Assembly: GCA_965262645.1 (NCBI GenBank) | Contig: CBDHFO010000017.1 | Coordinates: 2,616,582 to 2,680,581, forward strand | Length of the DNA stretch: 64,000 nucleotides | Reading direction: 5' to 3' | DNA from: Candidatus Marinacidobacterium sp. | GTDB lineage: Bacteria; Acidobacteriota; Vicinamibacteria; Marinacidobacterales; Marinacidobacteraceae | Part shown: positions 1 to 64,000 of the stretch, piece after piece | Layout of the letters: every line of letters starts with the position of its first letter | Position numbering within the stretch: position 1 is the stretch's first letter | The notes under the pieces: model-generated | What the model was told of the DNA's origin: nothing | Seen by the model: the letters and a program-made list of their open reading frames with translations, nothing else | Databases searched by the model: none | Made by a program: the position numbers and the translations under genes

Positions 1-16
1 GCCGGAACCCCGTCGA

Positions 17-811
17 ATGAACGCGCCCCTTGCCGCCAGCTCCGGTCAGGAACGGTTTCTCGAACCCGACGATCCGGGCCGGGCGCGGCTTGCGCTGAGC
101 TGGATACCGGGAAGCGACTCGGACGCTCCCATCTGGGTGTTCCTCCACGGCTTGGGCTCCGACCGGAAGGGGGACAAGGCGCGGAGGTTCCGCGACCACC
201 TTGCCGGACGGGGGCCGGGCTTCCTCTCGCTCGACTTCACCGGACACGGCGAGAGTGGGGGCGACTGTCGCGACCTCTCGCTCACCCGCAATCTCGAGGA
301 CATCGGCCGGGCGGTTTCCTTCCTCCGGGAGGAGGCGCCCGGCGCTCCCCTGATTCTCGTGGGATCCTCGATGGGGGGAATCGCCGCGCTCTGGTACGCC
401 GCGCTTCATCCGGCAGGTGTCAGCCAGGTGTTCGCCATCGCTCCCGCCTTCCTGATGGCCGCCCGCTTCGCCGCCAGCCTTTCCGCCGCCGCGCGCCGGG
501 AGTGGGCCGAGCGGGGATTCCTGCCGGTCGCTTACGGGGAGAGCGTCCTCGAATTCGGCTGGGGGGCGGTTGCGGATGAGGACCGCTATGACATGGACCG
601 CCTGGCGGCGGAACTTCGAACCCCTTCGCTGCTGATCCACGGAGCGGAGGACGCGGTGGTGCCGCCGGAGCTCTCACGGGATTTCGCCCATTCCTGTTCC
701 GCCGCCGAGCTGGTCGAGATCGAAGGCGGCGACCACCGGCTGAGCGAACAGAAGGATCTTCTCTTCGAGATCATGTGGTCCGCCGCTTCCGGCGCAGGGG
801 TGGTGACCTGA
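17..811 (+). CDS. alpha/beta-fold hydrolase
   Basis: 264-aa ORF with HGLGSD, GHGESGG, nucleophile elbow GSSMGG and C-terminal GGDH. Its stop overlaps the next ATG (TGATG at 809-813). Confidence 0.8.
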   Translation: MNAPLAASSGQERFLEPDDPGRARLALSWIPGSDSDAPIWVFLHGLGSDRKGDKARRFRDHLAGRGPGFLSLDFTGHGESGGDCRDLSLTRNLEDIGRAVSFLREEAPGAPLILVGSSMGGIAALWYAALHPAGVSQVFAIAPAFLMAARFAASLSAAARREWAERGFLPVAYGESVLEFGWGAVADEDRYDMDRLAAELRTPSLLIHGAEDAVVPPELSRDFAHSCSAAELVEIEGGDHRLSEQKDLLFEIMWSAASGAGVVT

Positions 812-1884
812 TGTCCGCCCTCTTCCTCGCCCTGAGCCTCTACGCGGCGGTCCTGGTAGCCGCCTTCGGCTTTGGGCTCGCGATCGAGCGGGCGGCGCGC
901 GCCTTCTTCCGCAAGAAAGCCGAGAAGACGCAAACCGACTGGGACGACTGGCTCGCCACCGAAGGGTTCCACCTGGTGCCCTCGCTGCTGCTGGCGGTAG
1001 TCGCCACCCGGGTCCTGATGACGATCCGGCCGCCGGCCGACACCGTCGAACCCCTCGTGACCACCGGCCTCCAGGTTGTCCTGGTGCTGGCCGCGATCCG
1101 GGTCGGCGTGGATATCGGCCTCGCGAGCCTCCGCATCCGGCAGCAGCGGCTCGGGCACCAGGGCGTGTCCATCCTCCGCAACACCCTGGTCGGGGTGGCG
1201 CTGACCGTCGGGGTGCTCGTCGTCCTGGACCAGCTTGGGATCTCGGTCGCGCCCCTGCTCGCGACCCTCGGCGTCGGGGCGCTCGCGCTCGCCCTCGCGC
1301 TCCAGCCGACGCTCGGAAACATCTTCGCGGGGATCCAGTTGGTAGCCGCCGCGCAGTTCAAGGTCGGTGACTTCCTCCGGATAAACGACGCCGGGGTCGA
1401 GGGTTACGTCACCGACATCGGGTGGCGGACCACCACCCTCCGGACCCTGCTCGACAACTACGTGATCATCCCGAATTCGCAGCTCGCCGATTCCGTGCTG
1501 ACGAACCTGTACACCCCGAACCCGCGGGTCCGGCTGAGCATCGGCGTCGGGGTTCACTACGACACGGACCTCGACCAGGCCGAGCGCATCGCCCGCGAGG
1601 TGATCCGCGAGGTTCAGGACAAAACGGAAGCCGCGGTCTCCGGTTTCGAGGGCGACATCCGCTGGACGGCCTTCGGGGACTCGGCCATCACCTACGACGC
1701 GATCCTCCAGGCAAACAAACCATTGGATCGCTTCGCGGTCGCCAGCGCCTTCATCAAGACGCTGCACCGCCGCTACGACGAGGCGAATATCGAAATCCCG
1801 TACCCCATCCGGAATCTCTATCTCCGGACCGGACTCGAAGTGACCGGGCCCGGCAGCAAGACGCCCGGTGCGGACCGGGACTGA
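811..1884 (+). CDS. mechanosensitive ion channel, MscS family
   Basis: N-terminal TM helices followed by LGNIFAGIQLVAAAQFKVGDFLRI, the typical MscS pore/beta-domain signature. ATG at 811 is chosen over the upstream in-frame extension. Confidence 0.85.
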   Translation: MSALFLALSLYAAVLVAAFGFGLAIERAARAFFRKKAEKTQTDWDDWLATEGFHLVPSLLLAVVATRVLMTIRPPADTVEPLVTTGLQVVLVLAAIRVGVDIGLASLRIRQQRLGHQGVSILRNTLVGVALTVGVLVVLDQLGISVAPLLATLGVGALALALALQPTLGNIFAGIQLVAAAQFKVGDFLRINDAGVEGYVTDIGWRTTTLRTLLDNYVIIPNSQLADSVLTNLYTPNPRVRLSIGVGVHYDTDLDQAERIAREVIREVQDKTEAAVSGFEGDIRWTAFGDSAITYDAILQANKPLDRFAVASAFIKTLHRRYDEANIEIPYPIRNLYLRTGLEVTGPGSKTPGADRD

Positions 1885-1941
1885 CCGGAGGTCCGGCAAG
1901 CTATCTCCCAACCCTCGCCCCTCGTCTGAAGGAGGTTCTTC

Positions 1942-3702
1942 GTGACAGACGGCAATTCCGCTCGTGCGCGAGCCGGGGGCGGCGGCCCGGAATCTTCGGT
2001 CCGCTACCAGCCGGATGAAAGGCCACCGGAGGCGCTCGCCTTCGGTCTCGGCCTGCAGATGGCGATCCTGCAGATCGCGGGCATCGTCCTCACCCCCGCC
2101 ATCGTGATCCGCGCCGCCGGACTCGGCGAGCCGTACCTCTCGTGGGCGGTCTTCGCCGCGCTCATCGTGTCCGGCCTCTCCACCATTCTGCAGGCGAACC
2201 GCGTCGGCCGGTTCGGCGCCGGGCATGTTCTGCTCATGGGAACTTCCGGCGCCTTCATCGCGATTTCGGTCGCCGCGCTTCGGGAAGGAGGTCCCGCGCT
2301 GCTCGCGGTCCTGGTCCTCGTTTCCTCTCTTTTCCAGTTCGGGCTGGCCTTCCGGCTCACCTGGCTGCGGCGCGTGATCACCCCGACGGTCGCCGGGATC
2401 GTGATCATGCTGATCGCGGCCACCGTGATGCCCATCCTGTTCCCGATGCTGGATGATGTTCCCGAGGGCGCTCCGCCCCTGGCGGCGCTCCTCAGCGCCG
2501 GAGCGGCCCTGGCTGTTTTCGCCGGGCTCGCGCTGCGGGCAAGGGGAGTCCTGCGGCTCTGGGCGCCGCTGATCGGCGTCGTCGTCGGGTCCACGGTGGG
2601 GGTCCTTACCGGGATCTTCGATTTCGAGCCGGTCAGGAACGCCGGCTGGATCGGCATCCCCGCCGGGCGGCCGGGGCTCGACCTGTCGTTCGGGGCCTCC
2701 TTCTGGGCGCTCCTGCCGGCCTTCGTCTTTGTGACCCTGATCGGCGCGATCGAGACGATCGGGGACTCCATCGCCATCCAGCGGGTCTCCTGGCGGAAAC
2801 CCCAGGCGCCCGATTACCGGGTGGTGGCGGGCGCGGTCGCCGCCGACGGCGTTGGCAACCTGCTTTCCGGGATCCTGGGGACGGTCCCGAACACGACCTA
2901 CTCGAACAGCATCTCGATGACCGAGTTGACCGGGGTGGCCTCGCGGCGGGTCGGGACGTGGATCGGCGTCAGCTTCCTCGGTCTCGCCCTCTTCCCCAAG
3001 GTCGCCGCTCTGTTCCTGGCGATTCCGCCGCCGGTGGTGGGCGCCTTCGGCATCGCCCTGATCGGGATCCTGTTCTCTCTCGGCATGCACATGGTCGTGA
3101 AGGACGGCATGAATCTTCAAAAGGCGGTCATCGTCGGCCTCTCCTTCTGGATCGGCACCGGCTTCCAGGCCCGGGCCATCTATCCCGAGCTGCTCGACGG
3201 CTCTTGGGGGGTGTTGCTCGACAACGGAATGACCGCCGGCGGCCTGATGGCCATCCTGCTGATGGTTTTCCTGAACCTCACCGGCGCCCGGCCGAAACGA
3301 CTCGATGCCAGCCTCGACATGTCGGCCGGAGCGAAGATCGAGGAATTCCTGAGACAGCAGGCCGGACGTCGCGGCTGGGATGAGGCCTCGACGGGACGCC
3401 TCGTTTCGGCGGGGGAGGAGGCTCTGCTCACCCTGCTCCCGGATGGAGAATCAGACGAGGCGGGGGCGCGCCAACTCCGGCTCACCGCCCGCACCGGGCG
3501 GCGGTCCGCGGAACTCGAGTTCGTGGCGGCCGCGGGCGGCACGAACATCGAGGATCGGATGGCACTGCTCGGAGACCGTCCCGAGGCCCCCGACGAGAGC
3601 GAGATATCCCTGCGCCTGCTGCGGCACTACGCGAGTTCGGTGCGCCACCAGAAGTACCCCGACGTGGACATCGTGACCGTGGAAGTGGCCGGCCGCGCCT
3701 GA
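1942..3702 (+). CDS. NCS2-type nucleobase (xanthine/uracil) permease with about 150-aa cytoplasmic C-terminal extension
   Basis: GTG start 6 nt after GAAGGAGG. The multi-TM core (LAFGLGLQMAILQIAGIVLTPAIV..., NTTYSNSISMTELTGV) resembles NCS2 permeases. The soluble tail spans 3290-3700. Confidence 0.75.
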   Translation: MTDGNSARARAGGGGPESSVRYQPDERPPEALAFGLGLQMAILQIAGIVLTPAIVIRAAGLGEPYLSWAVFAALIVSGLSTILQANRVGRFGAGHVLLMGTSGAFIAISVAALREGGPALLAVLVLVSSLFQFGLAFRLTWLRRVITPTVAGIVIMLIAATVMPILFPMLDDVPEGAPPLAALLSAGAALAVFAGLALRARGVLRLWAPLIGVVVGSTVGVLTGIFDFEPVRNAGWIGIPAGRPGLDLSFGASFWALLPAFVFVTLIGAIETIGDSIAIQRVSWRKPQAPDYRVVAGAVAADGVGNLLSGILGTVPNTTYSNSISMTELTGVASRRVGTWIGVSFLGLALFPKVAALFLAIPPPVVGAFGIALIGILFSLGMHMVVKDGMNLQKAVIVGLSFWIGTGFQARAIYPELLDGSWGVLLDNGMTAGGLMAILLMVFLNLTGARPKRLDASLDMSAGAKIEEFLRQQAGRRGWDEASTGRLVSAGEEALLTLLPDGESDEAGARQLRLTARTGRRSAELEFVAAAGGTNIEDRMALLGDRPEAPDESEISLRLLRHYASSVRHQKYPDVDIVTVEVAGRA

Positions 3703-3806
3703 TCACTCTCGATGCGGAGCGCCGGAATGACCCGCGGGGCCAAGGGCTGTGGGTGCGTGGCCGGCCGGCCCGGAACGATGGCGACCGCAGCCGGCGGGGT
3801 GCGGGC

Positions 3807-4211
3807 TCAGCGGTCCGCCTGCCTTTCCAGCAGGCGGATCGGTCCCGGGTAGCGCGCGACGGTCCGGTCGGCGGTCAGGAGGGTGATTCCCTCGACCTGG
3901 GCCTGGGCGATCAGGATCCGGTCGAACGGGTCCTGGTGGATGGGTGGCAGGTGGGCCACTGCGGCGGCGTGGGCGCTGGTGATGGGGAGTTCGAAACAGC
4001 CGACTTCGACCAGCGTGGTGCGGAGTACCCCGGGTTCAACGAGGAAATCGGAACGTCCTGTCTGGGACTTGATGGCGACCTCCCAGATGGTCGCCGGGCT
4101 GAATACGGCTGCCGTGTCCGGCGATTCGAGCAAGGCGCGGAGTTCCGGGGTCCGCCGTCCGGGCACGCTGGTCGCCCACAGCAGGACGTGGGTGTCGAGC
4201 AGAAGCCTCAC
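3807..4211 (-). CDS. vapC: PIN-domain toxin, VapC family
   Basis: MRLLLDTHVLLWA start, a conserved acidic residue in the FDRILIAQA region, 134 aa. There is a 4-nt overlap with the upstream antitoxin gene. Confidence 0.85.
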   Translation of the reverse strand: MRLLLDTHVLLWATSVPGRRTPELRALLESPDTAAVFSPATIWEVAIKSQTGRSDFLVEPGVLRTTLVEVGCFELPITSAHAAAVAHLPPIHQDPFDRILIAQAQVEGITLLTADRTVARYPGPIRLLERQADR

Positions 4212-4465
4212 CGGTCATCCTCGATCTTTCCTTTGTACTTGCCCTCGAACATCGCCTGTATCTCGTCGGCGCACATCGTGTCGAAGTCGTCCGGCACCTT
4301 GAAGCGGCTGTCGAGACATCCCACGAGACTCTTCTTCGGGGCTGCCGCCACGGCGCTCACCCGCACCAGGGGCTTCCCGGCGCGGGCGATGATGAACGAT
4401 TCCCCGTTGACGGCCTCTCGCACCAGGCGCGACGTCTTGGCCTCGTGCATATTCACGGTGCGCAT
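4208..4465 (-). CDS. Phd/YefM-type antitoxin
   Basis: 85 aa; MRTVNMHEAKTSRLVREAVNGESFIIARAGKPLVRV matches the Phd/YefM N-terminal pattern. It overlaps the vapC start. Confidence 0.8.
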   Translation of the reverse strand: MRTVNMHEAKTSRLVREAVNGESFIIARAGKPLVRVSAVAAAPKKSLVGCLDSRFKVPDDFDTMCADEIQAMFEGKYKGKIEDDR

Positions 4466-4607
4466 TGCTGGCCTCCCAGGTTAGTCCACTAAGGTTAGTT
4501 TAACATCGCGCCTCACCAGCGCGCCCACTTCGGAGTTGGTGGTGTACGCTCGTTCGGACGCCGCTTCCGGCCCTTCTGGGACACCGGTGGCGAGGGAGGC
4601 GAGACCC

Positions 4608-7600
4608 ATGTTTGTTTCACTTGCATCGTTCGGGAGCACCCGGAGCTGGCGGCGGCAGGCCCGAATCCGGTTCGTCCTTCTCTCTGCACTACTGCTGTTG
4701 GCCGCTCAGCCGGCCGCCGCCCAGACCGCCGAACAGGTGGACTCGGTCCTGAACCGGATCGAATGGCGGAACATCGGACCCGCGATCATGGGCGGCCGGG
4801 TCGACGACTTCGCCGTCGTCGAGTCCGACCCCAAGGTGATGTGGGTCGCGACCGCCTCCGCCGGCGTCTGGAAGACCGAGAACTACGGGATCACCTGGAT
4901 CCCGCAGTTCCAGAACGAGGCGGTCTCCTCGGTCGGTTCGATCGCGGTGGCGGCCTCCGATCCCTCGGTGGTCTGGGTGGGCAGCGGGGAGCCGGCGAAC
5001 CGGCAGAGCAGTTCCTGGGGAAACGGGGTGTACGTCTCCCGGGACGGCGGGACGACCTGGAGTCACAAAGGGCTCGCTGACACCCACCACATCGGCCGGG
5101 TCCTGGTGCACCCGACCGATCCCGACACCGTGTACGTCGCCGCGCTCGGCCATCTCTGGGGCCCGAACGAGGAGCGCGGGGTCTTCCGGACCCGGGACGG
5201 CGGAGAGACCTGGGACAAGGTGCTCTACCACGACGACAACACCGGCGCCGTGGAGCTCGCGATGGATCCCGAGAGCCCCGACACCGTCTATGCGGCCCTT
5301 TACCAGCGGCGGCGGCGGGCCTACGGATTCGCCGGCGGCGGCCCGGGCAGCGGGATCCACCGCACCAGCGACGGCGGGGACACCTGGATGAAGCTGGCCG
5401 GCGGGCTGCCCGCGGGCGACACCGGACGGATCGGCCTGGACGTCTATCGCGGTGACCCGAGGATCGTCTACGCCATCGTCGAGAACAAGGAGGGCGGCGT
5501 CTTCCGCTCCGAGGACAAGGGTCTGACCTGGGAGCGGATGAGCGACACCAACCCGCGGCCCATGTACTACAGCCAGATCCGCATCGACCCGAGCAACGAC
5601 CAGCGCATCTGGGTTCTCGATACCCAGATGTACTACTCCCAGGACGGCGGGCGAACCTTCGCCACCGACTGGGTCCAGGGCATCCATGTGGACCATCACG
5701 CGCTGTGGATCGATCCCGCCGACTCGAACCACATGGTCCTCGGGGGCGATGGGGGCATCCACATCTCCTGGGATCGGGGGCGCGCCTGGGATTTCGTGAA
5801 CACCATCCCGCTCGGGCAGTTCTACGAGATCGGCCACGACATGAGCACCCCCTACCTGGTGTACGGGGGTCTCCAGGACAACGGGAGCTGGGCCGGCCCC
5901 TCGCGGACCCTGTTCCGGCAGGGGATCAGCAATGAGGACTGGTTCCGGATCGGCGGCGGCGACGGCTTTTACACCCAGGTGGTCCCGGGAGATCCGGACA
6001 CCGTTTACGTCGAGTCCCAAAACGGCAACATGCGCCGGCTGAACCGCCGCACCTCGGAAACCAAGCTGATCCGCCCGCAGCCCGAAAACGGCGACGAGCG
6101 CTACCGGTTCGACTGGAACAGTCCCATCGTGGTCTCACCGCACGATCCGAGCACCGTGCTCTACGGCGGGAACCGGCTCTTCATCTCGTCGAACCGCGGC
6201 GACACCTGGACCCGCACCGACGACCTCACCAAGCGCCTCGACCGGGACGAGTTGCCGATCATGGATGTCCCGGTCACCGACGACACCCTTTCGCGCCACG
6301 ACGGGATCTCGAGCTTCGGCCAGATCGTGACGATCGCCATGTCCCCGGTCGAAGCGGGCGTCATCTACGTGGGCGCCGACGACGGCAATCTCCAAAGGAG
6401 CCGGGACGGCGGCGCGACCTGGGACAACCTGACGGGAAATCTGCCCGGAGTCCCCGACCGGACCTACGTGACCCGGCTCGTTGCCTCGGCGCACGCGGCG
6501 GCGCGGGTCTACGTAACCCTCGACGGGCACCGGAACGACGACTACGCCACCTACGCGTTTATGAGCGATGACTACGGGGACAGCTTCCGCTCGATCGGCG
6601 GGACGCTGCCGGCGGAAGCCGCGCTGAACGTGATCCGCGAGCACCACGACAACGAGGACTTCCTGGTGGCCGGCGGCGAGTTCGGGGTGTACGTGACGCT
6701 GGACCGCGGGGCGAGCTGGCACCGGATCGGAGGCCAGATTCCGACGGTGCCGGTGGATGACCTCGCGATTCACCCCCGCGAGAACGACCTGATCCTCGGG
6801 ACCCACGGCCGGAGTGTCTGGATCGCCGACGACATCGCCCCGCTGACAACCCTCGACGCGGCGGTGTTCGAGAAGGACCTGCACCTCTTCCCGGTCCGGG
6901 ACGCGGTCGCCTGGCGGATCTACAACCACAAGGGGAACACCGGCCACAAGTTCTTCATCGCGGAGAACCCTCCCGAGGGCGCGCTGCTGCACATCTACGC
7001 GGGCGCCGCCGGCGAGGCCGAGATCACCGTCAGCGGCGCGGGGGGCGGCGCGGTGCGCACGCTGAAGGCCGAACTCGAGCCGGGGCTCAATCGGGCGAGC
7101 TGGGACCTGCGCCACGACTCCCCCGTTCCGGGCGCCGGCCAGGGCTTCCGCGGCCCGCCGCCCGGCCCGCGGGTGCTCCCGGGCGAGTACACGGTGCGGA
7201 TCGCGAGCGGAGACGCCTCGGCGGAGGGGTCCGTGCAGGTGGCCGAAGACCCCCGGATCCAGATTTCGGAGGCCGACCGCCGCGCCAACTACGACGCCTT
7301 GATGCGACTCACCGGGATGCTCTCCGGGATGAGCCGCGCGCACGAGGCGGCCGAGGCCACCGCCGGCGAGGCGGCGGAACTCGTGACGGCTTTTGCGGAT
7401 GAGCCGGACGGCGAACTGAAGACCCGGGTCGGCGACTTCCAGGAGGCGGCCGCGAAAGCGGCGAAAAACCTTTCCCGGAACGAAGGCCGCGAGGGATTCG
7501 GCGCCGGGCCGCGGCCGCTCTTTGCCCGGATCGGGGGGGAGGCCCGCAACCTCGACGCCTACACCGAGGCGCCCGATGCCGAGGTCCGCGCCCGGATCGA

Positions 7601-7733
7601 TTCGCTCGACGCCGAGTACGACGAGCGGATCGCCGCCTGGGAGGCGGTCCGGGGGCGGATCGACTCGCTGAACGACGCTCTCCGCGGGGGCGGGCCGCCG
7701 CGCCTTACGCCGCGGCCGGGTGGGGTGAACTGA
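4608..7733 (+). CDS. secreted BNR/Asp-box repeat protein (sortilin/VPS10-like, glycosyl-hydrolase-like)
   Basis: ATG at 4608 follows GAGGGAGG. Signal peptide LLSALLLLAAQPAAAQ. Many SxDxGxTW boxes (SRDGGTTWS, TRDGGETWD, SDGGDTWM, SEDKGLTWE, SQDGGRTF, SRDGGATWD). Confidence 0.75.
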   Translation: MFVSLASFGSTRSWRRQARIRFVLLSALLLLAAQPAAAQTAEQVDSVLNRIEWRNIGPAIMGGRVDDFAVVESDPKVMWVATASAGVWKTENYGITWIPQFQNEAVSSVGSIAVAASDPSVVWVGSGEPANRQSSSWGNGVYVSRDGGTTWSHKGLADTHHIGRVLVHPTDPDTVYVAALGHLWGPNEERGVFRTRDGGETWDKVLYHDDNTGAVELAMDPESPDTVYAALYQRRRRAYGFAGGGPGSGIHRTSDGGDTWMKLAGGLPAGDTGRIGLDVYRGDPRIVYAIVENKEGGVFRSEDKGLTWERMSDTNPRPMYYSQIRIDPSNDQRIWVLDTQMYYSQDGGRTFATDWVQGIHVDHHALWIDPADSNHMVLGGDGGIHISWDRGRAWDFVNTIPLGQFYEIGHDMSTPYLVYGGLQDNGSWAGPSRTLFRQGISNEDWFRIGGGDGFYTQVVPGDPDTVYVESQNGNMRRLNRRTSETKLIRPQPENGDERYRFDWNSPIVVSPHDPSTVLYGGNRLFISSNRGDTWTRTDDLTKRLDRDELPIMDVPVTDDTLSRHDGISSFGQIVTIAMSPVEAGVIYVGADDGNLQRSRDGGATWDNLTGNLPGVPDRTYVTRLVASAHAAARVYVTLDGHRNDDYATYAFMSDDYGDSFRSIGGTLPAEAALNVIREHHDNEDFLVAGGEFGVYVTLDRGASWHRIGGQIPTVPVDDLAIHPRENDLILGTHGRSVWIADDIAPLTTLDAAVFEKDLHLFPVRDAVAWRIYNHKGNTGHKFFIAENPPEGALLHIYAGAAGEAEITVSGAGGGAVRTLKAELEPGLNRASWDLRHDSPVPGAGQGFRGPPPGPRVLPGEYTVRIASGDASAEGSVQVAEDPRIQISEADRRANYDALMRLTGMLSGMSRAHEAAEATAGEAAELVTAFADEPDGELKTRVGDFQEAAAKAAKNLSRNEGREGFGAGPRPLFARIGGEARNLDAYTEAPDAEVRARIDSLDAEYDERIAAWEAVRGRIDSLNDALRGGGPPRLTPRPGGVN

Positions 7734-7853
7734 CAACCCCTCCCAAGCGCACCCTTCCCCAAGCGCCGCTGCACCCCGTATGCTCACGCCGGCTGCCTTT
7801 CCCCACCGGCAGCCGGATGACTGAACCCTTCCCCCGCCCGGAGAAAATCGCCT

Positions 7854-9581
7854 ATGTCCCGTCTGCTTGACAAGAACCTGAGCCGCGCCGAATTCCTGAA
7901 ACTCTCGGGCGCCGCTGCCGCTGCGGGGCTTGGAGCCGCCGCCGGCTGCCAGTCGGCGGGATCGAGCCGTCCCGACCTGATCGTGCATAACGCCCGGGTG
8001 TACACCTCGGAATACAGCGAGGGCGCGGAGACGATGGACCAGGCCGAAGCGTTCGCCGTCCAGCACGGGAAGTTCGTGGCGGTGGGCTCGAACGACGAGA
8101 TCATGAACCTCGCCGGGCCCGGCGTCGAGGTGGTGGACGCCGGCGGGATGGCGGTAGTGCCCGGCTTCATCGACGCCCACTGCCACCCCGGCGGGATGCG
8201 CGATCTCTTCGAGGTGAACCTCGACGTCCGGACCATCGACGACATCAAGCTGGCGATCCGCGCCGCCGCCGCCGACACCCAGGCCGGCTACTGGGTGGAC
8301 GGGTTCAAGTACGACGACACCAAGGTCACCGGCGAGAACGGGCAGTACCGGCGGATCACCAGGCAGGATCTCGATGAGGCGTCGACGGAGGTTCCGGTCC
8401 GGGTCTCCCACCGGGGCGGCCACATCTACTGGTACAACTCGAAGGCCTTCGAGATGGCCGGCGTGACCAACGACGTCGCCGATCCGCCGGGCGGCCGTTT
8501 CGAAAAGGACGCGAACGGAGAACTGACGGGCCTCGTCGAGGAGCGGGCCGACGACGTCTTCGACGGGGTCGGGCAACGCCGGGTCTACGGCCGCGCCGAG
8601 TTCCGGCAGGGCGTCGCCCACATGTCCAAGCTGATGACCGCCGCGGGAATCACTGGCGTCCATCAGACCGGCGGGGACTCCGAAGGCCTCCGGGCCCTCG
8701 AGGACGCCTACGCCGCGGGCGAGCTGCGCTACCGGATGTACTACTTCGCCTCCGGGAACTCGGACCTCTACAGCGGCTTGAAGGCCGCCGGGATCCACCG
8801 CGGCTTCGGGAACGAATGGCTCCGGATCGGCGCGGTCAAGTACGGCGCCGACGGATCGGCCTCCGGGCGCACCATGTACATGAGCACCCCGTACGAGGGC
8901 ACCGACGACCACGGCATCCTGACGATGACTCCGGAGGAGATCATGGAGGCGGTCGAGGATGCGCACGCCCACGACTTCCACATCGGGATCCACGCGAATG
9001 GCGACCTCACGATCGGTTACGTGCTCGACGCCTACGAAAAGGTGCTCGCGGACGCGCCGCGGGACGCCCGGCACCGCCTCGAGCACTGCTCGCTGGTGAA
9101 CCCGGAACTCCTCGCCCGGATCCGGGACACCGGCTCCATCCCCACACCGTTTTGGACCTACGTCCACTACCACGGGAACAAGTGGGTGGAGTACGGCGAA
9201 GAGAAGATGAAGTGGATGTTCGCCCACAAATCCTTCCTCGACTACGACATCCCGGTCGCCGGGGCTTCCGACTACGTGCCGGGACCCTACGAGCCGATGA
9301 TGGCGCTCCAGGCCATGGTGACCCGCAAGGACACCCAGGGCCGGGTGTGGGGCGACAACCAGAAGGTCTCGATGGACCAGGCGCTTCGGATCGGCACCAT
9401 CAACGGCGCCCATGCGTCGTTCGAGGAGGACCTGAAGGGCAGCATCAAGGCCGGCAAGCTGGCGGACTTCGTGATGCTCGAGCAGGATCCGCACGACCTG
9501 GCGGAGAACGATCCCGACCAGATCAAGCACATCGGCATCCACCAGACCGTCGTCGGCGGCAAAACCATGCACCAGGCCTAG
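7854..9581 (+). CDS. metal-dependent amidohydrolase (amidohydrolase-3 type), Tat/lipoprotein-like signal
   Basis: N-terminus SRAEFLKLSGAAAAAGLGAAAGC. PGFIDAHCH metal-binding HxH motif, later HANGD and a C-terminal GSIKAGKLADFV motif. Confidence 0.8.
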   Translation: MSRLLDKNLSRAEFLKLSGAAAAAGLGAAAGCQSAGSSRPDLIVHNARVYTSEYSEGAETMDQAEAFAVQHGKFVAVGSNDEIMNLAGPGVEVVDAGGMAVVPGFIDAHCHPGGMRDLFEVNLDVRTIDDIKLAIRAAAADTQAGYWVDGFKYDDTKVTGENGQYRRITRQDLDEASTEVPVRVSHRGGHIYWYNSKAFEMAGVTNDVADPPGGRFEKDANGELTGLVEERADDVFDGVGQRRVYGRAEFRQGVAHMSKLMTAAGITGVHQTGGDSEGLRALEDAYAAGELRYRMYYFASGNSDLYSGLKAAGIHRGFGNEWLRIGAVKYGADGSASGRTMYMSTPYEGTDDHGILTMTPEEIMEAVEDAHAHDFHIGIHANGDLTIGYVLDAYEKVLADAPRDARHRLEHCSLVNPELLARIRDTGSIPTPFWTYVHYHGNKWVEYGEEKMKWMFAHKSFLDYDIPVAGASDYVPGPYEPMMALQAMVTRKDTQGRVWGDNQKVSMDQALRIGTINGAHASFEEDLKGSIKAGKLADFVMLEQDPHDLAENDPDQIKHIGIHQTVVGGKTMHQA

Positions 9582-9632
9582 GAGCGCCGGTCTTCAGACC
9601 GGCATCGCCCCCCGGCAGGGGGGCGAAACTCC
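9581..9632 (+). repeat. double-hairpin REP-like module (solo copy)
   Basis: GGAGCGCCGGTCTTCAGACCGGCATC-GCCCCCCGGCAGGGGGGC-GAAACTCC. It has the same frame as the module in the 40.45-41.25 kb array but a different, still self-complementary second stem. Confidence 0.55.
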
Positions 9633-9844
9633 CGCCGTTGTTCCTCCGCATTGCGCAGCACGCACCGGGGGGTGCCGCCGTCAGTTCGTTTGGATGGGGC
9701 CCCGGTGCCGGACCGCCAGGCGCTGCGCGCCTGATTCGGAACTCCCTTGCGCGCCTCCGGCGCGCGGCGGCGAGTTCCGAATCCTGGTTGTCTTTTTGTG
9801 AAAGGGGGGGTGCCCCCCTTTCACACTTTCCCCCCGGTCACGCC

Positions 9845-9877
9845 GGCAGCGAACGAAGTTCGCTGCCATTGTTTTTT
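9845..9877 (+). terminator. candidate intrinsic terminator
   Basis: GGCAGCGAAC-GAA-GTTCGCTGCC hairpin followed by ATTGTTTTTTG. Confidence 0.45.
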
Positions 9878-9901
9878 GCGCTCGGGGCAGAGCGACGCGC
9901 A

Positions 9902-9949
9902 GGCAAGGGAACGCCGACCTCCGGTCGGCACAGGCCGCCGCAGGCGGCC
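9902..9949 (+). repeat. double-hairpin REP-like module, subfamily 2
   Basis: GGCAAGGGAACGCCGACCTCCGGTCGGCACA-GGCCGCCGCAGGCGGCC. Related copies lie at 57821-57884 (reverse), 21159-21184 (reverse) and 41284-41303 (partial). Confidence 0.5.
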
Positions 9950-10064
9950 GGCAGACAAGGACCCGACTGCGGGGGGGATGGTTCGGCTTCGGCCGGGGCT
10001 TGCCAAGTCACGCATGAAAACCCCCTATGATGCCGGCGGTTACCCACAACCTGGAGGTGGCACC

Positions 10065-11276
10065 ATGGACGTTACGCGCCGCGAGTTCATTGGCAACGTT
10101 TCCGCTGCTGCCGTCATGACCCGGCCGGGATCGGCGAGCCCGATCGCGGTCGATGACGATCCGCTCGGCGTTCGGGGCGACTTCCCGGTGGTCGAGGAGG
10201 GCGTTTATCTCAACTGCGCGTACATCGCGCCGTCACCGGTCCCCGTGGTGGACGCCGTCCGGGCATTCCTCGACGCGAAGACCCGGAGTCCCCTGAGCCT
10301 GGGAGCCATGGTGGAGGAGGCCGACGCCGTGCGGCGCAAGTTCGCCCGGCTCATCGGCGCTGGCGAACCGGAGATCGGATTGCTCTATTCCACCAGCGAC
10401 GGGGAAAACATCGTGGCCCGGTCGCTCGACCTCGGCCCCGGCGACAACGTCGTGATCGACGATCTTCACTTCCAGACCACCTACGTCCTCTACCAGCACC
10501 TCGCCGAAACCAGGGGAGTCGAGATTCGCGTCGTGCCCTCCCGTGAGGGCGCTGTGTCGATGGAGGCGTTCGCGGAGTCCATCGACGAACGCACCCGGCT
10601 TGTCTCCGTGACCTGGGTCTCCAACCAGAACGGTTACCGTCACGACCTCGCGGCCCTCGCCAGACTGGCCCACGCCCGGGGCACCTACCTGTACGCCGAC
10701 GCGGTCCAGGGGATCGGGATGCTGGATCTGGACGTGAAACAGGCTGGTATCGATTTCCTTGCTACCGGGACCTACAAGTGGTTGCTTGCCGGGCATGGCG
10801 TGGCCCCGATGTATGTCCGGGAAGAACTCCTGGATCTCGTGGCCCCGGATCGCTACGGGCACCTCCACGTAGCGGAGACGCTAGGCGATTACCGCTACCG
10901 GCTCTATGACGACGCCCGAAAGTATGGGTACGCGTCCCTGGCCTTTGAATCGGTCTACCAACTGAGCGCGGCCCTCGATTACCTGCTCCGGATCGGCGTG
11001 AAGGACATCGAGCGGCACACCGTGGGTCTGGCCCACCGCCTCCACGAAGGGCTCACTGCCCGGGGGATGGCCGTTTGGACCCCATCCGGCAACCAGTCCG
11101 CCATCGTCACCTTCGAGCCCGGCCGGGACGTCGAGACGGTTCGGCGCTCCCTCGACGAGGCGCGGATCAAGCTGAGCTTCAGGGACGGCGGTGCGAAGCT
11201 CCGGGCGTCGGTGGCGCTCTTCAACACGGCCGAAGAGATCGACCTGCTGCTGGATGTGGCCAGGGGGTGGGCGTAG
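10065..11276 (+). CDS. class V aminotransferase-fold PLP enzyme (cysteine desulfurase-like), Tat-type signal
   Basis: ATG at 10065 gives MDVTRREFIGNVSAAAVM. Candidate PLP lysine in ATGTYKWLLAG, and C-terminal LRASVALFNTAEEID. Confidence 0.75.
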   Translation: MDVTRREFIGNVSAAAVMTRPGSASPIAVDDDPLGVRGDFPVVEEGVYLNCAYIAPSPVPVVDAVRAFLDAKTRSPLSLGAMVEEADAVRRKFARLIGAGEPEIGLLYSTSDGENIVARSLDLGPGDNVVIDDLHFQTTYVLYQHLAETRGVEIRVVPSREGAVSMEAFAESIDERTRLVSVTWVSNQNGYRHDLAALARLAHARGTYLYADAVQGIGMLDLDVKQAGIDFLATGTYKWLLAGHGVAPMYVREELLDLVAPDRYGHLHVAETLGDYRYRLYDDARKYGYASLAFESVYQLSAALDYLLRIGVKDIERHTVGLAHRLHEGLTARGMAVWTPSGNQSAIVTFEPGRDVETVRRSLDEARIKLSFRDGGAKLRASVALFNTAEEIDLLLDVARGWA

Positions 11277-11688
11277 GAGCAAGGCTCACCACCGACCCCC
11301 TGCCGCCGCCGAAAGACCCTCTCTCCGCCACCACCGACCCCTCCTCGGGTGACAAAGTTGGTGTCGTTTATCCGGGACAAAGTTCGTGTCGTTTGACACG
11401 TGTCATTTCCATGGTGGCCGTCAATGGCAGCCTCCCGAGCCCCACCTGAGACGTGATTTTCGTGGGAACCGAGCACGGTTCCCGCTGGGAAAGAGCCTGG
11501 ATATGTCCTGCGTTCCCAGGGCTCCCCTGACCACTGGATTGAGCCGAAGCAACCCGGTCCGCCCCGGTGCTCATGGGAACCCTCCGACAGCCTCCTGCTC
11601 CGCGCCGCCTCGACCACCCGAATCCGGGCGCGCCGATCAAGCCGCTTCAGGTCGCGAAGCGCGCGATTCGAATAGGACGCGCGTTCGC

Positions 11689-11943
11689 TCAGATGCCCAG
11701 CTCTCTCTTCACCTCGTCCGAGGTATGAGTTCGACCGGCCATGCGATCCGCGATCCCTTCTTCGATCGCCCGCACCGCCTCATCGCTCAGCTCGTCCCCG
11801 TCCAGAGGCAGCGCCGCCACCGGTGTGCGCCCCGGACTTCCGCGCCCGGCCAAGGATTCCAGAACCCTCGCCGCAACGGCGGTTTGCGCATCCGGGAGTC
11901 GATCCACCAGATCGTGGAGCTTTTCTCTGGCCGCCGCTTTCAT
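11689..11943 (-). CDS. small antitoxin-like protein (RelB/ParD-like C-terminus)
   Basis: 84 aa; SDEAVRAIEEGIADRMAGRTHTSDEVKRELGI resembles the tails of type II antitoxins. The downstream frame begins YSNRALRDLKRLD (RelE/ParE-like) but has no clean start or stop. Confidence 0.45.
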   Translation of the reverse strand: MKAAAREKLHDLVDRLPDAQTAVAARVLESLAGRGSPGRTPVAALPLDGDELSDEAVRAIEEGIADRMAGRTHTSDEVKRELGI

Positions 11944-11952
11944 GGGTCGAAT

Positions 11953-13041
11953 CTAGTGTGGCGTCCCGCAAATACGAGTTGCTAGTCGTTCCAGCTTCTC
12001 CAGGATGGATTGTGCGGTGGCGACCCAAACGAAGGGGGTGGAGTTGTGGTTGTATTGGTCGGTGAAAGCCATGATCGTCTGCTTCAACTGGGTGACGCTT
12101 TGGAAACTGCCGCGCTTGATGGCCTGCTGGCTGATGAGTCCGAACCAGCGCTCCACCTGGTTGAGCCAGGAGGCATAGGTCGGGGTGAAGTGGAGGTGGA
12201 AACGAGGTCGGCGGGCCAGCCAGGCGCGGACCTTGGGGTGTTTGTGGGTGGCGTAGTTGTCGACCACCAGGTGGAGGTCAAGATCTCCCGGAGTTTCGCG
12301 GTCAATGAGACGCAGGAAGTCGAGGAACTCCTGATGGCGGTGCCGCTGGCGGCAGCGAGCGATGACCTTTCCGGTGGCGGCATCCAGGGCGGCGAAGAGG
12401 GTGGTGGTGCCGTGGCGGAGGTAGTCGTGGGTGTAGCCCTCGACATAGCCCAGGCCCAGGGGCAAGGCTCGCTGGGTGCGGTTCAAGGCCTGGATCTGGG
12501 ACTTTTCGTCCACGCAGAGGACCATGGCGTTGTCCGGTGGATGGAGGTAGAGCCCCACGATGTCCCGGACTTTCTCGATGAAGAAGGGGTCGGTAGAGAG
12601 CTTGAAGGTCCGGGTCAGGTGCGGCTTGACGCCGAACAGGGTGAACCAGCGCTGCACCGTGCTCTTGGAGACTCCCTGCGCGTCCGCCATGGAGCGCACG
12701 CTCCAATGGGTGGCATTGTCGGGCTCTTCCTGGAGGGCATGGTTGATGAGCGTCGCCACTTTCTCGTCGCTGTAGGTGCGCGGCCGTCCCGGGCGGAGTT
12801 CGTCGTGGAGGCCGGTGACCCCGGCCTCCCGGAAGCGGCGTCGCCACTTCCCCACGACGTTGGGCGTGAGGCCGACGCGTTCCGCCACCGCCTGGTTGGA
12901 GAGGCCTTCGGCGCTCGCGAGAATCAGCCGCGCCCGCTGCACCAGTCCGTGGGGCATGGAGGTGGATCGGGACAGGGCCATCAGTTGGCCTCGCTGTTCC
13001 TCATCGAGGACGAGTGGCGACAGGGGGCGTCCTTTCGGCAT
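11953..13041 (-). CDS. IS630-family transposase
   Basis: ATG at 13041 follows [22 protein letters not shown]..., an HTH, then the DDE region ([31 protein letters not shown]). The stop TAG is built from the TA target plus one flanking base. Confidence 0.85.
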
Positions 13042-13095
13042 GGGGACCTCCTGGGAGGACCCCATATTATCATCGCTATTTGCGGGACACCACAC
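11956..13095 (-). mobile_element. IS630-family insertion sequence
   Basis: 19-bp terminal inverted repeats GTGTGG(C/T)GTCCCGCAAATA at both ends. It is flanked by TA at 11954-55 and 13096-97 and contains one transposase ORF. Confidence 0.85.
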
Positions 13096-13097
13096 TA

Positions 13098-13535
13098 GCA
13101 GCCTGTGGCAAAACCCACGCGGCGTTCGACCGGCGATCCATCCCGGCCAAACAGCCGGTAGTGAAACCCACGCGGCGTTCGGCCGGCGATCCATCCCGGC
13201 TGAACCGCGCCGCTCCGCGCCGCTCATCGTTGCGTTTCGGTCGGAATACACACGGGCCAGTTCTCCCGGTGGGGGCTCCGCCCTCACGCGCCTTGTCAGC
13301 CGGGCGCCTCGCCCCCACCGGGAGGACTGGCCAGCCTCGGCGCTCGCGTGGGTTCCACCACCGGCTGTTCACCACTCCGCTTCGCTGCGTTCTTCGTTGC
13401 GTTTCGGTCGAAATACACACGGGCCAGTTCTCCCGGTGGGGGCTCCGCCCTCATGCGCCTTGTCAGCCGGGCGCCTCGCCCCCACCGGGAGGACTGGCCA
13501 GCCTCGGCGCTCACGTGGGTTTCACCACAGGCTGC
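13098..13535. mobile_element. MITE doublet (one full copy at about 13151-13369 inside or beside a second copy)
   Basis: Ends are GCAGCCTGTGGCAAAACCC ... GGGTTTCACCACAGGCTGC. An internal full copy runs ACAGCCGGTAGTGAAACCC ... GGGTTCCACCACCGGCTGT. Each copy carries a long internal hairpin CCAGTTCTCCCGGTGGGGG / CCCCCACCGGGAGGACTGG. Confidence 0.7.
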
Positions 13536-13987
13536 TAACCCTTCGCCCGGAGCTTGGCCGCGATGAACGCCGGATGCTCGACGTGCAGCAGCGTTGCTAC
13601 CTGGCGGATGACGTGCTCTTCCTCCCCGGCGAGCCACCCGTCCGCGAAGGCGACGCGGAACAGCAACTCGATGATCGTCGCCTTGTGCTCCTTCGCGAGG
13701 CTCCGGTCCACCAGCCGGGTGAACTCGTAGAGCGAGACCGCCTCGGTGGACCGCCGGCCGGCTACCGCGACGATCTCGGCCGTCTCTTCCGGCGTCAGTG
13801 CGAAGGCCGATTCGAGGCTCCGGACGATCTCCTGCTTCTCGCGCTCGTCCACGTCGTGATCGGCCGCCGAAACTTCGACAAGCAGCACCGCGGTCGCGAT
13901 CTGGACGTCCCGCGGTGAGGGCGGCGGGGGAGGGGAGTGCTCGGGGCGGGGCCGCCCGCCCTTTACGAGATCGCTGATCCAGCCCAT
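13535..13987 (-). CDS. TerB-family (tellurite-resistance-like) protein
   Basis: 150 aa with two ADG-type repeats (LLVEVSAADHDVDEREKQ, LLFRVAFADGWLAGEEEHVI). The stop TAG is formed by the TA target plus the last MITE base. Confidence 0.65.
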   Translation of the reverse strand: MGWISDLVKGGRPRPEHSPPPPPSPRDVQIATAVLLVEVSAADHDVDEREKQEIVRSLESAFALTPEETAEIVAVAGRRSTEAVSLYEFTRLVDRSLAKEHKATIIELLFRVAFADGWLAGEEEHVIRQVATLLHVEHPAFIAAKLRAKG

Positions 13988-13997
13988 TCAAATCCTC

Positions 13998-14234
13998 CTA
14001 CCTGCGGCGGGGATCCGCGCGGCGGCCGCGCCTGACCCACTCCGCCGGATCCTCGTCCCACTCGTGTCCGTGATCCGGAATGCTTCCCGCCGCTTTCTCG
14101 ATCAGATCCCAGCGGTTTTGGTGTTCGACAGCGGCGCGCACGGCTTTCCGGATGAATGCGCTGCGTCTTCCCGGCCCGGCGATGGCGTCCACTCGCGCGA
14201 TCGACTCGTCCTCGACATGAACATGCAAACGCAT
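13998..14234 (-). CDS. ribbon-helix-helix (CopG/VapB-like) protein
   Basis: 78 aa; MRLHVHVEDESIARVDAIAGPGRRSAFIRKAVRAAV fits a beta-strand/helix-helix RHH N-terminus. Confidence 0.55.
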   Translation of the reverse strand: MRLHVHVEDESIARVDAIAGPGRRSAFIRKAVRAAVEHQNRWDLIEKAAGSIPDHGHEWDEDPAEWVRRGRRADPRRR

Positions 14235-14297
14235 GTTTCAACGATAGCCCACGCCGACCGCGATGACCATGAGATTCCGGGAAGAAAGGATCAGGAC

Positions 14298-15878
14298 CTA
14301 CGCGACCACCGCCGGGCGCCGCGAGCGCCACACCCAGAGCCCGAAGGCGCCGAGGCCGAAGAACATGACGAGGAGAGTGACCATCCCGCCGATGACCGGA
14401 ACTTCCACGGCCAACACGAGAATCCCGAGACCCAGCGCGATCCGACCGATCCGCTGGACGTTCGTGGAAGCCAGCCCGAGGATCGCCTGGCCGATCACCA
14501 TCGCCGCCACCACCCGCGCGGCGAAGAGCAGGAAGAGGTAGAGCGCTCCGACCGCGAAGGCGATCGGCAGCCCGATGAACGTGATCGCGAACAGGATCGC
14601 CGCGAAGGGGAGCCCCACGAACAGCAACAAGCCGAGCAGCAGCGGGGCGACGGGCCTCCCCCCGATGGCGGCCATCGCGCCGAGCGGCCCGGAGGCGAGC
14701 AGCACGAGAACGAGCCCGAGCGCAATTCCCATCCCCCAGCGGGTCAAGAGGCTCATGGCGGTGTCCCAGGCGCTCTCCTCTTCCGGTTCCGGTTCGGACC
14801 ACTCCACCGCGGACGCTCCCGGCTCGCGTTCGGGTTCCGACGGTCCGGTGTAGTTGGCCGATCCGCCGATCCTGGCCCCGGATCCGAGATGGAGTTCCTC
14901 CCCGTGGTACTTGAGGTTCCCTTCGATGGCCGCATCCACCTCCAGTCGGCCTCCGGCGGCGAGCACGGAACCACCGACGGGTCCAGCGACGGTGAGCCGA
15001 TCACCGGCCGCCATTACGCTGCCCCCCACCGAAGCTCCGGGGAGGATCGAGATCTGTTCCCCCGCGGCGGCAAGGCCGCGACCCAGCTCCCCGGCGACCC
15101 GGACCGTCTGGGCCGCGCCCCGCAGGCTGAGTCCGACGCTTCCGTCAATCGTCAGGTCGTTTCCGAGGCCGAACACGTCACCGTCCACCCGCCCGCTGAC
15201 GACGAGGGAGCGGCCGGCGAAGTAGAGATCCCCGTGCACCGTGCCCTGGATGACTGCTTCCTCGCACAGGAGCAGCAGGTCGTCGTTCACCACCTGCTCC
15301 GGGGCGACCCGGCATCCCGCGCCGTCCCCGGTGACGACCTCGAGGGCCTCGGCGGGGGCGCTGAGGGCGCCGAAAGTGGGAAGCAGCGCCGCCAGCAGCA
15401 GCGGCAGGACGCCGGCGCGGGAGCGGCGAATGGCGTTCGAGGCCAGGGCAATACCGAAGAGGGTCATGATGACGATGCCTCCGTAGGCAATCTGAAGTCC
15501 GAGCTGTTGGACGTCCAGCAGGGAGAGAAGGCGGAAACCGAGATCCGAGAGCACGGGAAGGGCGTCCGGCATCGGCGTCTCAGCCGCCGCTTCCTCGATT
15601 CCCAGGAAGGCCCGGCGCAAGGCGACGAGTCCCAGCGAGAGGACGAGGCCGGCGGCGACGACCCAGCCGAGTTCGTGGGAGACCTCGGGCCGTGAGGCCG
15701 TCTCCGGGGCGGCGGCCGCCCGCAGGACGTCGCTTTCGCGGCGGAGGCCTTCGTAGAGCCGGTGGCAGGGAAAGCAGCGGGTCACGTGGGAGCGCGCCGC
15801 GGCCGCCTCGGGGCGGGGCAGCTCTTCGTCCAGCAGGGCGAGGAGCTGGAGTTCCGAGAAGTGCTCGACGGTGGCCAT
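14298..15878 (-). CDS. membrane anti-sigma factor with bactofilin-like (polymer-forming) repeat domain
   Basis: Start overlaps the sigma gene stop (ATGA). zf-HC2-like HVTRCFPCHRLY, TM segments, repeated GDVxxxG/LxIxG beta-helix motifs and a C-terminal multi-TM block. Confidence 0.7.
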   Translation of the reverse strand: MATVEHFSELQLLALLDEELPRPEAAAARSHVTRCFPCHRLYEGLRRESDVLRAAAAPETASRPEVSHELGWVVAAGLVLSLGLVALRRAFLGIEEAAAETPMPDALPVLSDLGFRLLSLLDVQQLGLQIAYGGIVIMTLFGIALASNAIRRSRAGVLPLLLAALLPTFGALSAPAEALEVVTGDGAGCRVAPEQVVNDDLLLLCEEAVIQGTVHGDLYFAGRSLVVSGRVDGDVFGLGNDLTIDGSVGLSLRGAAQTVRVAGELGRGLAAAGEQISILPGASVGGSVMAAGDRLTVAGPVGGSVLAAGGRLEVDAAIEGNLKYHGEELHLGSGARIGGSANYTGPSEPEREPGASAVEWSEPEPEEESAWDTAMSLLTRWGMGIALGLVLVLLASGPLGAMAAIGGRPVAPLLLGLLLFVGLPFAAILFAITFIGLPIAFAVGALYLFLLFAARVVAAMVIGQAILGLASTNVQRIGRIALGLGILVLAVEVPVIGGMVTLLVMFFGLGAFGLWVWRSRRPAVVA

Positions 15879-16504
15879 CAGACGACGTCCTCTCCGGCGA
15901 TTCCCTCTCCGGCGAGTTGGTCCCGCATCCGGCGCCGCCCGCGGAGCAGGAGTACCCCCACGTTCGTGCGGGTGATCCCGAGGGTGTCGGCGATCTCCTG
16001 GTAGCTGAGCCCCGCGCCGTAGCGCAGGGTGAGCGCGAAGCGCTGTCGGAGCGGCAGCCCGGAGAGCGCCTCGCGGACCCGCTCGCGGCGTTCGGCGGTG
16101 ATCAGCCGGTCGAGCGGGCTCGGAGAATCGGACGCCAGTTGGGTCGCGCCTTCGTCGTCCAGGGGTTCGGAGCGGCGGTTCTTGCGCGCCTCGTCCCAGC
16201 ACCGATTGGCCGCAATCCGGAACAGCCAGGGCCCCAGGGGGCGCGAAGCGTCGAAGGAATCCAACCGGAAGCGGGTCTTCATCATGATCTCGCCGGCGAG
16301 GTCCTCGCCCGAGTCGCCGGGCAGCGTTCGGCGGCAAAACGCGAGCACCTGGGGATGGAAGTGCTCGTAGAGGGCGCCCCAGGCGTCCTGGGCGGCAGCC
16401 TGGTCAGCATCCTCTCCGCCGGCCGGCCTCTGCCGGTCGGCTTCCTGGCATACGCGGACAAGCCTCGTGATTTCCTGATCGTGGAGCATCCCTCCGTTTG
16501 TCAT
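15878..16504 (-). CDS. ECF-type RNA polymerase sigma-70 factor
   Basis: Region 2 (EDLAGEIMMKTRF, PWLFRIAANRCWD) and region 4 HTH (LSYQEIADTLGITRTNVGVLLLRGRRRM). Confidence 0.85.
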   Translation of the reverse strand: MTNGGMLHDQEITRLVRVCQEADRQRPAGGEDADQAAAQDAWGALYEHFHPQVLAFCRRTLPGDSGEDLAGEIMMKTRFRLDSFDASRPLGPWLFRIAANRCWDEARKNRRSEPLDDEGATQLASDSPSPLDRLITAERRERVREALSGLPLRQRFALTLRYGAGLSYQEIADTLGITRTNVGVLLLRGRRRMRDQLAGEGIAGEDVV

Positions 16505-16530
16505 ACGTCCTGGCTGCCCTGGAAGTTACA
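16503..16530 (-). promoter_or_regulatory. possible ECF-type promoter (TGTAAC-N17-CGTAT)
   Basis: On the minus strand TGTAAC (16530-16525), a 17-nt spacer, then CGTAT (16507-16503) overlapping the first ATG. This would favour the downstream Met (16489) as the start codon. Confidence 0.25.
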
Positions 16531-16714
16531 GCGCGGGCGGACAGCCGAGCCCTCCCGATTGTGACCCTGCTTCCGCGTCGGGGCAGGTTTCCCGGTTGCG
16601 CGTTCTTCCGGGACGTTTCGCCGTCCGCTGCGCCCTGACCCTGGCGCCCTTCTTGGCGCCCGTCCTGGCGCCCGTCCTGGTGGAGGCCGGGGAGACGCGC
16701 CCGAAACGGGCGAA

Positions 16715-17461
16715 TCAGCGACCCTGAAGCGCGAAATCGGCCCAGACGCCGAAGTGGTCGGACACCCGCTCGCTCCGGTCGTTTCGCTCGGGCCAGATTC
16801 CGATTGGCCCCGTGCGCCTCAGATCCGGCGTGTGGGTGATGTGGTCAATGGCCAGCCTCGGCGCACTGGGAATTTCCCCTTTCGTCGAGATTTCCAGGCC
16901 ATCAAAGGCCCGGCGCAGTTTCTTTTTTCTGGGTGCCCGCACCCGGCGCATGTCCCGCGGAAGCTTTTGATTGAAGTCTCCCAAGACGACCATGCGGTCC
17001 GTAGTGCGCCGCCAGGGAAGCCCTTCGAATGCCTCCAGCCAAGCATGATGGTCCTGCCAATCCGTCCGGCCAAACCTGGCGCGGGCTCCCTTCCAGGGAA
17101 TGCAGGCGCCGATGACGGTCAGAGCCCCGATGGGTGTTTCGGTGACGCCCCTGACGAACCGGCCGCTGGGAAAGTCCGGGGACCCAAGGCAATCCACCTC
17201 GGTCCATGGGGATCGGCTCCAGAGTAGTACTTTCCTGTGGTCTTCGCGCTGCGCGGGGATGCCCCAGTTCCGGCCAGCATCAATGATGTGGTCTTCCCCC
17301 GGCAGCAGACCTGCCGATCCTTCGGTGACGCACAGGATGTCGCAGCCGGGGGCGGCGAGGGAGGTGCTGACGCTAACGCCCTTGGCGCTGCCGGGCACGG
17401 CCCACTTGACGTTCCAGGTGCCGAGACGGACGGTGGCCGGTTCGGTGATCTTCGCCAACAT
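16715..17461 (-). CDS. endonuclease/exonuclease/phosphatase (EEP) family protein, copy 1
   Basis: 248 aa; LGTWNVKW, DILCVTE, VVLGDFN, IDHITHT, SDHFGVWADF. Confidence 0.75.
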   Translation of the reverse strand: MLAKITEPATVRLGTWNVKWAVPGSAKGVSVSTSLAAPGCDILCVTEGSAGLLPGEDHIIDAGRNWGIPAQREDHRKVLLWSRSPWTEVDCLGSPDFPSGRFVRGVTETPIGALTVIGACIPWKGARARFGRTDWQDHHAWLEAFEGLPWRRTTDRMVVLGDFNQKLPRDMRRVRAPRKKKLRRAFDGLEISTKGEIPSAPRLAIDHITHTPDLRRTGPIGIWPERNDRSERVSDHFGVWADFALQGR

Positions 17462-17661
17462 TGAGAACCGCCGAGTCTACCCGCCACGAAGTGAGCGGTC
17501 GTCGGCGCCCGGCCGGCCACGTTTTGAGGGAGGTTCGCCGTGGCCTCATCGCTCCGAGTTTTCCCCAAGCGTCCACCCGCTGAGCAGGAAAACGTCCGAT
17601 TCTCGTCTTTGGGTAGAGAAGGCAAGGAGCCATCCGCCCCGAAGGGCCTGGAGAACGCGGT

Positions 17662-17901
17662 ATGAGTCCGACCACGGAATCCGCCCGCGGAAGCGGCCGG
17701 GTACCCGCTCCATCCGCCTCGTCGAGCGGGAAACCCTCGGCGGAGTCCTCGCCGAAGCTACGCCGCGAGCTTCTTCGCCTGCTGCATTCGATAGTGAAGA
17801 TTCCGGAGCGTGCCCATACTGTCAATGAGGCAATCATGTCTGCGGCCGGAGAGAGCGTGATTCTCCAGCTTCGCTCCCGGGTAGACGTTCTCAGTTCCCG
17901 C
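17662..17901 (+). pseudogene. 5' remnant of coiled-coil membrane protein gene (paralog of 18880-19359)
   Basis: MSPTTES...RRELLRLLHSIV..ERAHTVNEAIMSAAGESVILQLRSRVDVLSSR parallels the intact copy, then breaks at the duplication junction (17902). The 338-aa ORF in the track runs on antisense to the EEP gene. Confidence 0.5.
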
Positions 17902-17925
17902 GGAGACGCGCCCGAAACGGGCGAA

Positions 17926-18672
17926 TCAGCGACCCTGAAGCGCGAAATCGGCCCAGACGCCGAAGTGGTCGGACATGGGCTCGTTCTGGTCGTTTCGCTG
18001 GGGCCAGACGCCGATGGGGCCCGTCCGCTTCAGATCCTGCGTGTGCGCGATGTGGTCGATGGCCCGTCCCCGCGCACCGGGGAGGTCCCCGGCGGTTCCG
18101 ATCTCCAATCCCTCGAAAGCGCGGAGCAGCGCCTGGTGGACCCTCCGGGGTGTCCGAGCCCGCGGAATCGGCTGATTGAAGTCTCCCAGGACGACGGTGC
18201 GCCGCGCGGCGCTCCGATACGGGAGCCCTTCGAACGCCTCAAGCCAACGTTGGTGGTCCTGCCAGCGCGCCCGGTCTTTTCGGCCGGTGCCGACGTGAGC
18301 CCCGTCCCAGGGAATGCAAACGCCGACGACGGCGAGCGGACCGCCGGCGGTCTCGGTGACGCCCTTGACGAAGCGCCCGCCCGGGAGATCCTCCGAACCG
18401 AGGGAATCCACCTCGGTCCACGGCGATCGGCTCCAGAGAACTACCTTCCGGCGACCTTCGCGCGGCAGGGAATATCCCCAGTCGGTGCCGGCATCGATGA
18501 TGTGGCCTTCCCCGGGAACGAGACCTGCCGATCCTTCCGTGACGCACAGGACGTCGCAGCCGGGGTCGGCGAGCGAGGTGCTGACGCGACCGCCCCTGGC
18601 GCTGCCGGGAACGGCCCACTGGGTGTTCCAGGTGCCGAGGCGGACGCTGGCCGGTTCGGTGATCTTCGTCAT
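17926..18672 (-). CDS. endonuclease/exonuclease/phosphatase (EEP) family protein, copy 2
   Basis: 248 aa, colinear with copy 1 (LGTWNTQW, DVLCVTE, VVLGDFN, IDHIAHT, SDHFGVWADF). Confidence 0.75.
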   Translation of the reverse strand: MTKITEPASVRLGTWNTQWAVPGSARGGRVSTSLADPGCDVLCVTEGSAGLVPGEGHIIDAGTDWGYSLPREGRRKVVLWSRSPWTEVDSLGSEDLPGGRFVKGVTETAGGPLAVVGVCIPWDGAHVGTGRKDRARWQDHQRWLEAFEGLPYRSAARRTVVLGDFNQPIPRARTPRRVHQALLRAFEGLEIGTAGDLPGARGRAIDHIAHTQDLKRTGPIGVWPQRNDQNEPMSDHFGVWADFALQGR

Positions 18673-18879
18673 CGTTGAGAGCCGCGGAGCCTATCGGGCC
18701 ATGAAGCGATCGGTTATGGCGCCGGGGCCGCCGCACAGTCTTCAACGAGGTTCGGGGTGCTCTCTTCGCTTCGAGTTTTCCACAAAGGCTCGCGCCGCGC
18801 GAAGAAAGTAGTCCGATTCTCGTCTGTGCGTAGAGGGGCGGGTGGAATCGCCCGACCCGAACGCACTGGAGAACGCTGC

Positions 18880-19359
18880 ATGAGTCCGCCCACGGAATCC
18901 ACACCTGAAGCCAACCCGGCCGCCTCCGCCGCTACGGCCTCGACGTCGGACGGGTCACGGGAGTCTCCACCGAAGCGGCACCGGGAACTCTTTCGTATGC
19001 TCCTCTCGGTCCTCGGCGACCCCGAGCGTGCCTATACTGTGACGGAAGAGATCATGTCCGCGGCGGGTGAGAACGTGGTGGCGCAACTCGGCGCCCGGAT
19101 AGACGTGCTCAGTGCCCGGATGGAGGCGCTCGGCGCCCGGATCGACGCATTTGTGGAGAGCACGAATGCCCGGATGGAAGCGCTCGACGCCCGGATGGAG
19201 GCGCTCGGTGCCCGGATCGACGCGCTCGCCACGATCGTTGCGAGGATGGACGCCCGGATCGAACGGCTTGAGAACCAGCAGTCGCGTCTCATGTGGGGCG
19301 TCCTGGGGCTGCAGGCAACGCTGGTCGTCGCCATCATCGCGTTCCTGCTCTTGGCCTGA
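18880..19359 (+). CDS. tail-anchored coiled-coil protein with ARMEALGARIDA-type repeats
   Basis: ATG at 18880. Repeats are ARIDVLSARMEALGARIDAF...ARMEALDARMEALGARIDAL...ARMDARIERL, followed by the C-terminal TM LMWGVLGLQATLVVAIIAFLLLA. Confidence 0.6.
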   Translation: MSPPTESTPEANPAASAATASTSDGSRESPPKRHRELFRMLLSVLGDPERAYTVTEEIMSAAGENVVAQLGARIDVLSARMEALGARIDAFVESTNARMEALDARMEALGARIDALATIVARMDARIERLENQQSRLMWGVLGLQATLVVAIIAFLLLA

Positions 19360-19895
19360 GCCGGGGCCGTCGCGCCTGGCAGGCGGCATCATCCTCTCGA
19401 TCAGGATCGGGCCCTCCCGCCGCCTCGCACGACGCGTGGATCGGCAGGATGCCGGTGTGAACGCCCCCACCGGGAGAACTGGCCGGCGTTCCCTCCCCGG
19501 CGGCGCACCCTGGCTGGATGGCAGGGGCACCGGCCTTGCGCGGCAACTGACCAGAGTTTGTTTCGCTCGTCGCGCGGACGATGCCGGCTGGCTAACCGCC
19601 GGAGGCCGACAGCGTGGGCCAGGCGCCGCGCACGGAGCCCCAGTGGCGAGTGAGCGTCCGGAATCCATCCGACGACGGATCCGGAGTGGCCGGGCGTCCC
19701 TCGGCGTCGAGGTAGAGGCAGCCGACCTCGGTGGCCGGAAGTTCCGCCACGAGGCTTCGCGCTCGTTCCACCGCCACCAGCCAATGTCGTTTGAGGATGC
19801 CGAGGTCGAGCGGTTTTCGGAGCGCCAGCCGGTCGAGATCCCCCTGGGTATAAGCCGCATGCCGCGCCGTCTGCTCCAGCAGGAAGTCCGGGGTA

Positions 19896-20076
19896 ACAGC
19901 CTGTGGTGGAACCCGGGTGAGCGCCGAGGCCGGCGAGGCGCCCGGCTGACAAGGCGCGTGAGGGAGGAATACCGAGTGTATTTCGACCGAAACGCAACGA
20001 TGAGCGGCGCGAAGCGACGCGGTTCAGCCGGGATGGATCGTCGGCCGAACGCCGCCTGGGTTCCACCACCGGCTGT
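19896..20076. mobile_element. MITE copy (TA-flanked)
   Basis: ACAGCCTGTGGTGGAACCC ... GGGTTCCACCACCGGCTGT, with TA at 19894-95 and 20077-78. Confidence 0.8.
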
Positions 20077-20537
20077 TAAAACCGGGGTCCTTGCCGCAGC
20101 CGGCCCAGGCCAGCGCTCCCAGCGACAGGTAGGTGTCATCGAGATGGAGCACATCGACGAAGTCGCGGATCTCGCTTCGCCCCGCCAGCGCCAGGACCTT
20201 GTTGACCGCGGCGTCGGCATCGTGCAGGCGGTACCCGAAACGGTCATCTCTGGACAATGGATAGAACCTGAAGGCGCTGTCCTGCGCCCACTCGATCCTT
20301 AGCGACCCGGTATGTACCCGCGCGACCGCGCGATGGAAAGCCGGCGCGCGGAGCAGCCAGGAAACCTCGTGACCGGCCGCGCGCAGGGTGGCCGCATCCG
20401 CTTCCGCGCTGCGGGCTACGCTGTCTGCCAGATCGTGAAAGAGATCGAGGTCCACGGAGTAGCGGGGCGTCGTCGCCGCACGGTGGAGCACGGTGGCGCC
20501 CGCGACGTAGCTGTCCGGGCTGCGGTTTCCGGCGATA

Positions 20538-20736
20538 ACAGCCTGTGGTGGAACCCGGGTGAGCGCCGAGAGCGGCGAGGCGCCCGGCTGACAAGGCGCG
20601 TGAGGGAGGAATACCTGGTGTATTTCGACCGAAACGCAACGCAGAACGCCAGTTCTCCCGGTGGGGGGGCGAAGCGGAGTGGTTCAGCCGGGATGCATCG
20701 CCGCTCGAACGCCGCCTGGGTTTCGCCACAGGCTGT
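20538..20736. mobile_element. MITE copy (TA-flanked)
   Basis: ACAGCCTGTGGTGGAACCC ... GGGTTTCGCCACAGGCTGT, with TA at 20536-37 and 20737-38. Confidence 0.8.
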
Positions 20737-20766
20737 TAAGGCGCAGCACCTCCGCCTGGGCGGAAC

Positions 20767-21039
20767 TCAGCGGCATAGCCGGGCCGCGGTGACGAACCCT
20801 TTCCGGCCGCCGTGTTGCCGCAGACCCCGGACGATCTCCGGGACGTCGTCGAGGGTGACGGCCAGGTCGGGGCGAAGGTGCCAGAAGCACTGGGCGTGGA
20901 ACGTGCGGAACGCTCGCCGGGCCTCGCGGACCCGCACCATGTCGCGCGCCTGAGCGGACGACAACTCGCGGCGGCTGCGCATTCCGCCCTTGCGGCCGAT
21001 CCGGGAGAGGTACTCCTTCAGAGCCGCCGGCGGGTCCAT
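20767..21039 (-). CDS. hypothetical 90-aa protein, possible cognate antitoxin of the AbiEii-like gene
   Basis: It overlaps the AbiEii-like start by 10 nt and contains two GRKGG motifs. I recognise no family. Confidence 0.45.
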   Translation of the reverse strand: MDPPAALKEYLSRIGRKGGMRSRRELSSAQARDMVRVREARRAFRTFHAQCFWHLRPDLAVTLDDVPEIVRGLRQHGGRKGFVTAARLCR

Positions 21040-21257
21040 GGCCGCAATCTAACATAAGCGGCTTATGTCCTGGTCGGGTGTCCTGATCCGGGGGACTCTC
21101 CCCAGGTCGCGCGCCATCCATCCGGATCGGCGGTACGCGGTTTCGCGGCCCGGGGGGTGGCGATGCCGGCCTGGAGGTCGGCGCCGCCTCCCGGTGGTGA
21201 CGCCAACTCTGGCCCGCGGTCCCTCCTTGTTCGTCCCCGTCTCCTAGAATCCCGGCG

Positions 21258-22586
21258 ATGCGTGTCCTGCACCGGAGGCTACTCGTTGTCGGAGCAGTCG
21301 TCCTGGCGTTTGTTCCGGTGCTGTTCGGGGTCCGGCTCCTCGATCGGATGGCGCTGGCCTATACGACCGGGCTGCGGCGGAGCCCGGACAGCCCGGGCTT
21401 CGGGGGCGTCATGCCGCCCGCCGGCGGTCCCCCGCCGGGAGTTGCGTTCATCGGCTTTTCGCGGCCCGCGGAAGACGGCGAAGGCTTTGTCATGCGGCGG
21501 GTCACCGCCCAGGGCCGGGAGGCCGGACTGCAGAATGGGGACCGGGTCACCGCGGTGGACGGGGTGGCGTATCGCGACGCGCGAGCCGCGATGGGCGGTC
21601 TCATCAGCACCCGGACGGCGGGAGAGACGGTGGAACTCGGGGTCGTGCGAGGGGGATCGGATCTCACGCTTCAACTCCGGCTGGCGCGCTACGTCCGCCA
21701 TCCCGGCGACCTCGGACTGCCCTACGAAGAGGTCTCGCTGGCCTCGGGAAGCGGCCACGTCCTCCGGGGCTGGTGGATCCCGCCGCCCGCGGACAGCGAC
21801 GGGCGGGCGGTGGTGTGGGTGCATGGCGCCCACTCGTCCCGCTATCAGGCACTCGACCACGGGGCCGAATTCCTGCAGGAGCGAGGCTACGGGATCCTGA
21901 CGATGGATCTCTCCGGCCGCGGTTCGAGCGACGGCGAATACATCACCTACACCTGGAACGAACGCCACGACGTGCGCGCGGCGGTGCGCTACCTGCGCTC
22001 GCGGCCGGACACCGACGAATCCCGGGTGGTGGTCTTCGGCACCTCGAACGGCGCCGCGGCCGCAATTTATGCCGCCGCCGAACTCGGCGATCTTCCGGCG
22101 CTCGCGCTCGATGCCCCCTACGCCGACCTCTGGCGGGCCGCGGGTTCGATGCTGGAGATGCGGGGAGGCGTTCCGGCGCTCCGCGGGCCCCTCTCGCTCT
22201 TCGTCTGGGCGCGGACCGGTCTCCGCATCCGGGAAGTCCGGCCCATCGAAGTGATCGCCGAGATCCCGGGGCCGGTGCTCTTCCTGCACGGCGACCGCGA
22301 CCGCCAGGTGCCCCCGGAGCACAGCCTGGAGCTCCACGAGGCCCGGCTGGCGGCCGGGCTTCCCTCGAGGCGCTGGGTGCTCCCGGGCGGGGAGCACGGC
22401 TTCGACGACTACCCCCCGCCCGGGATCCTCTGGAATCGGGTCGCCGATTTCCTCGACGATGCGCTCGGCGGCCGCCCGGCGGGCCGGGAACTGGGCGGGC
22501 CGGCGCCGGACACCCTCGACGATCCGCAGTGGACCGGCGGCGTCCACCCTCCGGGGAACACAAATGGCCGCGGAGTAGCGCGGTGA
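21258..22586 (+). CDS. membrane-anchored PDZ domain + alpha/beta hydrolase
   Basis: N-terminal TM, PDZ-like GLQNGDRVTAVDGV, then a hydrolase core with GTSNG elbow, LHGDRD and GGEHGF. Confidence 0.75.
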   Translation: MRVLHRRLLVVGAVVLAFVPVLFGVRLLDRMALAYTTGLRRSPDSPGFGGVMPPAGGPPPGVAFIGFSRPAEDGEGFVMRRVTAQGREAGLQNGDRVTAVDGVAYRDARAAMGGLISTRTAGETVELGVVRGGSDLTLQLRLARYVRHPGDLGLPYEEVSLASGSGHVLRGWWIPPPADSDGRAVVWVHGAHSSRYQALDHGAEFLQERGYGILTMDLSGRGSSDGEYITYTWNERHDVRAAVRYLRSRPDTDESRVVVFGTSNGAAAAIYAAAELGDLPALALDAPYADLWRAAGSMLEMRGGVPALRGPLSLFVWARTGLRIREVRPIEVIAEIPGPVLFLHGDRDRQVPPEHSLELHEARLAAGLPSRRWVLPGGEHGFDDYPPPGILWNRVADFLDDALGGRPAGRELGGPAPDTLDDPQWTGGVHPPGNTNGRGVAR

Positions 22587-25081
22587 CGGGCGGATTCCGA
22601 AACCTCGGCGCCGCCGCGCTGGCGGTGGCGCTGTTCGCCGGCTGCGGGGAGCAGGCCGCCCAACAGGCCGCCCAACAGGCCGCCCCGCAGGGCGCCCCGC
22701 AGCCCGCCACCGTCGGACCCGAGTCCGGCTACCAGGACCTGGCGGCCCGGCTCTCCGAATTCGTCGCCGCCGAAATGGAGCACAAACGAATCCCGGCGCT
22801 CGCGCTCGCCCTCACCGACGGCGACCGCATCGTCTGGGCGCGGGGATTCGGCGAGGCGCAGGGATTCGACGGGGCGCAGGGATTCGACGAGGCGCAGCCG
22901 GGCGTACCCACCGATGCGGACACCCTCTTCCGGGTGGGTTCGGTTTCGAAGCTCTTCACCGACATCGCGGTGGTGGCCCGCGAGGCAGCCGGTGAGCTGG
23001 ATCTCGACGCCGAGGTCTCGGAGCTACTCCCCGGCTTCGCACCCGCCGGCGTACCCGAGGAGGGCGGAGTCAGCCTGCGCCGGCTCATGGCGCATCGCGC
23101 GGGACTCGTGCGCGAGCCCCCGGTGGGTCACTACTTCGACGACACCGACCCCTCGCTCGCCGCCACCGTCGAGAGCCTGAACGGCGTCCCGCTCGTCTTC
23201 CCTCCGGGCCGGCGGCAGAAGTACTCGAACGCGGGGATCGCGGTGGTGGGGCGCGTGCTGGAGCACGCCGCGGGGAAGCCCTTTGCCGTGGCGGTGACCG
23301 AGGAGGTGCTCGTCCCGCTCGGGCTCGATTCGAGTTCCTTCTCGCTGGCCTCCGCGCCGGCGGAGCGGCTGGCGCAGGCGTCGATGTGGAGCTACGACGG
23401 CCGGGAGTTTCCCGCGCCGGACTTCCCGCTCGGAATGGCCCCGGCGGGTTCGATGGTCACCTCGGTCCGCGATTTGGCCAAGTTCATGACCCTGCTGGCC
23501 GGAGGCGAGCTCCCCGGAGTGCTTGACCGGGCGTCGCTCGCCGAGATGTGGCGCGTCCAGTTCCCGGACGATCCCGAGGACCCCGAGCCCAGCGGGTTCG
23601 GGCTCGGCTTCAACCGGGGCACGCTGGAGGCCCGAAACGCCGCCGGCGAAACCACCTCCTACGCGGTGGTCGGCCACGGGGGCGCGATCTACGGGTACTC
23701 CACCGAACTCGCCTTCCTGCCCGAGGTCGGACTCGGCGCCGTCGCGGTGACGAACGTGGATTTCACGAATGCCGTGGCCTCCCGGATCGTCCGGCTCGCG
23801 CTCCGGGGGGCGCTCGCCCTCCGTTCGGGAACCGAGGGTGCGCTCCCCCGCTCCGCGCCGCTGCCCGAAGGGCTGGCGAGGCGGCTTCACGGTTTGTACG
23901 AGTCCGAGAGCGCCAGCCGGCTTCGGGTGCTGGCCCGCGGCGGCCGCGCCGAGCTGGAAATCGGGAGCGCCACTCTGGAACTTCGCGCCTCGGACACCCC
24001 GGGCGTGCTCGTCGCCGACTCGCGGCTGTCCTTCGGGCCCGAAGTCACGATCGGCGACGAGTTGGAGGCCGAAGCGGTCGAATCCCTCCGCATCGGCGAG
24101 CGGGAATTCCGCCGCGTCCCCAACCCGCGTCCGCCTCCCCCGCCGGCGGAGTTCATGCCCTTCCTCGGCGAGTACGGCTGGGATCACAACATTCTCTTCG
24201 TCTTCGAGCGCGACGGCGCCCTCACCGTGCTGATCGAATGGCTGGAGCGCTACCCGCTCACTGCCGCCGCCGAAGACCCGAACCGCTTTCACTTCCCGGA
24301 CGGGGGTCTCTACCCGGGCGAGTCGCTCCGCTTTCTCAGGGACGATGACGGGCGGGTGAGGGGAGCGGATCTCTCCGGGATCGTCTTCCCGCGCCGGCCC
24401 GGCCCGGGCGAAGGGACCTTCCGCATCGAGCCCCTGCTACCGGTCTCGGAGCTCCGGCGGCTCGCCGGCGATGCGTCTCCGCCGGCCGAGGAAGGCGACT
24501 TCCGCGATTCGGATCTCGTCCGGCTCACCGACCTGGACTCCACCATTCGGTTGGACGTCCGCTACGCCGGCGAGAACAACTTCATGGGAGCCGCCTTCTA
24601 CGAGGTCGCGGACGCCTTCCTGCAGCGTCCCGCGGCCGAGGCTCTCGCCCGGGCGCACGCCGCGCTCGGGGAGTACGGCTACGGCGTGGTGGTCCACGAC
24701 GGCTACCGTCCGTGGCGGGTCACGAAGATGTTCTTCGACGCCACTCCCGAGCCCCAGCGAATCTTCGTCGCCGATCCCGCTGCGGGGTCGCGGCACAATC
24801 GCGGCGCCGCGGTGGACATCGGCCTCTACGACCGCGCCACCGGCGAGGTGCAGGTCTTCGTCTCGGGTTACGACGAGTTTTCGGAACGCGCCTTCCCCCG
24901 CTACGCTGGCGGGACCTCGGAACAGCGCTGGCTTCGGGAACTGCTCCGAACGCTCATGGAGCGCGAGGGCTTCGCCGTTTACGAGCACGAGTGGTGGCAC
25001 TTCGACTACGGCGACTGGCAGCGCTACGGCATCGAAAACGTCCCGCTCCACCGCATCGGGGAAGCGGACTCCGGATCGTGA
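22583..25081 (+). CDS. lipoprotein fusion: serine hydrolase (beta-lactamase/PBP family) + D-Ala-D-Ala dipeptidase (VanX/DdpX, M15D)
   Basis: GTG overlaps the previous stop (GTGA). Lipobox ALFAGC and an SxxK motif FRVGSVSKLFT. The C-terminal VRLTDLD..IRLDVRYAGENNFMG...HDGYRPW...SRHNRGAAVDI...EWWHFDY matches DdpX. Confidence 0.8.
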   Translation: MTGGFRNLGAAALAVALFAGCGEQAAQQAAQQAAPQGAPQPATVGPESGYQDLAARLSEFVAAEMEHKRIPALALALTDGDRIVWARGFGEAQGFDGAQGFDEAQPGVPTDADTLFRVGSVSKLFTDIAVVAREAAGELDLDAEVSELLPGFAPAGVPEEGGVSLRRLMAHRAGLVREPPVGHYFDDTDPSLAATVESLNGVPLVFPPGRRQKYSNAGIAVVGRVLEHAAGKPFAVAVTEEVLVPLGLDSSSFSLASAPAERLAQASMWSYDGREFPAPDFPLGMAPAGSMVTSVRDLAKFMTLLAGGELPGVLDRASLAEMWRVQFPDDPEDPEPSGFGLGFNRGTLEARNAAGETTSYAVVGHGGAIYGYSTELAFLPEVGLGAVAVTNVDFTNAVASRIVRLALRGALALRSGTEGALPRSAPLPEGLARRLHGLYESESASRLRVLARGGRAELEIGSATLELRASDTPGVLVADSRLSFGPEVTIGDELEAEAVESLRIGEREFRRVPNPRPPPPPAEFMPFLGEYGWDHNILFVFERDGALTVLIEWLERYPLTAAAEDPNRFHFPDGGLYPGESLRFLRDDDGRVRGADLSGIVFPRRPGPGEGTFRIEPLLPVSELRRLAGDASPPAEEGDFRDSDLVRLTDLDSTIRLDVRYAGENNFMGAAFYEVADAFLQRPAAEALARAHAALGEYGYGVVVHDGYRPWRVTKMFFDATPEPQRIFVADPAAGSRHNRGAAVDIGLYDRATGEVQVFVSGYDEFSERAFPRYAGGTSEQRWLRELLRTLMEREGFAVYEHEWWHFDYGDWQRYGIENVPLHRIGEADSGS

Positions 25082-25803
25082 TTCTCGAACTCTTTTCGCG
25101 GGAGGGCCGGGAGGCGGCCCGCATTCGGCGCGCGGCGAAGACGCTCACCGAGCGGTACGCGCAGCCGGAGCCCCGGATGGACGCTGCCGACCGGCTCGTC
25201 CGGGTCGGGACCCCCGAGGCGATCTACCAGCTCGCCCGGCGGTTCACCATCACCTCCGGGAATCTGGAGCAGGACGATCAGGAAAAGCGCTGGGTCCGCG
25301 ACCTGCTGGTCGAGCAGGGCGACCGCGCGGCCGATCCGCTGCGGCGCTACCTGAGGGGCCACGATGACATCACCTGGGCGATGGACGCCCTCTCGAAGCT
25401 CCTGCCAACCGACGAGTTGGCCGAATTCCTCTTCGCAGTGCTCCAGGACGGCGACGCGGTGGCCATCCGGGGACCGAAAGCGGTCCAGATCGTCGGCTTT
25501 CTCGCCGGACTCGACACCGAAGGAATCGCCGCGGGGGTGGCGCGTTGCCTCATGAGCAGCGACGACACCGTGCGGATCGCCGCGGTGGCGGCACTCCGGA
25601 CGTACGCGGAGCCCGCGACCCGGGATGCGCTGCTCGAGGCGCTCGTCTCCGACGAAGAGGACTCGGTGAGGGTCCGGATCGCGATCTCCGAACTCCTGGC
25701 CGACCTGGAGTGGGAAATCCGCGGCCACCGCCCCGGAGTGGAGCGGGTGCTCCCGGATGGCTTCCGGGTCAGCTCTCGCGGCCGGATTCTGCGCGCCGGT
25801 TAA
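25078..25803 (+). CDS. HEAT-repeat protein
   Basis: GTG overlaps the previous stop (GTGA). Helical repeats with D..VR.aA..AL (SSDDTVRIAAVAALR, DEEDSVRVRIAISELL). The stop codon lies at the MITE junction. Confidence 0.6.
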   Translation: MILELFSREGREAARIRRAAKTLTERYAQPEPRMDAADRLVRVGTPEAIYQLARRFTITSGNLEQDDQEKRWVRDLLVEQGDRAADPLRRYLRGHDDITWAMDALSKLLPTDELAEFLFAVLQDGDAVAIRGPKAVQIVGFLAGLDTEGIAAGVARCLMSSDDTVRIAAVAALRTYAEPATRDALLEALVSDEEDSVRVRIAISELLADLEWEIRGHRPGVERVLPDGFRVSSRGRILRAG

Positions 25804-26038
25804 ACAGCCGGTGGTGAAACCCAGGCGGCCCAGTTCTCCCGGTGGGGGCTCGGCCGGCGATCCATCCCGGCTGAACCGCGTCGCTTCGCGCCGCTCATCG
25901 TTGCGCTTCGGTCGAAATACACTCGGGCCAGTTCTCCCGGTGGGGGCTCCTCCCTCGCGCGCCTTGTCAGCCGGGCGCCCACCGGGAGAACTGGGCCTCG
26001 CCAGCCTCGGCGCTCACCCGGGTTTCACCACCGGCTGT
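25803..26038. mobile_element. MITE copy inserted at a stop codon
   Basis: (A)ACAGCCGGTGGTGAAACCC ... GGGTTTCACCACCGGCTGT, with TA at 25801-02 and 26039-40. Confidence 0.75.
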
Positions 26039-26120
26039 TAGACCGGTGCGGCAAACACTCCCGAACCCGGGCTTTCCCGGACGCCGTGGCGCGGAGTAGC
26101 GCCGGCGGCGGTCTCAACTG

Positions 26121-27584
26121 ATGGTTTCGGCTTCCACCGTCCTCGTCGTTGTCGGCTACCTCGCCGGGATCACGGCGTTCGGCATCTGGGTGGGTCGCCG
26201 GGATCGGACGGTCACCGGGTTCTTCCTGGCCGGCCGGTCCGCCCCCTACTGGGCGGTGGCCGCCTGCATCGTGGCGACCGAGACCAGCGTCCTCACCTTC
26301 ACTTCGATTCCCGGGTTCGCCTACGAAGGGAACTTCGGTTTCCTGCAGCTTGCGATCGGGTTCCTGCTGGGCCGGGTAGGGATCGCGCTGGTGCTGCTGC
26401 CGGCCTACTTCCGCGGGCAGGTGGTCACCACCTACGAACTCCTCCTGCAGCGGTTCGGCACCCGGGTGCGGAGCGCCGCCGCCGCCATCTTCCTCGTCTA
26501 CCGCAACCTCGCCGACGGCGTCCGGCTCCACGCCGCCGCGCTCATGGTGGCGATCGTCGCCGGGGTTCCCGAGTGGTGGTGCATCGTGGCGCTCGCGGCC
26601 GCGATGGTCGTGTTCTCGGAGGAGGGCGGGGTCAAGGCCACCATCTGGACCGACGTGATCCAGCTCGGCGTGTATCTCATCGGGGCCGGGGTGATCGTCG
26701 CGGCGCTCTGGCAGGGAAGCGGCCCCGAGCCGCTCGCCTGGATCCCTGCGGCCCGCGAGGCCGGGAAGTTCGCCGTGGTGTTGCCCGCCTTCGACCTCAC
26801 CATCCCCTACACCATCTGGGCCGGGGTGGCCGGCGGGTTCTTCCTCACCTTCGCGACCCACGGGGCGGACCAGTACCTGGCCCAGCGGCTGCTCGCGGCG
26901 CGTTCGCTCCGCCACGCCCAGGCGGGTCTGGTGATTTCCGGGTTCGGGGCCTTGCTCCAGTTCGGGCTCTTCCTGGGCATCGGCGCCTGGCTCTGGCACT
27001 ACTACGACGGCCGGGAGTTCGCCCGTCCCGACGAAGTGCTCCCCACCTTCGTCGCGGAGAACCTCTCCGGCCTCGCCGCCGGGGTCACCCTCGCCGCGGT
27101 GGTGGCGGCAGCGCTTTCTCCATCCCTCGTGAGCCTCGCTTCGACCACCGTGCGGGACTTCTGGCTGCCCTGGAAACAGCGGCGGGGGACGGCGGGAGGC
27201 GCCGGCGGCGACTCCGGGCAGGTCCGGGTCGGCCGGCAGTTCGTGGTGGTCTGGGGGATCGTGCAGACCGGGGTGGCGCTCATGGCCCAGCGGGCGCCCT
27301 CGGCCCTGGAGGCCGGCCTCTCGGTGCTCTCCTACGCCTCCGGACCGACGGTGGGGGCCTTCCTGCTGGCGGTCTTCGCGCGGCGCACCGAACCCACCGC
27401 CGTGCTGATCGGGATGGCCGGCGGTTTCGCGGCCCCGGCGGCGATCCGGCTGGCCGGCTTTCCCCTCGCGTGGACGTGGGACGTCATGGTGGGTTCCCTC
27501 GCCACCGCCGCGGTGGGCCTCCTGGTCAGCCGCTGGGGGACGGGTTCCCGCCGTTGGTTACAATGGGATCGTTCCCATGGGTAG
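26121..27584 (+). CDS. sodium:solute symporter (SSF) family transporter
   Basis: 487 aa, multi-TM. FFLAGRS near the N-terminus and an overall SSF-like helix pattern. Confidence 0.8.
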   Translation: MVSASTVLVVVGYLAGITAFGIWVGRRDRTVTGFFLAGRSAPYWAVAACIVATETSVLTFTSIPGFAYEGNFGFLQLAIGFLLGRVGIALVLLPAYFRGQVVTTYELLLQRFGTRVRSAAAAIFLVYRNLADGVRLHAAALMVAIVAGVPEWWCIVALAAAMVVFSEEGGVKATIWTDVIQLGVYLIGAGVIVAALWQGSGPEPLAWIPAAREAGKFAVVLPAFDLTIPYTIWAGVAGGFFLTFATHGADQYLAQRLLAARSLRHAQAGLVISGFGALLQFGLFLGIGAWLWHYYDGREFARPDEVLPTFVAENLSGLAAGVTLAAVVAAALSPSLVSLASTTVRDFWLPWKQRRGTAGGAGGDSGQVRVGRQFVVVWGIVQTGVALMAQRAPSALEAGLSVLSYASGPTVGAFLLAVFARRTEPTAVLIGMAGGFAAPAAIRLAGFPLAWTWDVMVGSLATAAVGLLVSRWGTGSRRWLQWDRSHG

Positions 27585-27865
27585 TGGTGTTGCAGTTGCC
27601 GCGGCGGGGTCCGCGGCCCATCGCAAGGAAGAATTGAAGGCCGGAGAGGCCGGCTCCCAGGAGGATTCACCCATCAAGGTGCATTCACGATGGGATCTCA
27701 CCCACACGACCTACTGGGTCGATCTTGACGACTTGTTTCGGGCGCAGAAGACGAAAAAGATGCTCGAACTCCTGAAGCGGATGTACGAAGAGCAGGATCC
27801 AATGCGTCGTCCACCGCAGCAAACCGACTGATCGGGACCTCCCGGTCCGATAGCCGCCGCTCGCG

Positions 27866-28618
27866 ATGGAGCTCGGGCTGGCGCTGTTCCCGGCGCTTGG
27901 CGGATATCTCTTCCTACTCGCGTGTAGCCTCACGCGGCCGCGGGTGCAGCCGCTACCCGGGTATCACCTGGTGTTCGCCTGTGCCTTGGCGGGTGTTTTC
28001 TTCTATGCCGTTTCTTTCTTGGTTGCGGTTGGCTTCGATCTGGGTAACGCGCGGGTCGTGAAGGCCGCGCTCGCTCACGCAACGCTCGGCGAGCAATACG
28101 GGACGGTCGTCTCGGCGGCTGTGCTGAGCGTAATCCTCGCTGCGGTTGTCGCTGTCCTCGTAGACGGGTGCGCTCTGGTCGTAGAGAGGTGTGCTTCGAT
28201 CATGTCCGGGCGGGTTCCGCGCGAGATGGCAAACCTTAGAGCGGCGGAACGAGCTGGAAGGCTACGGGAGGTCCTCCTTCACAACGCCATGAGCGAACGC
28301 GGACTCGTGGAGGTCTCTCTGGAAACGGGGAAGTCTTACGTCGCGTTCGTCCAGAAGATCATCATCGGGCAACCGCAGAGTGCGGATGTTCTCCTGGTTC
28401 CCGTGCTGAGCGGTTACAGGCATCCCGAGACACTAAGTCTGCACCTCACCACGAATTACTTCCCGATCATCGAGTGGCAGCAGGCACAAGGGATGACCGG
28501 TGACCTGCCGGTCGGCGTACCCGTGTCGGCGATTGTGTCGGTGCGACCGTTCGATCTCGAAGTTTGGAGTACGTTCCCAGATCCGTCGTTGGCGGGTCCG
28601 CGCGCCGATACGGCGTAG
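27866..28618 (+). CDS. hypothetical membrane protein
   Basis: 250 aa with four N-terminal TM helices and a soluble C-terminal half. It sits in a locally lower-GC patch and I recognise no family. Confidence 0.45.
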   Translation: MELGLALFPALGGYLFLLACSLTRPRVQPLPGYHLVFACALAGVFFYAVSFLVAVGFDLGNARVVKAALAHATLGEQYGTVVSAAVLSVILAAVVAVLVDGCALVVERCASIMSGRVPREMANLRAAERAGRLREVLLHNAMSERGLVEVSLETGKSYVAFVQKIIIGQPQSADVLLVPVLSGYRHPETLSLHLTTNYFPIIEWQQAQGMTGDLPVGVPVSAIVSVRPFDLEVWSTFPDPSLAGPRADTA

Positions 28619-28623
28619 CCGCG

Positions 28624-30159
28624 ATGACCAACTTCCGGACCATCCTGGGCGCCTTCCGCTCCTGGCGGACCCTCTCGGTCTCCCTGCTCTCGTTCTCCTC
28701 GGGGATTCCCCTTGGACTCGTCTGGATCGCCATTCCCGACTGGATGCGCGACATCGGCGTGGACATCCGCATCGTCGGGCTCTTCAACCTGGCGCAGATC
28801 CCCTGGGCGTTCAAGGTCCTCTGGTCACCCTTCATGGATCGCTACGTCCCGGGCTTTTGGGGACGGCGGCGGGGCTGGATGGCGGTCACCCAGGTGGCTC
28901 TTTTGGGCCTCTGCCTCCTGCTCGGGGGTGTCGGGGACGACCCCGACGCCATCTGGGTGGTGGGGGCGCTGGCGCTCGCCCTCGGGATCGCTTCCGCTTC
29001 GCAGGACATCGTGGTGGACGCCTACGCCGTCGAGGTGCTCCGCCCCGAGGAGCACGGGGTGGCGGTGGGCGCCCGGGTGGCGCTCTACCGCGCCGCGATG
29101 CTGGTCGCCGGAGGGGGTGCGATCAGCCTGGCGGCGCTTTTCGGCTGGGGGGTGGTGAACGCGCTGCTGGGGCTGATCTTCTTCCCCATGCTGTTCATCA
29201 CCTGGCGCGCACCCGAGCCGGAGGAAAGCTTCCAGCCCCCCCGCACCCTGCGCGATGCGGTCTGGAAGCCTTTCCTGGAGGCCCTTTCCCGGCCCCGGGC
29301 TCTGGAAATCCTGGCCTTCGTCTTCTTCTACAAGTTCGCCGACAACCTGGCCCAGGCGCTCACCCGCCCCTTCCTGATCGACATGGGATACGGCGGCGGA
29401 CACCGGGGCATCGCGCTCGGCACCGTGGGCCTGGTGGCGGTCATCGTCGGCACCTTCGCCGGCGGGATGTTCACCACGCTGGCCGGGCTCGGACCGGCGC
29501 TCTGGCTCTTCGGCGGGCTCCAGATCTTCTCGAATCTCGGCTACTTCTTCGTCGCCGGCGCCGACGGCAGCCTCGCCTGGATGTACGGGGCCTCGGCTTT
29601 CGAGTTGCTGACCGGAGGGCTCGGCACCGGGGCGTTCTCCGTGCTCCTGCTCCGGATCACCGAAAAGCGCTTCTCGGCGACCCAGTACGCGCTCTTTTCC
29701 GGGCTCTTCGCGCTGCCGCGCCTGCTCGCCGGCCCCTTCAGCGGTTTCGCGGTGGACGCCATCGGCTGGCGGACCTTTTTCCTGTCCACGATGGCGATGG
29801 GGATCCCCGGCCTGATCCTCCTCCATCGCTTCTCCCCGCTCGGGGTCCGCGATCCGGAGATCCGGTTCGGCGGCGGTGACGAACCGGCAGCGCCCCGCCT
29901 TTCCTCCGGCCTCGCCGGCCGTTTTGCGATCGCGGCCCTTCTCGGCGGCGGGACGGTCTTCGGCTTCGCCGTCCTGCTCGGCGCCCTCAAGGCGATGCGG
30001 CTCGAGCCCGAGTCCGGCTTCTCGCTCATCGCGGGGCTCGATCCCATCCTCAATCCGGCGTCCTTTGCGGATTGGGTGCAGGTGGGCGGCATTGTGGTGT
30101 TGGGCCTGATCTCCGGTCTCTTCGGGGCCGCCTTCGCCGCCGCTCGGCGGCGGGGATAA
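28624..30159 (+). CDS. ampG: AmpG-family muropeptide MFS transporter
   Basis: LLSFSSGIPLGLVWIAIPDWMRDIGVDIRIVGLFNLAQIPWAFKVLWSPFMDRY...GRRRGWM is the classic AmpG N-terminus. Confidence 0.85.
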   Translation: MTNFRTILGAFRSWRTLSVSLLSFSSGIPLGLVWIAIPDWMRDIGVDIRIVGLFNLAQIPWAFKVLWSPFMDRYVPGFWGRRRGWMAVTQVALLGLCLLLGGVGDDPDAIWVVGALALALGIASASQDIVVDAYAVEVLRPEEHGVAVGARVALYRAAMLVAGGGAISLAALFGWGVVNALLGLIFFPMLFITWRAPEPEESFQPPRTLRDAVWKPFLEALSRPRALEILAFVFFYKFADNLAQALTRPFLIDMGYGGGHRGIALGTVGLVAVIVGTFAGGMFTTLAGLGPALWLFGGLQIFSNLGYFFVAGADGSLAWMYGASAFELLTGGLGTGAFSVLLLRITEKRFSATQYALFSGLFALPRLLAGPFSGFAVDAIGWRTFFLSTMAMGIPGLILLHRFSPLGVRDPEIRFGGGDEPAAPRLSSGLAGRFAIAALLGGGTVFGFAVLLGALKAMRLEPESGFSLIAGLDPILNPASFADWVQVGGIVVLGLISGLFGAAFAAARRRG

Positions 30160-30196
30160 AGGGTTCCATCGACTCGCCCGGTTAGATTCCCGGTAG

Positions 30197-32389
30197 ATGT
30201 ACCGGGTGCGCTCTGCGGTTGCGGTTCTGGCCGTTCTGGGCTGGGCTGCGTCCGGCTCCGCGTTCACCGGAACGGTGCTCCTCCTCAACGGCGAGCCCGC
30301 GGCGGGCGCCATCGTTCAGATCCTCGGGCATCCCGGTTCAGCCACCACCGACGCCAACGGCCGCTTCGAGTGGCTACCGGACCCGGTCCCCCCCTTCCAC
30401 GTGTTGGTGGTGCTTCCGGGCGAGCGCTACACCGCCCCCGTCGTCGTCGAGTCCTTCGACGGGAGCGAAGTGGAACTTCGCGTCGAGCCGCTCGGGGTGC
30501 AGGAGAGCGTCACCATCACCAGCGGCGCCGTGCCGCACACCGACGCCACGCCGGGAAGCGCCCCGGCGGTCATTTCCGGCGAGGCGATCCGCGTCCGCCA
30601 GGCGCCGCGGCTCACCGACGTGCTGGAGGCGGTTCCCGGAGGCGGGCGCGACAGCGATCTCCACGCCGGGGTCCCCTCGATTCGCGGCCTCTCGGGGGGC
30701 CGGACGGTGCTGCTCCTGGACGGGGCGCGGATCACCAGCGAGCGCCGGGCCGGGCCGAGCGCCACCTTCCTCGATCCGTTCTTCCTCGAAGCCGTCGAGG
30801 TGGTGCGCGGTCCGTCCTCGGTGGCCTACGGCTCGGACGCTTTCGGCGGCGTCATCCACGCCCGGACGCGGCGCCCGGTTCCCGGCGACCCCCTCGCGGC
30901 TCGGGCCCGCGCCACCTGGGGCGCCGGCCTTCCGGAAGCGAGCTTCGGGGCCGAGGTCGCGGGGACCGTTTTCGAGACCGGTCTGCTCGCCCAGGCGCGG
31001 CGCCGGGTCTTTTCCGAGTACTCGAGCCCCGAGGGCAGGGTTGCCCGGTCGGGCGCCGAGGATTACGGATTCCTGCTCCGCGGTTTGCGGGAGGTCGCGG
31101 GCGGCTTGCTCGGGCTGGGGCTCCAGGTCGACGCCGCGCGGAACGTGGGGCGCCCCCGGCGCTCCTCGTCGCTCACTTCCTATCCCTTCGAGGATTCGGC
31201 CCGGCTCGTTGCCGACTACCAGCTCGCCCCGCGCTGGGGGTTCGCGCGGCTGGACGCCACCGGGTTCGTCGGCGCCCACCGCCTGCTGACGCGGCGCGAG
31301 CAGGGCGGGGAAGCCGCGGATTCCGAGGTCGCGGCGCATGATTTCATGCTGCGGACGCGCGGCGTCCGGCCTCTCCGGGACGGCCGCCTCGAACTCGGCG
31401 CCGAGTTCCTGAGCCGTTTCGATGTCTATGCCGGGACCGGCGCTGACGGAATGACGGCGGCCCTCCCGGACGGGGGAGAGTTCGGCTCCGGCCTCGATGG
31501 CGCGGTGCGCCGCGAGGCGTCGATCTACGGCCACGCCGAGCAGCCGTTCGACGGGCGTCTTGCCGGGAGCGCGGGCGCGCGGCTTTCGGCGATCTCCAGC
31601 CGGGCCGGCCCGGCGTCCGGCGGCGCCCGCCCCCGGCCGGAAACGAGCCACGGAGCGCTCAGCGGTTTCCTCGCCCTGCGCGCCGACCTGACGCCCGGGG
31701 TCGCGCTTACCGGCCAGCTTTCCCGCGGCTTCCGCGATCCCACCCTCTCGGATCGCTACTACAGCGGGCTCACCGGCCGCGGCGTGGTGTACGGAAACCC
31801 CGACCTCCTCCCGGAGCGCGCGCTCCAGACCGACCTCGCCCTCCGCTTCGACCGGGGCGCCGTCCATGGCGGGCTCTACGCCTTCCGCTACCGCATCACC
31901 GATCTCGTCGAGCGCTACGAGAACGGTGAGGATCTCTACTTCTTCCGGAACCGGGGCGAGGCGCATCTTTCCGGCGTCGAATTCGAGGTCCAGATCGGCG
32001 CTCCGGGTGACAGCTTCCTGCTGGATCTCGCCGGCGGACTGACGCGCGGCCGGACGGAGGACGGGGCGGCCCTCGACGGAGTGCGCCCGGCGAACTTCCG
32101 TGCCGGGCTCCGCCATCGCCTCCGGGCGCGGAGCTTCGCCGAGGTCGTCCTGCTGGCGTTTACCGCGGACAGCGATCCAGGTCCCACCGAGTCGGCCATG
32201 GATGCCTACGCCCGCCTCGACGCCGCCGTCGGCTTCCCGATTGCCGGTGGCGCCGAACTGCGCGTCTCGGGCCGCAACCTGTTGAACGCGACCTACCCGA
32301 TCAGCGCCGACGCTCGCGCCGTCCTTGCCCCCGGGCGCAGCCTGGTCGGAACCATCGTCTGGACCCTCGGGAGCGACGCCGGTCCCTAA
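30197..32389 (+). CDS. TonB-dependent outer-membrane receptor
   Basis: Signal peptide, CarboxypepD_reg-like GTVLLLNGEPAAGAIVQI, plug motifs (IRGLSGGRTVLLLDGARI, VEVVRGPSSVAYGSDAFGGVI) and a long beta-barrel. Confidence 0.75.
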   Translation: MYRVRSAVAVLAVLGWAASGSAFTGTVLLLNGEPAAGAIVQILGHPGSATTDANGRFEWLPDPVPPFHVLVVLPGERYTAPVVVESFDGSEVELRVEPLGVQESVTITSGAVPHTDATPGSAPAVISGEAIRVRQAPRLTDVLEAVPGGGRDSDLHAGVPSIRGLSGGRTVLLLDGARITSERRAGPSATFLDPFFLEAVEVVRGPSSVAYGSDAFGGVIHARTRRPVPGDPLAARARATWGAGLPEASFGAEVAGTVFETGLLAQARRRVFSEYSSPEGRVARSGAEDYGFLLRGLREVAGGLLGLGLQVDAARNVGRPRRSSSLTSYPFEDSARLVADYQLAPRWGFARLDATGFVGAHRLLTRREQGGEAADSEVAAHDFMLRTRGVRPLRDGRLELGAEFLSRFDVYAGTGADGMTAALPDGGEFGSGLDGAVRREASIYGHAEQPFDGRLAGSAGARLSAISSRAGPASGGARPRPETSHGALSGFLALRADLTPGVALTGQLSRGFRDPTLSDRYYSGLTGRGVVYGNPDLLPERALQTDLALRFDRGAVHGGLYAFRYRITDLVERYENGEDLYFFRNRGEAHLSGVEFEVQIGAPGDSFLLDLAGGLTRGRTEDGAALDGVRPANFRAGLRHRLRARSFAEVVLLAFTADSDPGPTESAMDAYARLDAAVGFPIAGGAELRVSGRNLLNATYPISADARAVLAPGRSLVGTIVWTLGSDAGP

Positions 32390-32972
32390 CCGCCGGTAGG
32401 CCGAGCGGCCCGGTGCCGACGGTGGGGGCCTGGCCGGGAATCCAAGGGCGCCCGATCGGGGTTGTCGAAGAACAGGACACGGTGCGTCCCGATTCGATCA
32501 GGACAAATACCGTCGTAGGTCGCTCGTGCCATTTGGCTATGGGAACCGTTTCTCCAGTGGTACCGATGTCTGCTCTGCCGCGTCCCGTCATGGCGGAGCG
32601 CGCTCTGCCGTGGTGACAGTCCGGAACACGCGGCGAGAGTTCAACGTAGTGACAGATCTAGCTCCAAATGGGACGGCCGTGAATCGGTGGCTGTCGAAAA
32701 CTGTGGGAACCATGATTCCGTTCGACACGTATGGAGTCCGCAATGTTCTTGACATTCGTACGTGACTGGTTTATGTGACATTCATTACACCCTCAAAGTC
32801 CTGGACTTTCCGTGTTCTGAGAGGGTCTGAAGAGCGTTTGTACTGTGAAAGAATGCGAATACGTTCCACGCGCAAGAAATCACCTTTGGCACGCACGACT
32901 GATGCGTCTATTCCGTGCTGTGTGTGACATATGACACTGACACTCGGTTACGGGTGAGATGAGAACATCGCG

Positions 32973-34673
32973 ATGAATCTCACAGTCGCCGAGTTGGCAC
33001 GCGCCGTAAGGAAACACGAAAACTATGTGCGCCAACACATCCATCGGCGCCACCTTGCCGTTCGGAGACAGGGACGGAGTGTTTGTGTACCGCTTGACGA
33101 GGCTGTGAAATGGGCCGGCGCACGTGGCCTTTCTTTTACTCCGCCGAAACGGGTCCGGCTGACAGTCCTGGAAGAGGGAGAGAGGATTGCGCGGCTGACG
33201 GTTCTCGCCTGGAGCCGCCCGGACGGGAGGTCGCGGAATCTGCTCACGCTCCTGCGTCATCGGAAGCGCGAGTCCTTGGGTCCGTGGTCAGGCGAACCGG
33301 AAGCGGTCTGGGCTCTTGAATCACTCGGTGACGAGCTGAGTCTTTTTTCCTTCAACGCTTCGTATGCGGAGTGTCGAAAGCACCTCGACCACATCCTTGC
33401 TTCGGAGACGCTTGAGGTGCAGGGACAGGAGATTCACTACAACCTGGAGGACAAGGCCCGGCATCACTGGGCGTACCGGGACTACCGACGCCGTTCGGAT
33501 GCGTCCATACGCAGCCCGTTCTCGATGCACAGCGCCGCGATTACCGAGTACTGGAGCTTCGAGGACGAACCACACAAGCGTTGGCTGTCTCTACCCGACC
33601 CTCCGCCGACCCGCGTCCGGTCGGGACTTCGTCGCCTCGGGTTCCCCCTGGACCGATGCCCGGAGCGGGTCGGGAACCTGGTCATCGCCGCTGCCGAAGA
33701 CGCGATCACCTGTCGACTGACAGCGCATCAGGACCAGACGCTCCGACTCCACGTAGATGCCAAGGCTCTGTTGCCCGAGACGTATCGCGCGACGGTTTGG
33801 GCGAGCCACAGCGGAGACGAAGTACTGCGTAGGGAGGTGCCAATAACCGGCGGGCAGACAACCATCGAATTGATCTCCGGGGTGGATCGCACCGGTTTTG
33901 CGATCTGCAGAGACGTCGACGGCCAGTACGTGGATCTTGTCGAGAACGTGCCCAATAGCGAGGCAATGCATACCGTGATGCGGGGACACGAGTCGGCGCC
34001 GCGGTCTCCGGGGCCGGGATCCCGCGTTCCGCGTCGCGTCGGCGCTCCCCATTCGGCTTCCACGGCCCCTGGGTATCCCGATGTAACCCCCAGTCGACTC
34101 GACAGGGATATCCGGCAGCAGTGGCTCCATGGAGTGGCTTATCGGAAGGAAGCAGGCGCCAGGCGCGATGCGAACCTCTTGCGCTTCGGTCCCGGCCGGT
34201 TCGAGGAGGCGGCGCGGCACTTCTTGGATCTCGTGGCCAACGACTCGGAGACCGCAGGGCCCATATACCTCGCCGATCCGTGTTTCGTCGGCCACACGAT
34301 GGCGGATGAGGTGGCACAACTGTTCGTGGAAATGTGCGCCGCCATGCAGCGCAGGCCGCTGCGGATTCTGTGTGTCGAACCGGAGGCGGCCGATGCTCCA
34401 CCCTGGTGGGCAGGTTACCTTCGAAAGATCCGGGCAAACGTCACCGTGCGGACGTTCGTGAACCGAAGCGACGAGCGCGGAGGTTTCCACGACCGATATC
34501 TGATTACTCCCGCGCGTGAAATTCTGATGACGAACTCGTTCAACGGGTGGAACAGATTCGGGGTGACCTTCGTGAGTCTTCCCTACGGCGTGTACCGTGC
34601 AGAGGCGCAGCAACTGTGGGCTATGGACATGGATGCGCCAGCGTCGGACATCCTCGTGCGTGAGATCTCGTAG
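32973..34673 (+). CDS. uncharacterised 566-aa protein: N-terminal HTH, C-terminal PLD/MIT_C-like 'HDR' module
   Basis: MNLTVAELARAVRKHENYVRQHI (excisionase/MerR-like HTH). C-terminus GPIYLADPCF...LRILCVEP...GGFHDRYLITPAREILMTNSFNGW. Confidence 0.6.
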   Translation: MNLTVAELARAVRKHENYVRQHIHRRHLAVRRQGRSVCVPLDEAVKWAGARGLSFTPPKRVRLTVLEEGERIARLTVLAWSRPDGRSRNLLTLLRHRKRESLGPWSGEPEAVWALESLGDELSLFSFNASYAECRKHLDHILASETLEVQGQEIHYNLEDKARHHWAYRDYRRRSDASIRSPFSMHSAAITEYWSFEDEPHKRWLSLPDPPPTRVRSGLRRLGFPLDRCPERVGNLVIAAAEDAITCRLTAHQDQTLRLHVDAKALLPETYRATVWASHSGDEVLRREVPITGGQTTIELISGVDRTGFAICRDVDGQYVDLVENVPNSEAMHTVMRGHESAPRSPGPGSRVPRRVGAPHSASTAPGYPDVTPSRLDRDIRQQWLHGVAYRKEAGARRDANLLRFGPGRFEEAARHFLDLVANDSETAGPIYLADPCFVGHTMADEVAQLFVEMCAAMQRRPLRILCVEPEAADAPPWWAGYLRKIRANVTVRTFVNRSDERGGFHDRYLITPAREILMTNSFNGWNRFGVTFVSLPYGVYRAEAQQLWAMDMDAPASDILVREIS

Positions 34674-36817
34674 TGGCTGGCCCGTCCGGGACCGAACTCG
34701 CGCTGTCTCCCGTAATTCGGGCGGCGGTCTGGCGGATCTTCAGCGCCGGCGCGGCGCCCGGGACCAGAGGATCGGCTTTCGAGAACATCGAGCCCGTGAT
34801 CCGGCTGCACGTACCGCGGGCAGACCAGAATCGTGCCATCGGGACCATCCGAAGCTGGTTCGACGCGGGGACGCACGCAAGATGGCTGAATCCGGATCGC
34901 GCGGCGTTGGCTGCGGAACTGGTGCTTGAGGGCGTCGGCCCACGGCGTTCCGAGGATGCGATCTGGGCGATCGCCTCCATCGGGCTCGATCTTTCGGCTG
35001 GCATGATTCGTCGGCGCTGGTCGTCGGGTGAGAGTGACTCGTTTGTCGCGGCAGCGATCGAAGCGCTGAACGGCCTGGTGGCCGACTCTCCGATTGGGGG
35101 TAACTCGGCTGGGGAAGGGGAAGAAGCGGACGACGGAGGCTTTCGAGAGGCCGCATTGCGTGACGGGATGGTGGGCGCGTTCGCGCGTCTTGAGAAACAG
35201 AGTCTCGAACTCGTGAACCAGGGGCTGCACCCCACGGTGGCCAACCTGATCGATCTGGCGGTTGATCTGTCTCCTGAAGGCTCCCCGTTGCTCATCGAAC
35301 GGCTGCAAGCGCCGACGATGCAAGCGAAGGCGGCCCGCCGAATGGTGGCGCGGACGTCTCCACGCGAGCTGCCCCGGATCGTCGAATGGATCACGAACCG
35401 CTCGGTTGAGGCCGCCGTGGCGCTGTCCATCGTGCACACCCTGAGCGCGGTCCGGAAGATGGACGAGGGCCGGTTGGCCGGGGCCATCCTGAAGTCGCCC
35501 AAATCCGTAAGGGACGACGACGTCACCAGGGAGAAGGAGCCCCCGGACGCCGCCGCAAGTTTGCTGGCCCAACTGTTGGGACGGTTGGGACGCCTCGATC
35601 CACCGGTTTGCCTGCGTTGGGTCGGCGAACTTTTGAGCCGGGCGTCGCAAGCACTGTCGGCATCCGGCGATGAAGGAAAACCGCGCCGACTTGTGGAACT
35701 GGAAGAAGGGTGTACAAGACTGGCGGCAGGCCTCTTCCAGGATTGCGCGTCCCCGGATCTGCTCTCTCAATTCCAGTTCGGTCTGCGTCCTGGCCGAAGG
35801 AAGCGGTGGGTCCGCCACCAAACGGGGATTGCCAAGGCGATGCGGGAGCTGAGTCCGAAGCGCGCGGCGGAGCTCGCGCAGGCCACCCTCGATGAACACC
35901 GGCGCCGGTTGGCGGAGCCGTGGGACGGCCACTACCTCGCCTTCGACTGGGGCGACTGGAACGACCGAGAGTGGCTTGAAGGGTTGGGAACAGCGCTCGC
36001 GCTGTCTGGCGAAGAACTCGATCTCCACGTGTGGGTAGCGAATGAGTGCCGAGACCTGCCGCTCAGTGTCTGGGATGCTGAGGAGGATCTCGACTCGTTT
36101 GCGATCTCGGAACAGATCGCCCAGCACTGGTTGCTGGTGGCGCTGCTCGCGATTCCGCGCCGCAGCGAGTTCGGCCAGCCAATCGAGCACTCCCAGGTCT
36201 GTGCCCTGGCCGAAGCCGTGTGGGCGCATTGCAGGTTTTGCCGGCAACACCTCGACAAACACCCGGAAGCATCTGTCGCTGCCGAACTGGCTGCCCGCTA
36301 TGCAATGCAGTTCGGCCAGGCAGACGATCAGTGGGTTCTTGACCAGGCCCGCCGTGAGGGCGTCGGCCCCAGGGCCCTCTGCGTGCTCGTAGAAGAGCGA
36401 CGAGTCCGCCGCCGGCAGCCGGGAGAGGGCAATCCCGGCTACGACGAGATGATCATGGCCGAGCTTGTGCGCATTGCTTCGAACCGGTTCGAGGATGGTG
36501 GCCAGTTCGATCTGGACACCCTGGGGTACTGGGGAAAGCTGTGGCTGTCCCTCGGCGCCGTGGATCAGGCGGAACGCACGGCGATGGCAATCGTCAGTTT
36601 CCCCTTGCGGGCGACGGATCGGAACTTCCGCATTCTGGCGCTGAAACTCCTCGGCCTGGTCGTGCGGACTCGCAAGCCGGCGCGCGGTGTCACGGAGTAC
36701 GTGGCCCCGCTCTACAACCAGCTCTGGCCCGTGTTCGGAAGAACCCCGGCCGAGGAGGAGGTAGGCCGCCAGGAGATCGAGCGGGCGTTCATCGGCTCGG
36801 AACTCATCGCTCTCTAG
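34673..36817 (+). CDS. uncharacterised 714-aa alpha-helical protein
   Basis: GTG overlaps the upstream stop (TAGTG at 34671-75). Long uninterrupted ORF with a helical-repeat-like composition. No Walker or nuclease motifs seen. Confidence 0.55.
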   Translation: MAGPSGTELALSPVIRAAVWRIFSAGAAPGTRGSAFENIEPVIRLHVPRADQNRAIGTIRSWFDAGTHARWLNPDRAALAAELVLEGVGPRRSEDAIWAIASIGLDLSAGMIRRRWSSGESDSFVAAAIEALNGLVADSPIGGNSAGEGEEADDGGFREAALRDGMVGAFARLEKQSLELVNQGLHPTVANLIDLAVDLSPEGSPLLIERLQAPTMQAKAARRMVARTSPRELPRIVEWITNRSVEAAVALSIVHTLSAVRKMDEGRLAGAILKSPKSVRDDDVTREKEPPDAAASLLAQLLGRLGRLDPPVCLRWVGELLSRASQALSASGDEGKPRRLVELEEGCTRLAAGLFQDCASPDLLSQFQFGLRPGRRKRWVRHQTGIAKAMRELSPKRAAELAQATLDEHRRRLAEPWDGHYLAFDWGDWNDREWLEGLGTALALSGEELDLHVWVANECRDLPLSVWDAEEDLDSFAISEQIAQHWLLVALLAIPRRSEFGQPIEHSQVCALAEAVWAHCRFCRQHLDKHPEASVAAELAARYAMQFGQADDQWVLDQARREGVGPRALCVLVEERRVRRRQPGEGNPGYDEMIMAELVRIASNRFEDGGQFDLDTLGYWGKLWLSLGAVDQAERTAMAIVSFPLRATDRNFRILALKLLGLVVRTRKPARGVTEYVAPLYNQLWPVFGRTPAEEEVGRQEIERAFIGSELIAL

Positions 36818-37060
36818 CCGCCCGACGGTGTCCGGAGACGGCCAGGGGTGGGGCAGCCTGCCCGTCCGTGTTACGCCGCGCTGCCTCCGAGGACGCCCTT
36901 CAAGCCGCCGGCTCGTTCCGGATCCTGCCTCGCGGTTGCGCACCCCGAGGTGATTCGCATCGCCAGTCGCAGCCCTTGGGATGCGAAGATCCCCTGCGGT
37001 GCGATCTTCCGCCTCTGACGCTGGCGTTCGGGGCGGCGCCGTGCCGGCGAACAAATAGCC

Positions 37061-37678
37061 ATGACAACGAAACCCGGTGACGGACCAGGCACCCACCAGG
37101 AGCGCATGGCGGCGCTCCAGGCCGAAGTGCGGAAGAAGCGCGCCACCGCCCGCGATCCGGGGCGGGGGCTCGTGCTGGTCCACACCGGGGACGGGAAGGG
37201 CAAGTCCAGTTCCGCCTTCGGGGTGATCGCGCGGACGCTCGGTTGGGGTCGGCGGGTCGGCGTGGTTCAGTTCATCAAGGGCAACTGGAAAACCGGTGAG
37301 CGTCAGTTCTTTGGCCGTTTCCCGGAGCAGGTGGTCTGGCGGACCCTGGGTGAGGGATTCACCTGGGATACCCAGGACCGGGCTCGTGATGTCGAAGTCG
37401 CCGAAGCCGCGTTCGCCGCCGCGCGGGAGATGCTCGTTTCCGGCGATTTCGACCTCGTCGTCCTCGACGAGATCAACGTGGTGATGAGCTTCGACTATCT
37501 CGGCTGCGACGCCGTCCTCGCTGGCCTGAAGGCGCGCGCCGCGCGCACGAGCGTGATCCTGACCGGGCGCGGCGCCCTCCCGGAGGTCATGGACTACGCC
37601 GATCTGGTCACCGAGATGCGGGAGGTGAAGCATCCCTTTGCGGCCGGGATCAAGGCCCAGCGCGGGATCGACTACTGA
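37061..37678 (+). CDS. cobO: cob(I)yrinic acid a,c-diamide adenosyltransferase
   Basis: GLVLVHTGDGKGKSSSAFGVIARTLGWGRRVGVVQFIKGNWKTGE and DLVVLDEIN are CobO/BtuR signatures. Confidence 0.85.
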   Translation: MTTKPGDGPGTHQERMAALQAEVRKKRATARDPGRGLVLVHTGDGKGKSSSAFGVIARTLGWGRRVGVVQFIKGNWKTGERQFFGRFPEQVVWRTLGEGFTWDTQDRARDVEVAEAAFAAAREMLVSGDFDLVVLDEINVVMSFDYLGCDAVLAGLKARAARTSVILTGRGALPEVMDYADLVTEMREVKHPFAAGIKAQRGIDY

Positions 37679-37844
37679 CGGCCGAGACCGGGGATCCGGG
37701 TTGCCGCACCGCCGCCGGGCGCCGCGGCGCCTGCGGAGCCGGGCGACCAGACGGGCGGATTCTCTTCCTGTGGTGTCTTCACGGGTCCGCAGCGGGCGGC
37801 CGGTGGGCCAGAATTGCGCCCGTGCCTCCGGTCGCCCCGATTTC

Positions 37845-38609
37845 ATGAGCGAAAACCTGTCGGTGCGGGGCATCACCGTGACCGCGGGAGGCAGTGCGCT
37901 CGTTCGCGACGTCTCCTTCGACCTCGCCCCGGGGGAGTTCATCGCGCTCATCGGCCCGAACGGGGCCGGCAAGACCACCCTGCTGCGCGCCGCGCTGGGT
38001 CTGCTGAAGCCCACCCGGGGGCAGGCGCTTCTCGGGGGCCGGGACATTCGGCGACTCGCGCCGCTCGAGCGGGCGCGGCGGGTTTCCTATCTTCCGCAGA
38101 CGCGGCCGCTCGTCTGGCCCCAGGCGGTGCGGGACGTGGTGGCGCTCGGACGCTTTGCCTACGGCGTGGTCCTCGGCCGGCTGTCCGGACCGGACGCCGA
38201 GGCGGTGGATGCGGCGCTCGGGGTCTGCGACCTCGTTCACCTCAAGGATCGTTCCGCCGCGACCCTGTCCGGTGGCGAACGCGCGCGAATGCACTGCGCC
38301 CGGGCGCTGGCCGCCGAAGCGCCGCTCCTGGTTGCCGACGAGCCGGTGGCGTCGCTCGACCCGCGCCACCAGTTCGAGGTGATGGGACTCATTCGGGATT
38401 TCGTGAACCGGGGCGGCGGTGCGCTGATCGTGCTGCACGACGTGGGGCTCGCGAGACGGTTCGCGGACCGGTTCCTCTGGATGAAGGACGGGAAAATCGT
38501 TGCCGACGGCTCCGCCGCGGAGACCCTCGCGCCGGAACGCATGGAGTCCGTCTTCGGGGTGCGCGCCCGCGTCGAGGGCGACACCGTCGCGATCGAGGGG
38601 CCGGTTTGA
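37845..38609 (+). CDS. ABC transporter ATP-binding protein (iron-siderophore/cobalamin type, BtuD/FecE-like)
   Basis: Walker A GPNGAGKTT, signature LSGGERARM, Walker B LLVADEP. Confidence 0.85.
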   Translation: MSENLSVRGITVTAGGSALVRDVSFDLAPGEFIALIGPNGAGKTTLLRAALGLLKPTRGQALLGGRDIRRLAPLERARRVSYLPQTRPLVWPQAVRDVVALGRFAYGVVLGRLSGPDAEAVDAALGVCDLVHLKDRSAATLSGGERARMHCARALAAEAPLLVADEPVASLDPRHQFEVMGLIRDFVNRGGGALIVLHDVGLARRFADRFLWMKDGKIVADGSAAETLAPERMESVFGVRARVEGDTVAIEGPV

Positions 38610-39466
38610 GGACGCTGGTCGCAGCGGCCGTCCTCCTGCTGCTGGCCGCGGATCCCGGCGCCGCCGAAGATCCCGGCGCGGCCGAAGATCCCGGCGCCGC
38701 CGAAAATCCCGGCGCCGCCGAGGGGACCAAACCCGCGCGGATCGTGAGCCTCGACTACTGCGCGGACCAGTTTGTGCTCAAGCTGGCCGACCGCGACCGG
38801 ATCCTCGCGGTGTCCCCCGACGCCGGGAAGAGTTTTTCCTTCATGCGCGCGGCCGCCGAAGGTCTGCCCCGCGTGCGCCCACGGGCGGAAGACGTCTTGC
38901 CCCTCGGGCCCGACCTGGTGGTCCGTTCCTACGGCGGGGGTTCCAACATCGCCGCCTTCCTGGATCGCGCCGGGGTCCGGATCGCGCAGGTCGGGGTTGC
39001 CGAGAACCTGGCCGGGGTGAAACGTGTCCTGCGCGAAATGGCGCACGCGCTGGGCGAGCCGGGGCGGGGGGAGGCGCTCGTTTCGGAAATGGAGGAGCGG
39101 GAGGCCGCGCTTCGCCGCCGGCCGGGGACGGAGACGATCCTGTACCTGACCCCCTCCGGGATCACTACCGGCCCCGGAACCCTCGTGCACGAGATGTTGC
39201 GCGCCGCTGGTTTTGTGAACTTCCAGCGCGAGCCGGGATGGCGGCCCCTGCCTCTCGAGCGGCTTGCCTACGAGCGGCCCGATCGGGTGGCGCTCGCCGT
39301 CTTCGGCAACGATGCGAGCCGGGTCGAGGCCTGGAGCGCGATGCGCCATCCGCTCGTGCGGGCACAACTGCGGGACTTGCCGGTGACCTCGATTCCGGGC
39401 GCCTGGACCTCCTGCGGTGGGTGGTTCCTGCTCGACGCGATGGAAGCGCTGGCAGCGGGCGAATGA
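38606..39466 (+). CDS. periplasmic substrate-binding protein (BtuF/FecB-like)
   Basis: TTG overlaps the previous stop. Signal LRTLVAAAVLLLLAA, three DPGAAE repeats, then the cluster-A binding-protein pattern (RIVSLDYCADQFVLKL, PDLVV). Confidence 0.7.
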   Translation: MRTLVAAAVLLLLAADPGAAEDPGAAEDPGAAENPGAAEGTKPARIVSLDYCADQFVLKLADRDRILAVSPDAGKSFSFMRAAAEGLPRVRPRAEDVLPLGPDLVVRSYGGGSNIAAFLDRAGVRIAQVGVAENLAGVKRVLREMAHALGEPGRGEALVSEMEEREAALRRRPGTETILYLTPSGITTGPGTLVHEMLRAAGFVNFQREPGWRPLPLERLAYERPDRVALAVFGNDASRVEAWSAMRHPLVRAQLRDLPVTSIPGAWTSCGGWFLLDAMEALAAGE

Positions 39467-40452
39467 GCGGTCGCCGGCTCCTGGTCCTCCTGGCGGCGGC
39501 CGGGGCGGCGGGGCTCTTTCTCGCGTGCCTGCTCGGTGGGACGCCGCTCTCGCCCGGCCGGGTGCTGGCGGCGCTTCTGGGGCAGGCGAGCCCGGGCGAC
39601 CAGCTCGTGGTCTGGCAGATCCGTCTGCCGAGGGCGCTCGCCGCCTTCTGCGTTGGCGGAGCGCTCGGCGTGAGCGGCGCGGCGCTTCAGGGGCTGCTCC
39701 GGAACCCACTGGCGGAGCCGGGGGTCCTCGGGGTTTCGGCGGGCGCCGCGCTCGGCTCCACCGTGGTGATCTATTACGGGCTCGCCGGCGCCTGGCTCTG
39801 GGCGGTGCCGGTGGCGGCGGTGGTGAGCGCGCTCGCGGTGACCGCGCTCCTCGCGCTCGCGGCGAGCCACACCCGCTCGGTGGTCACCTTGATCCTGATC
39901 GGGGTCGGGATTTCGAGTTTCGCCGGCGCCGTGATGTCCCTGCTCCTGAATCTCGCGCCGAACCCCTTCTCGCTCGCGGAGATGATCAACTGGACGCTCG
40001 GTTCGGTGGCGAACCGGAGCTACGAGGATCTGCGGCTCGCGGTGCCGCTGATGGCGGTGGGGGCCGCGATTCTCTTCCGCTACCGGCGGGGGCTCTCGGC
40101 GCTGACCCTCGGGGAGGAGGCCGCGAGCGGCGTCGGACTGGATCTTCCCCGGCAGCGGATCGCGGTGGTTGTCGGGGCCGGACTCGCTGCCGGCGCGTCC
40201 GTGGCCCTCGCCGGAGTGATCGGCTTCGTGGGGATCGTCGCGCCCCACATCGTCCGCCCGCTGGTGGGATACGACCCCGCCCGCAGCCTCGCTCCCTCGG
40301 CCCTCCTGGCGGGAGCCATGCTGGTCTTCGCGGACATCGGCGTCCGGCTCCTGCCCACCGCGGTGGAGCTGAACCTCGGGGTGGTGGCGGCACTCTTCGG
40401 TGCCCCCGCCTTCATCTGGATCGCCATCCGCCAGCGCCCCCCCGCGGATTAG
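39463..40452 (+). CDS. FecCD/BtuC-family ABC permease
   Basis: ATG overlaps the previous stop (ATGA). IRLPRALAAFCVGGALGVSGAALQGLLRNPLAEPGVLGVSAGAALG is the FecCD signature. Confidence 0.85.
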   Translation: MSGRRLLVLLAAAGAAGLFLACLLGGTPLSPGRVLAALLGQASPGDQLVVWQIRLPRALAAFCVGGALGVSGAALQGLLRNPLAEPGVLGVSAGAALGSTVVIYYGLAGAWLWAVPVAAVVSALAVTALLALAASHTRSVVTLILIGVGISSFAGAVMSLLLNLAPNPFSLAEMINWTLGSVANRSYEDLRLAVPLMAVGAAILFRYRRGLSALTLGEEAASGVGLDLPRQRIAVVVGAGLAAGASVALAGVIGFVGIVAPHIVRPLVGYDPARSLAPSALLAGAMLVFADIGVRLLPTAVELNLGVVAALFGAPAFIWIAIRQRPPAD

Positions 40453-41249
40453 CAAGGAACCAAGGACCGCCAGGAGCGCAAGGAGCGCAAGGAGCGCCGG
40501 TCTTCAGACCGGCATCGCGGCCGCAGGCCGCGAAACTCCGGCTCTTATCGACCCCCATTACGTGGACCCAACCGGGGACGGCGCAACACCCTCCCGGGCC
40601 AACGCAAACAGTCAGGAGCGCCAGGAGCGCCAGGAGCGCCGGTCTTCAGACCGGCATCGCGGCCGCAGGCCGCGAAACTCCGGCTCTTATCGACCCCTAT
40701 TACGTGGACCCAACCGGGGACGGCGCGACACCCTCCCGCGCCAACGCAAACAGTCAGGAGCGCCAGGAGCGCCAGGAGCGCCGGTCTTCAGACCGGCATC
40801 GCGGCCGCAGGCCGCGAAACTCCGGCTCTTATCGACCCCCATTACGTGGACCCAACCGGGGACGGCGCGACACCCTCCCGGGCCAACGCAAACAGTCAGG
40901 AGCGCCAGGAGCGCCAGGAGCGCCGGTCTTCAGACCGGCATCGCGGCCGCAGGCCGCGAAACTCCGGCTCTTATCGACCCCCATTACGTGGACCCAACCG
41001 GGGACGGCGCGACACCCTCCCGGGCCAACGCAAACAGTCAGGAGCGCCAGGAGCGCCAGGAGCGCCGGTCTTCAGACCGGCATCGCGGCCGCAGGCCGCG
41101 AAACTCCGGCTCTTATCGACCCCCATTACGTGGACCCAACCGGGGACGGCGCGACACCCTCCCGGGCCAACGCAAACAGCCAGGAGCGCCAGGAGCGCCA
41201 GGAGCGCCGGTCTTCAGACCGGCATCGCGGCCGCAGGCCGCGAAACTCC
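40453..41249 (+). repeat. tandem array, 142-bp unit x about 5.6
   Basis: The core GGAGCGCCGG recurs at 40491, 40633, 40775, 40917, 41059 and 41201 (period exactly 142). Units are about 97-100% identical. Each unit is (CAGGAGCGC)x3, a double hairpin, then about 70 nt. Confidence 0.9.
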
Positions 41250-41505
41250 CACCACTAACCGCGAAGAAGCGCGGGGACGGCCAGGGAACGCCGACCTCTG
41301 GCCAGTTCTCCCGGTGGGGGCCGGCACGCGCTGCGCGCAGCGCAGCGAAATCGCGGTTCGCGTGACCCGCGTAACCCACAAACCGCCGGCCCGCATCGCC
41401 GCCACCGAGATTACACCTCAACCCCAACAGTGCCATACACTGCCGTGACGACATTACACCAACATTACATCGGAGATTACAGCCTCCGACGACCACATAA
41501 CCACC

Positions 41506-42255
41506 TTGATCCCGCGCGGCGCCAAAGGAGTTGTCCTCGGGACAATTCTCGCTTCCGCCGCGGTGGCCTCCGTCTCCTCGACGGCCCCGCAAGAGACCTG
41601 GCGGGGCCTCCGCGTAGCTCCCGAAGAGCGTTGCACCCGTTACGACTCGGACGACTACCGCTACTCGCAACGGGTCGAAGACGCCATCATCGCGGACCTC
41701 GGCGGGATCTACTCGCCCTATACGGGGGAGTGGTTTGACACGAAGCGGGAGACCGACATCGAGCACCTGGTGGCCCGTTCCGAGGCGCATGACAGCGGGC
41801 TGTGCGCCGCCAGCGCGGACACCAGGCGCCGGTTCGCCAATGACTCGCTGAATCTGACCCTCGCAAGTCCGGCGGTGAATCGGCACCAGAAGAACGACAA
41901 GGACGCGGCCGAGTGGCTGCCGGAAAGGAACCGGTGCTGGTTTGCGAGTCGTGTCGTCCAGGTACGACGGAAGTACGACCTCACGATCGACCGGCGAGAG
42001 GTCGGGGTCCTGGAAGGCCTGCTGTCGGGATGCCGTTCGGTAGCGATGGTCCCTCCTGGGTCGGGCCGCGCGCCAGCTAACCGATCGAACGCGGAACCGG
42101 ACGCGCGACGCCCATCTGATCACCAGACCGGATGCGGGCCTTTCGCCAACTGCACGGCGCTCCGTCGGGTGCACCCACGCGGGGTCCCACGAGGGCATTG
42201 CGCCTATGCCAGCAAGATGGACCGGGATCGAGACGGTTGGGCCTGCGAAAGATGA
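41506..42255 (+). CDS. secreted HNH/DUF1524-type nuclease with C-terminal excalibur domain
   Basis: TTG start and signal-like VVLGTILASAAVASVSS. DIEHLVARSEAHDSG...NLTLASPAVNRHQKNDKDAAEWLP (DUF1524 HNH). C-terminal CTALRRVHPRGVPRGHCAYASKMDRDRDGWACE (excalibur). Confidence 0.7.
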   Translation: MIPRGAKGVVLGTILASAAVASVSSTAPQETWRGLRVAPEERCTRYDSDDYRYSQRVEDAIIADLGGIYSPYTGEWFDTKRETDIEHLVARSEAHDSGLCAASADTRRRFANDSLNLTLASPAVNRHQKNDKDAAEWLPERNRCWFASRVVQVRRKYDLTIDRREVGVLEGLLSGCRSVAMVPPGSGRAPANRSNAEPDARRPSDHQTGCGPFANCTALRRVHPRGVPRGHCAYASKMDRDRDGWACER

Positions 42256-42607
42256 TGGCCCGTTCGTCCGGCAGATCCTTGCCGTCGTCGTTCCAGCTCC
42301 ACTGAAGACAGGCCCTTCCACTCGCAGCTCGCCTCGCGCCGTCCTTCGGAGCGTTGCCTCCTCCCGAGCCTCTAATTACTAGGAGTCCGCTCGTGAGCAG
42401 GGGAACGAGCTGGGCCCACGGCAGCGTCATCGGCGCGTGCGGAGCGGCGGACGACCGGCTTAGGACAATGGCGTAGGTGTAGGTTCTGCGTTCTGTTTCA
42501 CCATAGGGGGCTGAGAATTGCGGGCCCAATTTCTGCGTAGTTGCCTAGCCTTGTTGAGACGTGGCATTTCCCCGGTCTCTCGGTTTGCTTCAAAGCAAAC
42601 TCTCCCC

Positions 42608-42829
42608 ATGACTACCGTCTCCCGCAGCGATCTGGAGGCGTGCCTCTCCAAAGCCTGCGCCTACCATTCCGTGGCGGATTCGGGGGGACAGCCACTGAGG
42701 TTCCACACTTGGCCTGACTGCCCTGCCGGGAACCGCATCGGAAAGGCATACCTCCGGTGCGGGAAGGGGAAGCAGGGCGAGAGACGCGAGGAGTGCTCCT
42801 TTTGCCAAGGGCAGGGCACAAGAGTCTGA
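42608..42829 (+). CDS. possible small Cys-rich (zinc-ribbon-like) protein
   Basis: 73 aa; HTWPDCPAG...CSFCQGQG. Weak evidence based on the ORF only. Confidence 0.3.
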   Translation: MTTVSRSDLEACLSKACAYHSVADSGGQPLRFHTWPDCPAGNRIGKAYLRCGKGKQGERREECSFCQGQGTRV

Positions 42830-43000
42830 TTAGTTCGACTTACGTTGCCGCTCCCCTCGCCCTCTGACTCAATTCCGCGTGCGGGGTCGGTCTCGTCCGC
42901 AGGCACACGGACCGTTGCGGTTCCCTTCGCCTAGGCAGCGCGGTAGTCTGCTGGCTAGAGACCGGCAGCCAAGCACGCGAACACGACAAGGAGCGTTGAT

Positions 43001-43999
43001 GTGTCCGACCCACATTGGCAGTTGCATCCCAATGTGCATCCGTTGACGGTAAGCACGTTTCTCGACGCCATCATGGACCTTGGCCTCGCCGCGGAAGGCT
43101 TGCGGCACAAGAAGTCGCTCTTCGACACCGACGGGGGCTGGCGCGTGCTCCAGGCCGTTGTCCGCCAGATCTCAGTTCCCTTACGGAAGCTCTGCCTCGA
43201 CAAGGAAGGAGCCTTACTCAAGAAGGCCATCGCTAACCCGACCTTCCATCCCCTCGGCGGCCAAAAGGGTCGATACCGCCGCGCCACGCTGTTGTGGCGC
43301 TCAGAACCCCGAGAATGGGTCATGGGCTTCGCAGACGGGAAGGAGAAAACAGTCGTCGTCCCAGAAACCGAGCACGAAATTGAAATTGGCAGGTTGTACG
43401 GCGTCGACTTCCTTGAAGACGGGTGGTGCGCGATTCACCGCCCGTTCGATCTCGCGGCCCACCCAGTTCCGCTGGATGCTTGGCTAGACGCCAAGGCGCT
43501 GCAGGTCAACTCTGTCAGTTACACCATCAGAGACGCGCTAGGGCTCGTAGCCGACTACGAGGGCGCCCACGCCAACGAACTACACGCATGGATTGCGGTC
43601 GGCGTTAATCCCGAGGACATGGACAAGGGCAGGAAAATGAAATACCGCTTGGTCAACTCGGTGTACTTCGGATGCCTGTCGTACGTGCACGTAGTCGCTC
43701 TCTATACGGCGTTGTACCTCACGGGACAGGTGCGGGAGCTTCTTGCCAAATCTGCCAGCACGCTTGCCGGGGTGGATGCTTCCTCTGTCAACCGCTCAAT
43801 TCGGAACATCGGCACCGACCTAGTCCTGCGCGCACGCATTGTCAACGCCACCCAAGAGATGGTCGTTGTCGGAAAGTCGGATATCCCCGGAAACCGCCGG
43901 CGCCGCCCCGTTTACCGCCTCTGGTCAGGTTCGCCGCAGTGGGACGCCCCTGTTCCCGACCCGCCCCGCTCCGATCTGGCAGCAGGTCGTCCAGCATGA
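43001..43999 (+). CDS. hypothetical 332-aa protein (no recognisable family)
   Basis: GTG 7 nt after AAGGAG. Moderate-GC ORF in the accessory region. Confidence 0.5.
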   Translation: MSDPHWQLHPNVHPLTVSTFLDAIMDLGLAAEGLRHKKSLFDTDGGWRVLQAVVRQISVPLRKLCLDKEGALLKKAIANPTFHPLGGQKGRYRRATLLWRSEPREWVMGFADGKEKTVVVPETEHEIEIGRLYGVDFLEDGWCAIHRPFDLAAHPVPLDAWLDAKALQVNSVSYTIRDALGLVADYEGAHANELHAWIAVGVNPEDMDKGRKMKYRLVNSVYFGCLSYVHVVALYTALYLTGQVRELLAKSASTLAGVDASSVNRSIRNIGTDLVLRARIVNATQEMVVVGKSDIPGNRRRRPVYRLWSGSPQWDAPVPDPPRSDLAAGRPA

Positions 44000-44246
44000 T
44001 GCCCATCCAGCCGGACGCCCGGGGCCACTACGGGGCTCGCTGTTGACGAAGTCGCACACTTCCTGTCGTCTCGGAGAGCCAGAACGGCGTCAAACCGCGC
44101 AAGCGCGGGTCCTCCACTGGGTCCGGCCCTAGCTGTAACCCACCGGCCACGGGCACCGAACGCGGGCCTCCTAGGAAGGGCCCCTGCTACACCCGTTCAG
44201 AGAATCGACGGGTAGGAGAGCCGACGCTTCGCCATCTAGTTAGTTC

Positions 44247-44477
44247 CGGTCTGCTGATTCCTGGATCTCTTCGTGGGCGGCGTCGGGATGCGGCGGGGAC
44301 GCCGGCACCCGGTGGAGCTGAGGGCAGGGGACCCGCTGGACTTCTGGCGGGTGGAGGCGTGGGAGGAAGATCGCCTCCTGCGGCTCTCCGCGGAGATGAA
44401 GGTGCCCGGCCGGGCCTGGCTCCAGTTCAAGGTGGAGCCGGCGGAGGGCGGCAGCCGGATCACCCTAACGGCCGTTT
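44247..44477 (+). pseudogene. DUF2867-domain gene fragment F1
   Basis: LDLFVGGVGMRRGRRHPVELRAGDPLDFWRVEAWEEDRLLRLSAEMKVPGRAWLQFKVEPAEGGSRITLTAV. Homology stops abruptly at 44477. Confidence 0.6.
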
Positions 44478-44545
44478 GCACCCGCGCCAACACCTAATCG
44501 GTGTCAACAGCGTCCGTGCTCATCGTACTCCCTCTATCGGTCCGG

Positions 44546-45604
44546 TCACTTCCAGACCTGAGCTGATTCGGCACCATAGAACTGCAGGAACCGTGCGTCA
44601 CGGGCACTTCCAGCCCGGGCTAGTGCGGTAGCTCGTATCCGCAGGGTCGCGTTGCTTGAACTATCTGGATCTCCATGTAGGCCAACGTAGAGCCTTCGGA
44701 TATTTCCACTCTTTATTCTCGTGAGTACGTGGTCATCACTGTCATCGAAGCTATGTCCAAGAACAAACAATGTGTCCTGCTTCCTTCGCATGCGCCGAGT
44801 GAAATGGCGAAGGGAATTGTTCAAGTATGGACTCCTCTTGATACGCCGTAGTTTTTGGACGCTCGTCCCCTCGGCCACGAAAAGAGGGAACATATCTTTT
44901 CGGATCGCAGCCCTGATCTGGTCCATCAGCGGAAGTTTGCCTCCACTCCACTTGTACTTAACGAGTTCCGTACCGGTGTCTAGGAGGTGTAGGGCACCGT
45001 GTAAGTAGTGGATCCTCTGTTTGTTTGTTGTCGTGCTGCCGATCCAAACCAGGTGGTCGCTATTGGGTTCAGGAGACTTTCCGAATCCATCATTCGGCAC
45101 GAGTGAAACCGTGTTTGGCTTCGCCCGGTCCCACATTAGAGCCCAGTAGAGAAGAAGGTCATAGTTGAGCGTGTACACATGGCCCTTCTGATCTCCTCCG
45201 ATAAAGTTAGACAGAAAGTGTTTGCATCGCTGAAAGCGTTGGCCTCCTATTTCGTACGGGTCGGCCGGGTGATGTTGGACGATCGTCTTGATCAGAGTCT
45301 CTCGAATTTCGGAGGCATCTTGTCGGAGGCTCGACGGAATAGCGTGCGAGTGGTTGTACAGTGCGACAAGCCGAGCCGCCTCCTCCAAACTGCGAATACC
45401 GTGTTCGAAGTCCTTGGTGTCTATTGCGTTGAATACACGGTATATGCGCGACGAATCATCTGGAAAAGCCTTTTCGAATAGGGATCTGTATGTAAAGATG
45501 TTCTTGTTGCAGGCAATACTGAAGCCATTGCCGAGTAGGAGGTGCCGAGATCCGGACCCCTCTGAGTCAGCGAGTGCCTGGTCAAACGAAAATATCTGGG
45601 TCAC
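44546..45604 (-). CDS. DUF4917-like (SIR2-superfamily-like) protein
   Basis: 352 aa; N-terminal HLLLGNGFSIACN (the GxGxS motif of the SIR2_2/DUF4917 type). Markedly lower GC than its surroundings. Confidence 0.65.
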   Translation of the reverse strand: MTQIFSFDQALADSEGSGSRHLLLGNGFSIACNKNIFTYRSLFEKAFPDDSSRIYRVFNAIDTKDFEHGIRSLEEAARLVALYNHSHAIPSSLRQDASEIRETLIKTIVQHHPADPYEIGGQRFQRCKHFLSNFIGGDQKGHVYTLNYDLLLYWALMWDRAKPNTVSLVPNDGFGKSPEPNSDHLVWIGSTTTNKQRIHYLHGALHLLDTGTELVKYKWSGGKLPLMDQIRAAIRKDMFPLFVAEGTSVQKLRRIKRSPYLNNSLRHFTRRMRRKQDTLFVLGHSFDDSDDHVLTRIKSGNIRRLYVGLHGDPDSSSNATLRIRATALARAGSARDARFLQFYGAESAQVWK

Positions 45605-45872
45605 TTATAATTGACTTGGAGGGCGTCGGCGGTACTGGAGGTTTCAGATTTTGGGGCGGGTATCCAGCAGCCGCGAGGAGGTCAGCCGGAGAGCACGGGG
45701 AAGTGTTGGCGATGCGTACGTTCGGAGCACGCCGGCGCCGCTCAGGCGCGACCGAACTCGCCGGGCGTTCTGTAGAGTCAGAGGGCGCTTGAACGGGATC
45801 AGGCCTAAAATCACGCGGCCAAACCCGACGTAATTCTACAACGCATCCGTCACACGCGAAATCTTTCGGCCT

Positions 45873-45960
45873 GCGACTCGGGCAGCGGGCGCTCCTCTGC
45901 TGGTACGGGCTCTACCCGATCCACTGGCTGATCTTCCGGCGGATGCTGCGGAGAGTGGCG
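45873..45960 (+). pseudogene. DUF2867 fragment F2 (continuation of F1 after the 1.4-kb insertion)
   Basis: RLGQRALLCWYGLYPIHWLIFRRMLRR matches PLGLGGLLYWYGLYPIHWLIFRRML of the other copies. Confidence 0.6.
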
Positions 45961-45993
45961 GCGGCAGGACCCGCCCCGTGTAACAGTCCTGAC

Positions 45994-47847
45994 ATGCCCA
46001 GATCCGTCACGAACCCGCTCCCGTGCCTTCTCGCCGTAGCCTTGGTCGCCGCGGGCGCGGCCGGCGCCGGCCAGGAAACCCGGGAGCCCCGGATCGTGGT
46101 GGATCCCGACTACCTCGTCAGCCGGGATGGCGACCGGCCTCACGTCGAGATCATGGCGGCCGCGAACCCGCGCAATCCACGCAACCTGCTGGCCGGCGCC
46201 ATCACCTTCACCCGTCCCGACGGCGGGGCCGCCACCAAGGCCTACGTCAGCTTCGACGGCGGCGTTCAGTGGGACGACGTCACCTTCCCGGAGCAGAAGG
46301 AGACGGGTGGGGGCGATCCCCAGGTGGCGTTCACCGCGGCCGGCACGGCGATCTTCGCCACCCTCGCCACCCGGGCGGATGAGACCGGCCGCACGCGGGC
46401 GTTCCTTCACACCTACCGGTCCGAAGACGGAGGACGGACCTGGTCGGCTCCCTACGACCTCGGGGCCTCGTACGACCACCCCATGCTGGCGGCCGATCAG
46501 ACGACGGGGCGCTTTGCCGGACGGTTGTACATGAGTGTCCTCTACGGCCGCGAATACAGCCTCGGCGTCTTCCGCTCGGAAGACGACGGCAGAAGCTGGA
46601 TCGGCCCGGTGAAGTTCCTGGACGGCGCCGGCGAGCGAGGGCTCAACGTGGACCCCACGGTGGTGTTTCACGACGGGGCCGTCATGGTTCCCTTCGTGGA
46701 CTTCCCGTCCAACCCCGAACAGACCGCCAACTGGACCGAATCGCGACTCTGGACGGTCGTTTCGACCGACGGTGGGGTGACGTTCTCCGAGCCGAAGCCG
46801 GGCCCGGTGAAGATGACGGGCGAGGAGACGCGCCTGGCGAGGGAGGGGACACCGCGTTTTCGGGGCGGCTCCTGGACCATGCTCGCGGCGGACCGCAGCC
46901 AGCGTTTCCGGGATCGCGCCTACGCGGTCTGGCCCGACTACTCGGAGGGGCTTCCGCGCGTCGTGATTTCCTGGTCCGGCGACCGCGGTTCCACCTGGAG
47001 CGACCCCGGGCCAGTGGCGTCCCCGGGGGGTCCGGATGTCCAGCAGTTCCAGCCCGCGGTCGCCGTCAACCGGGACGGCGTGCTGGGGGTAAGTTGGTAC
47101 GACACCCGGCAGGCTCCGTCGCGGTTCGCCTTCCACGAGTACTTCGCGGCTTCCTTCGACGGCGGCGAGACGTTCACCTCACCGATCCAGGTTTCGGGAT
47201 CGCTCTCCGAGCCCCTGGGCTCCGGCCATCTGGTGCCCGCTCCGGTGACCTTCAGCGGAACCGAAGGAGAGCTGCGGGTCGCGCTGATCTCCGCGGCTTC
47301 GCGCTGGGTGAATGGTGGCGACTACCTGGGTCTTACCACGTCGTCCGACGGGCACTTCCACCCGGTCTGGGCCGACGCGCGGTCGGGCGCCTATCAGGTG
47401 TACACGGCGGCGGTACGGATCGTGGACGGACCGCCCGCGCCGCCGGCGACGGCCGGGGAACCGGTGGACATCACCGGGCGGATCGAACTCGTGAACGACC
47501 CCGGAAGCTATGACGCCGAGACCGGAGTGGCCGACCTCTGGATCCGGCTACGGAATGTGTCGGCCGCTCCCCTCGCGGGACCGATCGAGGTGGAGATCCG
47601 CAAGTTCGGGAGCGGCATGGGAGACATGTTTTCGGAACTCGCCCCGGAGGTCCTCAACGCAGATAACGGACGGCGCGGAAACGGCGCCGTCTTCCGCTAC
47701 GACGAAGTGCTCGGCAGCGATGGCGTCCTCCCTCCCGGCGGCGTCAGCGGCGCGGTCCTCTGGCGTCTCAAGCTCGCGGAGCCGGTCCGCATTCCCAATC
47801 TGCACCTCTACATCACCGGCCGCGAGGTGGTCGCGGAGCCGCGGTAG
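45994..47847 (+). CDS. secreted BNR/Asp-box six-bladed propeller (exo-alpha-sialidase-like), copy 1
   Basis: Signal CLLAVALVAAGAAGAG. Asp boxes SFDGGVQW, SEDGGRTWS, SEDDGRSW, STDGGVTFS, SGDRGSTWS, SFDGGETFT. Confidence 0.75.
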   Translation: MPRSVTNPLPCLLAVALVAAGAAGAGQETREPRIVVDPDYLVSRDGDRPHVEIMAAANPRNPRNLLAGAITFTRPDGGAATKAYVSFDGGVQWDDVTFPEQKETGGGDPQVAFTAAGTAIFATLATRADETGRTRAFLHTYRSEDGGRTWSAPYDLGASYDHPMLAADQTTGRFAGRLYMSVLYGREYSLGVFRSEDDGRSWIGPVKFLDGAGERGLNVDPTVVFHDGAVMVPFVDFPSNPEQTANWTESRLWTVVSTDGGVTFSEPKPGPVKMTGEETRLAREGTPRFRGGSWTMLAADRSQRFRDRAYAVWPDYSEGLPRVVISWSGDRGSTWSDPGPVASPGGPDVQQFQPAVAVNRDGVLGVSWYDTRQAPSRFAFHEYFAASFDGGETFTSPIQVSGSLSEPLGSGHLVPAPVTFSGTEGELRVALISAASRWVNGGDYLGLTTSSDGHFHPVWADARSGAYQVYTAAVRIVDGPPAPPATAGEPVDITGRIELVNDPGSYDAETGVADLWIRLRNVSAAPLAGPIEVEIRKFGSGMGDMFSELAPEVLNADNGRRGNGAVFRYDEVLGSDGVLPPGGVSGAVLWRLKLAEPVRIPNLHLYITGREVVAEPR

Positions 47848-47879
47848 CTCGCGCGGATCGGCGGTCGGCTCACGCACCG

Positions 47880-48131
47880 AGCGCGATCCAGTGGTGGGTC
47901 GAGGCGCTCGTGAAGGACCGACTACTCCGGTTGCAGGCGGTGACGCAGGTCCCAGGACGAGCCTGGCTCCAGTTCAAAGTGAAGCCGACGGAGGGCGGCA
48001 GCCAGATCACCCAGACGGCCGTTTTTGATCCGCTCGGACTGGAAGGGCTCCTCTACTGGTACGGGCTTTATCGGATCCACTGGCTGATCTTTCGGCGGAT
48101 GCTGCGCGTAGTGGCAGCGCGGAGGTGTTGA
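47880..48131 (+). pseudogene. DUF2867 fragment F3 (divergent)
   Basis: KDRLLRLQAVTQVPGRAWLQFKVKPTEGGSQITQTAVFDPLGLEGLLYWYGLYRIHWLIFRRMLRVVAARRC*. Confidence 0.6.
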
Positions 48132-48594
48132 GCGGCTTCGACCCCTCCTCGAATGAAGGAGCCCTTCCTGAGTCGCCTCGGTCACCACCTGGATCTGGGT
48201 GCGTACCCTGTTACGTCAGCAAGAGCCCCGACACCCACGTCCATAGGCGAGATGTGTTGCGCCGCCGCCGCCCGAGGGCTACTCGCATGGATCCGAATCA
48301 GGTCGCTCAGCGGCCATCACCAAGCACCTAGCCTGTGGATGACGCGTAGGGTCTGACGTCAATACATCGAAGACCCGAGCGGCTGATCGGCCCGGTACCG
48401 AGAGGCGAGTAACGAAGCACAGCGCAACATGTGAGCGGCACCTTGTGCCCATGCAGTGCAGATAAGTCGGCCGTCCGCCGCTACTCAACGTACAATAAAC
48501 ACGCTCCGGTGGGCGTGGAGCCTCCCATCACGACAAAGACACCGGGTGGGCGGCATGTGGCCTCCCTCACACTGGTTCGAGAGGCTACCGAAAC

Positions 48595-49581
48595 ATGGCG
48601 ACAGCTGATCACGTCAAAGCGCTAGTCCAAAGCCATGCCGCCGGCGACGAGGAACGCTTCTATGCCGTTGCCATGCAGGTGGCCGCGCAGGCTGCCCGCC
48701 AAGGGCACGTGCGATTCGCGAGAGACCTTCGCACTTTGGTCGATGAGGCGAAGAGCCGCTGGTCGGTAGCTGAATCTGGGCAGCAGACGAGGCCCATCCC
48801 GATAGTACAGCCGCGCGGAGAGTTGGCGGGACTACTTTCCGCAGAGTTTCCAAAACTCCGAATGTCCGACATGGATTTGGACTTAGCCGTTCGATCCAAG
48901 ATTGACCGGGTACTGCTAGAGCAGAGACAGCGCGCGAGACTTCTAGGACACGGGATGTCCCCGTTGCGGAAGACCCTGCTGGTCGGGCCTCCAGGTACAG
49001 GAAAAACCATGACGGCTAAAGCTCTCGCCGGCGAATTGAGTGTCCCGCTATTCACGATTCAACTCGACGGTCTGATCACCCGGTACCTGGGTGAGACTGC
49101 CGCCAAGCTTCGTCTGGTATTTGACGCGGTTCAGAGCAGCCGCGCCGTCTATCTGTTTGACGAATTCGACGCCTTGGGCGGAGACAGGACGGTCCGAAAC
49201 GAAGTAGGAGAAATTCGCCGGATTCTGAATTCCTTCCTTCAGTTTCTGGAGAATGATGAATCGGACAGCATCATAATTGCGGCTACTAACCACCCGAGCC
49301 TATTGGATGTTGCCCTCTTCCGTAGATTTGATCAGCTCATCAAATATAGCCTGCCATCTGATGCAACCACTAGGAAGCTGATCTGCCGCTCATTGAGGCT
49401 ACTGGGTGCGTTGCGGGTCGATTGGAGAGAAGTCCTCGCTGCCGCCGCAGGCTTGAGTCATTCCGATGTCGCGAGAGCATGCGAACAGGCGCTCAAGGAA
49501 TCCATTCTTGATGAGCGAACGTTCGTCGATACAGCACGGCTCGTGGACGCGCTGAATGTCAGGCAAACACTCTACCGTTAA
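48595..49581 (+). CDS. AAA+ ATPase, IetA-like
   Basis: Walker A GPPGTGKT, Walker B VYLFDEFD, sensor region IIIAATNHP. It lies 17 nt upstream of the S8 protease gene. Confidence 0.75.
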   Translation: MATADHVKALVQSHAAGDEERFYAVAMQVAAQAARQGHVRFARDLRTLVDEAKSRWSVAESGQQTRPIPIVQPRGELAGLLSAEFPKLRMSDMDLDLAVRSKIDRVLLEQRQRARLLGHGMSPLRKTLLVGPPGTGKTMTAKALAGELSVPLFTIQLDGLITRYLGETAAKLRLVFDAVQSSRAVYLFDEFDALGGDRTVRNEVGEIRRILNSFLQFLENDESDSIIIAATNHPSLLDVALFRRFDQLIKYSLPSDATTRKLICRSLRLLGALRVDWREVLAAAAGLSHSDVARACEQALKESILDERTFVDTARLVDALNVRQTLYR

Positions 49582-49598
49582 AGCGAGACTCTCTTTCC

Positions 49599-52142
49599 GT
49601 GCCGTCCAAACGCAACCGTAGGCATATCCTCGTTCCGAGGAAACCGGCGACCGAGCCCTACCAGCCTCACCCACGAGACATCGATCCGCCAAGCCATCCG
49701 GAGCCGCCGGATAGACGGCGCCACGCGGCAACACTACGTGGCGCTCTACTACAAGCGCAGCAAGAAGGGCTAAACCGGCGCCTTGCCAGCCCGATATCCG
49801 TGGGCGGCGCCCAGCCGGGCCTCTACATAGAGTTTCGCAGCTTACCGGGCGGGGGGCTCAAGCTGGAATCATTGGAAGATCGGCGTTGCGGGATCGAGCT
49901 GGTGGCGGTCCAACGCGCTCGAATGCACCAAGAGGACGCACCTGTCGAGATCGCTACGGTTTTCGTGCCAGATGGTGCACTTAAGAGATTCTTCACCCGT
50001 TTCCGCGAATACGCGGAAGAACTCACCGGGACGGGGCAGCCTCGACACCGGGAAATGGTGGACCGTATTGCTGGTCTCAGGAGAGCAACCCTGCGCGCGC
50101 TGTGGACGGACGCGAGTGATGTCTATCCGGCGGAAGACGAGACAATGTGGTGGGAGGTGTGGCTGCGACGTCAAGACGGGAAAGAGGTAGCTAGGCTGGT
50201 TGAATTCGCAGAGCAGTCTGGGCTCCGCATTGGCGATCGACACCTAGGGTTTGCGGAGCGCATTGTAGTGCTTGTTAGTGGCTCCGTCGGTCAGCTTTCG
50301 GGATCGTTGGACGTTCTGGGTGACGTGGCTGAGGTGCGAAAAGCGAAGGAAAGCAGCGCCTTCTTTGTGAACGCCGACCCGGACGAAGAGGCGGATTGGC
50401 TCGTCGACTTGAAGAGGCGAGTTCAACGAGCAGAACAGGAAGCACCCGCAGTTTGTCTGCTAGATACGGGCATTACACGCGGACATCCGCTGCTAGTGGA
50501 TCTTGTGAGACCTGAGGACGCGATGGCAGTGGATCCCACGTGGGGCGGGCACGATGACGGAGGGGGTTCAGCTGCTATAGGCCACGGTACGCAGATGGCA
50601 GGCTTGGCCGCATACGGAGATCTCACATCGGTGCTATCCGGGACGGGCCCTGTCTATTTGCGGCACGTCCTGGAATCGGTGAAGATCCTGCCGCCGAGGG
50701 GTCAAACTCCGCGGCAGCTGTACGGGGCGGTCACGGTACAGGCAGTAATGCGCCCGGAGGAGATGACTCCGGGCCGGCGGCGCGTTTTTTCTATGGCCGT
50801 GACGGCTGCTGACGATCGAGATCGTGGCCAGCCCACGTCGTGGTCAGCGGCGATCGATGCGCTTGCGGCCGGGCGTGCGTTCGACTCGACGGCGAAGGGG
50901 CTGACCTATCTTGATTCCGCAGAGGATGGCGCCCAGCGGTTGTTCATACTCAGCGCGGGAAATGTTCCGTCGGTGCGGATTCAGAAGGATCACCTGGGCC
51001 GTAGTGATCTAGAGCCTGTGCACGACCCGGCACAGGCGTGGAACGCACTGACGGTGGGTGCGTTCACGGAAAGAGCAACGATGCAGTCGATAGGACATGG
51101 AAACTGGGCACCGATAGCTTCGGCCGGCGAGTTGTCTCCGTGGAGCACGACCTCACTGACTTTCGAGGAGCGTTGGCCCAACAAACCAGACCTTGTCTAC
51201 GAGGGCGGCAATGTTGCATCAGATGGACAGAACATTGAGGAGTCGAATCCAGACTTGTGTCTGCTCTCGACACACTATAGGCCAACCCAGAGAGCCTTTT
51301 GCTTGTCATGGGCAACCAGTGCTGCTGCGGCCCAAATCGCGAGAATGGCGGCGGTCATCAGTGCCGACTACCCAGAGTTTTGGCCGGAAACTATCCGAGC
51401 ACTCTTGATTCACACGTCGGAGTGGACTCGCGCCATGGGCAGCCATTTGAATCCGGGGAGCGGCAAGAACGCGAGGGCTAGGCTGATTCGCAGATATGGC
51501 TTCGGGGTGCCGCGCCTGGAAAGAGCCTTGCGCAGTGCGAACGATAGTCTCACTCTGATTTCCCAGGCCAGCATGCGGCCCTTCGTCAACGGCAAGATGC
51601 ATGAGATGCATTTGCATGAGCTGCCGTGGCCTAAGGAGGTGTTGAGGGAGCTGGGAGACGAGGAGGTCACGCTCCGCGTGACCCTGTCATACTTTGTGGA
51701 ACCGAATCCAGGGCGACGAGGTTGGAAGAAACGGCATCAGTACAGCTCACACGGATTGCGGTTTGATTTGAAGCAGCCTACGGAGACTGTAGATGACTTC
51801 CGCAAGCGGCTGAACAAGCTAGCCCTGGGAGAGAAGGAGAAGAAGCCGCGAACAGGAGGGGGTTCCTCCGAATGGGTTGTCGGTGAGGTCGCACGGAGCA
51901 AGGGCTCGGTGCATTCTGATCGCTGGAAGGGAACAGCAGCAGATTTAGCGGAGCGAGGAGTGGTGGGAATCTACCCGGTGTCGGGATGGTGGAAGGAGCG
52001 CCGAAGCCACGGCGCGACCGAGGGAAGAGGTCGATATGCACTGGTTCTCTCAATAGAAACGGCGGCGGTCGGCGTGGACATTTGGACGCCGGTAGCTCTT
52101 GAGGTTGGCGTTCCGGTGGAAGAGGAAGTCAGCGTCAGCTAA
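49599..52142 (+). CDS. S8 (subtilisin-like) serine peptidase, IetS-like
   Basis: Catalytic triad contexts CLLDTGI (Asp), GHGTQMAG (His) and SWATSAAAAQIA (Ser). 847 aa. Confidence 0.75.
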   Translation: MPSKRNRRHILVPRKPATEPYQPHPRDIDPPSHPEPPDRRRHAATLRGALLQAQQEGLNRRLASPISVGGAQPGLYIEFRSLPGGGLKLESLEDRRCGIELVAVQRARMHQEDAPVEIATVFVPDGALKRFFTRFREYAEELTGTGQPRHREMVDRIAGLRRATLRALWTDASDVYPAEDETMWWEVWLRRQDGKEVARLVEFAEQSGLRIGDRHLGFAERIVVLVSGSVGQLSGSLDVLGDVAEVRKAKESSAFFVNADPDEEADWLVDLKRRVQRAEQEAPAVCLLDTGITRGHPLLVDLVRPEDAMAVDPTWGGHDDGGGSAAIGHGTQMAGLAAYGDLTSVLSGTGPVYLRHVLESVKILPPRGQTPRQLYGAVTVQAVMRPEEMTPGRRRVFSMAVTAADDRDRGQPTSWSAAIDALAAGRAFDSTAKGLTYLDSAEDGAQRLFILSAGNVPSVRIQKDHLGRSDLEPVHDPAQAWNALTVGAFTERATMQSIGHGNWAPIASAGELSPWSTTSLTFEERWPNKPDLVYEGGNVASDGQNIEESNPDLCLLSTHYRPTQRAFCLSWATSAAAAQIARMAAVISADYPEFWPETIRALLIHTSEWTRAMGSHLNPGSGKNARARLIRRYGFGVPRLERALRSANDSLTLISQASMRPFVNGKMHEMHLHELPWPKEVLRELGDEEVTLRVTLSYFVEPNPGRRGWKKRHQYSSHGLRFDLKQPTETVDDFRKRLNKLALGEKEKKPRTGGGSSEWVVGEVARSKGSVHSDRWKGTAADLAERGVVGIYPVSGWWKERRSHGATEGRGRYALVLSIETAAVGVDIWTPVALEVGVPVEEEVSVS

Positions 52143-52234
52143 GAATCTGAACGAAAATCTAGGACGGATCGATTGGCGAGCGGCTGGCGCGCCGCGATGC
52201 CGAGTTGGTGATCGGGGTGCGTTTGCCTGACCGC

Positions 52235-52342
52235 GCCTAGCGGTAGCTTCTCGGGGAGGCGCTTCCAGCGCGTAGAGATGTAAGCGGTACGACCGTCACT
52301 CTATCCGGGCGCTCGTAGCCAAACCCCGTACCGGTCACCACG
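52235..52342 (-). pseudogene. 3' remnant of a DUF4143-type ATPase gene abutting the IS256 end
   Basis: LVVTGTGFGYERPDRVTVVPL compares with VVVTGTGYGYERPDGVTVVPV at 63629-63700. DNA identity is about 80% over about 60 nt. Confidence 0.5.
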
Positions 52343-52343
52343 A

Positions 52344-53731
52344 GAGCTATGACCGAAAGTGGGTGACGGCGAGAGAAGGGGGTGGCGTATCGTGGGAGTA
52401 ACCAACCTTCCACATCTCCAAAGAGGAGTGATACGCCATGACGGAGAGTACCGTTGTTTTCCTTCCCTCAGCAGAGGGAGTTGAGGACCCGCTGACGGAG
52501 GTTCTGCGAGCGGGGGCCCGGCAGTTGGTGAGGCACGCGGTGGAAGCGGAGGTGGCGGCGCTGCTGGCGGCCTACGCCGATCATCGGACCGAGACCGGCC
52601 GTCGGCGCCTGGTGCGTCACGGGCATGGCCCGGAGCGGGAGATCCTGACGGGGATCGGGCCGGTTCCAGTGCGGCGGCCGAAAGTACGGGACCGCGGAGG
52701 CGGGGGGGAGGATCGGATCCGGTTTTCCTCGACGATCCTGCCCCGTTTCGCGCGCCGGACGCGCTCGTTGGACGCGGCGCTGCCGACGCTGTATCTGCTG
52801 GGAGTGTCGAGCGGGGACTTCGGGGAGGCGCTGTCGGAGCTGGTGGGTCCGGGGGCGTCGGGGCTGTCGCCGGGTGTGATCGGTCGTCTCAAATCGGCAT
52901 GGGAGGCGGAGCACGAGCGTTGGCGTCTCCGGGATCTCTCGAGACGGCGGTATGTCTACGTTTGGGCGGACGGGATCTACCTTCAGGGTCGGCTGGAAGA
53001 CGAGAAGCAGTGCGTTTTGGTGTTGATCGGGGCGACGCCGGAGGGCCGGAAGGAACTGCTGGGGTTCCAGGCGGGGTTCCGGGAGAGCGCTCAGAGCTGG
53101 CGGAAACTCTTGGAGGATCTGAAGGGGCGTGGCCTCACGATCCGCCCGGAACTGGCGATCGGGGACGGGGCTCTCGGCTTCTGGAAGGCGCTGGACGCGA
53201 GCTTCCCCCAGACGCGCCGCCAGCGCTGCTGGGTGCACAAAACCGCAAACGTGTTGAACGCGTTGCCGAAGGCCCGGCAGCGGAACGCGAAGCAGGACCT
53301 GCACCAGATCTGGATGGCGGCGGGCCGCGCCGCGGCGGAGAAGGCATTGGACACCTTCGCCGCCAAATACCAGGCCAAGTATCCGAAGGCGGTCACCTGC
53401 CTGACCAAGGACCGGGAGGAGCTGCTCGCGTTCTACGACTTCCCGGCGGAGCACTGGCAGCACATCCGGACCACGAACCCCATCGAGAGCGTCTTCGCCA
53501 CAGTCCGGCATCGCACCGTTCGCAGCAAGGGCTGCCTCTCCCACCAGACGGCGCTCGCGATGGTCTTCAAGCTGGTGACCGCAGCCAGCAAGACCTGGCG
53601 CCGCCTCAACGGCTATGAAAAGTTGCCCCGGGTCATCCAGGGCGTCAAATTCACCAACGGCATTCCGGCCGACGAAACCGAAACCCGCGCCGCCGCCTGA
53701 TCATGTCGTCACCCACTTTCGACCATAGCTC
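52344..53731 (+). mobile_element. IS256-family insertion sequence
   Basis: Imperfect terminal inverted repeats GAGCTATGACCGAAAGTGGGTGACG (left) and CGTCACCCACTTTCGACCATAGCTC (right). No clear target duplication seen. Confidence 0.8.
52438..53700 (+). CDS. IS256-family transposase
   Basis: 420 aa; EVLRAGARQLV..AVEAEVAALL, YVWADGIY, RQRCWVHKTANVLNALP, TTNPIESVF. Confidence 0.85.
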   Translation: MTESTVVFLPSAEGVEDPLTEVLRAGARQLVRHAVEAEVAALLAAYADHRTETGRRRLVRHGHGPEREILTGIGPVPVRRPKVRDRGGGGEDRIRFSSTILPRFARRTRSLDAALPTLYLLGVSSGDFGEALSELVGPGASGLSPGVIGRLKSAWEAEHERWRLRDLSRRRYVYVWADGIYLQGRLEDEKQCVLVLIGATPEGRKELLGFQAGFRESAQSWRKLLEDLKGRGLTIRPELAIGDGALGFWKALDASFPQTRRQRCWVHKTANVLNALPKARQRNAKQDLHQIWMAAGRAAAEKALDTFAAKYQAKYPKAVTCLTKDREELLAFYDFPAEHWQHIRTTNPIESVFATVRHRTVRSKGCLSHQTALAMVFKLVTAASKTWRRLNGYEKLPRVIQGVKFTNGIPADETETRAAA

Positions 53732-54008
53732 CGCCGTTCCCAAGGAGCGCCGGTCTTCAACGGGCCCAGTGCACTTCGCGCAGCCGGCCGATCCTGTCCC
53801 GGTCCCGGACCGTCGCCCATTCCCGCTCTTCAGACGCCTCCCTGGCGTAGAGAACGCTCAGACCCGTCATCAATCTTGGCTTTTACGATATGTCGCTCCG
53901 CCTTCTAGCCGTTCTCGGACGGTTCGTTTTGCCCCGACCTGGTGCCGGACCGTCCCGTTCCCTCGCGACACCCCGCCCAATCTTCGACCTTCCTGCCCAT
54001 CCAACGCG

Positions 54009-55361
54009 TCACGCCTCAAATCGATAGCCCTTGCCCAGCACGACTTCATCCCAGTTCGGGAGCGCTCCCTCCCTCACCATGTGCAGTATTGCCCCCCGGC
54101 AGAACTCCTGGGCTCTACCGACCGTGCCGGCATCCTCCTCTCGGTTTTTTCTCTTTAGGCCCCTGCCATGCAGGACACTGGATGCCAGTCCATACCCCTT
54201 CCGGAGGGTATCGAAACAGGCTTTGCGCTCGTCATAAGTCTCCCCGAGAAGCCATGCCCCTCTTGTAGCGATACGAAACTGAATTTCAGACGAGTTTCCG
54301 GAGTCGCCGGCCAGCAGCACCGATTCCAGAGCTATTCGCAGTTCCACAAGCTGTTCCTCAAGCGGTCTGCCCCGTTTCGATCTCCTCCACCTGGCTATCG
54401 CGACATCGAGCGCCGAGAACCTCCTTAGCCGTCCCTCAATTTCCAAGCTTCGCGTGAGTTGCTCGTCTGAGATCGACCGTGGCGACCCGCTGCTCGTCTC
54501 CTGCAACGACGCCCCATGGCCTGGGTTAAGGAAGAATGCGTCGATGTCCCCGTAGTTCGACCAACCTCGAAACCAATCCACGTTGTTGTCGATTTCGAGC
54601 GACATCGCCCGGCAGAGACCTGCGACGGACACCTGCGACAGTTCCGGATTCCTGATTCGGGGCCGCGGAACATCTTCGGAAAACTTCTTCTTTTCCGCAT
54701 CGGGGCAATAAAGCGCCGGTCCGACCTCGGTTTCGAGCGACAGCATCGCCCGCCGGCCATACTGCTCGTACTTGATGTCACCAGCATCCAGTTGGACATA
54801 AAGGGATCTCGGAAACTCCTCGCCGTTGCCCGACAGTGTTTCCAGAACGAGCCCGTTCCTGGGCGATATCCGTCCGTCGTTGAGCACCCCCTTGAGCAGG
54901 AAGCATTGCCAGACCGGGATGGGCTGCCCTTGGACCCAGCCGCAAAATGTTGCCGCGGTCCGTTCCGGCCCGATTCGGGCCGATGCCAGTACGAGTATCC
55001 GGGCATAGTCTTCGACCGAGGGCAGCCGAGGAGAAGCCGACGCTCCCGTCAGCCTGTAGAGACCGTTGCCGACTGCGCCCGTGTCGGACGCCCGATAGGG
55101 CGCAAGCATCGGAGCGATCGCCGAAACGAGACCGGCGAGCTCGCCTTCGGGCACGGCGACCGAATTGGCGCCGTTAAGCCGGTAGTCATGATGACGCTTC
55201 CCGGAATAGAGTTCGTGCATCTCACTCGCACCGAAACTCCGTCTCCAGACATTGCGGAACTGCGTCCGGCGGAGGGCCCATTGGATACATTGCTCCAGGC
55301 GTTCACGCTCCACGACGTTCGTCTCCTTGCGCCATGCCGGCGTCTCGCGCGGGAACGTCAT
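54009..55361 (-). CDS. Apea-like HEPN-domain protein (ApeA-like)
   Basis: The C-terminal 130 aa, LRIALESVLL...EIQFRIATRGAWLLG...LRKGYGLASSVLHG, fit the HEPN helix pattern. However, the RSxxxH position reads ASSVLH. Confidence 0.55.
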   Translation of the reverse strand: MTFPRETPAWRKETNVVERERLEQCIQWALRRTQFRNVWRRSFGASEMHELYSGKRHHDYRLNGANSVAVPEGELAGLVSAIAPMLAPYRASDTGAVGNGLYRLTGASASPRLPSVEDYARILVLASARIGPERTAATFCGWVQGQPIPVWQCFLLKGVLNDGRISPRNGLVLETLSGNGEEFPRSLYVQLDAGDIKYEQYGRRAMLSLETEVGPALYCPDAEKKKFSEDVPRPRIRNPELSQVSVAGLCRAMSLEIDNNVDWFRGWSNYGDIDAFFLNPGHGASLQETSSGSPRSISDEQLTRSLEIEGRLRRFSALDVAIARWRRSKRGRPLEEQLVELRIALESVLLAGDSGNSSEIQFRIATRGAWLLGETYDERKACFDTLRKGYGLASSVLHGRGLKRKNREEDAGTVGRAQEFCRGAILHMVREGALPNWDEVVLGKGYRFEA

Positions 55362-55480
55362 CGCGACGAGCCGAAACCGGCTTCCCGAATACTATAAATG
55401 CCATGCTATGTAGGCGCCCTGCACCTGTCCGCCGCACCATCCCGGTCAGCGTGTCCTCCACACCGCGCGTACCCACACTC

Positions 55481-55891
55481 CTAAAGCCCCAACTCCATGG
55501 CGTTGGTCCAGGAACCTTCAAAGGTCCAATCGTCGGGAAAGGTTTGCAGACGTGCGCATTCTCTTACTGAAAAGTACCTTACAGAACCGTCTTTTGGTCT
55601 GACTGAATTCTCGCCACCGGGCACTCCGTTGTCACCGGCCTTTGGTGTCTTAGATGGTTCATCCCATTTACTTCCGTCATGACCGGGATAGGCGCGAACT
55701 CCGGGATTCAAAAAGTGATTGGAATCGTCAATTGCAGTTTGTCCCTCTTCTATGGAAGGTAAATCAGATATGGCATCGCGAACTGTACGCCATGGTACTC
55801 CTAATCGGTCTGAGCTCAATGCAGAAACCCTCGCTATTCGGTTCCGCCGCTTGGCGCGCGGTCCCGAGTTCCTCGCCGGGGCCGCTTTCAT
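55481..55891 (-). pseudogene. C-terminal relic of a DNA (cytosine-5) methyltransferase
   Basis: TVRDAISDLP...AYPGHDGS..DEPSKT...RYFSVRECARLQTFPDDWTFEGS (TRD and motif IX). The N-terminal catalytic half and the final QIGNAVP motif are missing. Confidence 0.65.
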
Positions 55892-55977
55892 CCCAAGGCG
55901 GCCGTGGTCCGTGGTGATGTCCTGATCTCGGATCCCTCAAGTCCGCGCTTCAGGGTGTCCCTCAGGTTGCCATGCCG

Positions 55978-57603
55978 TCAGGTCGTGCCCTTACGCCGTT
56001 TGCGAACGCCCGCGCGCTTGGGAGTCCGATTGCGAATGAAGCCGAAACTCGCCTCCACGGTCATGAGCCGCATGTGTTTCATGACCCGCATCAGACTGAT
56101 GCGAGAGAACAGCGGTAAGTTGTCGGACTTGAACCGCTTGTCCTTGTGAGTCACGATGCCAAAGACCACGCGCCAACGCTGTTGCAAAAATGGGCCAGTA
56201 AATCGCGATTCCTCTTGTGGAGCTGCTTTCGCTGTAAGCAAAGCCTGCATTCTTTGTGTGGCGAGAGGTTCCATCCTTAGCAACTCAATCGAGCCTGCGC
56301 CCTGATTGAACAAGTGACTGAGCTGAGACGAGAAGGTAGATATCTTTATGTGGTAAAAGATGGCTGTCGCATCGCGAACCGTGTATAGATCACAGGGCTC
56401 AACCTGAGACTGACCGGCAGGTGCAATATTGGTTCTATCTAGGCACAATACCGTGGACGATGCCTGCGCCGTGCTGGTGTTGTAGTCCGCTTCGTTAACG
56501 TGTGTATAGTCGGGTAATGGTATGTTGCAACATAGTGGGTCCAAAAAGCCCTTGAGCCTTTGAATGTAGTTCTCGTCGACTGAGTACCATTCCCCTTCAT
56601 TCAGGTGATAGCTCCGTCCTGACTGGCTAAGCTGGGTGTCGAAAACGAGGCACTTAAAAACTTGGTACGACCTATAGATAACCCCGGAGGCATCGGTGAG
56701 GAGCAGTCGGTGTTTCTTGAGATGGTCGATCGTCAAGGTGTGGCGAAGGATTGCGTGTGATTTCAGATATTCATGGTACTTGTCGAGAAACACGTCGTCG
56801 TAGATCAAGCTCGATCCGGCGCCAGAAAATCGTGCACTGGTGACATTCATGTTGTCGACAATCGCGGGAATCGCCAAGTAAACGTTCTCGGTGTGCTCCC
56901 TGAGGTTGGACACGAGTCGGATGTTGAGCTGCCTGATGACCTCGGGGTCACGGACTGGAGTTATGCTCCCGAGGTCGGGAAATGTCTCGAGGTAAGTTGT
57001 TCGCTCGTAGAGGTCCAGGAGACGCGCACAGAGTTCGGCCCAACCAGTTGGGTCACAGACGATACTGATGCGTAGACTCGAGGAACCCGTGGCATGTCTG
57101 AACAGGTGAGAGTGTTGGTCGCTGGTGTAGCCGGTGAGCTGTTTCAGGATGGCCGTGTCACGATCGAAATCGAATGCCGTGAGGTCCGAAAAGTTGGGGA
57201 TTTGTGTGCGACGTCGGCGCGCGGCACCTGGCTCCAGGAGGTCGGTGCTCCGGAGCTTCTTCGGGTCGACGCTGTTTAGCGTGACCCGCAGTCCAAAATC
57301 GTGTTCGTAGCTCTCATCATTCAGATAGTGGTGGACGTGGCCGAAAGAGAGAGCAAATGTGCGTCGACCGACAGGGAGAAAAATCAGTGCTCCCTTATGT
57401 ACTTGATGGAGCGCCTCTTGGATGCCGAAGCAGTCTTTCCACCACGGTTCCTTGGGGGGAGCGTCAAGGAGGAACAGTGACGCGTTCGCAGGAAGCGTCG
57501 ACCCGTGGCTGGGGGTCAGACGCTGCTTTGGATCCGCGAGCGCGGTCGTGGGATCAAAGTGTGGTTTAAGGAGGAAGATGGAGAAGGGATGGCTCTTTGA
57601 CAT
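55978..57603 (-). CDS. TIGR04141/DUF6119-like sporadically distributed protein
   Basis: MSKSHPFSIFLLK..., FALSFGHVHHYL, DFGLRVTLNSVDPKKLRS, NEGEWYSV, EPCDLYT...FYHIKISTFSSQLSHLFNQGAGSIELL. Confidence 0.6.
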   Translation of the reverse strand: MSKSHPFSIFLLKPHFDPTTALADPKQRLTPSHGSTLPANASLFLLDAPPKEPWWKDCFGIQEALHQVHKGALIFLPVGRRTFALSFGHVHHYLNDESYEHDFGLRVTLNSVDPKKLRSTDLLEPGAARRRRTQIPNFSDLTAFDFDRDTAILKQLTGYTSDQHSHLFRHATGSSSLRISIVCDPTGWAELCARLLDLYERTTYLETFPDLGSITPVRDPEVIRQLNIRLVSNLREHTENVYLAIPAIVDNMNVTSARFSGAGSSLIYDDVFLDKYHEYLKSHAILRHTLTIDHLKKHRLLLTDASGVIYRSYQVFKCLVFDTQLSQSGRSYHLNEGEWYSVDENYIQRLKGFLDPLCCNIPLPDYTHVNEADYNTSTAQASSTVLCLDRTNIAPAGQSQVEPCDLYTVRDATAIFYHIKISTFSSQLSHLFNQGAGSIELLRMEPLATQRMQALLTAKAAPQEESRFTGPFLQQRWRVVFGIVTHKDKRFKSDNLPLFSRISLMRVMKHMRLMTVEASFGFIRNRTPKRAGVRKRRKGTT

Positions 57604-57820
57604 GGTGATCGGGGCTATATGGGTGAGGTGGGGCCGCACGGTATTTTGGCGTAGGGAGCGGACCGGGGGAGTTGTGGGCGCTATGGCTGGAGTGAGTGGC
57701 GGATGCCGGGCCGTCGGGTGGTGGACCGGTATCCCGTGCTGAGGGGCGAAGAGCCACTAACGGGACCAAAGGCGGCCTGTCGGGTTGCTTCAAAGTCACC
57801 TTGTCGCGTTCGACATGGGT

Positions 57821-57884
57821 CGGCATCGCGATTTCGCCCGCCGACGGCGGGCGATGCCGACCTGGAGGTCGGCGGTCCCTTGCC
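57821..57884 (-). repeat. double-hairpin REP-like module, subfamily 2 (reverse orientation)
   Basis: The reverse complement reads GGCAAGGGACCGCCGACCTCCAGGTCGGCATC-GCCCGCCGTCGGCGGGC-GAAATCGCGATGCCG. Confidence 0.5.
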
Positions 57885-57924
57885 TTCCGTCCGCCGACCT
57901 CAGGCCACGATCAGTGGACGGAAG

Positions 57925-58040
57925 GCCTTCGGCCCGTGCTCGCTCCACGTACTCCGCCGTGTTGTAGAGGTGGGGCGAGAGGCGGAATCCCCCGGAGCTT
58001 GAGCCCGCGATGCCGTGATGGTCGTTCATCCGGGAAAAGA
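57925..58040 (-). pseudogene. C-terminal remnant of a class V aminotransferase-like gene
   Basis: GIAGSSSGGFRLSPHLYNTAEYVERA resembles the RxSxHxYNTxEE tail of this fold (compare the gene at 10065-11276). Confidence 0.35.
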
Positions 58041-58042
58041 CT

Positions 58043-58237
58043 TCGCGGCTCTCGGGGAAGATGAAGGTGCCCGGCCGCGCCTGGCTCCAGTTCGAGGGTG
58101 AGCCGGCGGGGGACGGCCGCCGGATCACCCAGGCGGCGGTCTTCGACCCCCTCGGGTTGGGAGGGCTCCTCTACTGATATGGGCTCTACCCGATCCACTG
58201 GCTGATCTTCCGGCGGATGCTGCGGGATGTGGCCGCA
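58043..58237 (+). pseudogene. DUF2867 fragment F4 (uninterrupted reference for the F1/F2 junction, contains an in-frame stop)
   Basis: EMKVPGRAWLQFEGEPAGDGRRITQAAVFDPLGLGGLLY*YGLYPIHWLIFRRMLRD. Confidence 0.6.
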
Positions 58238-60127
58238 GGACCCGTCCCGTGTAACAGTCCGGAAATGCCCAGCTCCGTCCCGAACCCGCTCCCGTGCCTT
58301 CTCGCCGTAGCCCTGGTCGCCGCGGGCGCGGCCGGCGCCGGCGCCGGCCAGGAAACCCGGGAGCCCCGGATCGTGGTGGATCCCGACTACCTCGTCAGCC
58401 GGGATGGCGACCGGCCTCACGTCGAGATCATGGCGGCCGCGAACCCGCGCAATCCACGCAACCTGCTGGCCGGCGCCATCACCTTCACCCGTCCCGACGG
58501 CGGGGCCGCCACCAAGGCCTACGTCAGCTTCGACGGCGGCGTTCAGTGGGACGACGTCACCTTCCCGGAGCAGAAGGAGACGGGTGGGGGCGATCCCCAG
58601 GTGGCGTTCACCGCGGCCGGCACGGCGATCTTCGCCACCCTCGCCACCCGGGCGGATGAGACCGGCCGCACGCGGGCGTTCCTTCACACCTACCGGTCCG
58701 AAGACGGAGGACGGACCTGGTCGGCTCCCTACGACCTCGGGGCCTCGTACGACCACCCCATGCTGGCGGCCGATCAGACGACGGGGCGCTTTGCCGGACG
58801 GTTGTACATGAGTGTCCTCTACGGCCGCGAATACAGCCTCGGCGTCTTCCGCTCGGAAGACGACGGCAGAAGCTGGATCGGCCCGGTGAAGTTCCTGGAC
58901 GGCGCCGGTGAGCGAGGGCTCAACGTGGACCCCACGGTGGTGTTTCACGACGGGGCCGTCATGGTTCCCTTCGTGGATTTCCCGTCCACCCCCGAACAGA
59001 CCGCCAACTGGACCGAATCGCGACTCTGGACGGTGGTTTCGACCGACGGTGGAGTGACGTTCTCCGAGCCGAAGCCGGGCCCGGTGAAGATGACGGGCGA
59101 GGAGACGCGCCTGGCGAGGGAGGGGACACCGCGTTTTCGGGGCGGCTCCTGGACCATGCTCGCGGCGGACCGCAGCGAGCGTTTCCGGGATCGCGCCTAC
59201 GCGGTCTGGCCCGACTACTCGAAGGGGCTTCCGCGCATCGTGATTTCCTGGTCCGGCGACCGCGGTTCCACCTGGAGCGACCCCGGGCCAGTGGCGTCCC
59301 CGGGGGGTCCGGATGTCCAGCAGTTCCAGCCCGCGGTCGCCGTCAACCGGGACGGCGTGCTGGGGGTAAGTTGGTACGACACGCGGCAGGCTCCGTCGCG
59401 GTTCGCCTTCCACCAGTACTTCGCGGCTTCCTTCGACGGCGGCGAGACGTTCACCTCACCAATCCAGGTTTCGGGAGCGCTCTCCGAGCCCTTGGGGTCC
59501 GGCAATCTGGTGCCCACCCCGGTGACCTTCAGCGGAACGGAAGGAGAACTGCGGGTCGCACTGATCTCCGCGGCTTCGCGCTGGGTGAATGGTGGCGACT
59601 ACATGGGTCTTACCACGTCGTCCGACGGGCACTTCCACCCGGTCTGGGCCGACGCGCGGTCGGGCGCCTATCAGGTGTACACGGCGGCGGTACGGATCGT
59701 GGACGGACCGCCCGCGCCGCCGGCGACGGCCGGGGAACCGGTGGACATCACCGGGCGGATCGAACTCGTGAACGACCCCGGAAGCTATGACGCCGAGACC
59801 GGGGTGGCCGACCTCTGGATCCGGCTACGGAATGTGTCGGCCACTCCCGTCGCGGGACCGATCGAGGTGGAGATCCGTAAGTTCGGGAGCGGCATGGGAG
59901 ACATGTTTTCGGAACTCGCCCCGGAGGTCCTCAACGCAGATAACGGACGGCGCGGAAACGGCGCCGTCTTCCGCTACGACGAAGTGCTCGGCAGCGATGG
60001 CGTCCTCCCTCCCGGCGGCGTCAGCGGCGCGGTCCTCTGGCGTCTCAAGCTCGCGGAGCCGGTCCGCATTCCCAATCTGCACCTCTACATCACCGGCCGC
60101 GAGGTGGTCGCGGAGGCGCGGTAGCGT
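58144..60127 (+). repeat. about 2-kb direct repeat, copy B
   Basis: See copy A (45873-47850). Identity ends right after the stop codon in both copies. Confidence 0.9.
58265..60124 (+). CDS. secreted BNR/Asp-box propeller (exo-alpha-sialidase-like), copy 2
   Basis: About 98% identical to copy 1 at the protein level, with the same Asp boxes. Confidence 0.75.
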   Translation: MPSSVPNPLPCLLAVALVAAGAAGAGAGQETREPRIVVDPDYLVSRDGDRPHVEIMAAANPRNPRNLLAGAITFTRPDGGAATKAYVSFDGGVQWDDVTFPEQKETGGGDPQVAFTAAGTAIFATLATRADETGRTRAFLHTYRSEDGGRTWSAPYDLGASYDHPMLAADQTTGRFAGRLYMSVLYGREYSLGVFRSEDDGRSWIGPVKFLDGAGERGLNVDPTVVFHDGAVMVPFVDFPSTPEQTANWTESRLWTVVSTDGGVTFSEPKPGPVKMTGEETRLAREGTPRFRGGSWTMLAADRSERFRDRAYAVWPDYSKGLPRIVISWSGDRGSTWSDPGPVASPGGPDVQQFQPAVAVNRDGVLGVSWYDTRQAPSRFAFHQYFAASFDGGETFTSPIQVSGALSEPLGSGNLVPTPVTFSGTEGELRVALISAASRWVNGGDYMGLTTSSDGHFHPVWADARSGAYQVYTAAVRIVDGPPAPPATAGEPVDITGRIELVNDPGSYDAETGVADLWIRLRNVSATPVAGPIEVEIRKFGSGMGDMFSELAPEVLNADNGRRGNGAVFRYDEVLGSDGVLPPGGVSGAVLWRLKLAEPVRIPNLHLYITGREVVAEAR

Positions 60128-60221
60128 TTCTCTCCACCGGTAGCGGTGGTCATCTGGCCCGAGACGTCTTCCAGTGGATGCTCAGGGGAATCGGCGCTCG
60201 GAGGCAGCGAGAAGGGCAGCG

Positions 60222-60719
60222 TCAGAACGCGAAGCCCATGACATAGAGGGCAAGGCCGGTCGCGCAGGTGAGGCACAGACCGAGGAATGTCAGTTGCCCC
60301 CACCCCCGGTGATGGCGACTGAAGGTCCCGGGAAGAACAAAGGTATAGCGCCTCCAGGACACGGTCACCAGGATTCCCCACAGCAGGAATGTCGGGATGG
60401 CGATCGCCAGATGGACTCCGAAGAGACGACTCATGGCCGGCGTTCCGTAGAACTCGCTCGACAGGAGTCCCTTCGCGCTGCCGAGCTGGAGACTGGTTTC
60501 GAGAAGTACCACGGCGCCAAAACCCAACAAGAGTCCGACCAACTGAAGATTGCGGTGTTTCAGATACTCCCTGCCTGCCGCGAACGTCATCGCGTACCCC
60601 ATCAAGATCGGCGTCGCGGTCAGAACCACCAGGGAGACGTCAATCAAGCTGTCGGCTCGCGTTCCCAAAAAGCCCGTTGAGTCAAGCACCGCTATCTGCC
60701 TCCCCGAGTTCCCCGCCAA
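60222..60719 (-). CDS. small integral membrane protein (DUF420-like?)
   Basis: 165 aa with four predicted TM helices. The family assignment is tentative. Confidence 0.5.
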   Translation of the reverse strand: MAGNSGRQIAVLDSTGFLGTRADSLIDVSLVVLTATPILMGYAMTFAAGREYLKHRNLQLVGLLLGFGAVVLLETSLQLGSAKGLLSSEFYGTPAMSRLFGVHLAIAIPTFLLWGILVTVSWRRYTFVLPGTFSRHHRGWGQLTFLGLCLTCATGLALYVMGFAF

Positions 60720-60811
60720 GTCCTACCGGCGTGGAGTCCACCGCTCCCAGCTCTCAGGACTGACCCGACCCTCTCGGCCTCCATCAATGGTATTGCACAA
60801 AACAGATCCTG

Positions 60812-61261
60812 GTGCAGGCTGAACCCGCCCGTGCTTTCGCGCCCGTTCAGCGGATCGGGGGACGGCAGGGTTGGTATTTCGCCACCTGGCTCTGGTACCT
60901 ACGGGGCTTCCTCGATCTTCTCGTGGGCGGGGTCGGGACGCAGCGGGGGCGCCGGCACCCGGTGGAGCTGAGGGCAGGGGACCCACCCGACTGCTGGCGG
61001 GTGAAGGCGCGGGAGGGAAATCGCCTCTTGCGGCTCTGCGGGGAGATGAAGGCCCGGCCGGGCGTGGCTCCAGTTCGAGGTGGAGCCGGCGGAGGGCGGC
61101 AGCCGGATCCCCAGACCGCCGTTTTCGATCCGCTCGGGTTGGGAAGACTCCTCTACTGGTACGGGCTCTACCCGGTCCACTGGCTGATCTTCCGGCGGAT
61201 GCTGCGGGGACTAGCTGCGCGTCCGGAGGGTCGGAAGACTACGGCGCCGGTTGAGCGATGA
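60812..61261 (+). pseudogene. DUF2867 fragment F5 with compensating frameshifts
   Basis: Covers FAPVQRIGGRQGWYFATWLWYLRGFLDLLVGGVG...FDPLGLGRLLYWYGLYPVHWLIFRRML. Relative to F1 it lacks 2 nt at GAAGG^CCCGG and 1 nt near GGATCCCCAG, so about 25 codons are read out of frame. Confidence 0.55.
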
Positions 61262-61692
61262 CGAGATCAATTCCGAGCGCTACGCGCGCGATCTCTTGAG
61301 AAAACAGGAGGTCCTCGACGACTTCCCACTCTGACCGACTTCGGTCCCGACCATCTGGCACCATGGCTCGTGTTTCGCGAATTCTTTTCCGTATTGCGGG
61401 CTCTGCATCTTGGAAGCGTGGTGGTAGGAATCGCAAGACATTTGACCGGATGCTCTCGGCGGCCTTTGCCAGGGTCCGATAGCGAGGCTCATCGAAGCCG
61501 CGAGACACCCTCTCGACAATCTCCCCGAACCGGAAGGCCGGAATCTCCATTGGTTCGCACAGGAACCACCCATAGCTGAGGTCACCGCGATAGGCGATGA
61601 CGTGCTGTTTGTCATCTGGCAAGGGCCGGATGTCTTGAGGTGAGAAGAAGATCGTTCTCTTGTGCACCTCTGCCCTGGTGTAAGCGGCGTTA

Positions 61693-63210
61693 ACAGCCTG
61701 TGGTGAAACTCTGTCGGGCGGAATTGAGTCGAACCGCGGGACTTCGTAGAATTTCCGCATGGCTATGGGACGCCGCGGCACGCGGCAGCAAGCGTTGTGG
61801 ATCGCTACCGAGGCGTTGCCGCGGAGCAAGGGGGATCCGTTCTACGAGCGTTTGAACGAGATTTTGGGAGGGGGCGGTTTTGACGAGTTCGTGGAGAAGC
61901 GTTGCGAGCGTCACTACGCGCGGGACGGTCGTCCTGGGCTTGCGCCGGGGAGGTATTTCCGTTGTCTGTTGGTCGGGTATTTCGAGGGTCTGGACTCGGA
62001 ACGGTTGATTGCGTGGCGGGTGAATGACTCGCGCAGCCTGCTGCGGTTTTTGGGATACGGGCCGGCGGACAGCGGTCCGGATCATTCGACGATTTCGCGG
62101 ACGCGTCGTCGGGTGAGTGAGGAGACGCACGCGGAGGTGTTCGGCTGGGTTGTGGAACGGGTGAGAGGAGCGGGCCTTTTGCGAGGGGAAGCGCTTGGCG
62201 TGGACACGACGACCCTGATGGCGAACGCTTCGATGCGGAAGATCGTCCGTCGGGACAGCGGCGAGGGATACCGGGAGTATGTGAGGACGTTGATGAAGGA
62301 GTCGGGGATCGAGGCTCCGACAGTTGAAGAGGTGGCGCGCTACGACCGCAAACGCCGGAAGAAGCTGTCGAACCGCGAGTGGGCGCATCCGGTTGATGCG
62401 GAGGCTTGCATCGGTCGGCTGAAGGATGGTCGGACGCGGATGGCGTACAAGGCGGAGCACGCGGTGGATCTGGAGAGCGGAGCGATAGCGGCGGTCACGG
62501 TCCAACCAGGGAGCCGGGGGGACACGGAGACGCTGCCGCAGACACTGGACGAAGCGGAGCGCCATCTCGGGAGCGGTGACGCGGGGGCCCGGGAGCCGGC
62601 GCCGACGGAGGGTCGCCGGAAGGGGGAGAAGCCTCGGTCGCTGGTGTGTGACAAGGGGTATCACAGCGATGCGGTAATCGAGCAAGCGCGGGAGCGCGGC
62701 TACCGTTCGTACATCGCGGAGCCCACGCGCGGGCGCCGGCGCTGGCGGGGTCGGGAGTCCCTGCGACGCGCCGTCTACGGGAACCGTCGGCGGGTTCGCG
62801 GGAATCGCGGCGCCCGGTTGCGGAGACGGCGCCACGAACTGACGGAGCGTTCGTTCGCGCACTGCTACGAGACCGGGGGGATGCGCAGGGTGTGGTTGCG
62901 GGGAAGCGGGAACATTCGAAAACGCTTGCTGATCCATATCTCTGCCTTCAATCTGTCGCTGCTCATGCGGCAACTGACGGGGATCGGAAAGCCAAAGAGC
63001 CTGCAGAACCGGGATATGGATGGGGTGCGGCGTCTCTTGCGGCCCGGCGGGGCCTTCCTGGACGCCATCCTGGGCATGTGGGACCGTTGTTCGGCGGCGT
63101 TACTCGTCTTTCGAGCGCACCCACGGTCCCGGCCGTGTCGCCACACGTGGAAACGGCCGCCGCTTCTCCATGCCAGAGAAGCCCCCGGAGCCCTTTCCAC
63201 CACAGGCTGT
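61693..63210 (+). mobile_element. IS5/IS1182-superfamily insertion sequence, candidate autonomous partner of the MITEs
   Basis: Terminal inverted repeats ACAGCCTGTGGTGAAAC ... TTCCACCACAGGCTGT, with TA at 61691-92 and 63211-12. 1518 bp. Confidence 0.85.
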
Positions 63211-63213
63211 TAA
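61759..63213 (+). CDS. DDE transposase (InsH-N/DUF772 N-terminus, IS5/IS1182-like)
   Basis: GRPGLAPGRYFRCLLVGYFEGLDSERLIAWRVNDSRSLLRFLGY, CDKGYHSD, ERSFAHCYETGGMRRVWLRGSGNIRKRLLIHISAFNLSLLMR. The stop TAA lies outside the element (TA target plus A). Confidence 0.85.
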   Translation: MAMGRRGTRQQALWIATEALPRSKGDPFYERLNEILGGGGFDEFVEKRCERHYARDGRPGLAPGRYFRCLLVGYFEGLDSERLIAWRVNDSRSLLRFLGYGPADSGPDHSTISRTRRRVSEETHAEVFGWVVERVRGAGLLRGEALGVDTTTLMANASMRKIVRRDSGEGYREYVRTLMKESGIEAPTVEEVARYDRKRRKKLSNREWAHPVDAEACIGRLKDGRTRMAYKAEHAVDLESGAIAAVTVQPGSRGDTETLPQTLDEAERHLGSGDAGAREPAPTEGRRKGEKPRSLVCDKGYHSDAVIEQARERGYRSYIAEPTRGRRRWRGRESLRRAVYGNRRRVRGNRGARLRRRRHELTERSFAHCYETGGMRRVWLRGSGNIRKRLLIHISAFNLSLLMRQLTGIGKPKSLQNRDMDGVRRLLRPGGAFLDAILGMWDRCSAALLVFRAHPRSRPCRHTWKRPPLLHAREAPGALSTTGC

Positions 63214-63628
63214 AGCAACACACGTTTTCCATCAATGGTGCGGCGTAGTAGACAGATCTCGGCGATGTTGACTCCAAATTGATCAACAGCTGGTGTTGGC
63301 GGGAATGATGTCTCCTCATCAAGGACATGCGGAAGAAATTCGTTCTGATTCCGCGTAGCGACAGCGCGGCGATCTCTCGTGCGGTGTCCCGGGTCAGAAT
63401 CTCTGGCAGCTTGTACTGAAAGTAGAGCGGTTGGCTAGGCAGGTCGATCCGGACGTCATACCCGAGCCTGCCTTCCTGTACTAGGTTGGGAAAAACCGGC
63501 GCGCCGGAGGGAGATATCGGTGTGGAACGAATCAGATTCTCGGTAAAGGCGTAGCCGAAGGAGAATTCTGTGTAGCCGAGCTTCATGCCAGATCAATTCG
63601 TGCTTCGGCCATGCCTTGACTCGCCGAA

Positions 63629-64000
63629 TCAGGGGCGGAGCGCTCCGACCGGGACTACCGTCACGCCATCGGGACGCTCGTAACCGTACCCCGTTCCGGT
63701 CACCACGACCAGCTTCGGCGGGTGGCCGACCCGATCTGTATCCACTCGATCCCGCAGCCGTAGAAGGTTCCGGGCCGCCTGATCGATTTTGGCGGCCCCG
63801 CCGAGCTTTATCTCGATTGGCATCCACCCGCCTTGGGCAGTCTCGAGGATCACATCCACTTCGAGGCCGGTGTTGTCGCGATAGTGGCTCAGTTCGGCAT
63901 CGTGCGCCTGCGCGTAAACCCGCAGATCCCGAACAACCAACGCTTCGAACACGAAGCCGAGGTAGAGGAGGTCGCGAAGGAGCTCTTCGGGTGAGGCGCC
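63629..64000 (-). CDS. DUF4143-type AAA+ ATPase, C-terminal part (gene runs off the window)
   Basis: FEALVVRDLRVYAQ...SHYRDNTGLEVDVILE...MPIEIKLGG is the DUF4143 restriction-endonuclease-like tail. Confidence 0.65.
   Translation of the reverse strand, partial: GASPEELLRDLLYLGFVFEALVVRDLRVYAQAHDAELSHYRDNTGLEVDVILETAQGGWMPIEIKLGGAAKIDQAARNLLRLRDRVDTDRVGHPPKLVVVTGTGYGYERPDGVTVVPVGALRP

Follow-up and report, generated by a model that had tools for sequence, protein, structure and literature searches.

A translationally coupled two-gene cassette between a TonB receptor and cobO in Candidatus Marinacidobacterium, a candidate defence or conflict module

What do two long, coupled genes do between the gene for a TonB-dependent receptor and cobO? 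We addressed this question in a 64,000-nt window, the whole stretch of DNA analysed, from a contig of Candidatus Marinacidobacterium sp. (CBDHFO010000017.1). ORF1 (positions 32973-34673, + strand; ATG start, 566 aa) and ORF2 (34673-36817, +; GTG start, 714 aa) are linked by a TAGTG stop/start overlap (34671-34675, +), in which TAG and GTG have 1 base in common, a translational coupling arrangement. The lengths, positions, and overlap given in a first-pass annotation proved exact, and Pfam agrees with the flanks named there: a TonB-dependent receptor upstream (30197-32389; Plug and beta-barrel, E 2e-32) and CobA/CobO/BtuR downstream (37061-37678; E 9e-61), after which come ABC, periplasmic-binding-protein, and FecCD genes. 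The upstream non-coding region (32390-32972, +; 583 nt), where the putative regulatory elements lie, is AT-richer, as had been noticed, with a G+C content of 0.566 versus 0.664 for the remaining window; that of the cassette is 0.641, that of the immediate flanks 0.70-0.75, and that of the downstream non-coding gap ahead of cobO (36818-37060, +; 243 nt) 0.71. The upstream region yielded neither a convincing small ORF nor a conserved RNA fold (consensus energy -8 kcal/mol, with a covariation term of -0.26). The + strand of the downstream gap has no terminator-like site, and no tRNA or Rfam family was found within the window.

Pairing, distribution, and genomic context

The 2 genes are adjacent in every complete locus examined (approximately 65, from at least 12 phyla), all of which are from MAGs, at least some of them from sponges; the family appears to be mostly sponge-associated and confined to one kind of habitat. 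In each complete locus recovered with ORF1, the next gene downstream, in the same orientation, is an ORF2 homologue, and searches from distant ORF2 homologues (31%-43% identity) recovered an ORF1-like gene directly upstream in 3 of 3 loci, so that co-occurrence across genomes holds from both sides. The stop/start overlap is present in 62 of 67 loci, 46 of these having the identical 1-nt overlap, and no third conserved gene accompanies the pair. Selection on both genes is purifying (dN/dS 0.12-0.31), with ORF2 being the fastest-evolving part of the locus.

The distribution is patchy across phyla. Outside the Vicinamibacteria clade, the pair occupies approximately 45 unrelated contexts, at 36%-52% identity, in hosts that include Acidobacteriota, Latescibacterota, Nitrospirota, Gemmatimonadota, Chloroflexota, Bacteroidota, Spirochaetota, Alpha- and Gammaproteobacteria, Nitrospinota, Binatia, and Bacteriovoracia. 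The G+C content of the cassette is lower than that of its flanks in 57 of 62 loci, 2 divergent copies are found together in single MAGs, and several copies are decayed. Across the Vicinamibacteria clade (dS up to ~1), the cassette is fixed at the TonB-receptor/cobO site, between flanking proteins that are 76%-95% identical. A search of related genomes for an empty junction, proposed as a check on insertion, found none because the cassette is already present in every close relative. Searches of phage, plasmid, and IMG/VR collections gave no relative, which is neutral for a defence role but leaves the transfers without a vehicle.

In the window, the neighbours of the cassette are housekeeping cobalamin and TonB genes rather than defence genes. 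Outside the Vicinamibacteria clade, the loci have a genomic-island context, where restriction-modification (R-M) genes of types I, IIG, and III predominate among the neighbours, together with Abi, integrase, and transposase genes. Pfam assignments for 276 neighbours in 43 contexts put phage integrases (10), DDE transposases (at least 12), MmeI-type IIG R-M, and resolvases at the head of the list, with a TrwC relaxase also among the commonest, and the PADLOC matches are components of IIG, I, and III R-M systems. In single loci, the pair lies within a type I R-M operon adjoining an OLD-like TOPRIM gene; between the genes for AbiEi/AbiEii, for a PhdYeFM antitoxin, and for a CAP12-PCTIR TIR protein; beside a type I R-M system with Abi_C; next to methyltransferase and ResIII helicase genes, which we read as type III-like R-M; or next to hsdR, AbiEii, DruA, and Peptidase_M78/DUF4411. 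In these counts, which stand without a matched background, defence genes are no more prominent than those of mobile elements, and genomic-island cargo is therefore a firmer description than defence.

Such surroundings, together with the excisionase-type N-terminus of ORF1 (see below), might also point to a function for the mobile elements themselves, with the pair acting either as a factor for excision or recombination directionality whose PLD-type domain processes DNA or as an exclusion system against competing plasmids and ICEs rather than phages. We consider this improbable: no integrase or recombinase is consistently linked to the pair and the window has none close to the cassette, a search around it for flanking repeats, att-like ones included, gave nothing of note, no relatives were found on sequenced plasmids, phages, or IMG/VR contigs, and the cassette is stable at a single chromosomal site in Vicinamibacteria.

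Domains and relatives of the two proteins

ORF1 begins with an HTH_17/excisionase-type helix-turn-helix (residues 1-50; 32973-33122, +). The domain, which the first-pass annotation had noticed, is real though weak: HTH_17 scores E 0.003 in ORF1 itself, under the cut-off, but is matched by 22 of 40 family members, the best E being 6.5e-6. Superposition of a phage HTH protein gives an rmsd of 1.4 A over 62 columns, and the domain is among the most conserved domains of ORF1 (81% mean column identity). Residues 70-325 (33180-33947, +) comprise an alpha/beta part (70-195), a short helical segment, and an Ig/FN3-like beta-sandwich (235-325), the AF2 model having a pLDDT of 80-94 across most of this range and the Ig-like part having FN3/Ig matches in PDB and BFVD. 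A poorly conserved, disordered linker (326-381; 33948-34115, +; pLDDT <50, 56% column identity) leads to a PLD-fold C-terminal domain (385-566; 34125-34670, +), for which the Foldseek matches include TrmBL2 (E 1e-4) and a polyphosphate kinase from PDB, as well as a protein of Terrestrivirus with a PLD phosphodiesterase domain (prob 1.0; rmsd of 5.1 A over 149 columns). A set of 1.84 billion proteins holds only 74 representatives of this domain; the ORF1 homologues form more than 448 clusters, all of ~565 aa.

The C-terminal motifs singled out in the first-pass annotation are present and invariant family-wide. The last two form a divergent HKD-like motif, F505-H-D-R-Y-L-I-T-P-x-R-E-x-x-x-T-N-S-F-N-G-W526 (34485-34550, +), of the pattern HxR(x)4P(x)7NSxN, and no part of ORF1 is better conserved (column identity 85%); invariant residues of the C-terminus are Y432, A434, D435, F505-H-D-R-Y-L510, T520, S522, G525, and W526. 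No PLD HMM reached threshold in ORF1 or 40 family members, PLDc_2 matching 1 of the 40 at E 0.046, but hhalign sets the motif exactly on HDK...GSFN of the Nuc family (P 0.0055, at a low probability of 6.6%), with FHDRYLITP..TNSFN of ORF1 facing QHDKVIIVD..TGSFN of Nuc. The model and the alignments thus support a PLD-like C-terminus at the level of fold and motif, as had been suggested. The more specific suggestion, MIT_C (PF16565), is a domain of MITD1 with a PLD-like fold and a non-canonical motif; membership of ORF1 is not supported, with 0 of 40 members matching at E up to 10 and MITD1 not being among the 50 best PDB fold matches.

Among characterized proteins, ORF1 resembles Nuc of IncN plasmids, the type IIS restriction enzyme BfiI, and Zucchini/MitoPLD in that each chain has one PLD-fold domain, in which the same secondary-structure elements bear H-x-[K/R] ... 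S-x-N, and BfiI also in the fusion of this domain to a separate DNA-binding domain. It differs from these single-HKD nucleases in that Arg stands where they have the catalytic Lys and Pro where they have Asp, with 1 residue inserted before NSxN; its extra alpha/beta and Ig-like domains and its obligatory 714-aa solenoid partner have no counterpart there, and the module lacks a methyltransferase. The best PDB structural match is archaeal TrmB/TrmBL2 (5box/5bpd/5bpi; E 1e-4 to 5e-4, prob 1.0), a DNA-binding protein with an N-terminal wHTH, a long coiled-coil helix, and a PLD-fold C-terminal domain, the helix preceding the PLD fold as it does in ORF1. However, the HTH of ORF1 is not of the TrmB type, ~320 extra residues separate it from the C-terminal module, and the TrmB/Regulator_TrmB HMM matched none of 40 family members. 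TrmB C-domains are not known to carry an HKD-like motif, which is invariant in ORF1. Since TrmBL2 is a non-catalytic PLD-fold DNA binder and the motif is non-canonical, the ORF1 domain may serve to bind DNA or a ligand and not to cut.

The ORF2 model (AF2; pLDDT 83.9, pTM 0.79) is all-helical, with 35 helices, and Foldseek found only generic HEAT/TPR/ARM matches (TM <=0.29). Conserved features are an invariant PL-VWD-E (463-470) and many invariant Trp residues, whereas no signal peptide was seen by eye and no eukaryote-like repeat family was recognised. Neither ORF1 nor ORF2 reached threshold in Pfam or NCBIfam or matched PADLOC, PHROGs, or PDB sequences. The description of ORF2 as helical without a recognisable motif and that of the pair as an undescribed type therefore both stand: to judge from the libraries searched, the pair matches no described family or defence system, and ORF2 is an orphan alpha-solenoid, putatively a sensor, scaffold, or regulator.

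Half-site arrays upstream of ORF1

The TGACA direct repeats reported ahead of ORF1 are present (3 copies, starting at 32925, 32932, and 32938) and lie in a proximal array, GTGACA-TA-TGACA-C-TGACAC (32924-32943, +), 31-48 nt before the ATG, of which GTGACA and TGACAC are invariant in a phylogenetic footprint of 12 relatives. A distal cluster, TGACA-N-TCGTA-N-GTGAC ... T[T/G]AC ... TTACA (32749-32795, +), encloses the TTGACA-N17-TATGTG (32749-32777) pointed out in the first-pass annotation. A promoter there is not supported: the consensus scan scored 0 sites, and the 12 Vicinamibacteria loci keep the TGAC/TTAC half-sites but not the hexamers that would make up -35 and -10. Clade-specific arrays of this kind stand ahead of ORF1 family-wide, with TGACA here and TTACA or GTACA in other clades, and the half-site type varies together with changes in the HTH recognition helix. 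At least 3 copies occur in 26 of 39 loci, and the density upstream of ORF1 is 3.2 per 100 nt versus a background of 0.23 (14-fold), for a pattern defined post hoc on data already inspected. The array is a putative autoregulatory operator.

Conserved arrays of this kind suggest sequence-specific DNA binding and would also suit a transcriptional regulator instead of an immune system, with ORF1 being TrmB-like (HTH, long helix, and non-catalytic PLD-fold ligand domain) and ORF2 a scaffold or co-regulator, perhaps controlling a niche-specific, for instance symbiosis-related, regulon. TrmBL2 as the best fold match, the missing Lys and Asp, and the seemingly single habitat fit this picture, as does ORF2, given that helical repeat proteins are a known theme in sponge symbionts (PMC8163846). 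We nonetheless judge it improbable. The arrays were examined upstream of the cassette only, so a regulon is not in evidence, and there are no conserved target genes nearby; patchy cross-phylum spread, low G+C, decayed copies, and R-M, Abi, and transposase neighbours are rare for regulators; the invariant H-D-R...S-x-N is more in keeping with an active site than with a ligand pocket, which would vary; and ORF2 shows neither a signal peptide by eye nor a recognisable eukaryote-like repeat family.

Autoregulatory arrays combined with tight translational coupling are classic features of type II TA systems. The pair could accordingly be an addiction module stabilising islands, with ORF1 as an autoregulated DNA-binding PLD-nuclease toxin, ORF2 as a large proteinaceous antitoxin, and phage protection secondary or absent. 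Its residence beside integrases and transposases, the TA-type modules among its neighbours (AbiE, PhdYeFM, and M78/DUF4411), and the reported enrichment of TA systems in sponge symbiont genomes (PMC5649159) are in keeping with this. Yet both proteins are far above the typical size of TA components, the HTH belongs to the putative toxin rather than the antitoxin, and the clade has kept the cassette at one chromosomal site where there is no mobile element. Addiction is thus a rather unlikely main role, although a TA role and abortive-infection defence can coexist.

A candidate defence module

We lean towards the pair being a defence or conflict module of two genes that is self-contained, moves horizontally, and belongs to a family undescribed so far. 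Strict pairing, the ~45 contexts, and the lack of a library match speak for the inserted accessory cassette that the first-pass annotation had envisaged, its possible defence role being deduced from context. Among known defence systems, it is closest to type I Mokosh (MkoA/MkoB) and DISARM (DrmC) and to the general layout of a sensor with a nuclease effector, through its PLD-type putative nuclease, its large non-enzymatic or sensing partner, and its residence in defence islands beside R-M. By comparison, it lacks a helicase or ATPase, its effector carries its own HTH and operator, and its partner is a pure alpha-solenoid; PADLOC gave no match to Mokosh, DISARM, or any other model.

In such a module, ORF1 would be the DNA-directed component, a putative effector and autoregulator. 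Its excisionase-type HTH would bind the 5-nt half-sites arrayed just ahead of the ORF1 gene, resulting in the proposed autorepression, and, by analogy with Nuc, BfiI, and Zucchini, its single-copy PLD-fold domain would cut nucleic acid through an HxR...NSxN site formed upon dimerisation. The stop/start overlap would provide ORF2 in fixed stoichiometry, and the solenoid may bind ORF1 and hold it inactive or, alternatively, sense an invader component and then release or activate ORF1. Given the constant pairing across phyla and the usual R-M and mobile-element neighbours, the cassette most likely acts against phages or plasmids, as a system that has no name as yet.

Gene structure and setting of the cassette in the Vicinamibacteria

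The cassette consists of two genes on the forward strand, ORF1 (32973-34673, ATG start, 566 aa) and ORF2 (34673-36817, GTG start, 714 aa), the stop of the first and the start of the second having one base in common (TAGTG), in exact agreement with the coordinates, starts, lengths, and overlap reported in the first-pass annotation. Pfam matches likewise bear out the flanks described there, namely a TonB-dependent receptor (Plug and barrel) on the 5' side and, on the 3' side, CobA/CobO/BtuR followed by an ABC, periplasmic-binding-protein, and FecCD importer. The G+C content is 0.70-0.75 in the flanks, 0.61-0.66 in the cassette, and 0.53-0.57 in the 583-nt gap upstream, which had rightly been called AT-richer; no convincing candidate for a small ORF was found in this gap. 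Neither flanking att-like repeats nor a tRNA, an Rfam family, or an integrase was found near the cassette in the window, as had already been noted for direct repeats and integrases.

Among Vicinamibacteria relatives, the flanking proteins of which are 76-95% identical, the pair always follows the same TonB receptor and precedes cobO, except in one locus (L016), where cobT (DBI_PRT, E 7e-114) and cobS (E 2e-47) separate ORF2 from cobO (L016:13931-15696). The pair therefore breaks up a cluster for cobalamin uptake and salvage, and its presence at the TonB-receptor/cobO site predates the divergence of these Vicinamibacteria genomes. The Rfam search of the window gave no cobalamin riboswitch. The comparison with an empty junction suggested in the first-pass annotation yielded no such site: the cassette is present in every relative whose TonB receptor is at least 75% identical, and no empty junction is demonstrable beyond them because relatives at 42-46% TonB-receptor identity lack synteny.

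Divergence is faster in the pair than in its flanks: between the relative L020 and the window, identity is 82-89% for the MFS protein, TonB receptor, and CobO, but 71% for ORF1 and 62% for ORF2. ORF1 and ORF2 both evolve under purifying selection (dN/dS 0.12-0.31), and in comparisons of L014 and L020 with the window, their dS values (0.87-1.04) are about twice those of the flanking MFS, TonB-receptor, and cobO genes (0.38-0.81), which could reflect either allele exchange by recombination or weaker codon bias or synonymous constraint in the lower-G+C cassette. Junction content varies within the clade: in a relative at 76% identity (L014/L005:8729-9409), the TonB receptor and the cassette are separated by an additional gene, the 226-aa product of which has no significant Pfam match.

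Two further features lie downstream in the window. Directly 3' of the FecCD permease gene is a tandem array (40471-41249) of 5.5 copies of a 142-bp unit with 98% matches, each unit containing a run of CAGGAGCGC repeated three times; the array has no Rfam match. About 4.7 kb downstream of the cassette, a 249-aa ORF on the forward strand (41506-42255) combines GmrSD_C (DUF1524-type HNH nuclease, E 2e-8) with a C-terminal Excalibur calcium-binding domain (E 6e-12) and may encode a secreted or periplasmic nuclease.

A mobile two-gene module in genomic islands

A family scan with one genome per species gave 59 loci, to which loci fetched by protein identity were added; all 59 genome hits were metagenome-assembled genomes (MAGs) and none was an isolate genome. 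In all complete loci, the ORF2 homolog lies directly 3' of ORF1 on the same strand, down to the most distant pairing, a Bacteriovoracia locus at only 23% identity. When the search was begun at distant ORF2 homologs (31-43% identity), an ORF1-like gene (566-596 aa) lay directly 5' in 3 of 3 loci, with gene ends that touch or overlap. A stop/start overlap is present in 62 of 67 loci and is the identical one-base overlap in 46. The co-occurrence that the first-pass annotation proposed to test is thus found throughout, and the two genes are joined and co-oriented across genomes as components of defense systems and operons are. Neighbor clustering revealed no third conserved gene. The most recurrent neighbor is an MmeI-family type IIG restriction-modification (R-M) enzyme of about 960 aa, encoded in about 6 of about 43 contexts (L020:15776-18652, L038:14179-17064, L049:6578-9469, L045:682-3375, L043, and L030); it is directly downstream in some loci and was considered as a third component, but was rejected: because its position and strand vary, this is co-localization, not an operon.

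One clade apart, the pair occurs in about 45 unrelated contexts. Outside the Vicinamibacteria clade, five contexts carry Pfam annotation, and R-M and/or Abi genes lie within 8-10 kb in each. This guilt-by-association signal, which is qualitative and without a matched background, speaks for the placement in defense islands that the first-pass annotation had proposed to test. In the five contexts, the pair is found inside a type I R-M operon, with hsdS on one side and an OLD-like TOPRIM gene, DUF1828/1829, and hsdR on the other; between AbiEi/AbiEii and PhdYeFM plus a CAP12-PCTIR TIR protein; 5' of hsdM-hsdS-Abi_C-hsdR; 5' of a large N6/N4 methyltransferase and a ResIII helicase; and amid hsdR, a transposase, Peptidase_M78/DUF4411, AbiEii, and DruA. 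Across 276 neighbors from 43 contexts, the top Pfam matches were phage integrases (10), DDE transposases (at least 12), MmeI-type IIG enzymes, and resolvases, with TrwC relaxase and type I components also present, and a PADLOC scan of the neighbors returned parts of type IIG, I, and III R-M systems and PDC-S01. Relatives of the pair were found in none of IMG/VR, INPHARED (phage), and PLSDB (plasmid). Considering both the mobility genes among the neighbors and this result, we regard it as quite improbable that the pair is cargo of mobile elements with a DNA-processing role.

The G+C content of the cassette is lower than that of its flanks in 57 of 62 loci, with a mean gap of 4.3 points. Two MAGs each carry two divergent copies in different contexts, MPMW01 (bin61; L019 and L045, with 72% and 40% identity to the window ORF1) and the Dehalococcoidia genome OZ250156.1 (L051 and L058, with 37% and 46%), and such double copies would fit paralogs with different specificities. 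Several copies are decayed or interrupted, as is expected of dispensable or costly accessory genes: ORF2 is split in L018; ORF1 is frameshifted in L036, contains in-frame stops in L037, and is broken up by about 1.3 kb in L058; and L068 consists of fragments. An addiction module would be one way to read two coupled genes of this kind, and we consider it unlikely. The analysis firmly shows that the pair is an autonomous, laterally mobile, and selectively maintained two-gene module resident in genomic islands.

The family spans at least 12 phyla. Judging from host taxa and MAG names, many of which are typical of marine sponge microbiomes, it appears to be confined to sponge habitats; MPMW01 is bin61 from Aplysina aerophoba (PMC5649159), and the SB06xx bin series includes Poribacteria. 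R-M and toxin-antitoxin genes, and defense genes generally, have been reported to be enriched in sponge symbiont genomes, among which lateral transfer has been proposed (PMC8163846, PMC5649159).

Predicted domains of the two proteins

Homologs of ORF1 form more than 448 clusters, all of about 565 aa and aligning over their full length. In the AF2 model (pLDDT 76.8), residues 1-50 fold as a winged helix-turn-helix (HTH), 70-195 as an alpha/beta domain, and 235-325 as an Ig/FN3-like sandwich; residues 326-381 are a disordered linker, after which a long helix and a second alpha/beta domain occupy approximately 385-566. Neither ORF1 nor ORF2 has a match at threshold in Pfam or NCBIfam, the sole signal being a sub-threshold HTH_17/excisionase match (PF12728, TIGR01764) at ORF1 residues 3-46 (E 0.003, 18 bits versus a cut-off of 27-29). 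HTH_17-type Pfam matches were obtained for 22 of 40 family members (best E 6.5e-6), PF12728 is a precomputed annotation on the family proteins P0039 and P0089, and a phage HTH protein in BFVD matched the fold of ORF1 at an rmsd of 1.4 Å in the whole-chain Foldseek search.

All Foldseek searches with ORF1 used the whole chain as query rather than the C-terminal domain singly. Against the PDB, TrmBL2 was the best match (E 1e-4, prob 1.0) and polyphosphate kinase 2o8r was listed, both of which we take to have PLD-fold domains; among the BFVD models, a Terrestrivirus “PLD phosphodiesterase domain” protein matched over 149 columns (prob 1.0, rmsd 5.1 Å). By these whole-chain matches, the model has the alpha/beta fold of the PLD (HKD) superfamily. 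Against the canonical HxK(x)4D(x)6G[S/G]xN, ORF1 reads H506-x-R508-(x)4-P513-(x)7-N-S522-x-N524, keeping His, Ser, and Asn, with Lys replaced by Arg (HxR for HxK), Asp by Pro, and one residue inserted; the stretch F505-HDRYL...T520-N-S-F-N-G-W526 is invariant in the family. In hhalign comparisons with the Nuc family, including the plasmid nuclease Nuc itself, F505-W526 was the only ORF1 segment aligned, falling exactly on the HDK...GSFN motif (P 0.0055, probability 6.6%). From the fold matches and this alignment, we interpret the ORF1 C terminus as having a PLD fold and a divergent site of HKD type, and as a putative nuclease, in line with the PLD-like character first suggested for it. The MIT_C-type reading offered at the same time was abandoned, as MIT_C (PF16565) matched 0 of 40 family members at E up to 10. 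By sequence, the domain cannot be filed under any Pfam PLD family: no PLD-clan HMM matched the window ORF1 at E up to 1, and PLDc_2 was found in 1 of 40 family members (E 0.046), not above the gathering score. A profile of the domain searched against 1.84 billion representative proteins gave only 74 hits; in most of the full-length ones (about 410-580 aa) the domain is C-terminal, and the shorter ones look like fragments.

The match to TrmBL2 raises the alternative of a TrmB-like regulator acting with a cofactor, which we judge to be very unlikely; unlike TrmB-family regulators, ORF1 has no PF01978 or PF11495 HMM match, and the likeness is at the level of the fold only. Type IIS or BfiI-like R-M systems have a cognate methyltransferase with the nuclease, whereas the ORF1 pair, having no third conserved gene, lacks a linked one.

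The AF2 model of ORF2 (pLDDT 83.9, pTM 0.79) is a solenoid of 35 helices, consistent with its initial description as a helical protein lacking a recognized motif. Its fold matches are generic HEAT/TPR/ARM proteins (TM at most 0.29), sequence searches found nothing, and Pfam searches with 36 members gave scattered single hits only. The invariant residues include P463-L, W467-D, E470, C459, H519, E538, R542, and many Trp. For both proteins, PADLOC-DB v2 (including PDC candidates, E up to 1) and PHROGs returned 0 families, and PDB sequences compared with the proteins and their profiles yielded nothing; Pfam searches with ten distant ORF1 relatives found nothing tying them to a known family and no PLD-clan match. 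A literature search, which was not exhaustive, for a described system with the ORF1/ORF2 architecture retrieved nothing relevant. The pair is firmly shown to be a small family, new to the libraries and literature searched. The systems it would work most like are “sensor plus PLD-nuclease effector” modules, and none of the sequence-based membership tests run placed it in a known family or system.

A predicted operator and a possible role in defense

The TTGACA-N17-TATGTG string and the three copies of TGACA, the 5-nt half-site of the window, are present upstream of ORF1 where they had been reported. The string was rejected as a promoter: the consensus scan called none, and neither its -35 nor its -10 hexamer is conserved among 12 upstream regions. 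In the alignment of these regions, GTGACA and TGACAC are invariant at -48 to -30, and a distal block of TGAC/TTAC half-sites lies at 32749-32795. An equivalent array is found just 5' of ORF1 in every clade, with TGTAAATTACA repeats, often directly after TTGACA, in Nitrospirota, Latescibacterota, and others, TGTAC-N-GTACA in Dehalococcoidia, and TTACG/CGTAA in Gemmatimonadota. Half-site density, for a pattern chosen after inspection of the data, is 3.2 per 100 nt upstream of ORF1 versus 0.23 elsewhere in the same loci. The half-site type tracks the HTH helix, with ...RQHIHRKHL accompanying TTACA and ...RQHIRRKNL accompanying GTACA, a correlation confounded by phylogeny. We infer that ORF1 would bind the half-sites and repress its own operon. 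A structured leader or small RNA in the 583-nt upstream region was also considered and set aside (RNAalifold consensus -8 kcal/mol, covariation -0.26; no Rfam family).

We lean slightly toward regarding the pair as a defense system, and no further than that because the basis is guilt by association and a nuclease-like effector. A fuller account, which we put forward tentatively and hold to be possible rather than probable, is that of a previously unrecognized immune system, spread laterally among disparate marine-sponge symbionts, in which a self-repressing HTH-PLD(HxR) nuclease would be checked by, or triggered via, a sensor built as an alpha-solenoid of a new fold family, the operator and recognition helix co-evolving in each clade. 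A small family with clear boundaries (74 representatives), invariant motifs, and a predicted operator lends itself readily to the design of mutational and binding experiments. If the pair does protect against phages or plasmids, it would add a new combination of effector and sensor to the catalog of bacterial immunity, with an effector that couples an HxR version of the PLD nuclease site to a repressor domain of its own and an orphan solenoid as the sensor, and it would provide a concrete case of a module laterally shared by at least 12 phyla, seemingly in one host-associated community.

Follow-up and report, generated by a model that had tools for sequence, protein, structure and literature searches.

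Structure of the 142-bp array downstream of the corrinoid operon

The window, by which we mean the whole stretch of 64,000 nucleotides analysed here, contains a corrinoid salvage/uptake operon that ends with a FecCD-family ABC permease gene (Pfam, 2e-79). The stop codon of the permease, TAG, occupies positions 40450-40452, and the first tag of a tandem array begins 1 nt beyond it, immediately past the gene as the original prediction had placed it. The genes and repeat features are listed in Table 1.

Table 1. Operon genes, array components, and dispersed module copies in the window
Feature	Position	Strand	Description	Evidence
Solo module copy	9577-9635	+	Its TAGGAGCG tag shares bases with the TAG stop codon of an amidohydrolase gene (7854-9581, Pfam)	Covariance-model match, 68.6 bits
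Solo diverged copy	9904-9956	+	Same intergenic region as the 9577 copy, upstream of the aminotransferase gene 10065-11276	Covariance-model match, 30.1 bits
Solo diverged copy	21134-21191	-	Intergenic	Covariance-model match, 41.8 bits
BtuR/CobA	37061-37678		Corrinoid operon member	Pfam
ABC ATPase	37845-38609		Corrinoid operon member	Pfam
Periplasmic binding protein	38606-39466		Corrinoid operon member	Pfam
FecCD-family ABC permease	39463-40452	+	Last gene of the operon	Pfam, gene boundaries, gene order common to L066 and L067
Leader tag run	40454-40490	+	Four complete 8-9-nt tags (AAGGAACC, AAGGACCGC, CAGGAGCGC, AAGGAGCGC)	Sequence, TRF
Five full 142-bp units	40491-41200	+	Each with a 49-nt module A, a 73-nt segment B, and 20 nt of CAGGAGCGC tags	
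Sixth module A	41201-41249	+	Without segment B; end of the periodic array	Covariance-model match 41197-41252, 81.8 bits
Conserved inter-module tail	41250-41284	+	CACCACTAACCGCGAAGAAGCGCGGGGACGGCCAG	Also after modules in L037, L058, L028, and L066
Seventh module, diverged subfamily	41285-41357	+	GGAACG tag, hairpin 2 GCTGCGCGCAGCGCAGC	Covariance-model match 41281-41357, 26.6 bits
Excalibur/GmrSD_C protein gene	~41500-42255	+	Next gene downstream of the array	
Solo diverged copy	57826-57882	-	Intergenic	Covariance-model match, 47.3 bits

TRF reported a repeat with a period of 142 at 40471-41249, with 5.5 copies, 98% matches, 0% indels, and a score of 1516. The sequence GGAGCGCCGG starts exactly at positions 40491, 40633, 40775, 40917, 41059, and 41201. 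All six copies share one and the same 45-nt core, which had no match in 100 dinucleotide-preserving shuffles, and the five full units differ from each other at only four positions; the period, the core positions, and the scarcity of substitutions are thus those that had been claimed. The 49-nt module A consists of the tag GGAGCG, hairpin 1 (GCCGGTC-TTCA-GACCGGC), CATC, hairpin 2 (GCGGCC-GCA-GGCCGC), and GAAACTCC. Nested within the 142-bp period, TRF found runs of 3.1 copies of CAGGAGCGC at 40613, 40755, 40897, 41039, and 41179, in agreement with the three 9-mers per unit of the original prediction, and a further 9-mer row at 40452-40497 in the leader. We counted 20 (A/C)AGGA tags in the array, all within 800 nt, five of them in the leader (AAGGAACC, AAGGACCGC, CAGGAGCGC, and AAGGAGCGC twice), and both numbers match the earlier count. 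The fifth leader tag, AAGGAGCGC at 40489-40497, has its first two bases (AA) in the leader, and the rest runs into the first module. The leader is a degenerate, reiterated 5' tag of the first module.

The covariance model described below matched the five full units with 78.8-79 bits at 40487, 40629, 40771, 40913, and 41055. In the diverged seventh module that follows the periodic array, hairpin 1 is interrupted by a 19-nt insertion, CCAGTTCTCCCGGTGGGGG, which derives from a second repeat family; this variant also occurs at 4509 in L066, a locus from a related assembly, and an insertion-free version is present at 4693 in L066 and at 3853 in L037.

The minimum-free-energy fold of the unit includes both GC-rich hairpins and the GGAG/CUCC helix closing them, which bears out the predicted structure, and the three helices meet in a three-way junction. 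The z-scores of the folds are -3.0 for the unit as RNA and -5.6 for the 56-nt core as DNA. The GGA motifs in the predicted folds are located in the unpaired 5' tag or in the weak closing helix and never in the hairpin loops, which are TTCA and GCA.

A dispersed extragenic repeat family

The module of the array belongs to a repeat family whose core of 49-56 nt comprises AGGAGCG, hairpin 1, CATC, hairpin 2, and GAAACTCC. An exact match to the 26-nt center of the module, CCGGTCTTCAGACCGGCATCGCGGCC, is present in 65 tiles (8 kb each) of seven species-representative genomes, which are all uncultured Acidobacteriota labelled Vicinamibacteria or Candidatus Marinacidobacterium. Scans of JGI metagenomes with the 26-nt core and, separately, with a conserved downstream 28-mer gave no exact copies, and a scan of IMG/VR gave no exact copy of the module. 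We built a covariance model, R1, of the 56-nt module from alignment A1. A covariance-model search with the module had been proposed with the original prediction, and it proved productive: R1 gave 213 matches at E<1e-3 in 579 kb, comprising the window and the loci that hold the 26-nt center. In the window itself, five more copies, the diverged seventh module included, lie beyond the periodic array; four further places are involved, so that the 64 kb contain 5 module loci.

The family is extragenic and occurs on both strands. Using gene calls from a GC3-based caller, which are approximate, 150 of the 159 R1 matches with at least 40 bits are intergenic. The copies group into 47 solos, 41 convergent inverted doublets, and 10 direct clusters, with no divergent doublets, and more than half of all copies sit in the symmetric inverted doublets. 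Nine of the direct clusters are pairs or triplets; the tenth is a sextet, which is the array of the window and the largest in the sample. Among the clusters of uniform orientation, the upstream gene lies on the same strand in 30 and on the opposite strand in 24 (p = 0.5), indicating no bias, and 11 of the 30 same-strand clusters begin within 10 nt of a stop codon.

The 39 distinct doublets are mostly 225-227 bp in length, with the tags outside. Their 56-nt arms are 86-100% complementary and form one long hairpin with a DNA fold z-score of -8.5. At the outer ends of the 39 doublets, no target-site duplications were found; the flanking 9-mers are mutually inverted rather than direct. The tag of the module is (A)GGAGCG, and GTAG is just sporadic, as in ..GTAGGAGCG.

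The 142-bp unit can be compared with these doublets. Over its first ~105 nt, which take in module A and the beginning of segment B as far as the conserved GGGGACGGCG(A/C)(A/G)AC, it can be aligned with the left arm plus the left spacer of the full doublets in L033, L047, and L057; therefore, the unit is a half-element with its tags, repeated head-to-tail. The remainder of segment B, CCCTCCCGGGCCAACGCAAACAG, is shared with L032 and with a subfamily that stands in tandem at an unrelated locus, L058, of a related genome. The array of the window has no inverted partner module.

Conserved hairpins and a reiterated tag

The pairing of the two 7-bp hairpins is conserved across the family. Over 131 distinct copies, the paired fraction is 99.5% for hairpin 1 and 98% for hairpin 2, 10 of the 14 pairs show changes on both sides, and none of 500 shuffles matched the observed covariation, in an alignment that was fitted to the covariance model and so favors the structure. 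However, stem variants such as GCCGGTG..CACCGGC, GCCGACC..GGTCGGC, and CGCCCGC..GCGGGCG can be read directly from the raw sequences. The GGAG/CUCC closing helix is 84% paired and is almost without covariation. The mismatches in hairpin 2 are G-U in 11 cases and A-C in two, which are small numbers; such an excess is what one would predict had one of the strands a role as RNA.

Reiteration of the 9-mer tag characterizes the family and is not peculiar to the locus of the window. Tandem AGGAGCGC(C/A) tags, two to four in number, were found in 35 of 125 tagged modules; they belong to independent loci and genomes and are found at both outer ends of the doublets, on the right side as the complement GCGCTCCTG. 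In one genome, such reiteration involves a longer piece of 21 nt that comprises the tag and the greater part of hairpin 1. These observations argue that the density of RAGGA motifs in the array reflects the copying of element ends or slippage, and they give no pointer to a protein-binding array.

This bears directly on the main proposal of the original prediction, a structured repetitive RNA in the 3' UTR that recalls CsrB/RsmZ. On this reading, the 20 RAGGA motifs would titrate a CsrA-like protein; in a variant of this idea, the AGGAG tags would serve as Shine-Dalgarno decoys. The array does resemble CsrB/RsmZ sponge RNAs in carrying many GGA motifs beside hairpins within a few hundred nucleotides. 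However, the motif forms the end tag of an extragenic repeat that is dispersed over both strands in at least seven genomes, with the complement CGCTCCT in half of the copies, rather than part of a single gene with its own promoter and terminator, and GGA stays outside the loops in the predicted folds. No Rfam family matched the window at the gathering score; a search with the array and a doublet at E<=10 returned only chance-level matches, such as Twister-P5 with 15.5 bits against a threshold of 37.6 bits, and even at this cutoff, none to CsrB, RsmY, or RsmZ. A consensus scan of the array for sigma-70-like promoters and terminators found none, although acidobacterial promoters may differ. The csrA homolog whose search had been suggested did not appear in tblastn searches of the ~590 kb sampled, a part of the genomes, with approximate Escherichia coli and Bacillus subtilis CsrA queries. 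In addition, the array is not conserved at the orthologous site: the relatives carry different arrays there, one of them (L067) with single GGAGCG tags and no 9-mer runs. The proposal of a sponge is therefore not supported, and we regard it as having next to no chance of being right.

The same site in related assemblies

The operon is found with an identical gene order in L066 and L067, which encode an identical 329-aa permease and have flanks that are 96-97% identical to the window, and the flanks of L037, which represents a sister species, are 94% identical. The interval past the permease is organized differently in each. In L067, 4.8 units of 76 bp with a different module subtype (hairpin 2 GACCGCCGAGAGGCGGTC) follow directly past the stop codon. 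In L066, eight modules are irregularly spaced (76, 140, 130, 61...), and two B-bearing units, of 140 and 130 bp, share two variant bases with the window. In L037, the site holds two units of 83 bp and two variants. All modules at all four versions of the site are co-oriented with the operon, and the composition and period differ. Such co-orientation could reflect selection for a local function and not mere inheritance.

Differing arrays thus occupy one site in close relatives, and the interval is a rapidly restructured repeat cluster, in which the five near-identical units of the window are a recent, lineage-specific expansion.

These comparisons also speak to whether the array, or its copy number, was produced by assembly. 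A 780-bp array at 99% identity is longer than short reads, and a copy number obtained from short reads could be wrong. However, four private substitutions distinguish the units, module arrays stand at this position in three independent assemblies, and L066 contains the same type of B-bearing units with variant bases in common with the window. We thus consider an artefact very improbable.

Three other identities were rejected. A protein-coding repeat was dismissed because the long ORFs through the array have no Pfam match, and because homologous units, which are present on both strands, have lengths of 76, 77, 83, 130, 140, and 142 nt; as stated earlier, 142 is indeed no multiple of 3. A CRISPR-like array was dismissed because the "spacers" between the modules are themselves repeated or mutually homologous and not unique. 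A hammerhead or other ribozyme was rejected by eye, as the elements of the CUGANGA...GAAA core are wrongly arranged.

A broader form of the 3' UTR proposal is that the array is a functional cis-acting RNA of the operon, which might impede decay by its many hairpins, act as a terminator or insulator, or be processed into small RNAs, and that the family is kept as RNA and not by mobility. The start of the array 1 nt past the stop codon, the same-strand clusters elsewhere that begin close to stop codons, the stable three-way-junction fold, the common orientation at all four versions of the site, and the predominance of G-U over A-C in hairpin 2 are consistent with such a role, and for REPs in other bacteria, a function in part at the RNA level, downstream of coding regions, has been proposed (PMC3733652). 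Nevertheless, the family as a whole shows no orientation bias to the upstream gene, symmetric inverted doublets hold most of its copies, the closing helix lacks the covariation of the hairpins, no T tract follows any hairpin, and the array length and module type vary between close relatives. Taken as a whole, this evidence makes a cis-acting RNA role of the array improbable.

Search for a mobilizing enzyme

The original prediction had suggested looking for a RAYT gene. The window and 67 loci, which cover ~590 kb and form a part of the genomes, yielded no Y1/HUH (RAYT) transposase in tblastn searches with Escherichia coli TnpA-REP (its sequence checked against PDB 4ER8) and IS200 TnpA (an approximate query), in a motif scan, or in Pfam searches of the module-flanked ORFs. 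A weak tblastn match in L024 (E = 0.007) was rejected as a RAYT; the 464-aa ORF resembles a metallo-beta-lactamase-fold protein. Two DDE transposases are encoded in the window, by elements of the IS256 type (52438-53700) and of the IS4 type (61759-63213), and the ends of these elements are unrelated to the module.

We also weighed whether the family is a classical TIR-MITE moved by the DDE transposase of a parent insertion sequence rather than a RAYT-dependent REPIN. The doublets, whose terminal inverted repeats measure 56 nt and whose lengths cluster tightly around ~220 bp, are similar to MITEs such as Correia elements, ERIC, and RUP in being small, non-coding, capable of forming long hairpins, and inserted near genes, with some copies supplying a stop codon (9577 in the window); the presence of both DDE transposases and the lack of a RAYT in the sampled DNA point in the same direction. 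In contrast to MITEs, the doublets have no target-site duplications, and solo arms and head-to-tail, arm-only arrays are frequent. The inverted repeats of the IS256 element in the window are unrelated to the module, and the arms are hairpins with conserved pairing, which is typical of the substrates of single-strand HUH enzymes. The lack of target-site duplications means that a classical DDE-type MITE is likewise not shown, and we judge this origin unlikely.

Comparison with REP/REPIN and related families

Tandem REP/REPIN clusters that include flanking DNA are described in Pseudomonas and other bacteria, and those of strain SBW25 reach up to 12 REPs with a 184-bp period (Bertels & Rainey 2011, PMC3116915; Di Nocera et al. 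2013, PMC3733652). Compared with REP/REPIN elements, such as the BIMEs of Escherichia coli and the GI-GIII REP arrays and tandem REPIN clusters of Pseudomonas fluorescens SBW25, the module is likewise a short imperfect palindrome with an unpaired terminal tag, dispersed in many copies that are nearly all extragenic. Fixed-spacing inverted doublets predominate, forming one hairpin with the tags outside, as in "HH" dimers; the singlets resemble decayed halves; and near-identical units are clustered in tandem along with their flanking DNA in the window, L058, L067, and L037. The palindrome, the dispersed high copy number, the extragenic placement, the inverted doublet, and the higher-order clusters of REPs/REPINs are therefore all found in the module.

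However, there are also differences. The two REP super-families that have been described are defined by GTAG or CGTC (PMC3733652), whereas the terminal tetranucleotide of the module is neither of these, its tag being GGAG(CG). The arm of the module, with ~50 nt, contains two hairpins rather than one, and the tag itself is reiterated as 8-9-mers. The array of the window is purely head-to-tail and is built of half-elements. Furthermore, the host belongs to the Acidobacteriota, and no RAYT gene is associated with the module in the sampled DNA.

RAYT-like "TIRYT" genes accompany families of long-TIR repeats in the acidobacterium Koribacter versatilis (Di Nocera et al. 2013, PMC3733652). In a comparison by description only, these families are similar to the module in having long terminal inverted repeats unrelated to GTAG REPs and in being moderately abundant and dispersed, and this example comes from the same phylum. 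However, no TIRYT gene adjoins the modules in the sampled DNA.

Interpretation of the array

We conclude that the array is probably a cluster formed by head-to-tail amplification of a short palindromic repeat, which is dispersed and extragenic and belongs to a non-autonomous REP/REPIN-like (or MITE-like) family. The family is previously undescribed, and its hosts are marine Vicinamibacteria (Acidobacteriota). Because of the GGAGCG tag in place of GTAG or CGTC and the outcome of the Y1/HUH transposase search in ~590 kb, we file it as REP/REPIN-like, or alternatively as MITE-like. The fallback suggestion of the original prediction, an amplified REP-type element, is the one that the dispersal, the extragenic placement, the inverted doublets, and the tandem clusters support. 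A scattered extragenic hairpin repeat has piled up locally, and the array is therefore an ordinary kind of feature and no dedicated gene for a regulatory RNA.

In such a cluster, a half-element consisting of the left arm, the left portion of the spacer, and the reiterated tags would have been multiplied five to six times just past the permease stop codon. The family may have been dispersed by a transposase acting on the hairpins, possibly a HUH enzyme of the RAYT/TIRYT type working on single-stranded DNA. The local growth of the array could have proceeded by replication slippage or by unequal recombination between direct modules, and the 9-mer runs may have arisen by slippage at the foot of hairpin 1. 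Any effect on the host would be that of REP clusters generally, in which 3' stem-loops hinder 3'-to-5' decay or read-through into the next gene.

A more speculative reading, to which we give only a slim chance, is that the site past the permease is a privileged landing pad, where a polar process adds modules and the resulting multi-hairpin AGGAG RNA tunes the corrinoid importer. The addition or reshuffling of modules, always in one orientation, could for example be the work of an enzyme of the HUH type, or another that acts on single strands, at the reiterated AGGAGCG tag, and the tuning would operate via decay or via a decoy for ribosome or protein binding. If so, the array would be a programmable 3'-UTR device and not passive repeat DNA.

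Read as an amplified REP/REPIN-like cluster, the array does not reveal a new class of regulatory RNA. It adds a REP/REPIN-like family for the marine Vicinamibacteria, a poorly studied and uncultured lineage of the Acidobacteriota, with unusual details: arms with two hairpins, a GGAGCG tag instead of GTAG or CGTC, and the reiteration of the tag as 9-mers. The model R1 could help to mask these repeats or to take a census of them in their host genomes. As a natural variable-number repeat, the locus is a possible strain marker, and the reiteration of the tag may hint at how such elements are cut and copied.

Gene content around the array

The 142-bp repeat array is preceded by a corrinoid salvage/uptake operon, which encodes BtuR/CobA, an ABC ATPase, a binding protein, and the FecCD permease. 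No cobalamin riboswitch was found across the entire window with Rfam at the gathering score. A low-GC island, with 50-58% GC vs ~70%, is also present in the window and includes genes of defence-like and mobile types. The two BNR_2 paralogues share 99% identity across at least 300 nt and are adjoined by the recurrent DUF2867 fragments. Another pair of paralogues, the tandem Exo_endo_phos genes, forms units of ~1.2 kb each that span 16687-18835 and show 71-83% identity, flanks included.

Features of the window and of related loci
Feature	Position	Strand	Remark
Stop codon in or near module tag	9579-9581; L049 1658; L002 3089; others		examples
Second palindromic family	13150-13540; 19888-20080; 20530-20740; 25776-26050		fragment at 41297-41315
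Exo_endo_phos (endonuclease/exonuclease/phosphatase) genes	16715-17461; 17926-18672	-	tandem pair
ORF with 21-nt in-frame repeats	18757-19359		repeats at 19087-19228; 7569-7666 listed as further site
Corrinoid operon	37061-40452		5' of array
DUF2867 gene fragments	44273-44497; 47910-48131; 58010-58236; 60993-61218		four recurrences
Low-GC island	44500-57700
DUF4917/SIR2_2	44546-45604	-	in island
BNR_2 protein genes	45943-47847; 58217-60124		two paralogues, ~635 aa
AAA ATPase + subtilase	48595-52142		gene pair, in island
IS256-type transposase	52344-53731		44-nt inverted repeats, in island
DUF6119	55978-57639	-	in island
IS4-type transposase	61759-63213

Other repeats in the window

A second palindromic repeat family, unrelated to the module (the dispersed REP-like two-hairpin repeat), resembles a MITE: its unit measures ~167 bp, and the inverted arms, GGCCAGTTCTCCCGGTGGGGGC...GCCCCCACCGGGAGGACTGGCC, are long. 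One of its occurrences is a tandem of 1.8 copies (TRF period 167, 96% matches). A 19-nt fragment of this family is inserted within hairpin 1 of the variant module, the diverged copy 3' of the array, and hairpin 1 of the equivalent module in L066, a related locus encoding an identical permease, likewise holds a 19-nt piece. In-frame repeats of 21 nt (GCCCGGATGGAGGCGCTCGAC) lie inside a coiled-coil-like ORF; a similar small coiled-coil ORF in the related locus L027 (3244-3645) is flanked on either side by a doublet, two modules in convergent inverted orientation.

Reiterations and stop codons at the module

In four loci on JAJDUD01 contigs (L013, L020, L021, and L036), the 21-nt sequence AGGAGCGCCGGTCTTCAGACC, composed of the tag and most of hairpin 1, is repeated 2-4 times 5' of complete modules. 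This is a longer form of the 9-mer reiteration, the tandem copies of the tag, and either slippage at hairpin 1 or abortive processing there may have left it behind. In several module copies, the stop codon of the upstream gene is located inside the tag or a few nucleotides away (e.g., TAGGAGCG); therefore, the stop codon is often provided by an element of the module family or lies directly against one.

What the first reader, a model, noticed from the sequence alone, without database searches (positions are those of the whole stretch)
44478..45872. Clean 1.4-kb single-gene insertion carrying a SIR2-like (DUF4917) gene, with an empty-site paralog in the same window
Seen in sequence: DUF2867 fragment F1 stops at ...ACGGCCGTTT (44477), and fragment F2 resumes at GCGACTCGGG (45873). 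The paralogous fragment F4 (58120-58160) and F3/F5 read straight through (…GCCGTTTT(C/T)GA(C/T)CC…CTCGG…). The 1.4 kb is therefore an insertion with essentially no loss of target sequence. It is visibly lower in GC and encodes only the 352-aa DUF4917-like protein on the opposite strand, with no transposase or integrase. A weak duplication is possible (CGGCCGTTT on the left, CGGCCTG on the right). SIR2-like NADases are established defence effectors, but a solitary DUF4917 gene moving as a minimal cassette is not something I can assign to a known mechanism.
Basis: partly seen in the sequence, partly recalled or inferred. Interest (0 to 1): 0.6.

Follow-up and report, generated by a model that had tools for sequence, protein, structure and literature searches.

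The report
Lone SIR2-like gene in defence island
A foreign, single SIR2-like (DUF4917) candidate anti-phage gene does split a dead gene fragment, but a sister strain shows the "clean insertion" look came from an old messy joint plus a later 148-base deletion, so it is ordinary defence-island cargo and not a new kind of mobile cassette.

Summary
A segment at about 44480-45872 has about 52% GC against about 68% around it. It carries one intact 352-aa DUF4917 / PADLOC PDC-S21 gene (SIR2 fold) and lies between the two halves of a DUF2867 3' fragment ("F"). F3, F4 and F5 read straight through that point.

The "clean, self-moving minimal cassette" reading is only partly supported.
- **Native locus.** In related Acidobacteriota the locus is DUF2867(497 aa) -> BNR -> <- aminotransferase, so the gene is an insertion relative to that state.
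- **Sister strain.** A 1.27-Mb sister-strain contig has, at the orthologous site, a complete F copy, a ~70-nt spacer, the cassette, and then the same right joint.
- **Deletion.** The window lacks exactly 148 nt there (CCGTTTGC|GATCCGC...GGAAATC|ACCCGC). This is a microhomology deletion, and both forms occur in independent public metagenomes.
- **No mobility signs.** There are no terminal repeats, no target duplication and no recombinase. The cassette was found in no other context.

The whole 17-kb region is a fast-changing defence island (PDC-S21, IetAS, DUF6119; PDC-S31 and SIR2+HATPase in the sister strain). It is built on amplified, variably truncated F fragments. Most likely cargo is added by homology-anchored illegitimate recombination and the joints then erode. 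This is a new member of a known kind, of modest interest.

The parts
44258..44479 (+). F1_L: left half of a 5'-truncated DUF2867 3' fragment (about aa 387-461 of the 496-aa native protein). It ends at the 148-nt deletion joint (44478/79|44480).
   Evidence: Pfam DUF2867 E 1.2e-13. 84% identical to native L003 10175-10402. Sister-strain alignment shows the copy continuing as GATCCGCTC....
44480..44545 (-). Non-coding tail downstream of the DUF4917 stop codon; the left end of the foreign segment.
   Evidence: Shared at 95-100% with L083/L086 and L084, and over most of its length at 89% with L001. No match elsewhere. No terminator-like site.
44546..45604 (-). Intact 352-aa DUF4917 / PDC-S21 gene with a SIR2-like fold.
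   Evidence: Pfam PF16263 E 1.6e-62, full length. PADLOC PDC-S21 E 6.5e-107. AlphaFold2 pLDDT 88, and Foldseek top hits are the SIR2 subunit of SIR2-HerA, E 5.6e-10. Family-invariant G25-N26-G27, N147-Y148-D149 and H202-G203 are present. dN/dS is 0.28-0.57 among four intact alleles.
45605..45872 (-). 268-nt upstream non-coding region of the cassette (GC about 63%), presumably holding its promoter. Its right end is the old illegitimate joint to F2_R.
   Evidence: 96-100% conserved in L001, L083/L086 and L084, and unique otherwise. No sigma-70 consensus and no Rfam match at gathering score.
45873..45962 (+). F2_R: right half of F. Secure homology runs from 45877 (CTCGGG) and continues into BNR_A.
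   Evidence: 86-88% identical to the native right half in L003/L004. The cassette|F2_R joint is identical in L001, L083/L086 and runs X5-X7.
45943..47847 (+). BNR_A: a 634-aa BNR/sialidase-like gene, the native downstream neighbour of DUF2867.
   Evidence: Pfam BNR_2. 85% identical to the L003 BNR, which follows the intact DUF2867 gene there.
58045..60124 (+). F4 + BNR_B: a paralogous, uninterrupted copy (the 'empty site').
47892..48118 (+). F3: another 5'-truncated F copy, lying between BNR_A and IetAS.
60803..61221 (+). F5: the longest F copy in the window (aa 351-495 of the native protein).
   Evidence: Pfam DUF2867 E 1.1e-19; tblastn.
57861..58047 (-). G: 3' fragment of the aminotransferase (Aminotran_5) gene that natively converges on DUF2867/BNR. 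Here it is fused by its truncated 5' end to the truncated 5' end of F4.
   Evidence: Matches L002 Aminotran_5: blastn 79% over 57861-58047 and tblastn aa 368-406, 82%, over 57931-58047. L003 12437-12635 also matches. A longer version of the same joint is in L086 (Aminotran aa 230-417 | F aa 293-).

Best explanation
The segment at about 44480-45872 is horizontally acquired cargo. It is one intact, stand-alone SIR2-fold gene of the DUF4917 / PADLOC PDC-S21 family, an untested single-gene phage-defence candidate. It most likely acts by consuming NAD+ or by NAD-dependent modification when the cell is infected (inferred).

It is not a self-mobile cassette. It sits in a 17-kb or larger, fast-changing defence island. 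That island grew at the 3' end of a now-destroyed NAD-binding/DUF2867 gene, which in relatives is followed by a BNR gene and a convergent aminotransferase gene.

The apparent clean split of one DUF2867 fragment has two separate causes.
1. **An older event** placed [diverged distal DUF2867 end R_a + ~70-nt spacer + DUF4917 + 268-nt upstream region] next to a complete F copy, and joined its far end illegitimately to the F/BNR block near the F core. This duplicated the right half of F. The best fit is one-sided, homology-anchored illegitimate recombination of DNA from a donor in which DUF4917 already lay just downstream of DUF2867, as it does in L002 (inferred).
2. **A younger event**, in the window's lineage, was a 148-nt microhomology deletion that removed the rest of the left F copy and the spacer. 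It left F1_L abutting the cassette.

The other F fragments, with their different 5' truncation points, and the aminotransferase|F fusion are scars of the same add-then-erode process.

**Shown:** gene family and fold; the native locus; both structural states and their joints; the absence of mobility features.
**Inferred:** the recombination mechanism, the direction of change, and the defence function.
For: **Gene identity**
- Family and fold.

**Native and variant loci**
- The native single-copy locus is DUF2867(497 aa)-BNR-Aminotran_5 in L003, and DUF2867-Aminotran_5 in L004. Both are syntenic with window 28.7-37.7 kb.
- The 59%-identical DUF4917 in L002 lies between a complete F copy and Aminotran_5.

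**The 148-nt difference**
- The sister strain L083/L086 has, at the orthologous site, complete F + spacer + cassette + the identical right joint. The window, L084 and runs X1 and X5-X8 lack 148 nt. The joint reads CCGTTTGC|GATCCGC...GGAAATC|ACCCGC -> CCGTTTGC|ACCCGC.
- The long form is seen independently in L001 and in runs X12 and X16.
- The 148 nt continue F in register. That fits a deletion, not an insertion.
- Window-L086 identity is even along the cassette (95-97.5%), so there is no sign of a recombination patch.

**Different histories for the two right halves**
- R_a is only 61-72% identical to any other right half, whereas F2_R is 86-88% identical to the native one.

**Against a fixed recombination site or transposition**
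- The 5' ends of F copies lie at different positions: about -330, -220, -133, -98, -22 and +9 relative to the core.
- No TIR, TSD, integrase or RNA family was found.

**Island turnover**
- Slots differ between sister strains. PDC-S31 replaces GmrSD/Excalibur + orf332. SIR2+HATPase replaces HEPN/DUF6119. A 288-aa gene sits in the F/BNR_B slot, which is empty in the window.

**Distribution**
- F amplification was found only in this clade among the loci searched.
- No DUF2867 fragment lies beside DUF4917 in 117 other DUF4917 loci.
Against: - The left deletion endpoint in F (core position 0) and the start of F2_R (about +9) lie within about 10 nt of each other. Under two independent events that is roughly a 1-in-20 coincidence.
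- Two more breakpoints in the sister strain's copy B (-22 and +17) also fall near this core. A recombinogenic site is therefore not excluded.
- The four cassette alleles cannot be rooted, because L002 is too distant. The direction long form -> short form rests on the content of the 148 nt, not on a tree.
- L001 may be a chimeric assembly or a real recombinant of two F copies.
- No donor with a closely related cassette in a native F-DUF4917-aminotransferase context was found.
- The defence function of PDC-S21 is untested. The one studied DUF4917 protein, C. jejuni SliP, is described as a secreted sirtuin-type deacetylase (PMC10421069).
Confidence: 0.62

Rival explanations
1. A 1.4-kb one-gene fragment was inserted in a single step into an intact F copy at the core, for example by end-joining at a break. 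That gave the window's form directly. The longer form in the sister strain arose later, by homologous exchange with a donor that carried F-spacer-DUF4917.
For: - F1_L and F2_R are complementary to within 6-8 nt. Both are 84-85% identical to the continuous L003 sequence.
- The short form is the commoner one in public runs: X1 and X5-X8 against X12 and X16.
Against: - It needs an unobserved donor with a near-identical cassette in a different context, plus a double crossover.
- Window-L086 identity shows no step along the cassette.
- The long form occurs in two divergent cassette alleles, L086 and L001.
- The deletion joint has the overlap and imperfect repeat typical of slippage or microhomology deletion.
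Confidence: 0.1
2. The roles are reversed. DUF4917 is the older resident of the DUF2867/aminotransferase hotspot, as in L002. The F2_R-BNR_A(-F3...) block was later added or duplicated beside it. R_a is then simply the resident, decayed end of the original gene.
For: - L002 has F - DUF4917' - Aminotran_5 with no BNR.
- BNR is absent from L004.
- [F-BNR] is present twice in the window and the two copies are partly homogenised.
- The aminotransferase|F4 fusion shows that blocks starting inside F have been added.
Against: - F_a_L is 84% identical to L003 but R_a only 61-66%, so the left copy is itself a mosaic.
- L003, the closest syntenic relative that was fetched, has F-BNR and no DUF4917.
- The low GC of the gene (52%) marks it as the foreign part.
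Confidence: 0.12
3. The F core (GCCGTTTTCGATCCGCTCGG) is a recombination site for a recombinase encoded elsewhere in the genome. Single-gene cargo would be inserted and excised there, as in an integron-like cassette array built on pseudogene fragments.
For: - Four breakpoints fall within about 40 nt of the core: the F2_R start, the 148-nt deletion endpoint, and the edge and internal deletion of the copy-B remnant in L086.
- Every cargo block is bounded by F copies.
- A weak GCG(G)AAATC repeat lies near both cassette ends in the long form.
Against: - Most F copies start at other, scattered positions.
- There is no conserved repeat or inverted repeat at the cassette ends and no significant similarity between the ends and F.
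- The core has no unusual hairpin potential.
- No integrase is present in window 41-64 kb, where the larger open frames had Pfam matches only to defence-type genes and two transposases or had none, nor among the genes called in L002 and L086.
- The cluster of breakpoints was noticed after the fact.
Confidence: 0.08
4. The configuration is an assembly artefact caused by the repeated F copies.
For: F copies are 77-92% identical repeats that break short-read assemblies. L001 ends inside one, and it looks like a hybrid of two copies.
Against: Both joints are spanned by single contigs with 0-3 differences in five runs from five studies (X1, X5-X8) and by an independent ENA assembly. The long form lies within a 1.27-Mb contig.
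Confidence: 0.02

Closest known systems
PADLOC PDC-S21 / Pfam DUF4917 (PF16263): single-gene 'phage defence candidate' from the guilt-by-embedding screen (Payne et al., bioRxiv 10.1101/2024.01.29.577857)
   Same: Full-length HMM matches (E 6.5e-107 and 1.6e-62). It is a solitary gene with no partner. It has low GC and lies in a defence-rich, strain-variable region.
   Different: Here it lies between halves of a pseudogene fragment, not inside a defence operon. It is only 44-48% identical to the bulk of the family. The family's anti-phage activity is untested (PDCs are the 145 untested candidates).
SIR2 effectors of known defence systems: the SIR2 subunit of SIR2-HerA (Nezha), ThsA of Thoeris, and DSR2
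   Same: SIR2/Rossmann fold. Foldseek E is 5.6e-10 (TM 0.55) to SIR2 of SIR2-HerA, and ThsA and DSR2 also match. The GxG, NYD and HG motifs are conserved.
   Different: - There is no HerA, SLOG or other sensor or partner domain or gene.
- Identity is 11-15%, and PDB sequence search finds no relative.
- NADase activity is inferred, not shown.
C. jejuni SliP, the only studied DUF4917 protein (PMC10421069)
   Same: Same Pfam family.
   Different: SliP is described as a secreted sirtuin-type deacetylase that acts on host histones. The context here (a sponge-associated acidobacterial defence island) points to defence, but this alternative chemistry cannot be excluded.
Homology-facilitated illegitimate recombination (one-sided homology anchor plus a microhomology joint; described for naturally transformable bacteria, from my own knowledge), together with microhomology or slippage deletion
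   Same: The long form shows a homologous stretch (F) on one side, a non-homologous joint on the other, and duplication of part of the anchor. The 148-nt deletion lies between CGATCCGC and CACCCGC with a 1-nt overlap.
   Different: The process itself was not observed, and no donor was identified.
Defence islands or hotspots between conserved genes; tandem accretion of islands at the 3' end of a target gene
   Same: Variable defence cargo lies between the same flanking genes in relatives: BNR only, nothing, DUF4917, or many systems. Copies of the target gene's 3' end are repeated between cargo blocks.
   Different: There is no integrase, and the repeated fragments start at different positions. 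The target gene has lost its first ~350 codons within the window.
Integron gene cassettes
   Same: Promoter-less-looking single-gene units arranged in an array separated by repeated sequences.
   Different: There is no attC-like imperfect palindrome after the gene and no IntI/attI. The repeats are pseudogene fragments of variable length, and the cargo blocks range from 1 to 10 kb.

Membership tests
Pfam DUF4917 (PF16263) | Whole-protein HMM score above the gathering cut-off, covering the whole model | tested here: met
   212.2 bits against a cut-off of 28; residues 22-351 match model positions 1-311 of 311.
PADLOC PDC-S21 | Match to the PDC-S21 HMM | tested here: met
   PDLC04960 E 6.5e-107, residues 3-352 on model 3-335/336.
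PADLOC PDC-S21 | Single-gene system with no obligatory partner gene | tested here: met
   The only neighbours are DUF2867 pseudogene fragments. The same gene is flanked the same way in L083/L086 and L084, and by different genes in L002.
PADLOC PDC-S21 | Protects against phage | not testable with these tools
   PDCs are untested candidates by definition.
SIR2 superfamily (NAD-dependent) | SIR2/Rossmann fold | tested here: met
   The model has pLDDT 88.2 and pTM 0.89. 37 PDB matches have E <= 1e-3, nearly all SIR2 or sirtuin chains (a few HerA-complex entries). The best is 8su9_D, E 5.6e-10. Pfam SIR2_2 scores 24.0 bits, just under its 24.5 cut-off.
SIR2 superfamily (NAD-dependent) | Catalytic Asn and His and the glycine-rich NAD loop are present | tested here: inconclusive
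   G25-N26-G27, N147-Y148-D149 and H202-G203 are invariant in 45 family members and present here. Their equivalence to the catalytic N/H of ThsA or DSR2 rests on motif resemblance, not on a residue-level superposition.
Transposable element (IS / MITE / transposon-borne passenger) | Terminal inverted repeats and a target-site duplication | tested here: not met
   No terminal IR or flanking DR better than chance. 6-8 nt of the target are missing rather than duplicated.
Transposable element (IS / MITE / transposon-borne passenger) | The same unit occurs at several unrelated sites | tested here: not met
   It was found only at this locus in this species group. Nothing above 47% aa identity appears in plasmids, phages, IMG/VR or JGI metagenomes.
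Integron cassette | attC-type imperfect palindrome downstream of the gene, with an IntI/attI platform | tested here: not met
   Only a 5-bp stem lies in the 66-nt tail. No integrase is present in 41-64 kb.
Integrase-driven island at a gene's 3' end | Site-specific recombinase gene, and att repeats that begin at one fixed crossover point | tested here: not met
   No tyrosine or serine recombinase is present in window 41-64 kb (larger open frames), nor among the genes called in L002 and L086. F copies start at about -330, -220, -133, -98, -22 and +9 relative to the core.
Defence island / hotspot cargo | Same flanking genes in relatives, with variable, defence-enriched content that differs between strains | tested here: met
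   L003 has DUF2867-BNR-Aminotran_5 and L004 has DUF2867-Aminotran_5. L002 has DUF4917', a two-gene module and DUF4143. The window has PDC-S21, IetAS and DUF6119. L086 has PDC-S31, PDC-S21, IetAS and SIR2+HATPase.

The most novel reading that the evidence does not exclude
The amplified 3' fragments of the dead DUF2867 gene may act as portable docking sites. Any incoming DNA that carries a piece of F could be captured beside an existing F copy by the cell's general recombination, with no dedicated recombinase. The result would be an array of single-gene and multi-gene defence cargo separated by pseudogene fragments, functionally like an integron but driven by homology, with a breakage-prone spot around GCCGTTTTCGATCCG. 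The DUF4917 unit, the 288-aa gene in the sister strain's copy-B slot and the PDC-S31 / GmrSD alternatives would all be cargo of that array.
Probability: 0.2. Interest if true: 0.55.

Novelty: new member of a known kind. Interest (0 to 1): 0.3.

Why it matters
- **A caution on "clean" insertions.** Two unrelated rearrangements, an old illegitimate joint and a later 148-nt deletion, can together mimic the footprint of a precise one-gene insertion. Only a sister strain that keeps the intermediate form exposes this.
- **Another DUF4917 example.** It adds a divergent, intact and apparently selected member of DUF4917 / PDC-S21 to the list of places where this untested SIR2-like gene turns up alone in defence contexts. 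That supports testing the family as a sensor-less single-gene NAD-targeting defence.
- **Island turnover.** It documents a sponge-associated acidobacterial defence island whose slots differ between strains that are about 95% identical. The island is scaffolded by amplified fragments of one housekeeping gene.
- **If the docking-site reading were true,** it would be a recombinase-free route to building cassette arrays.

Tried and rejected
- **Hidden extension of F or a long target duplication at the cassette ends.** Local alignments of both ends against all F halves scored no better than shuffles. MAFFT's suggestive placement of TCACACGCGAAATCTTTCGGCC under the F core is not significant.
- **Terminal inverted or direct repeats, promoter, terminator, RNA family.** Nothing beyond chance.
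- **The 97% duplication starting exactly at the joint as a sign of site-specific exchange.** Rejected. The first ~200 nt are only 84-90% identical. The near-identity (96-100%) begins at about 46077 inside BNR, consistent with gene conversion.
- **A hairpin at the F core as a cause of breakage.** z-scores range from -1.6 to +1.7, which is unremarkable.
- **F as a cross-phylum mobile element.** Hits in Gemmatimonadota, Planctomycetota and others were full-length genes of about 490-690 codons, that is, the ordinary gene.
- **A common left boundary of F copies at aa 396.** L002 Fx and Fy share a boundary because they are duplicates of each other. L086 F_a and the window's F1 differ.
- **The cassette elsewhere.**
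  - No exact-protein record.
  - No match in plasmids or phages.
  - 47% identity or less in IMG/VR and JGI metagenomes.
  - An exact DNA pattern of the cassette's left end was not found in JGI metagenomes.
- **L001 as independent evidence for a second (copy-B) cassette.** Set aside. It is 98.9% identical to L086 copy B up to ...GGTACGGGCT and then follows copy A's R_a/spacer/cassette at 93%. It is therefore either a recombinant or a chimeric assembly.
Full report
**1. The observation**

The window holds five 3' fragments of a DUF2867 gene (called F here):
- F1 at 44258-44479
- F2 at 45873/77-45962
- F3 at 47892-48118
- F4 at 58045-58236
- F5 at 60803-61221

 F3, F4 and F5 read through ...GCCGTTTTCGATCCGCTCGGG.... 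F1 stops at ...GCCGTTTG(C), and F2 resumes at (GA)CTCGGG.

Between F1 and F2 lie about 1.39 kb with GC 0.51-0.53, against 0.66-0.72 outside. The only long ORF that any family search recognises there is 44546-45604 on the minus strand, 352 aa. It matches Pfam DUF4917 over the whole model (E 1.6e-62) and PADLOC PDC-S21 (E 6.5e-107).

The cassette ends show no similarity to F beyond chance. They carry no terminal inverted or direct repeats, no Rfam family at gathering score and no consensus promoter or terminator. It is also not an assembly artefact: contigs spanning both joints, with 0-3 differences, occur in runs X1 and X5-X8 and in the ENA contig L084.

**2. The gene**

- An AlphaFold2 model built from 45 family members has pLDDT 88 and pTM 0.89.
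- Foldseek against the PDB gives the SIR2 subunit of the SIR2-HerA (Nezha) anti-phage complex as top hits (E 5.6e-10, TM 0.55). Classical sirtuins, ThsA and DSR2 follow.
- PDB sequence search finds nothing.
- The family-invariant G25-N26-G27, N147-Y148-D149 and H202-G203 are present.
- Four alleles from different samples are all intact, with dN/dS 0.28-0.57.
- PDC systems are the 145 untested candidates from the guilt-by-embedding screen (10.1101/2024.01.29.577857).
- The only studied DUF4917 protein is C. jejuni SliP, described as a sirtuin-type deacetylase (PMC10421069).

**3. The native locus**

A scan of one genome per species with an F profile returned two syntenic Acidobacteriota relatives.
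- **L003** shares window 28.9-37.7 kb at 72-81% identity. It then has an intact 497-codon NAD-binding/DUF2867 gene, a BNR gene and a convergent Aminotran_5 gene.
- **L004** has DUF2867 followed directly by Aminotran_5.

L003 positions 10175-12339 are collinear with F1_L (84.2%) and with F2_R+BNR_A (84.9%). Relative to the native state, the DUF4917 segment does interrupt one continuous sequence.

None of the window's F copies reaches upstream of codon 351 of the native gene. Window 57861-58047 is a 3' piece of Aminotran_5, fused by its truncated 5' end to the truncated 5' end of F4.

**4. The sister strain**

The nearest DUF4917 relatives number only five:
- a 90% cluster of four sequences, P0002 and P0125-P0127;
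- one 59% homologue, P0003.

The rest of the family is 48% identical or less.

P0126 lies on a 1.27-Mb contig (L083/L086). This contig is collinear with window 32.7-52.3 kb at 92-97% identity. Its gene order is:

ABC/FecCD - PDC-S31(DUF2971) - F_a - DUF4917 - BNR - F3 - IetA - IetS - IS256 - HATPase_c_3 - SIR2_2 - Aminotran_5 fragment - F - 288-aa gene - BNR

At the orthologous joint, L083/L086 reads ...CCGTTTGC GATCCGCTCTGAC...(R_a)...(spacer)...GGAAATC ACCCGCGCC.... The window and L084 read ...CCGTTTGC ACCCGCGCC.... The window therefore lacks exactly 148 nt. Those nucleotides continue F in register: the rest of the core, then a decayed right half R_a with a 10-nt internal deletion, then a ~70-nt spacer.

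The two ends share a C and an imperfect CGATCCGC/CACCCGC repeat. The right joint (cassette|F2_R) is identical in all copies.

The long form is also present in L001, in a 1857-nt contig of run X12 that has 148 extra nt at 44479, and as a loose end in run X16 that reads into the spacer. Identity between the window and L086 is even along the cassette (95-97.5%), so there is no recombination patch.

The simplest history is long form -> short form by a microhomology deletion. The alternative needs an unseen donor and a double crossover.

**5. How the long form arose**

R_a is 61-72% identical to every other right half, while F2_R is 86-88% identical to the native right halves of L003 and L004. F_a_L is 84% identical to L003. 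The left F copy is therefore a mosaic: native-like up to about ...GGTACGGGCT, then much more diverged.

In L002, a more distant relative carrying the 59% homologue, DUF4917 sits convergently about 150 nt after a complete F copy, with Aminotran_5 on its other side.

My inference is as follows. DNA from a donor with that arrangement recombined homologously within F on one side. On the other side it was joined illegitimately to the recipient near the F core, which duplicated the proximal right half. A Campbell-type integration of a small circle carrying the right half of F would give the same product. I cannot separate the two.

**6. The wider pattern**

F copies start at about -330 (F5), -220 (F1), -133 (F3), -98 (F4), -22 (a remnant in L086 copy B) and +9 (F2) relative to the core. 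This argues against a fixed crossover site.

Slots differ between strains that are about 95% identical:
- PDC-S31 in L086, against GmrSD/Excalibur + orf332 in the window, to the left of F1.
- HATPase_c_3 + SIR2_2 in L086, against the HEPN-like gene, methylase relic and DUF6119 in the window, after IS256.
- A 288-aa unknown gene plus a REP-like element in the F/BNR_B slot of L086, which is empty in the window.

The aminotransferase|F fusion is longer on both sides in L086 than in the window. This is another case of erosion by deletion.

Multiple F copies occur only in this clade among the 86 loci in which an F copy was found. None of 117 other DUF4917 loci (37 viral, 80 metagenomic) has a DUF2867 fragment nearby. 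The association is thus a lineage-specific hotspot, not a target preference of the gene family.

**7. What remains odd**

The deletion endpoint (core position 0), the F2_R start (+9) and two breakpoints of the L086 copy-B remnant (-22, +17) cluster within about 40 nt. I noticed the cluster after the fact. The core has no special hairpin potential, and no recombinase was found. Even so, a recombinogenic site is not excluded, and I give it 8%.

L001 is 98.9% identical to L086 copy B up to the proximal right half, and then follows copy A's R_a/spacer/cassette at 93%. It is either a chimeric assembly or the joint of a recombination between two F copies.

**8. Limits**

- Function is inferred from family, fold and context only.

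**9. Verdict**

- It is a new member of a known kind, a DUF4917/PDC-S21 candidate carried as cargo in a defence-island hotspot.
- Interest is about 0.3. The docking-site reading of the F fragments is the most novel possibility not excluded (about 0.2).

Noticed in passing
window 57861-58047 / 58045-58236; L086 17747-18310 / 18304-18897: The truncated 5' end of an Aminotran_5 3' fragment is fused to the truncated 5' end of a DUF2867 3' fragment. The two genes converge in the native locus, so this is the joint expected from a tandem duplication or a circularised [F...cargo...aminotransferase] block. The sister strain keeps about 775 nt more across the joint, so the window's version is a deletion derivative.
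   Followed up: partly
L086 18940-20072 (sister strain), equivalent to window 58223-58228: The F/BNR_B slot that is empty in the window holds a low-GC 288-aa gene on the opposite strand in the sister strain, with no Pfam or PADLOC match. A REP-like element follows, then a ~35-nt F-core remnant (CACCCTGTCCTGCCGTTTTGATCCCGGTTGCGGG). This is a second single-gene insertion beside an F copy.
   Followed up: partly
window 41113-43999 versus L086 3517-4464: The slot to the left of F1 differs between strains. The window has a GmrSD_C/Excalibur-type nuclease gene (annotated on L084, the ENA contig collinear with this part of the window at 97%; the window's own ORFs had no Pfam match) plus an unassigned 332-aa ORF. 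The sister strain has a DUF2971 / PADLOC PDC-S31 gene (E 1.2e-42).
   Followed up: partly
window 54009-57639 versus L086 14565-17602 (= L001 2752-5789): After the shared IS256-type element, the window carries the HEPN-like gene, methylase relic and DUF6119 set. The sister strain carries an overlapping HATPase_c_3 (562 aa) + SIR2_2 (450 aa) pair. Only the SIR2 gene of that pair matches PADLOC models.
   Followed up: no
window 45877-47848 versus 58151-60125: The two F+BNR copies are 84-90% identical over the first ~200 nt and then 96-100% from about 46077 to the stop codon, with one dip to 91% at 47177-47276. This pattern suggests gene conversion within the BNR genes rather than a recent whole-unit duplication.
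   Followed up: partly
L001 (ENA ERZ28669063 ctg37802) 1506-1742: The contig switches, inside an F copy, from 98.9% identity with sister-strain copy B to 93% identity with copy A (R_a, spacer, cassette). It is either a chimeric assembly or a real F x F recombination joint, from an excised circle or a tandem duplication of about 14 kb.
   Followed up: partly
L002 11580-11867 and 16213-16503: In a more distant relative, two F copies share the same non-F left boundary (CAATCGGCGTC.CGCCG.CAGA.GGG). They bracket a homologue of the two-gene module found at window 32973-36809. The N-terminal part of the DUF2867 gene is split there by an IS.
   Followed up: no
L087-L123 (IMG/VR contigs): 37 viral or proviral contigs encode DUF4917 relatives (25-47% identity), so the family also travels on phage-like elements in other lineages.
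   Followed up: no
window 44298-44470 and 45894-46900 in runs X5-X7, X8, X11, X12, X16: Summed contig depth over the F and BNR sequences is 10-100 times that over the cassette (2-14). Many related, more abundant organisms in these samples carry F/BNR without this cassette.
   Followed up: no
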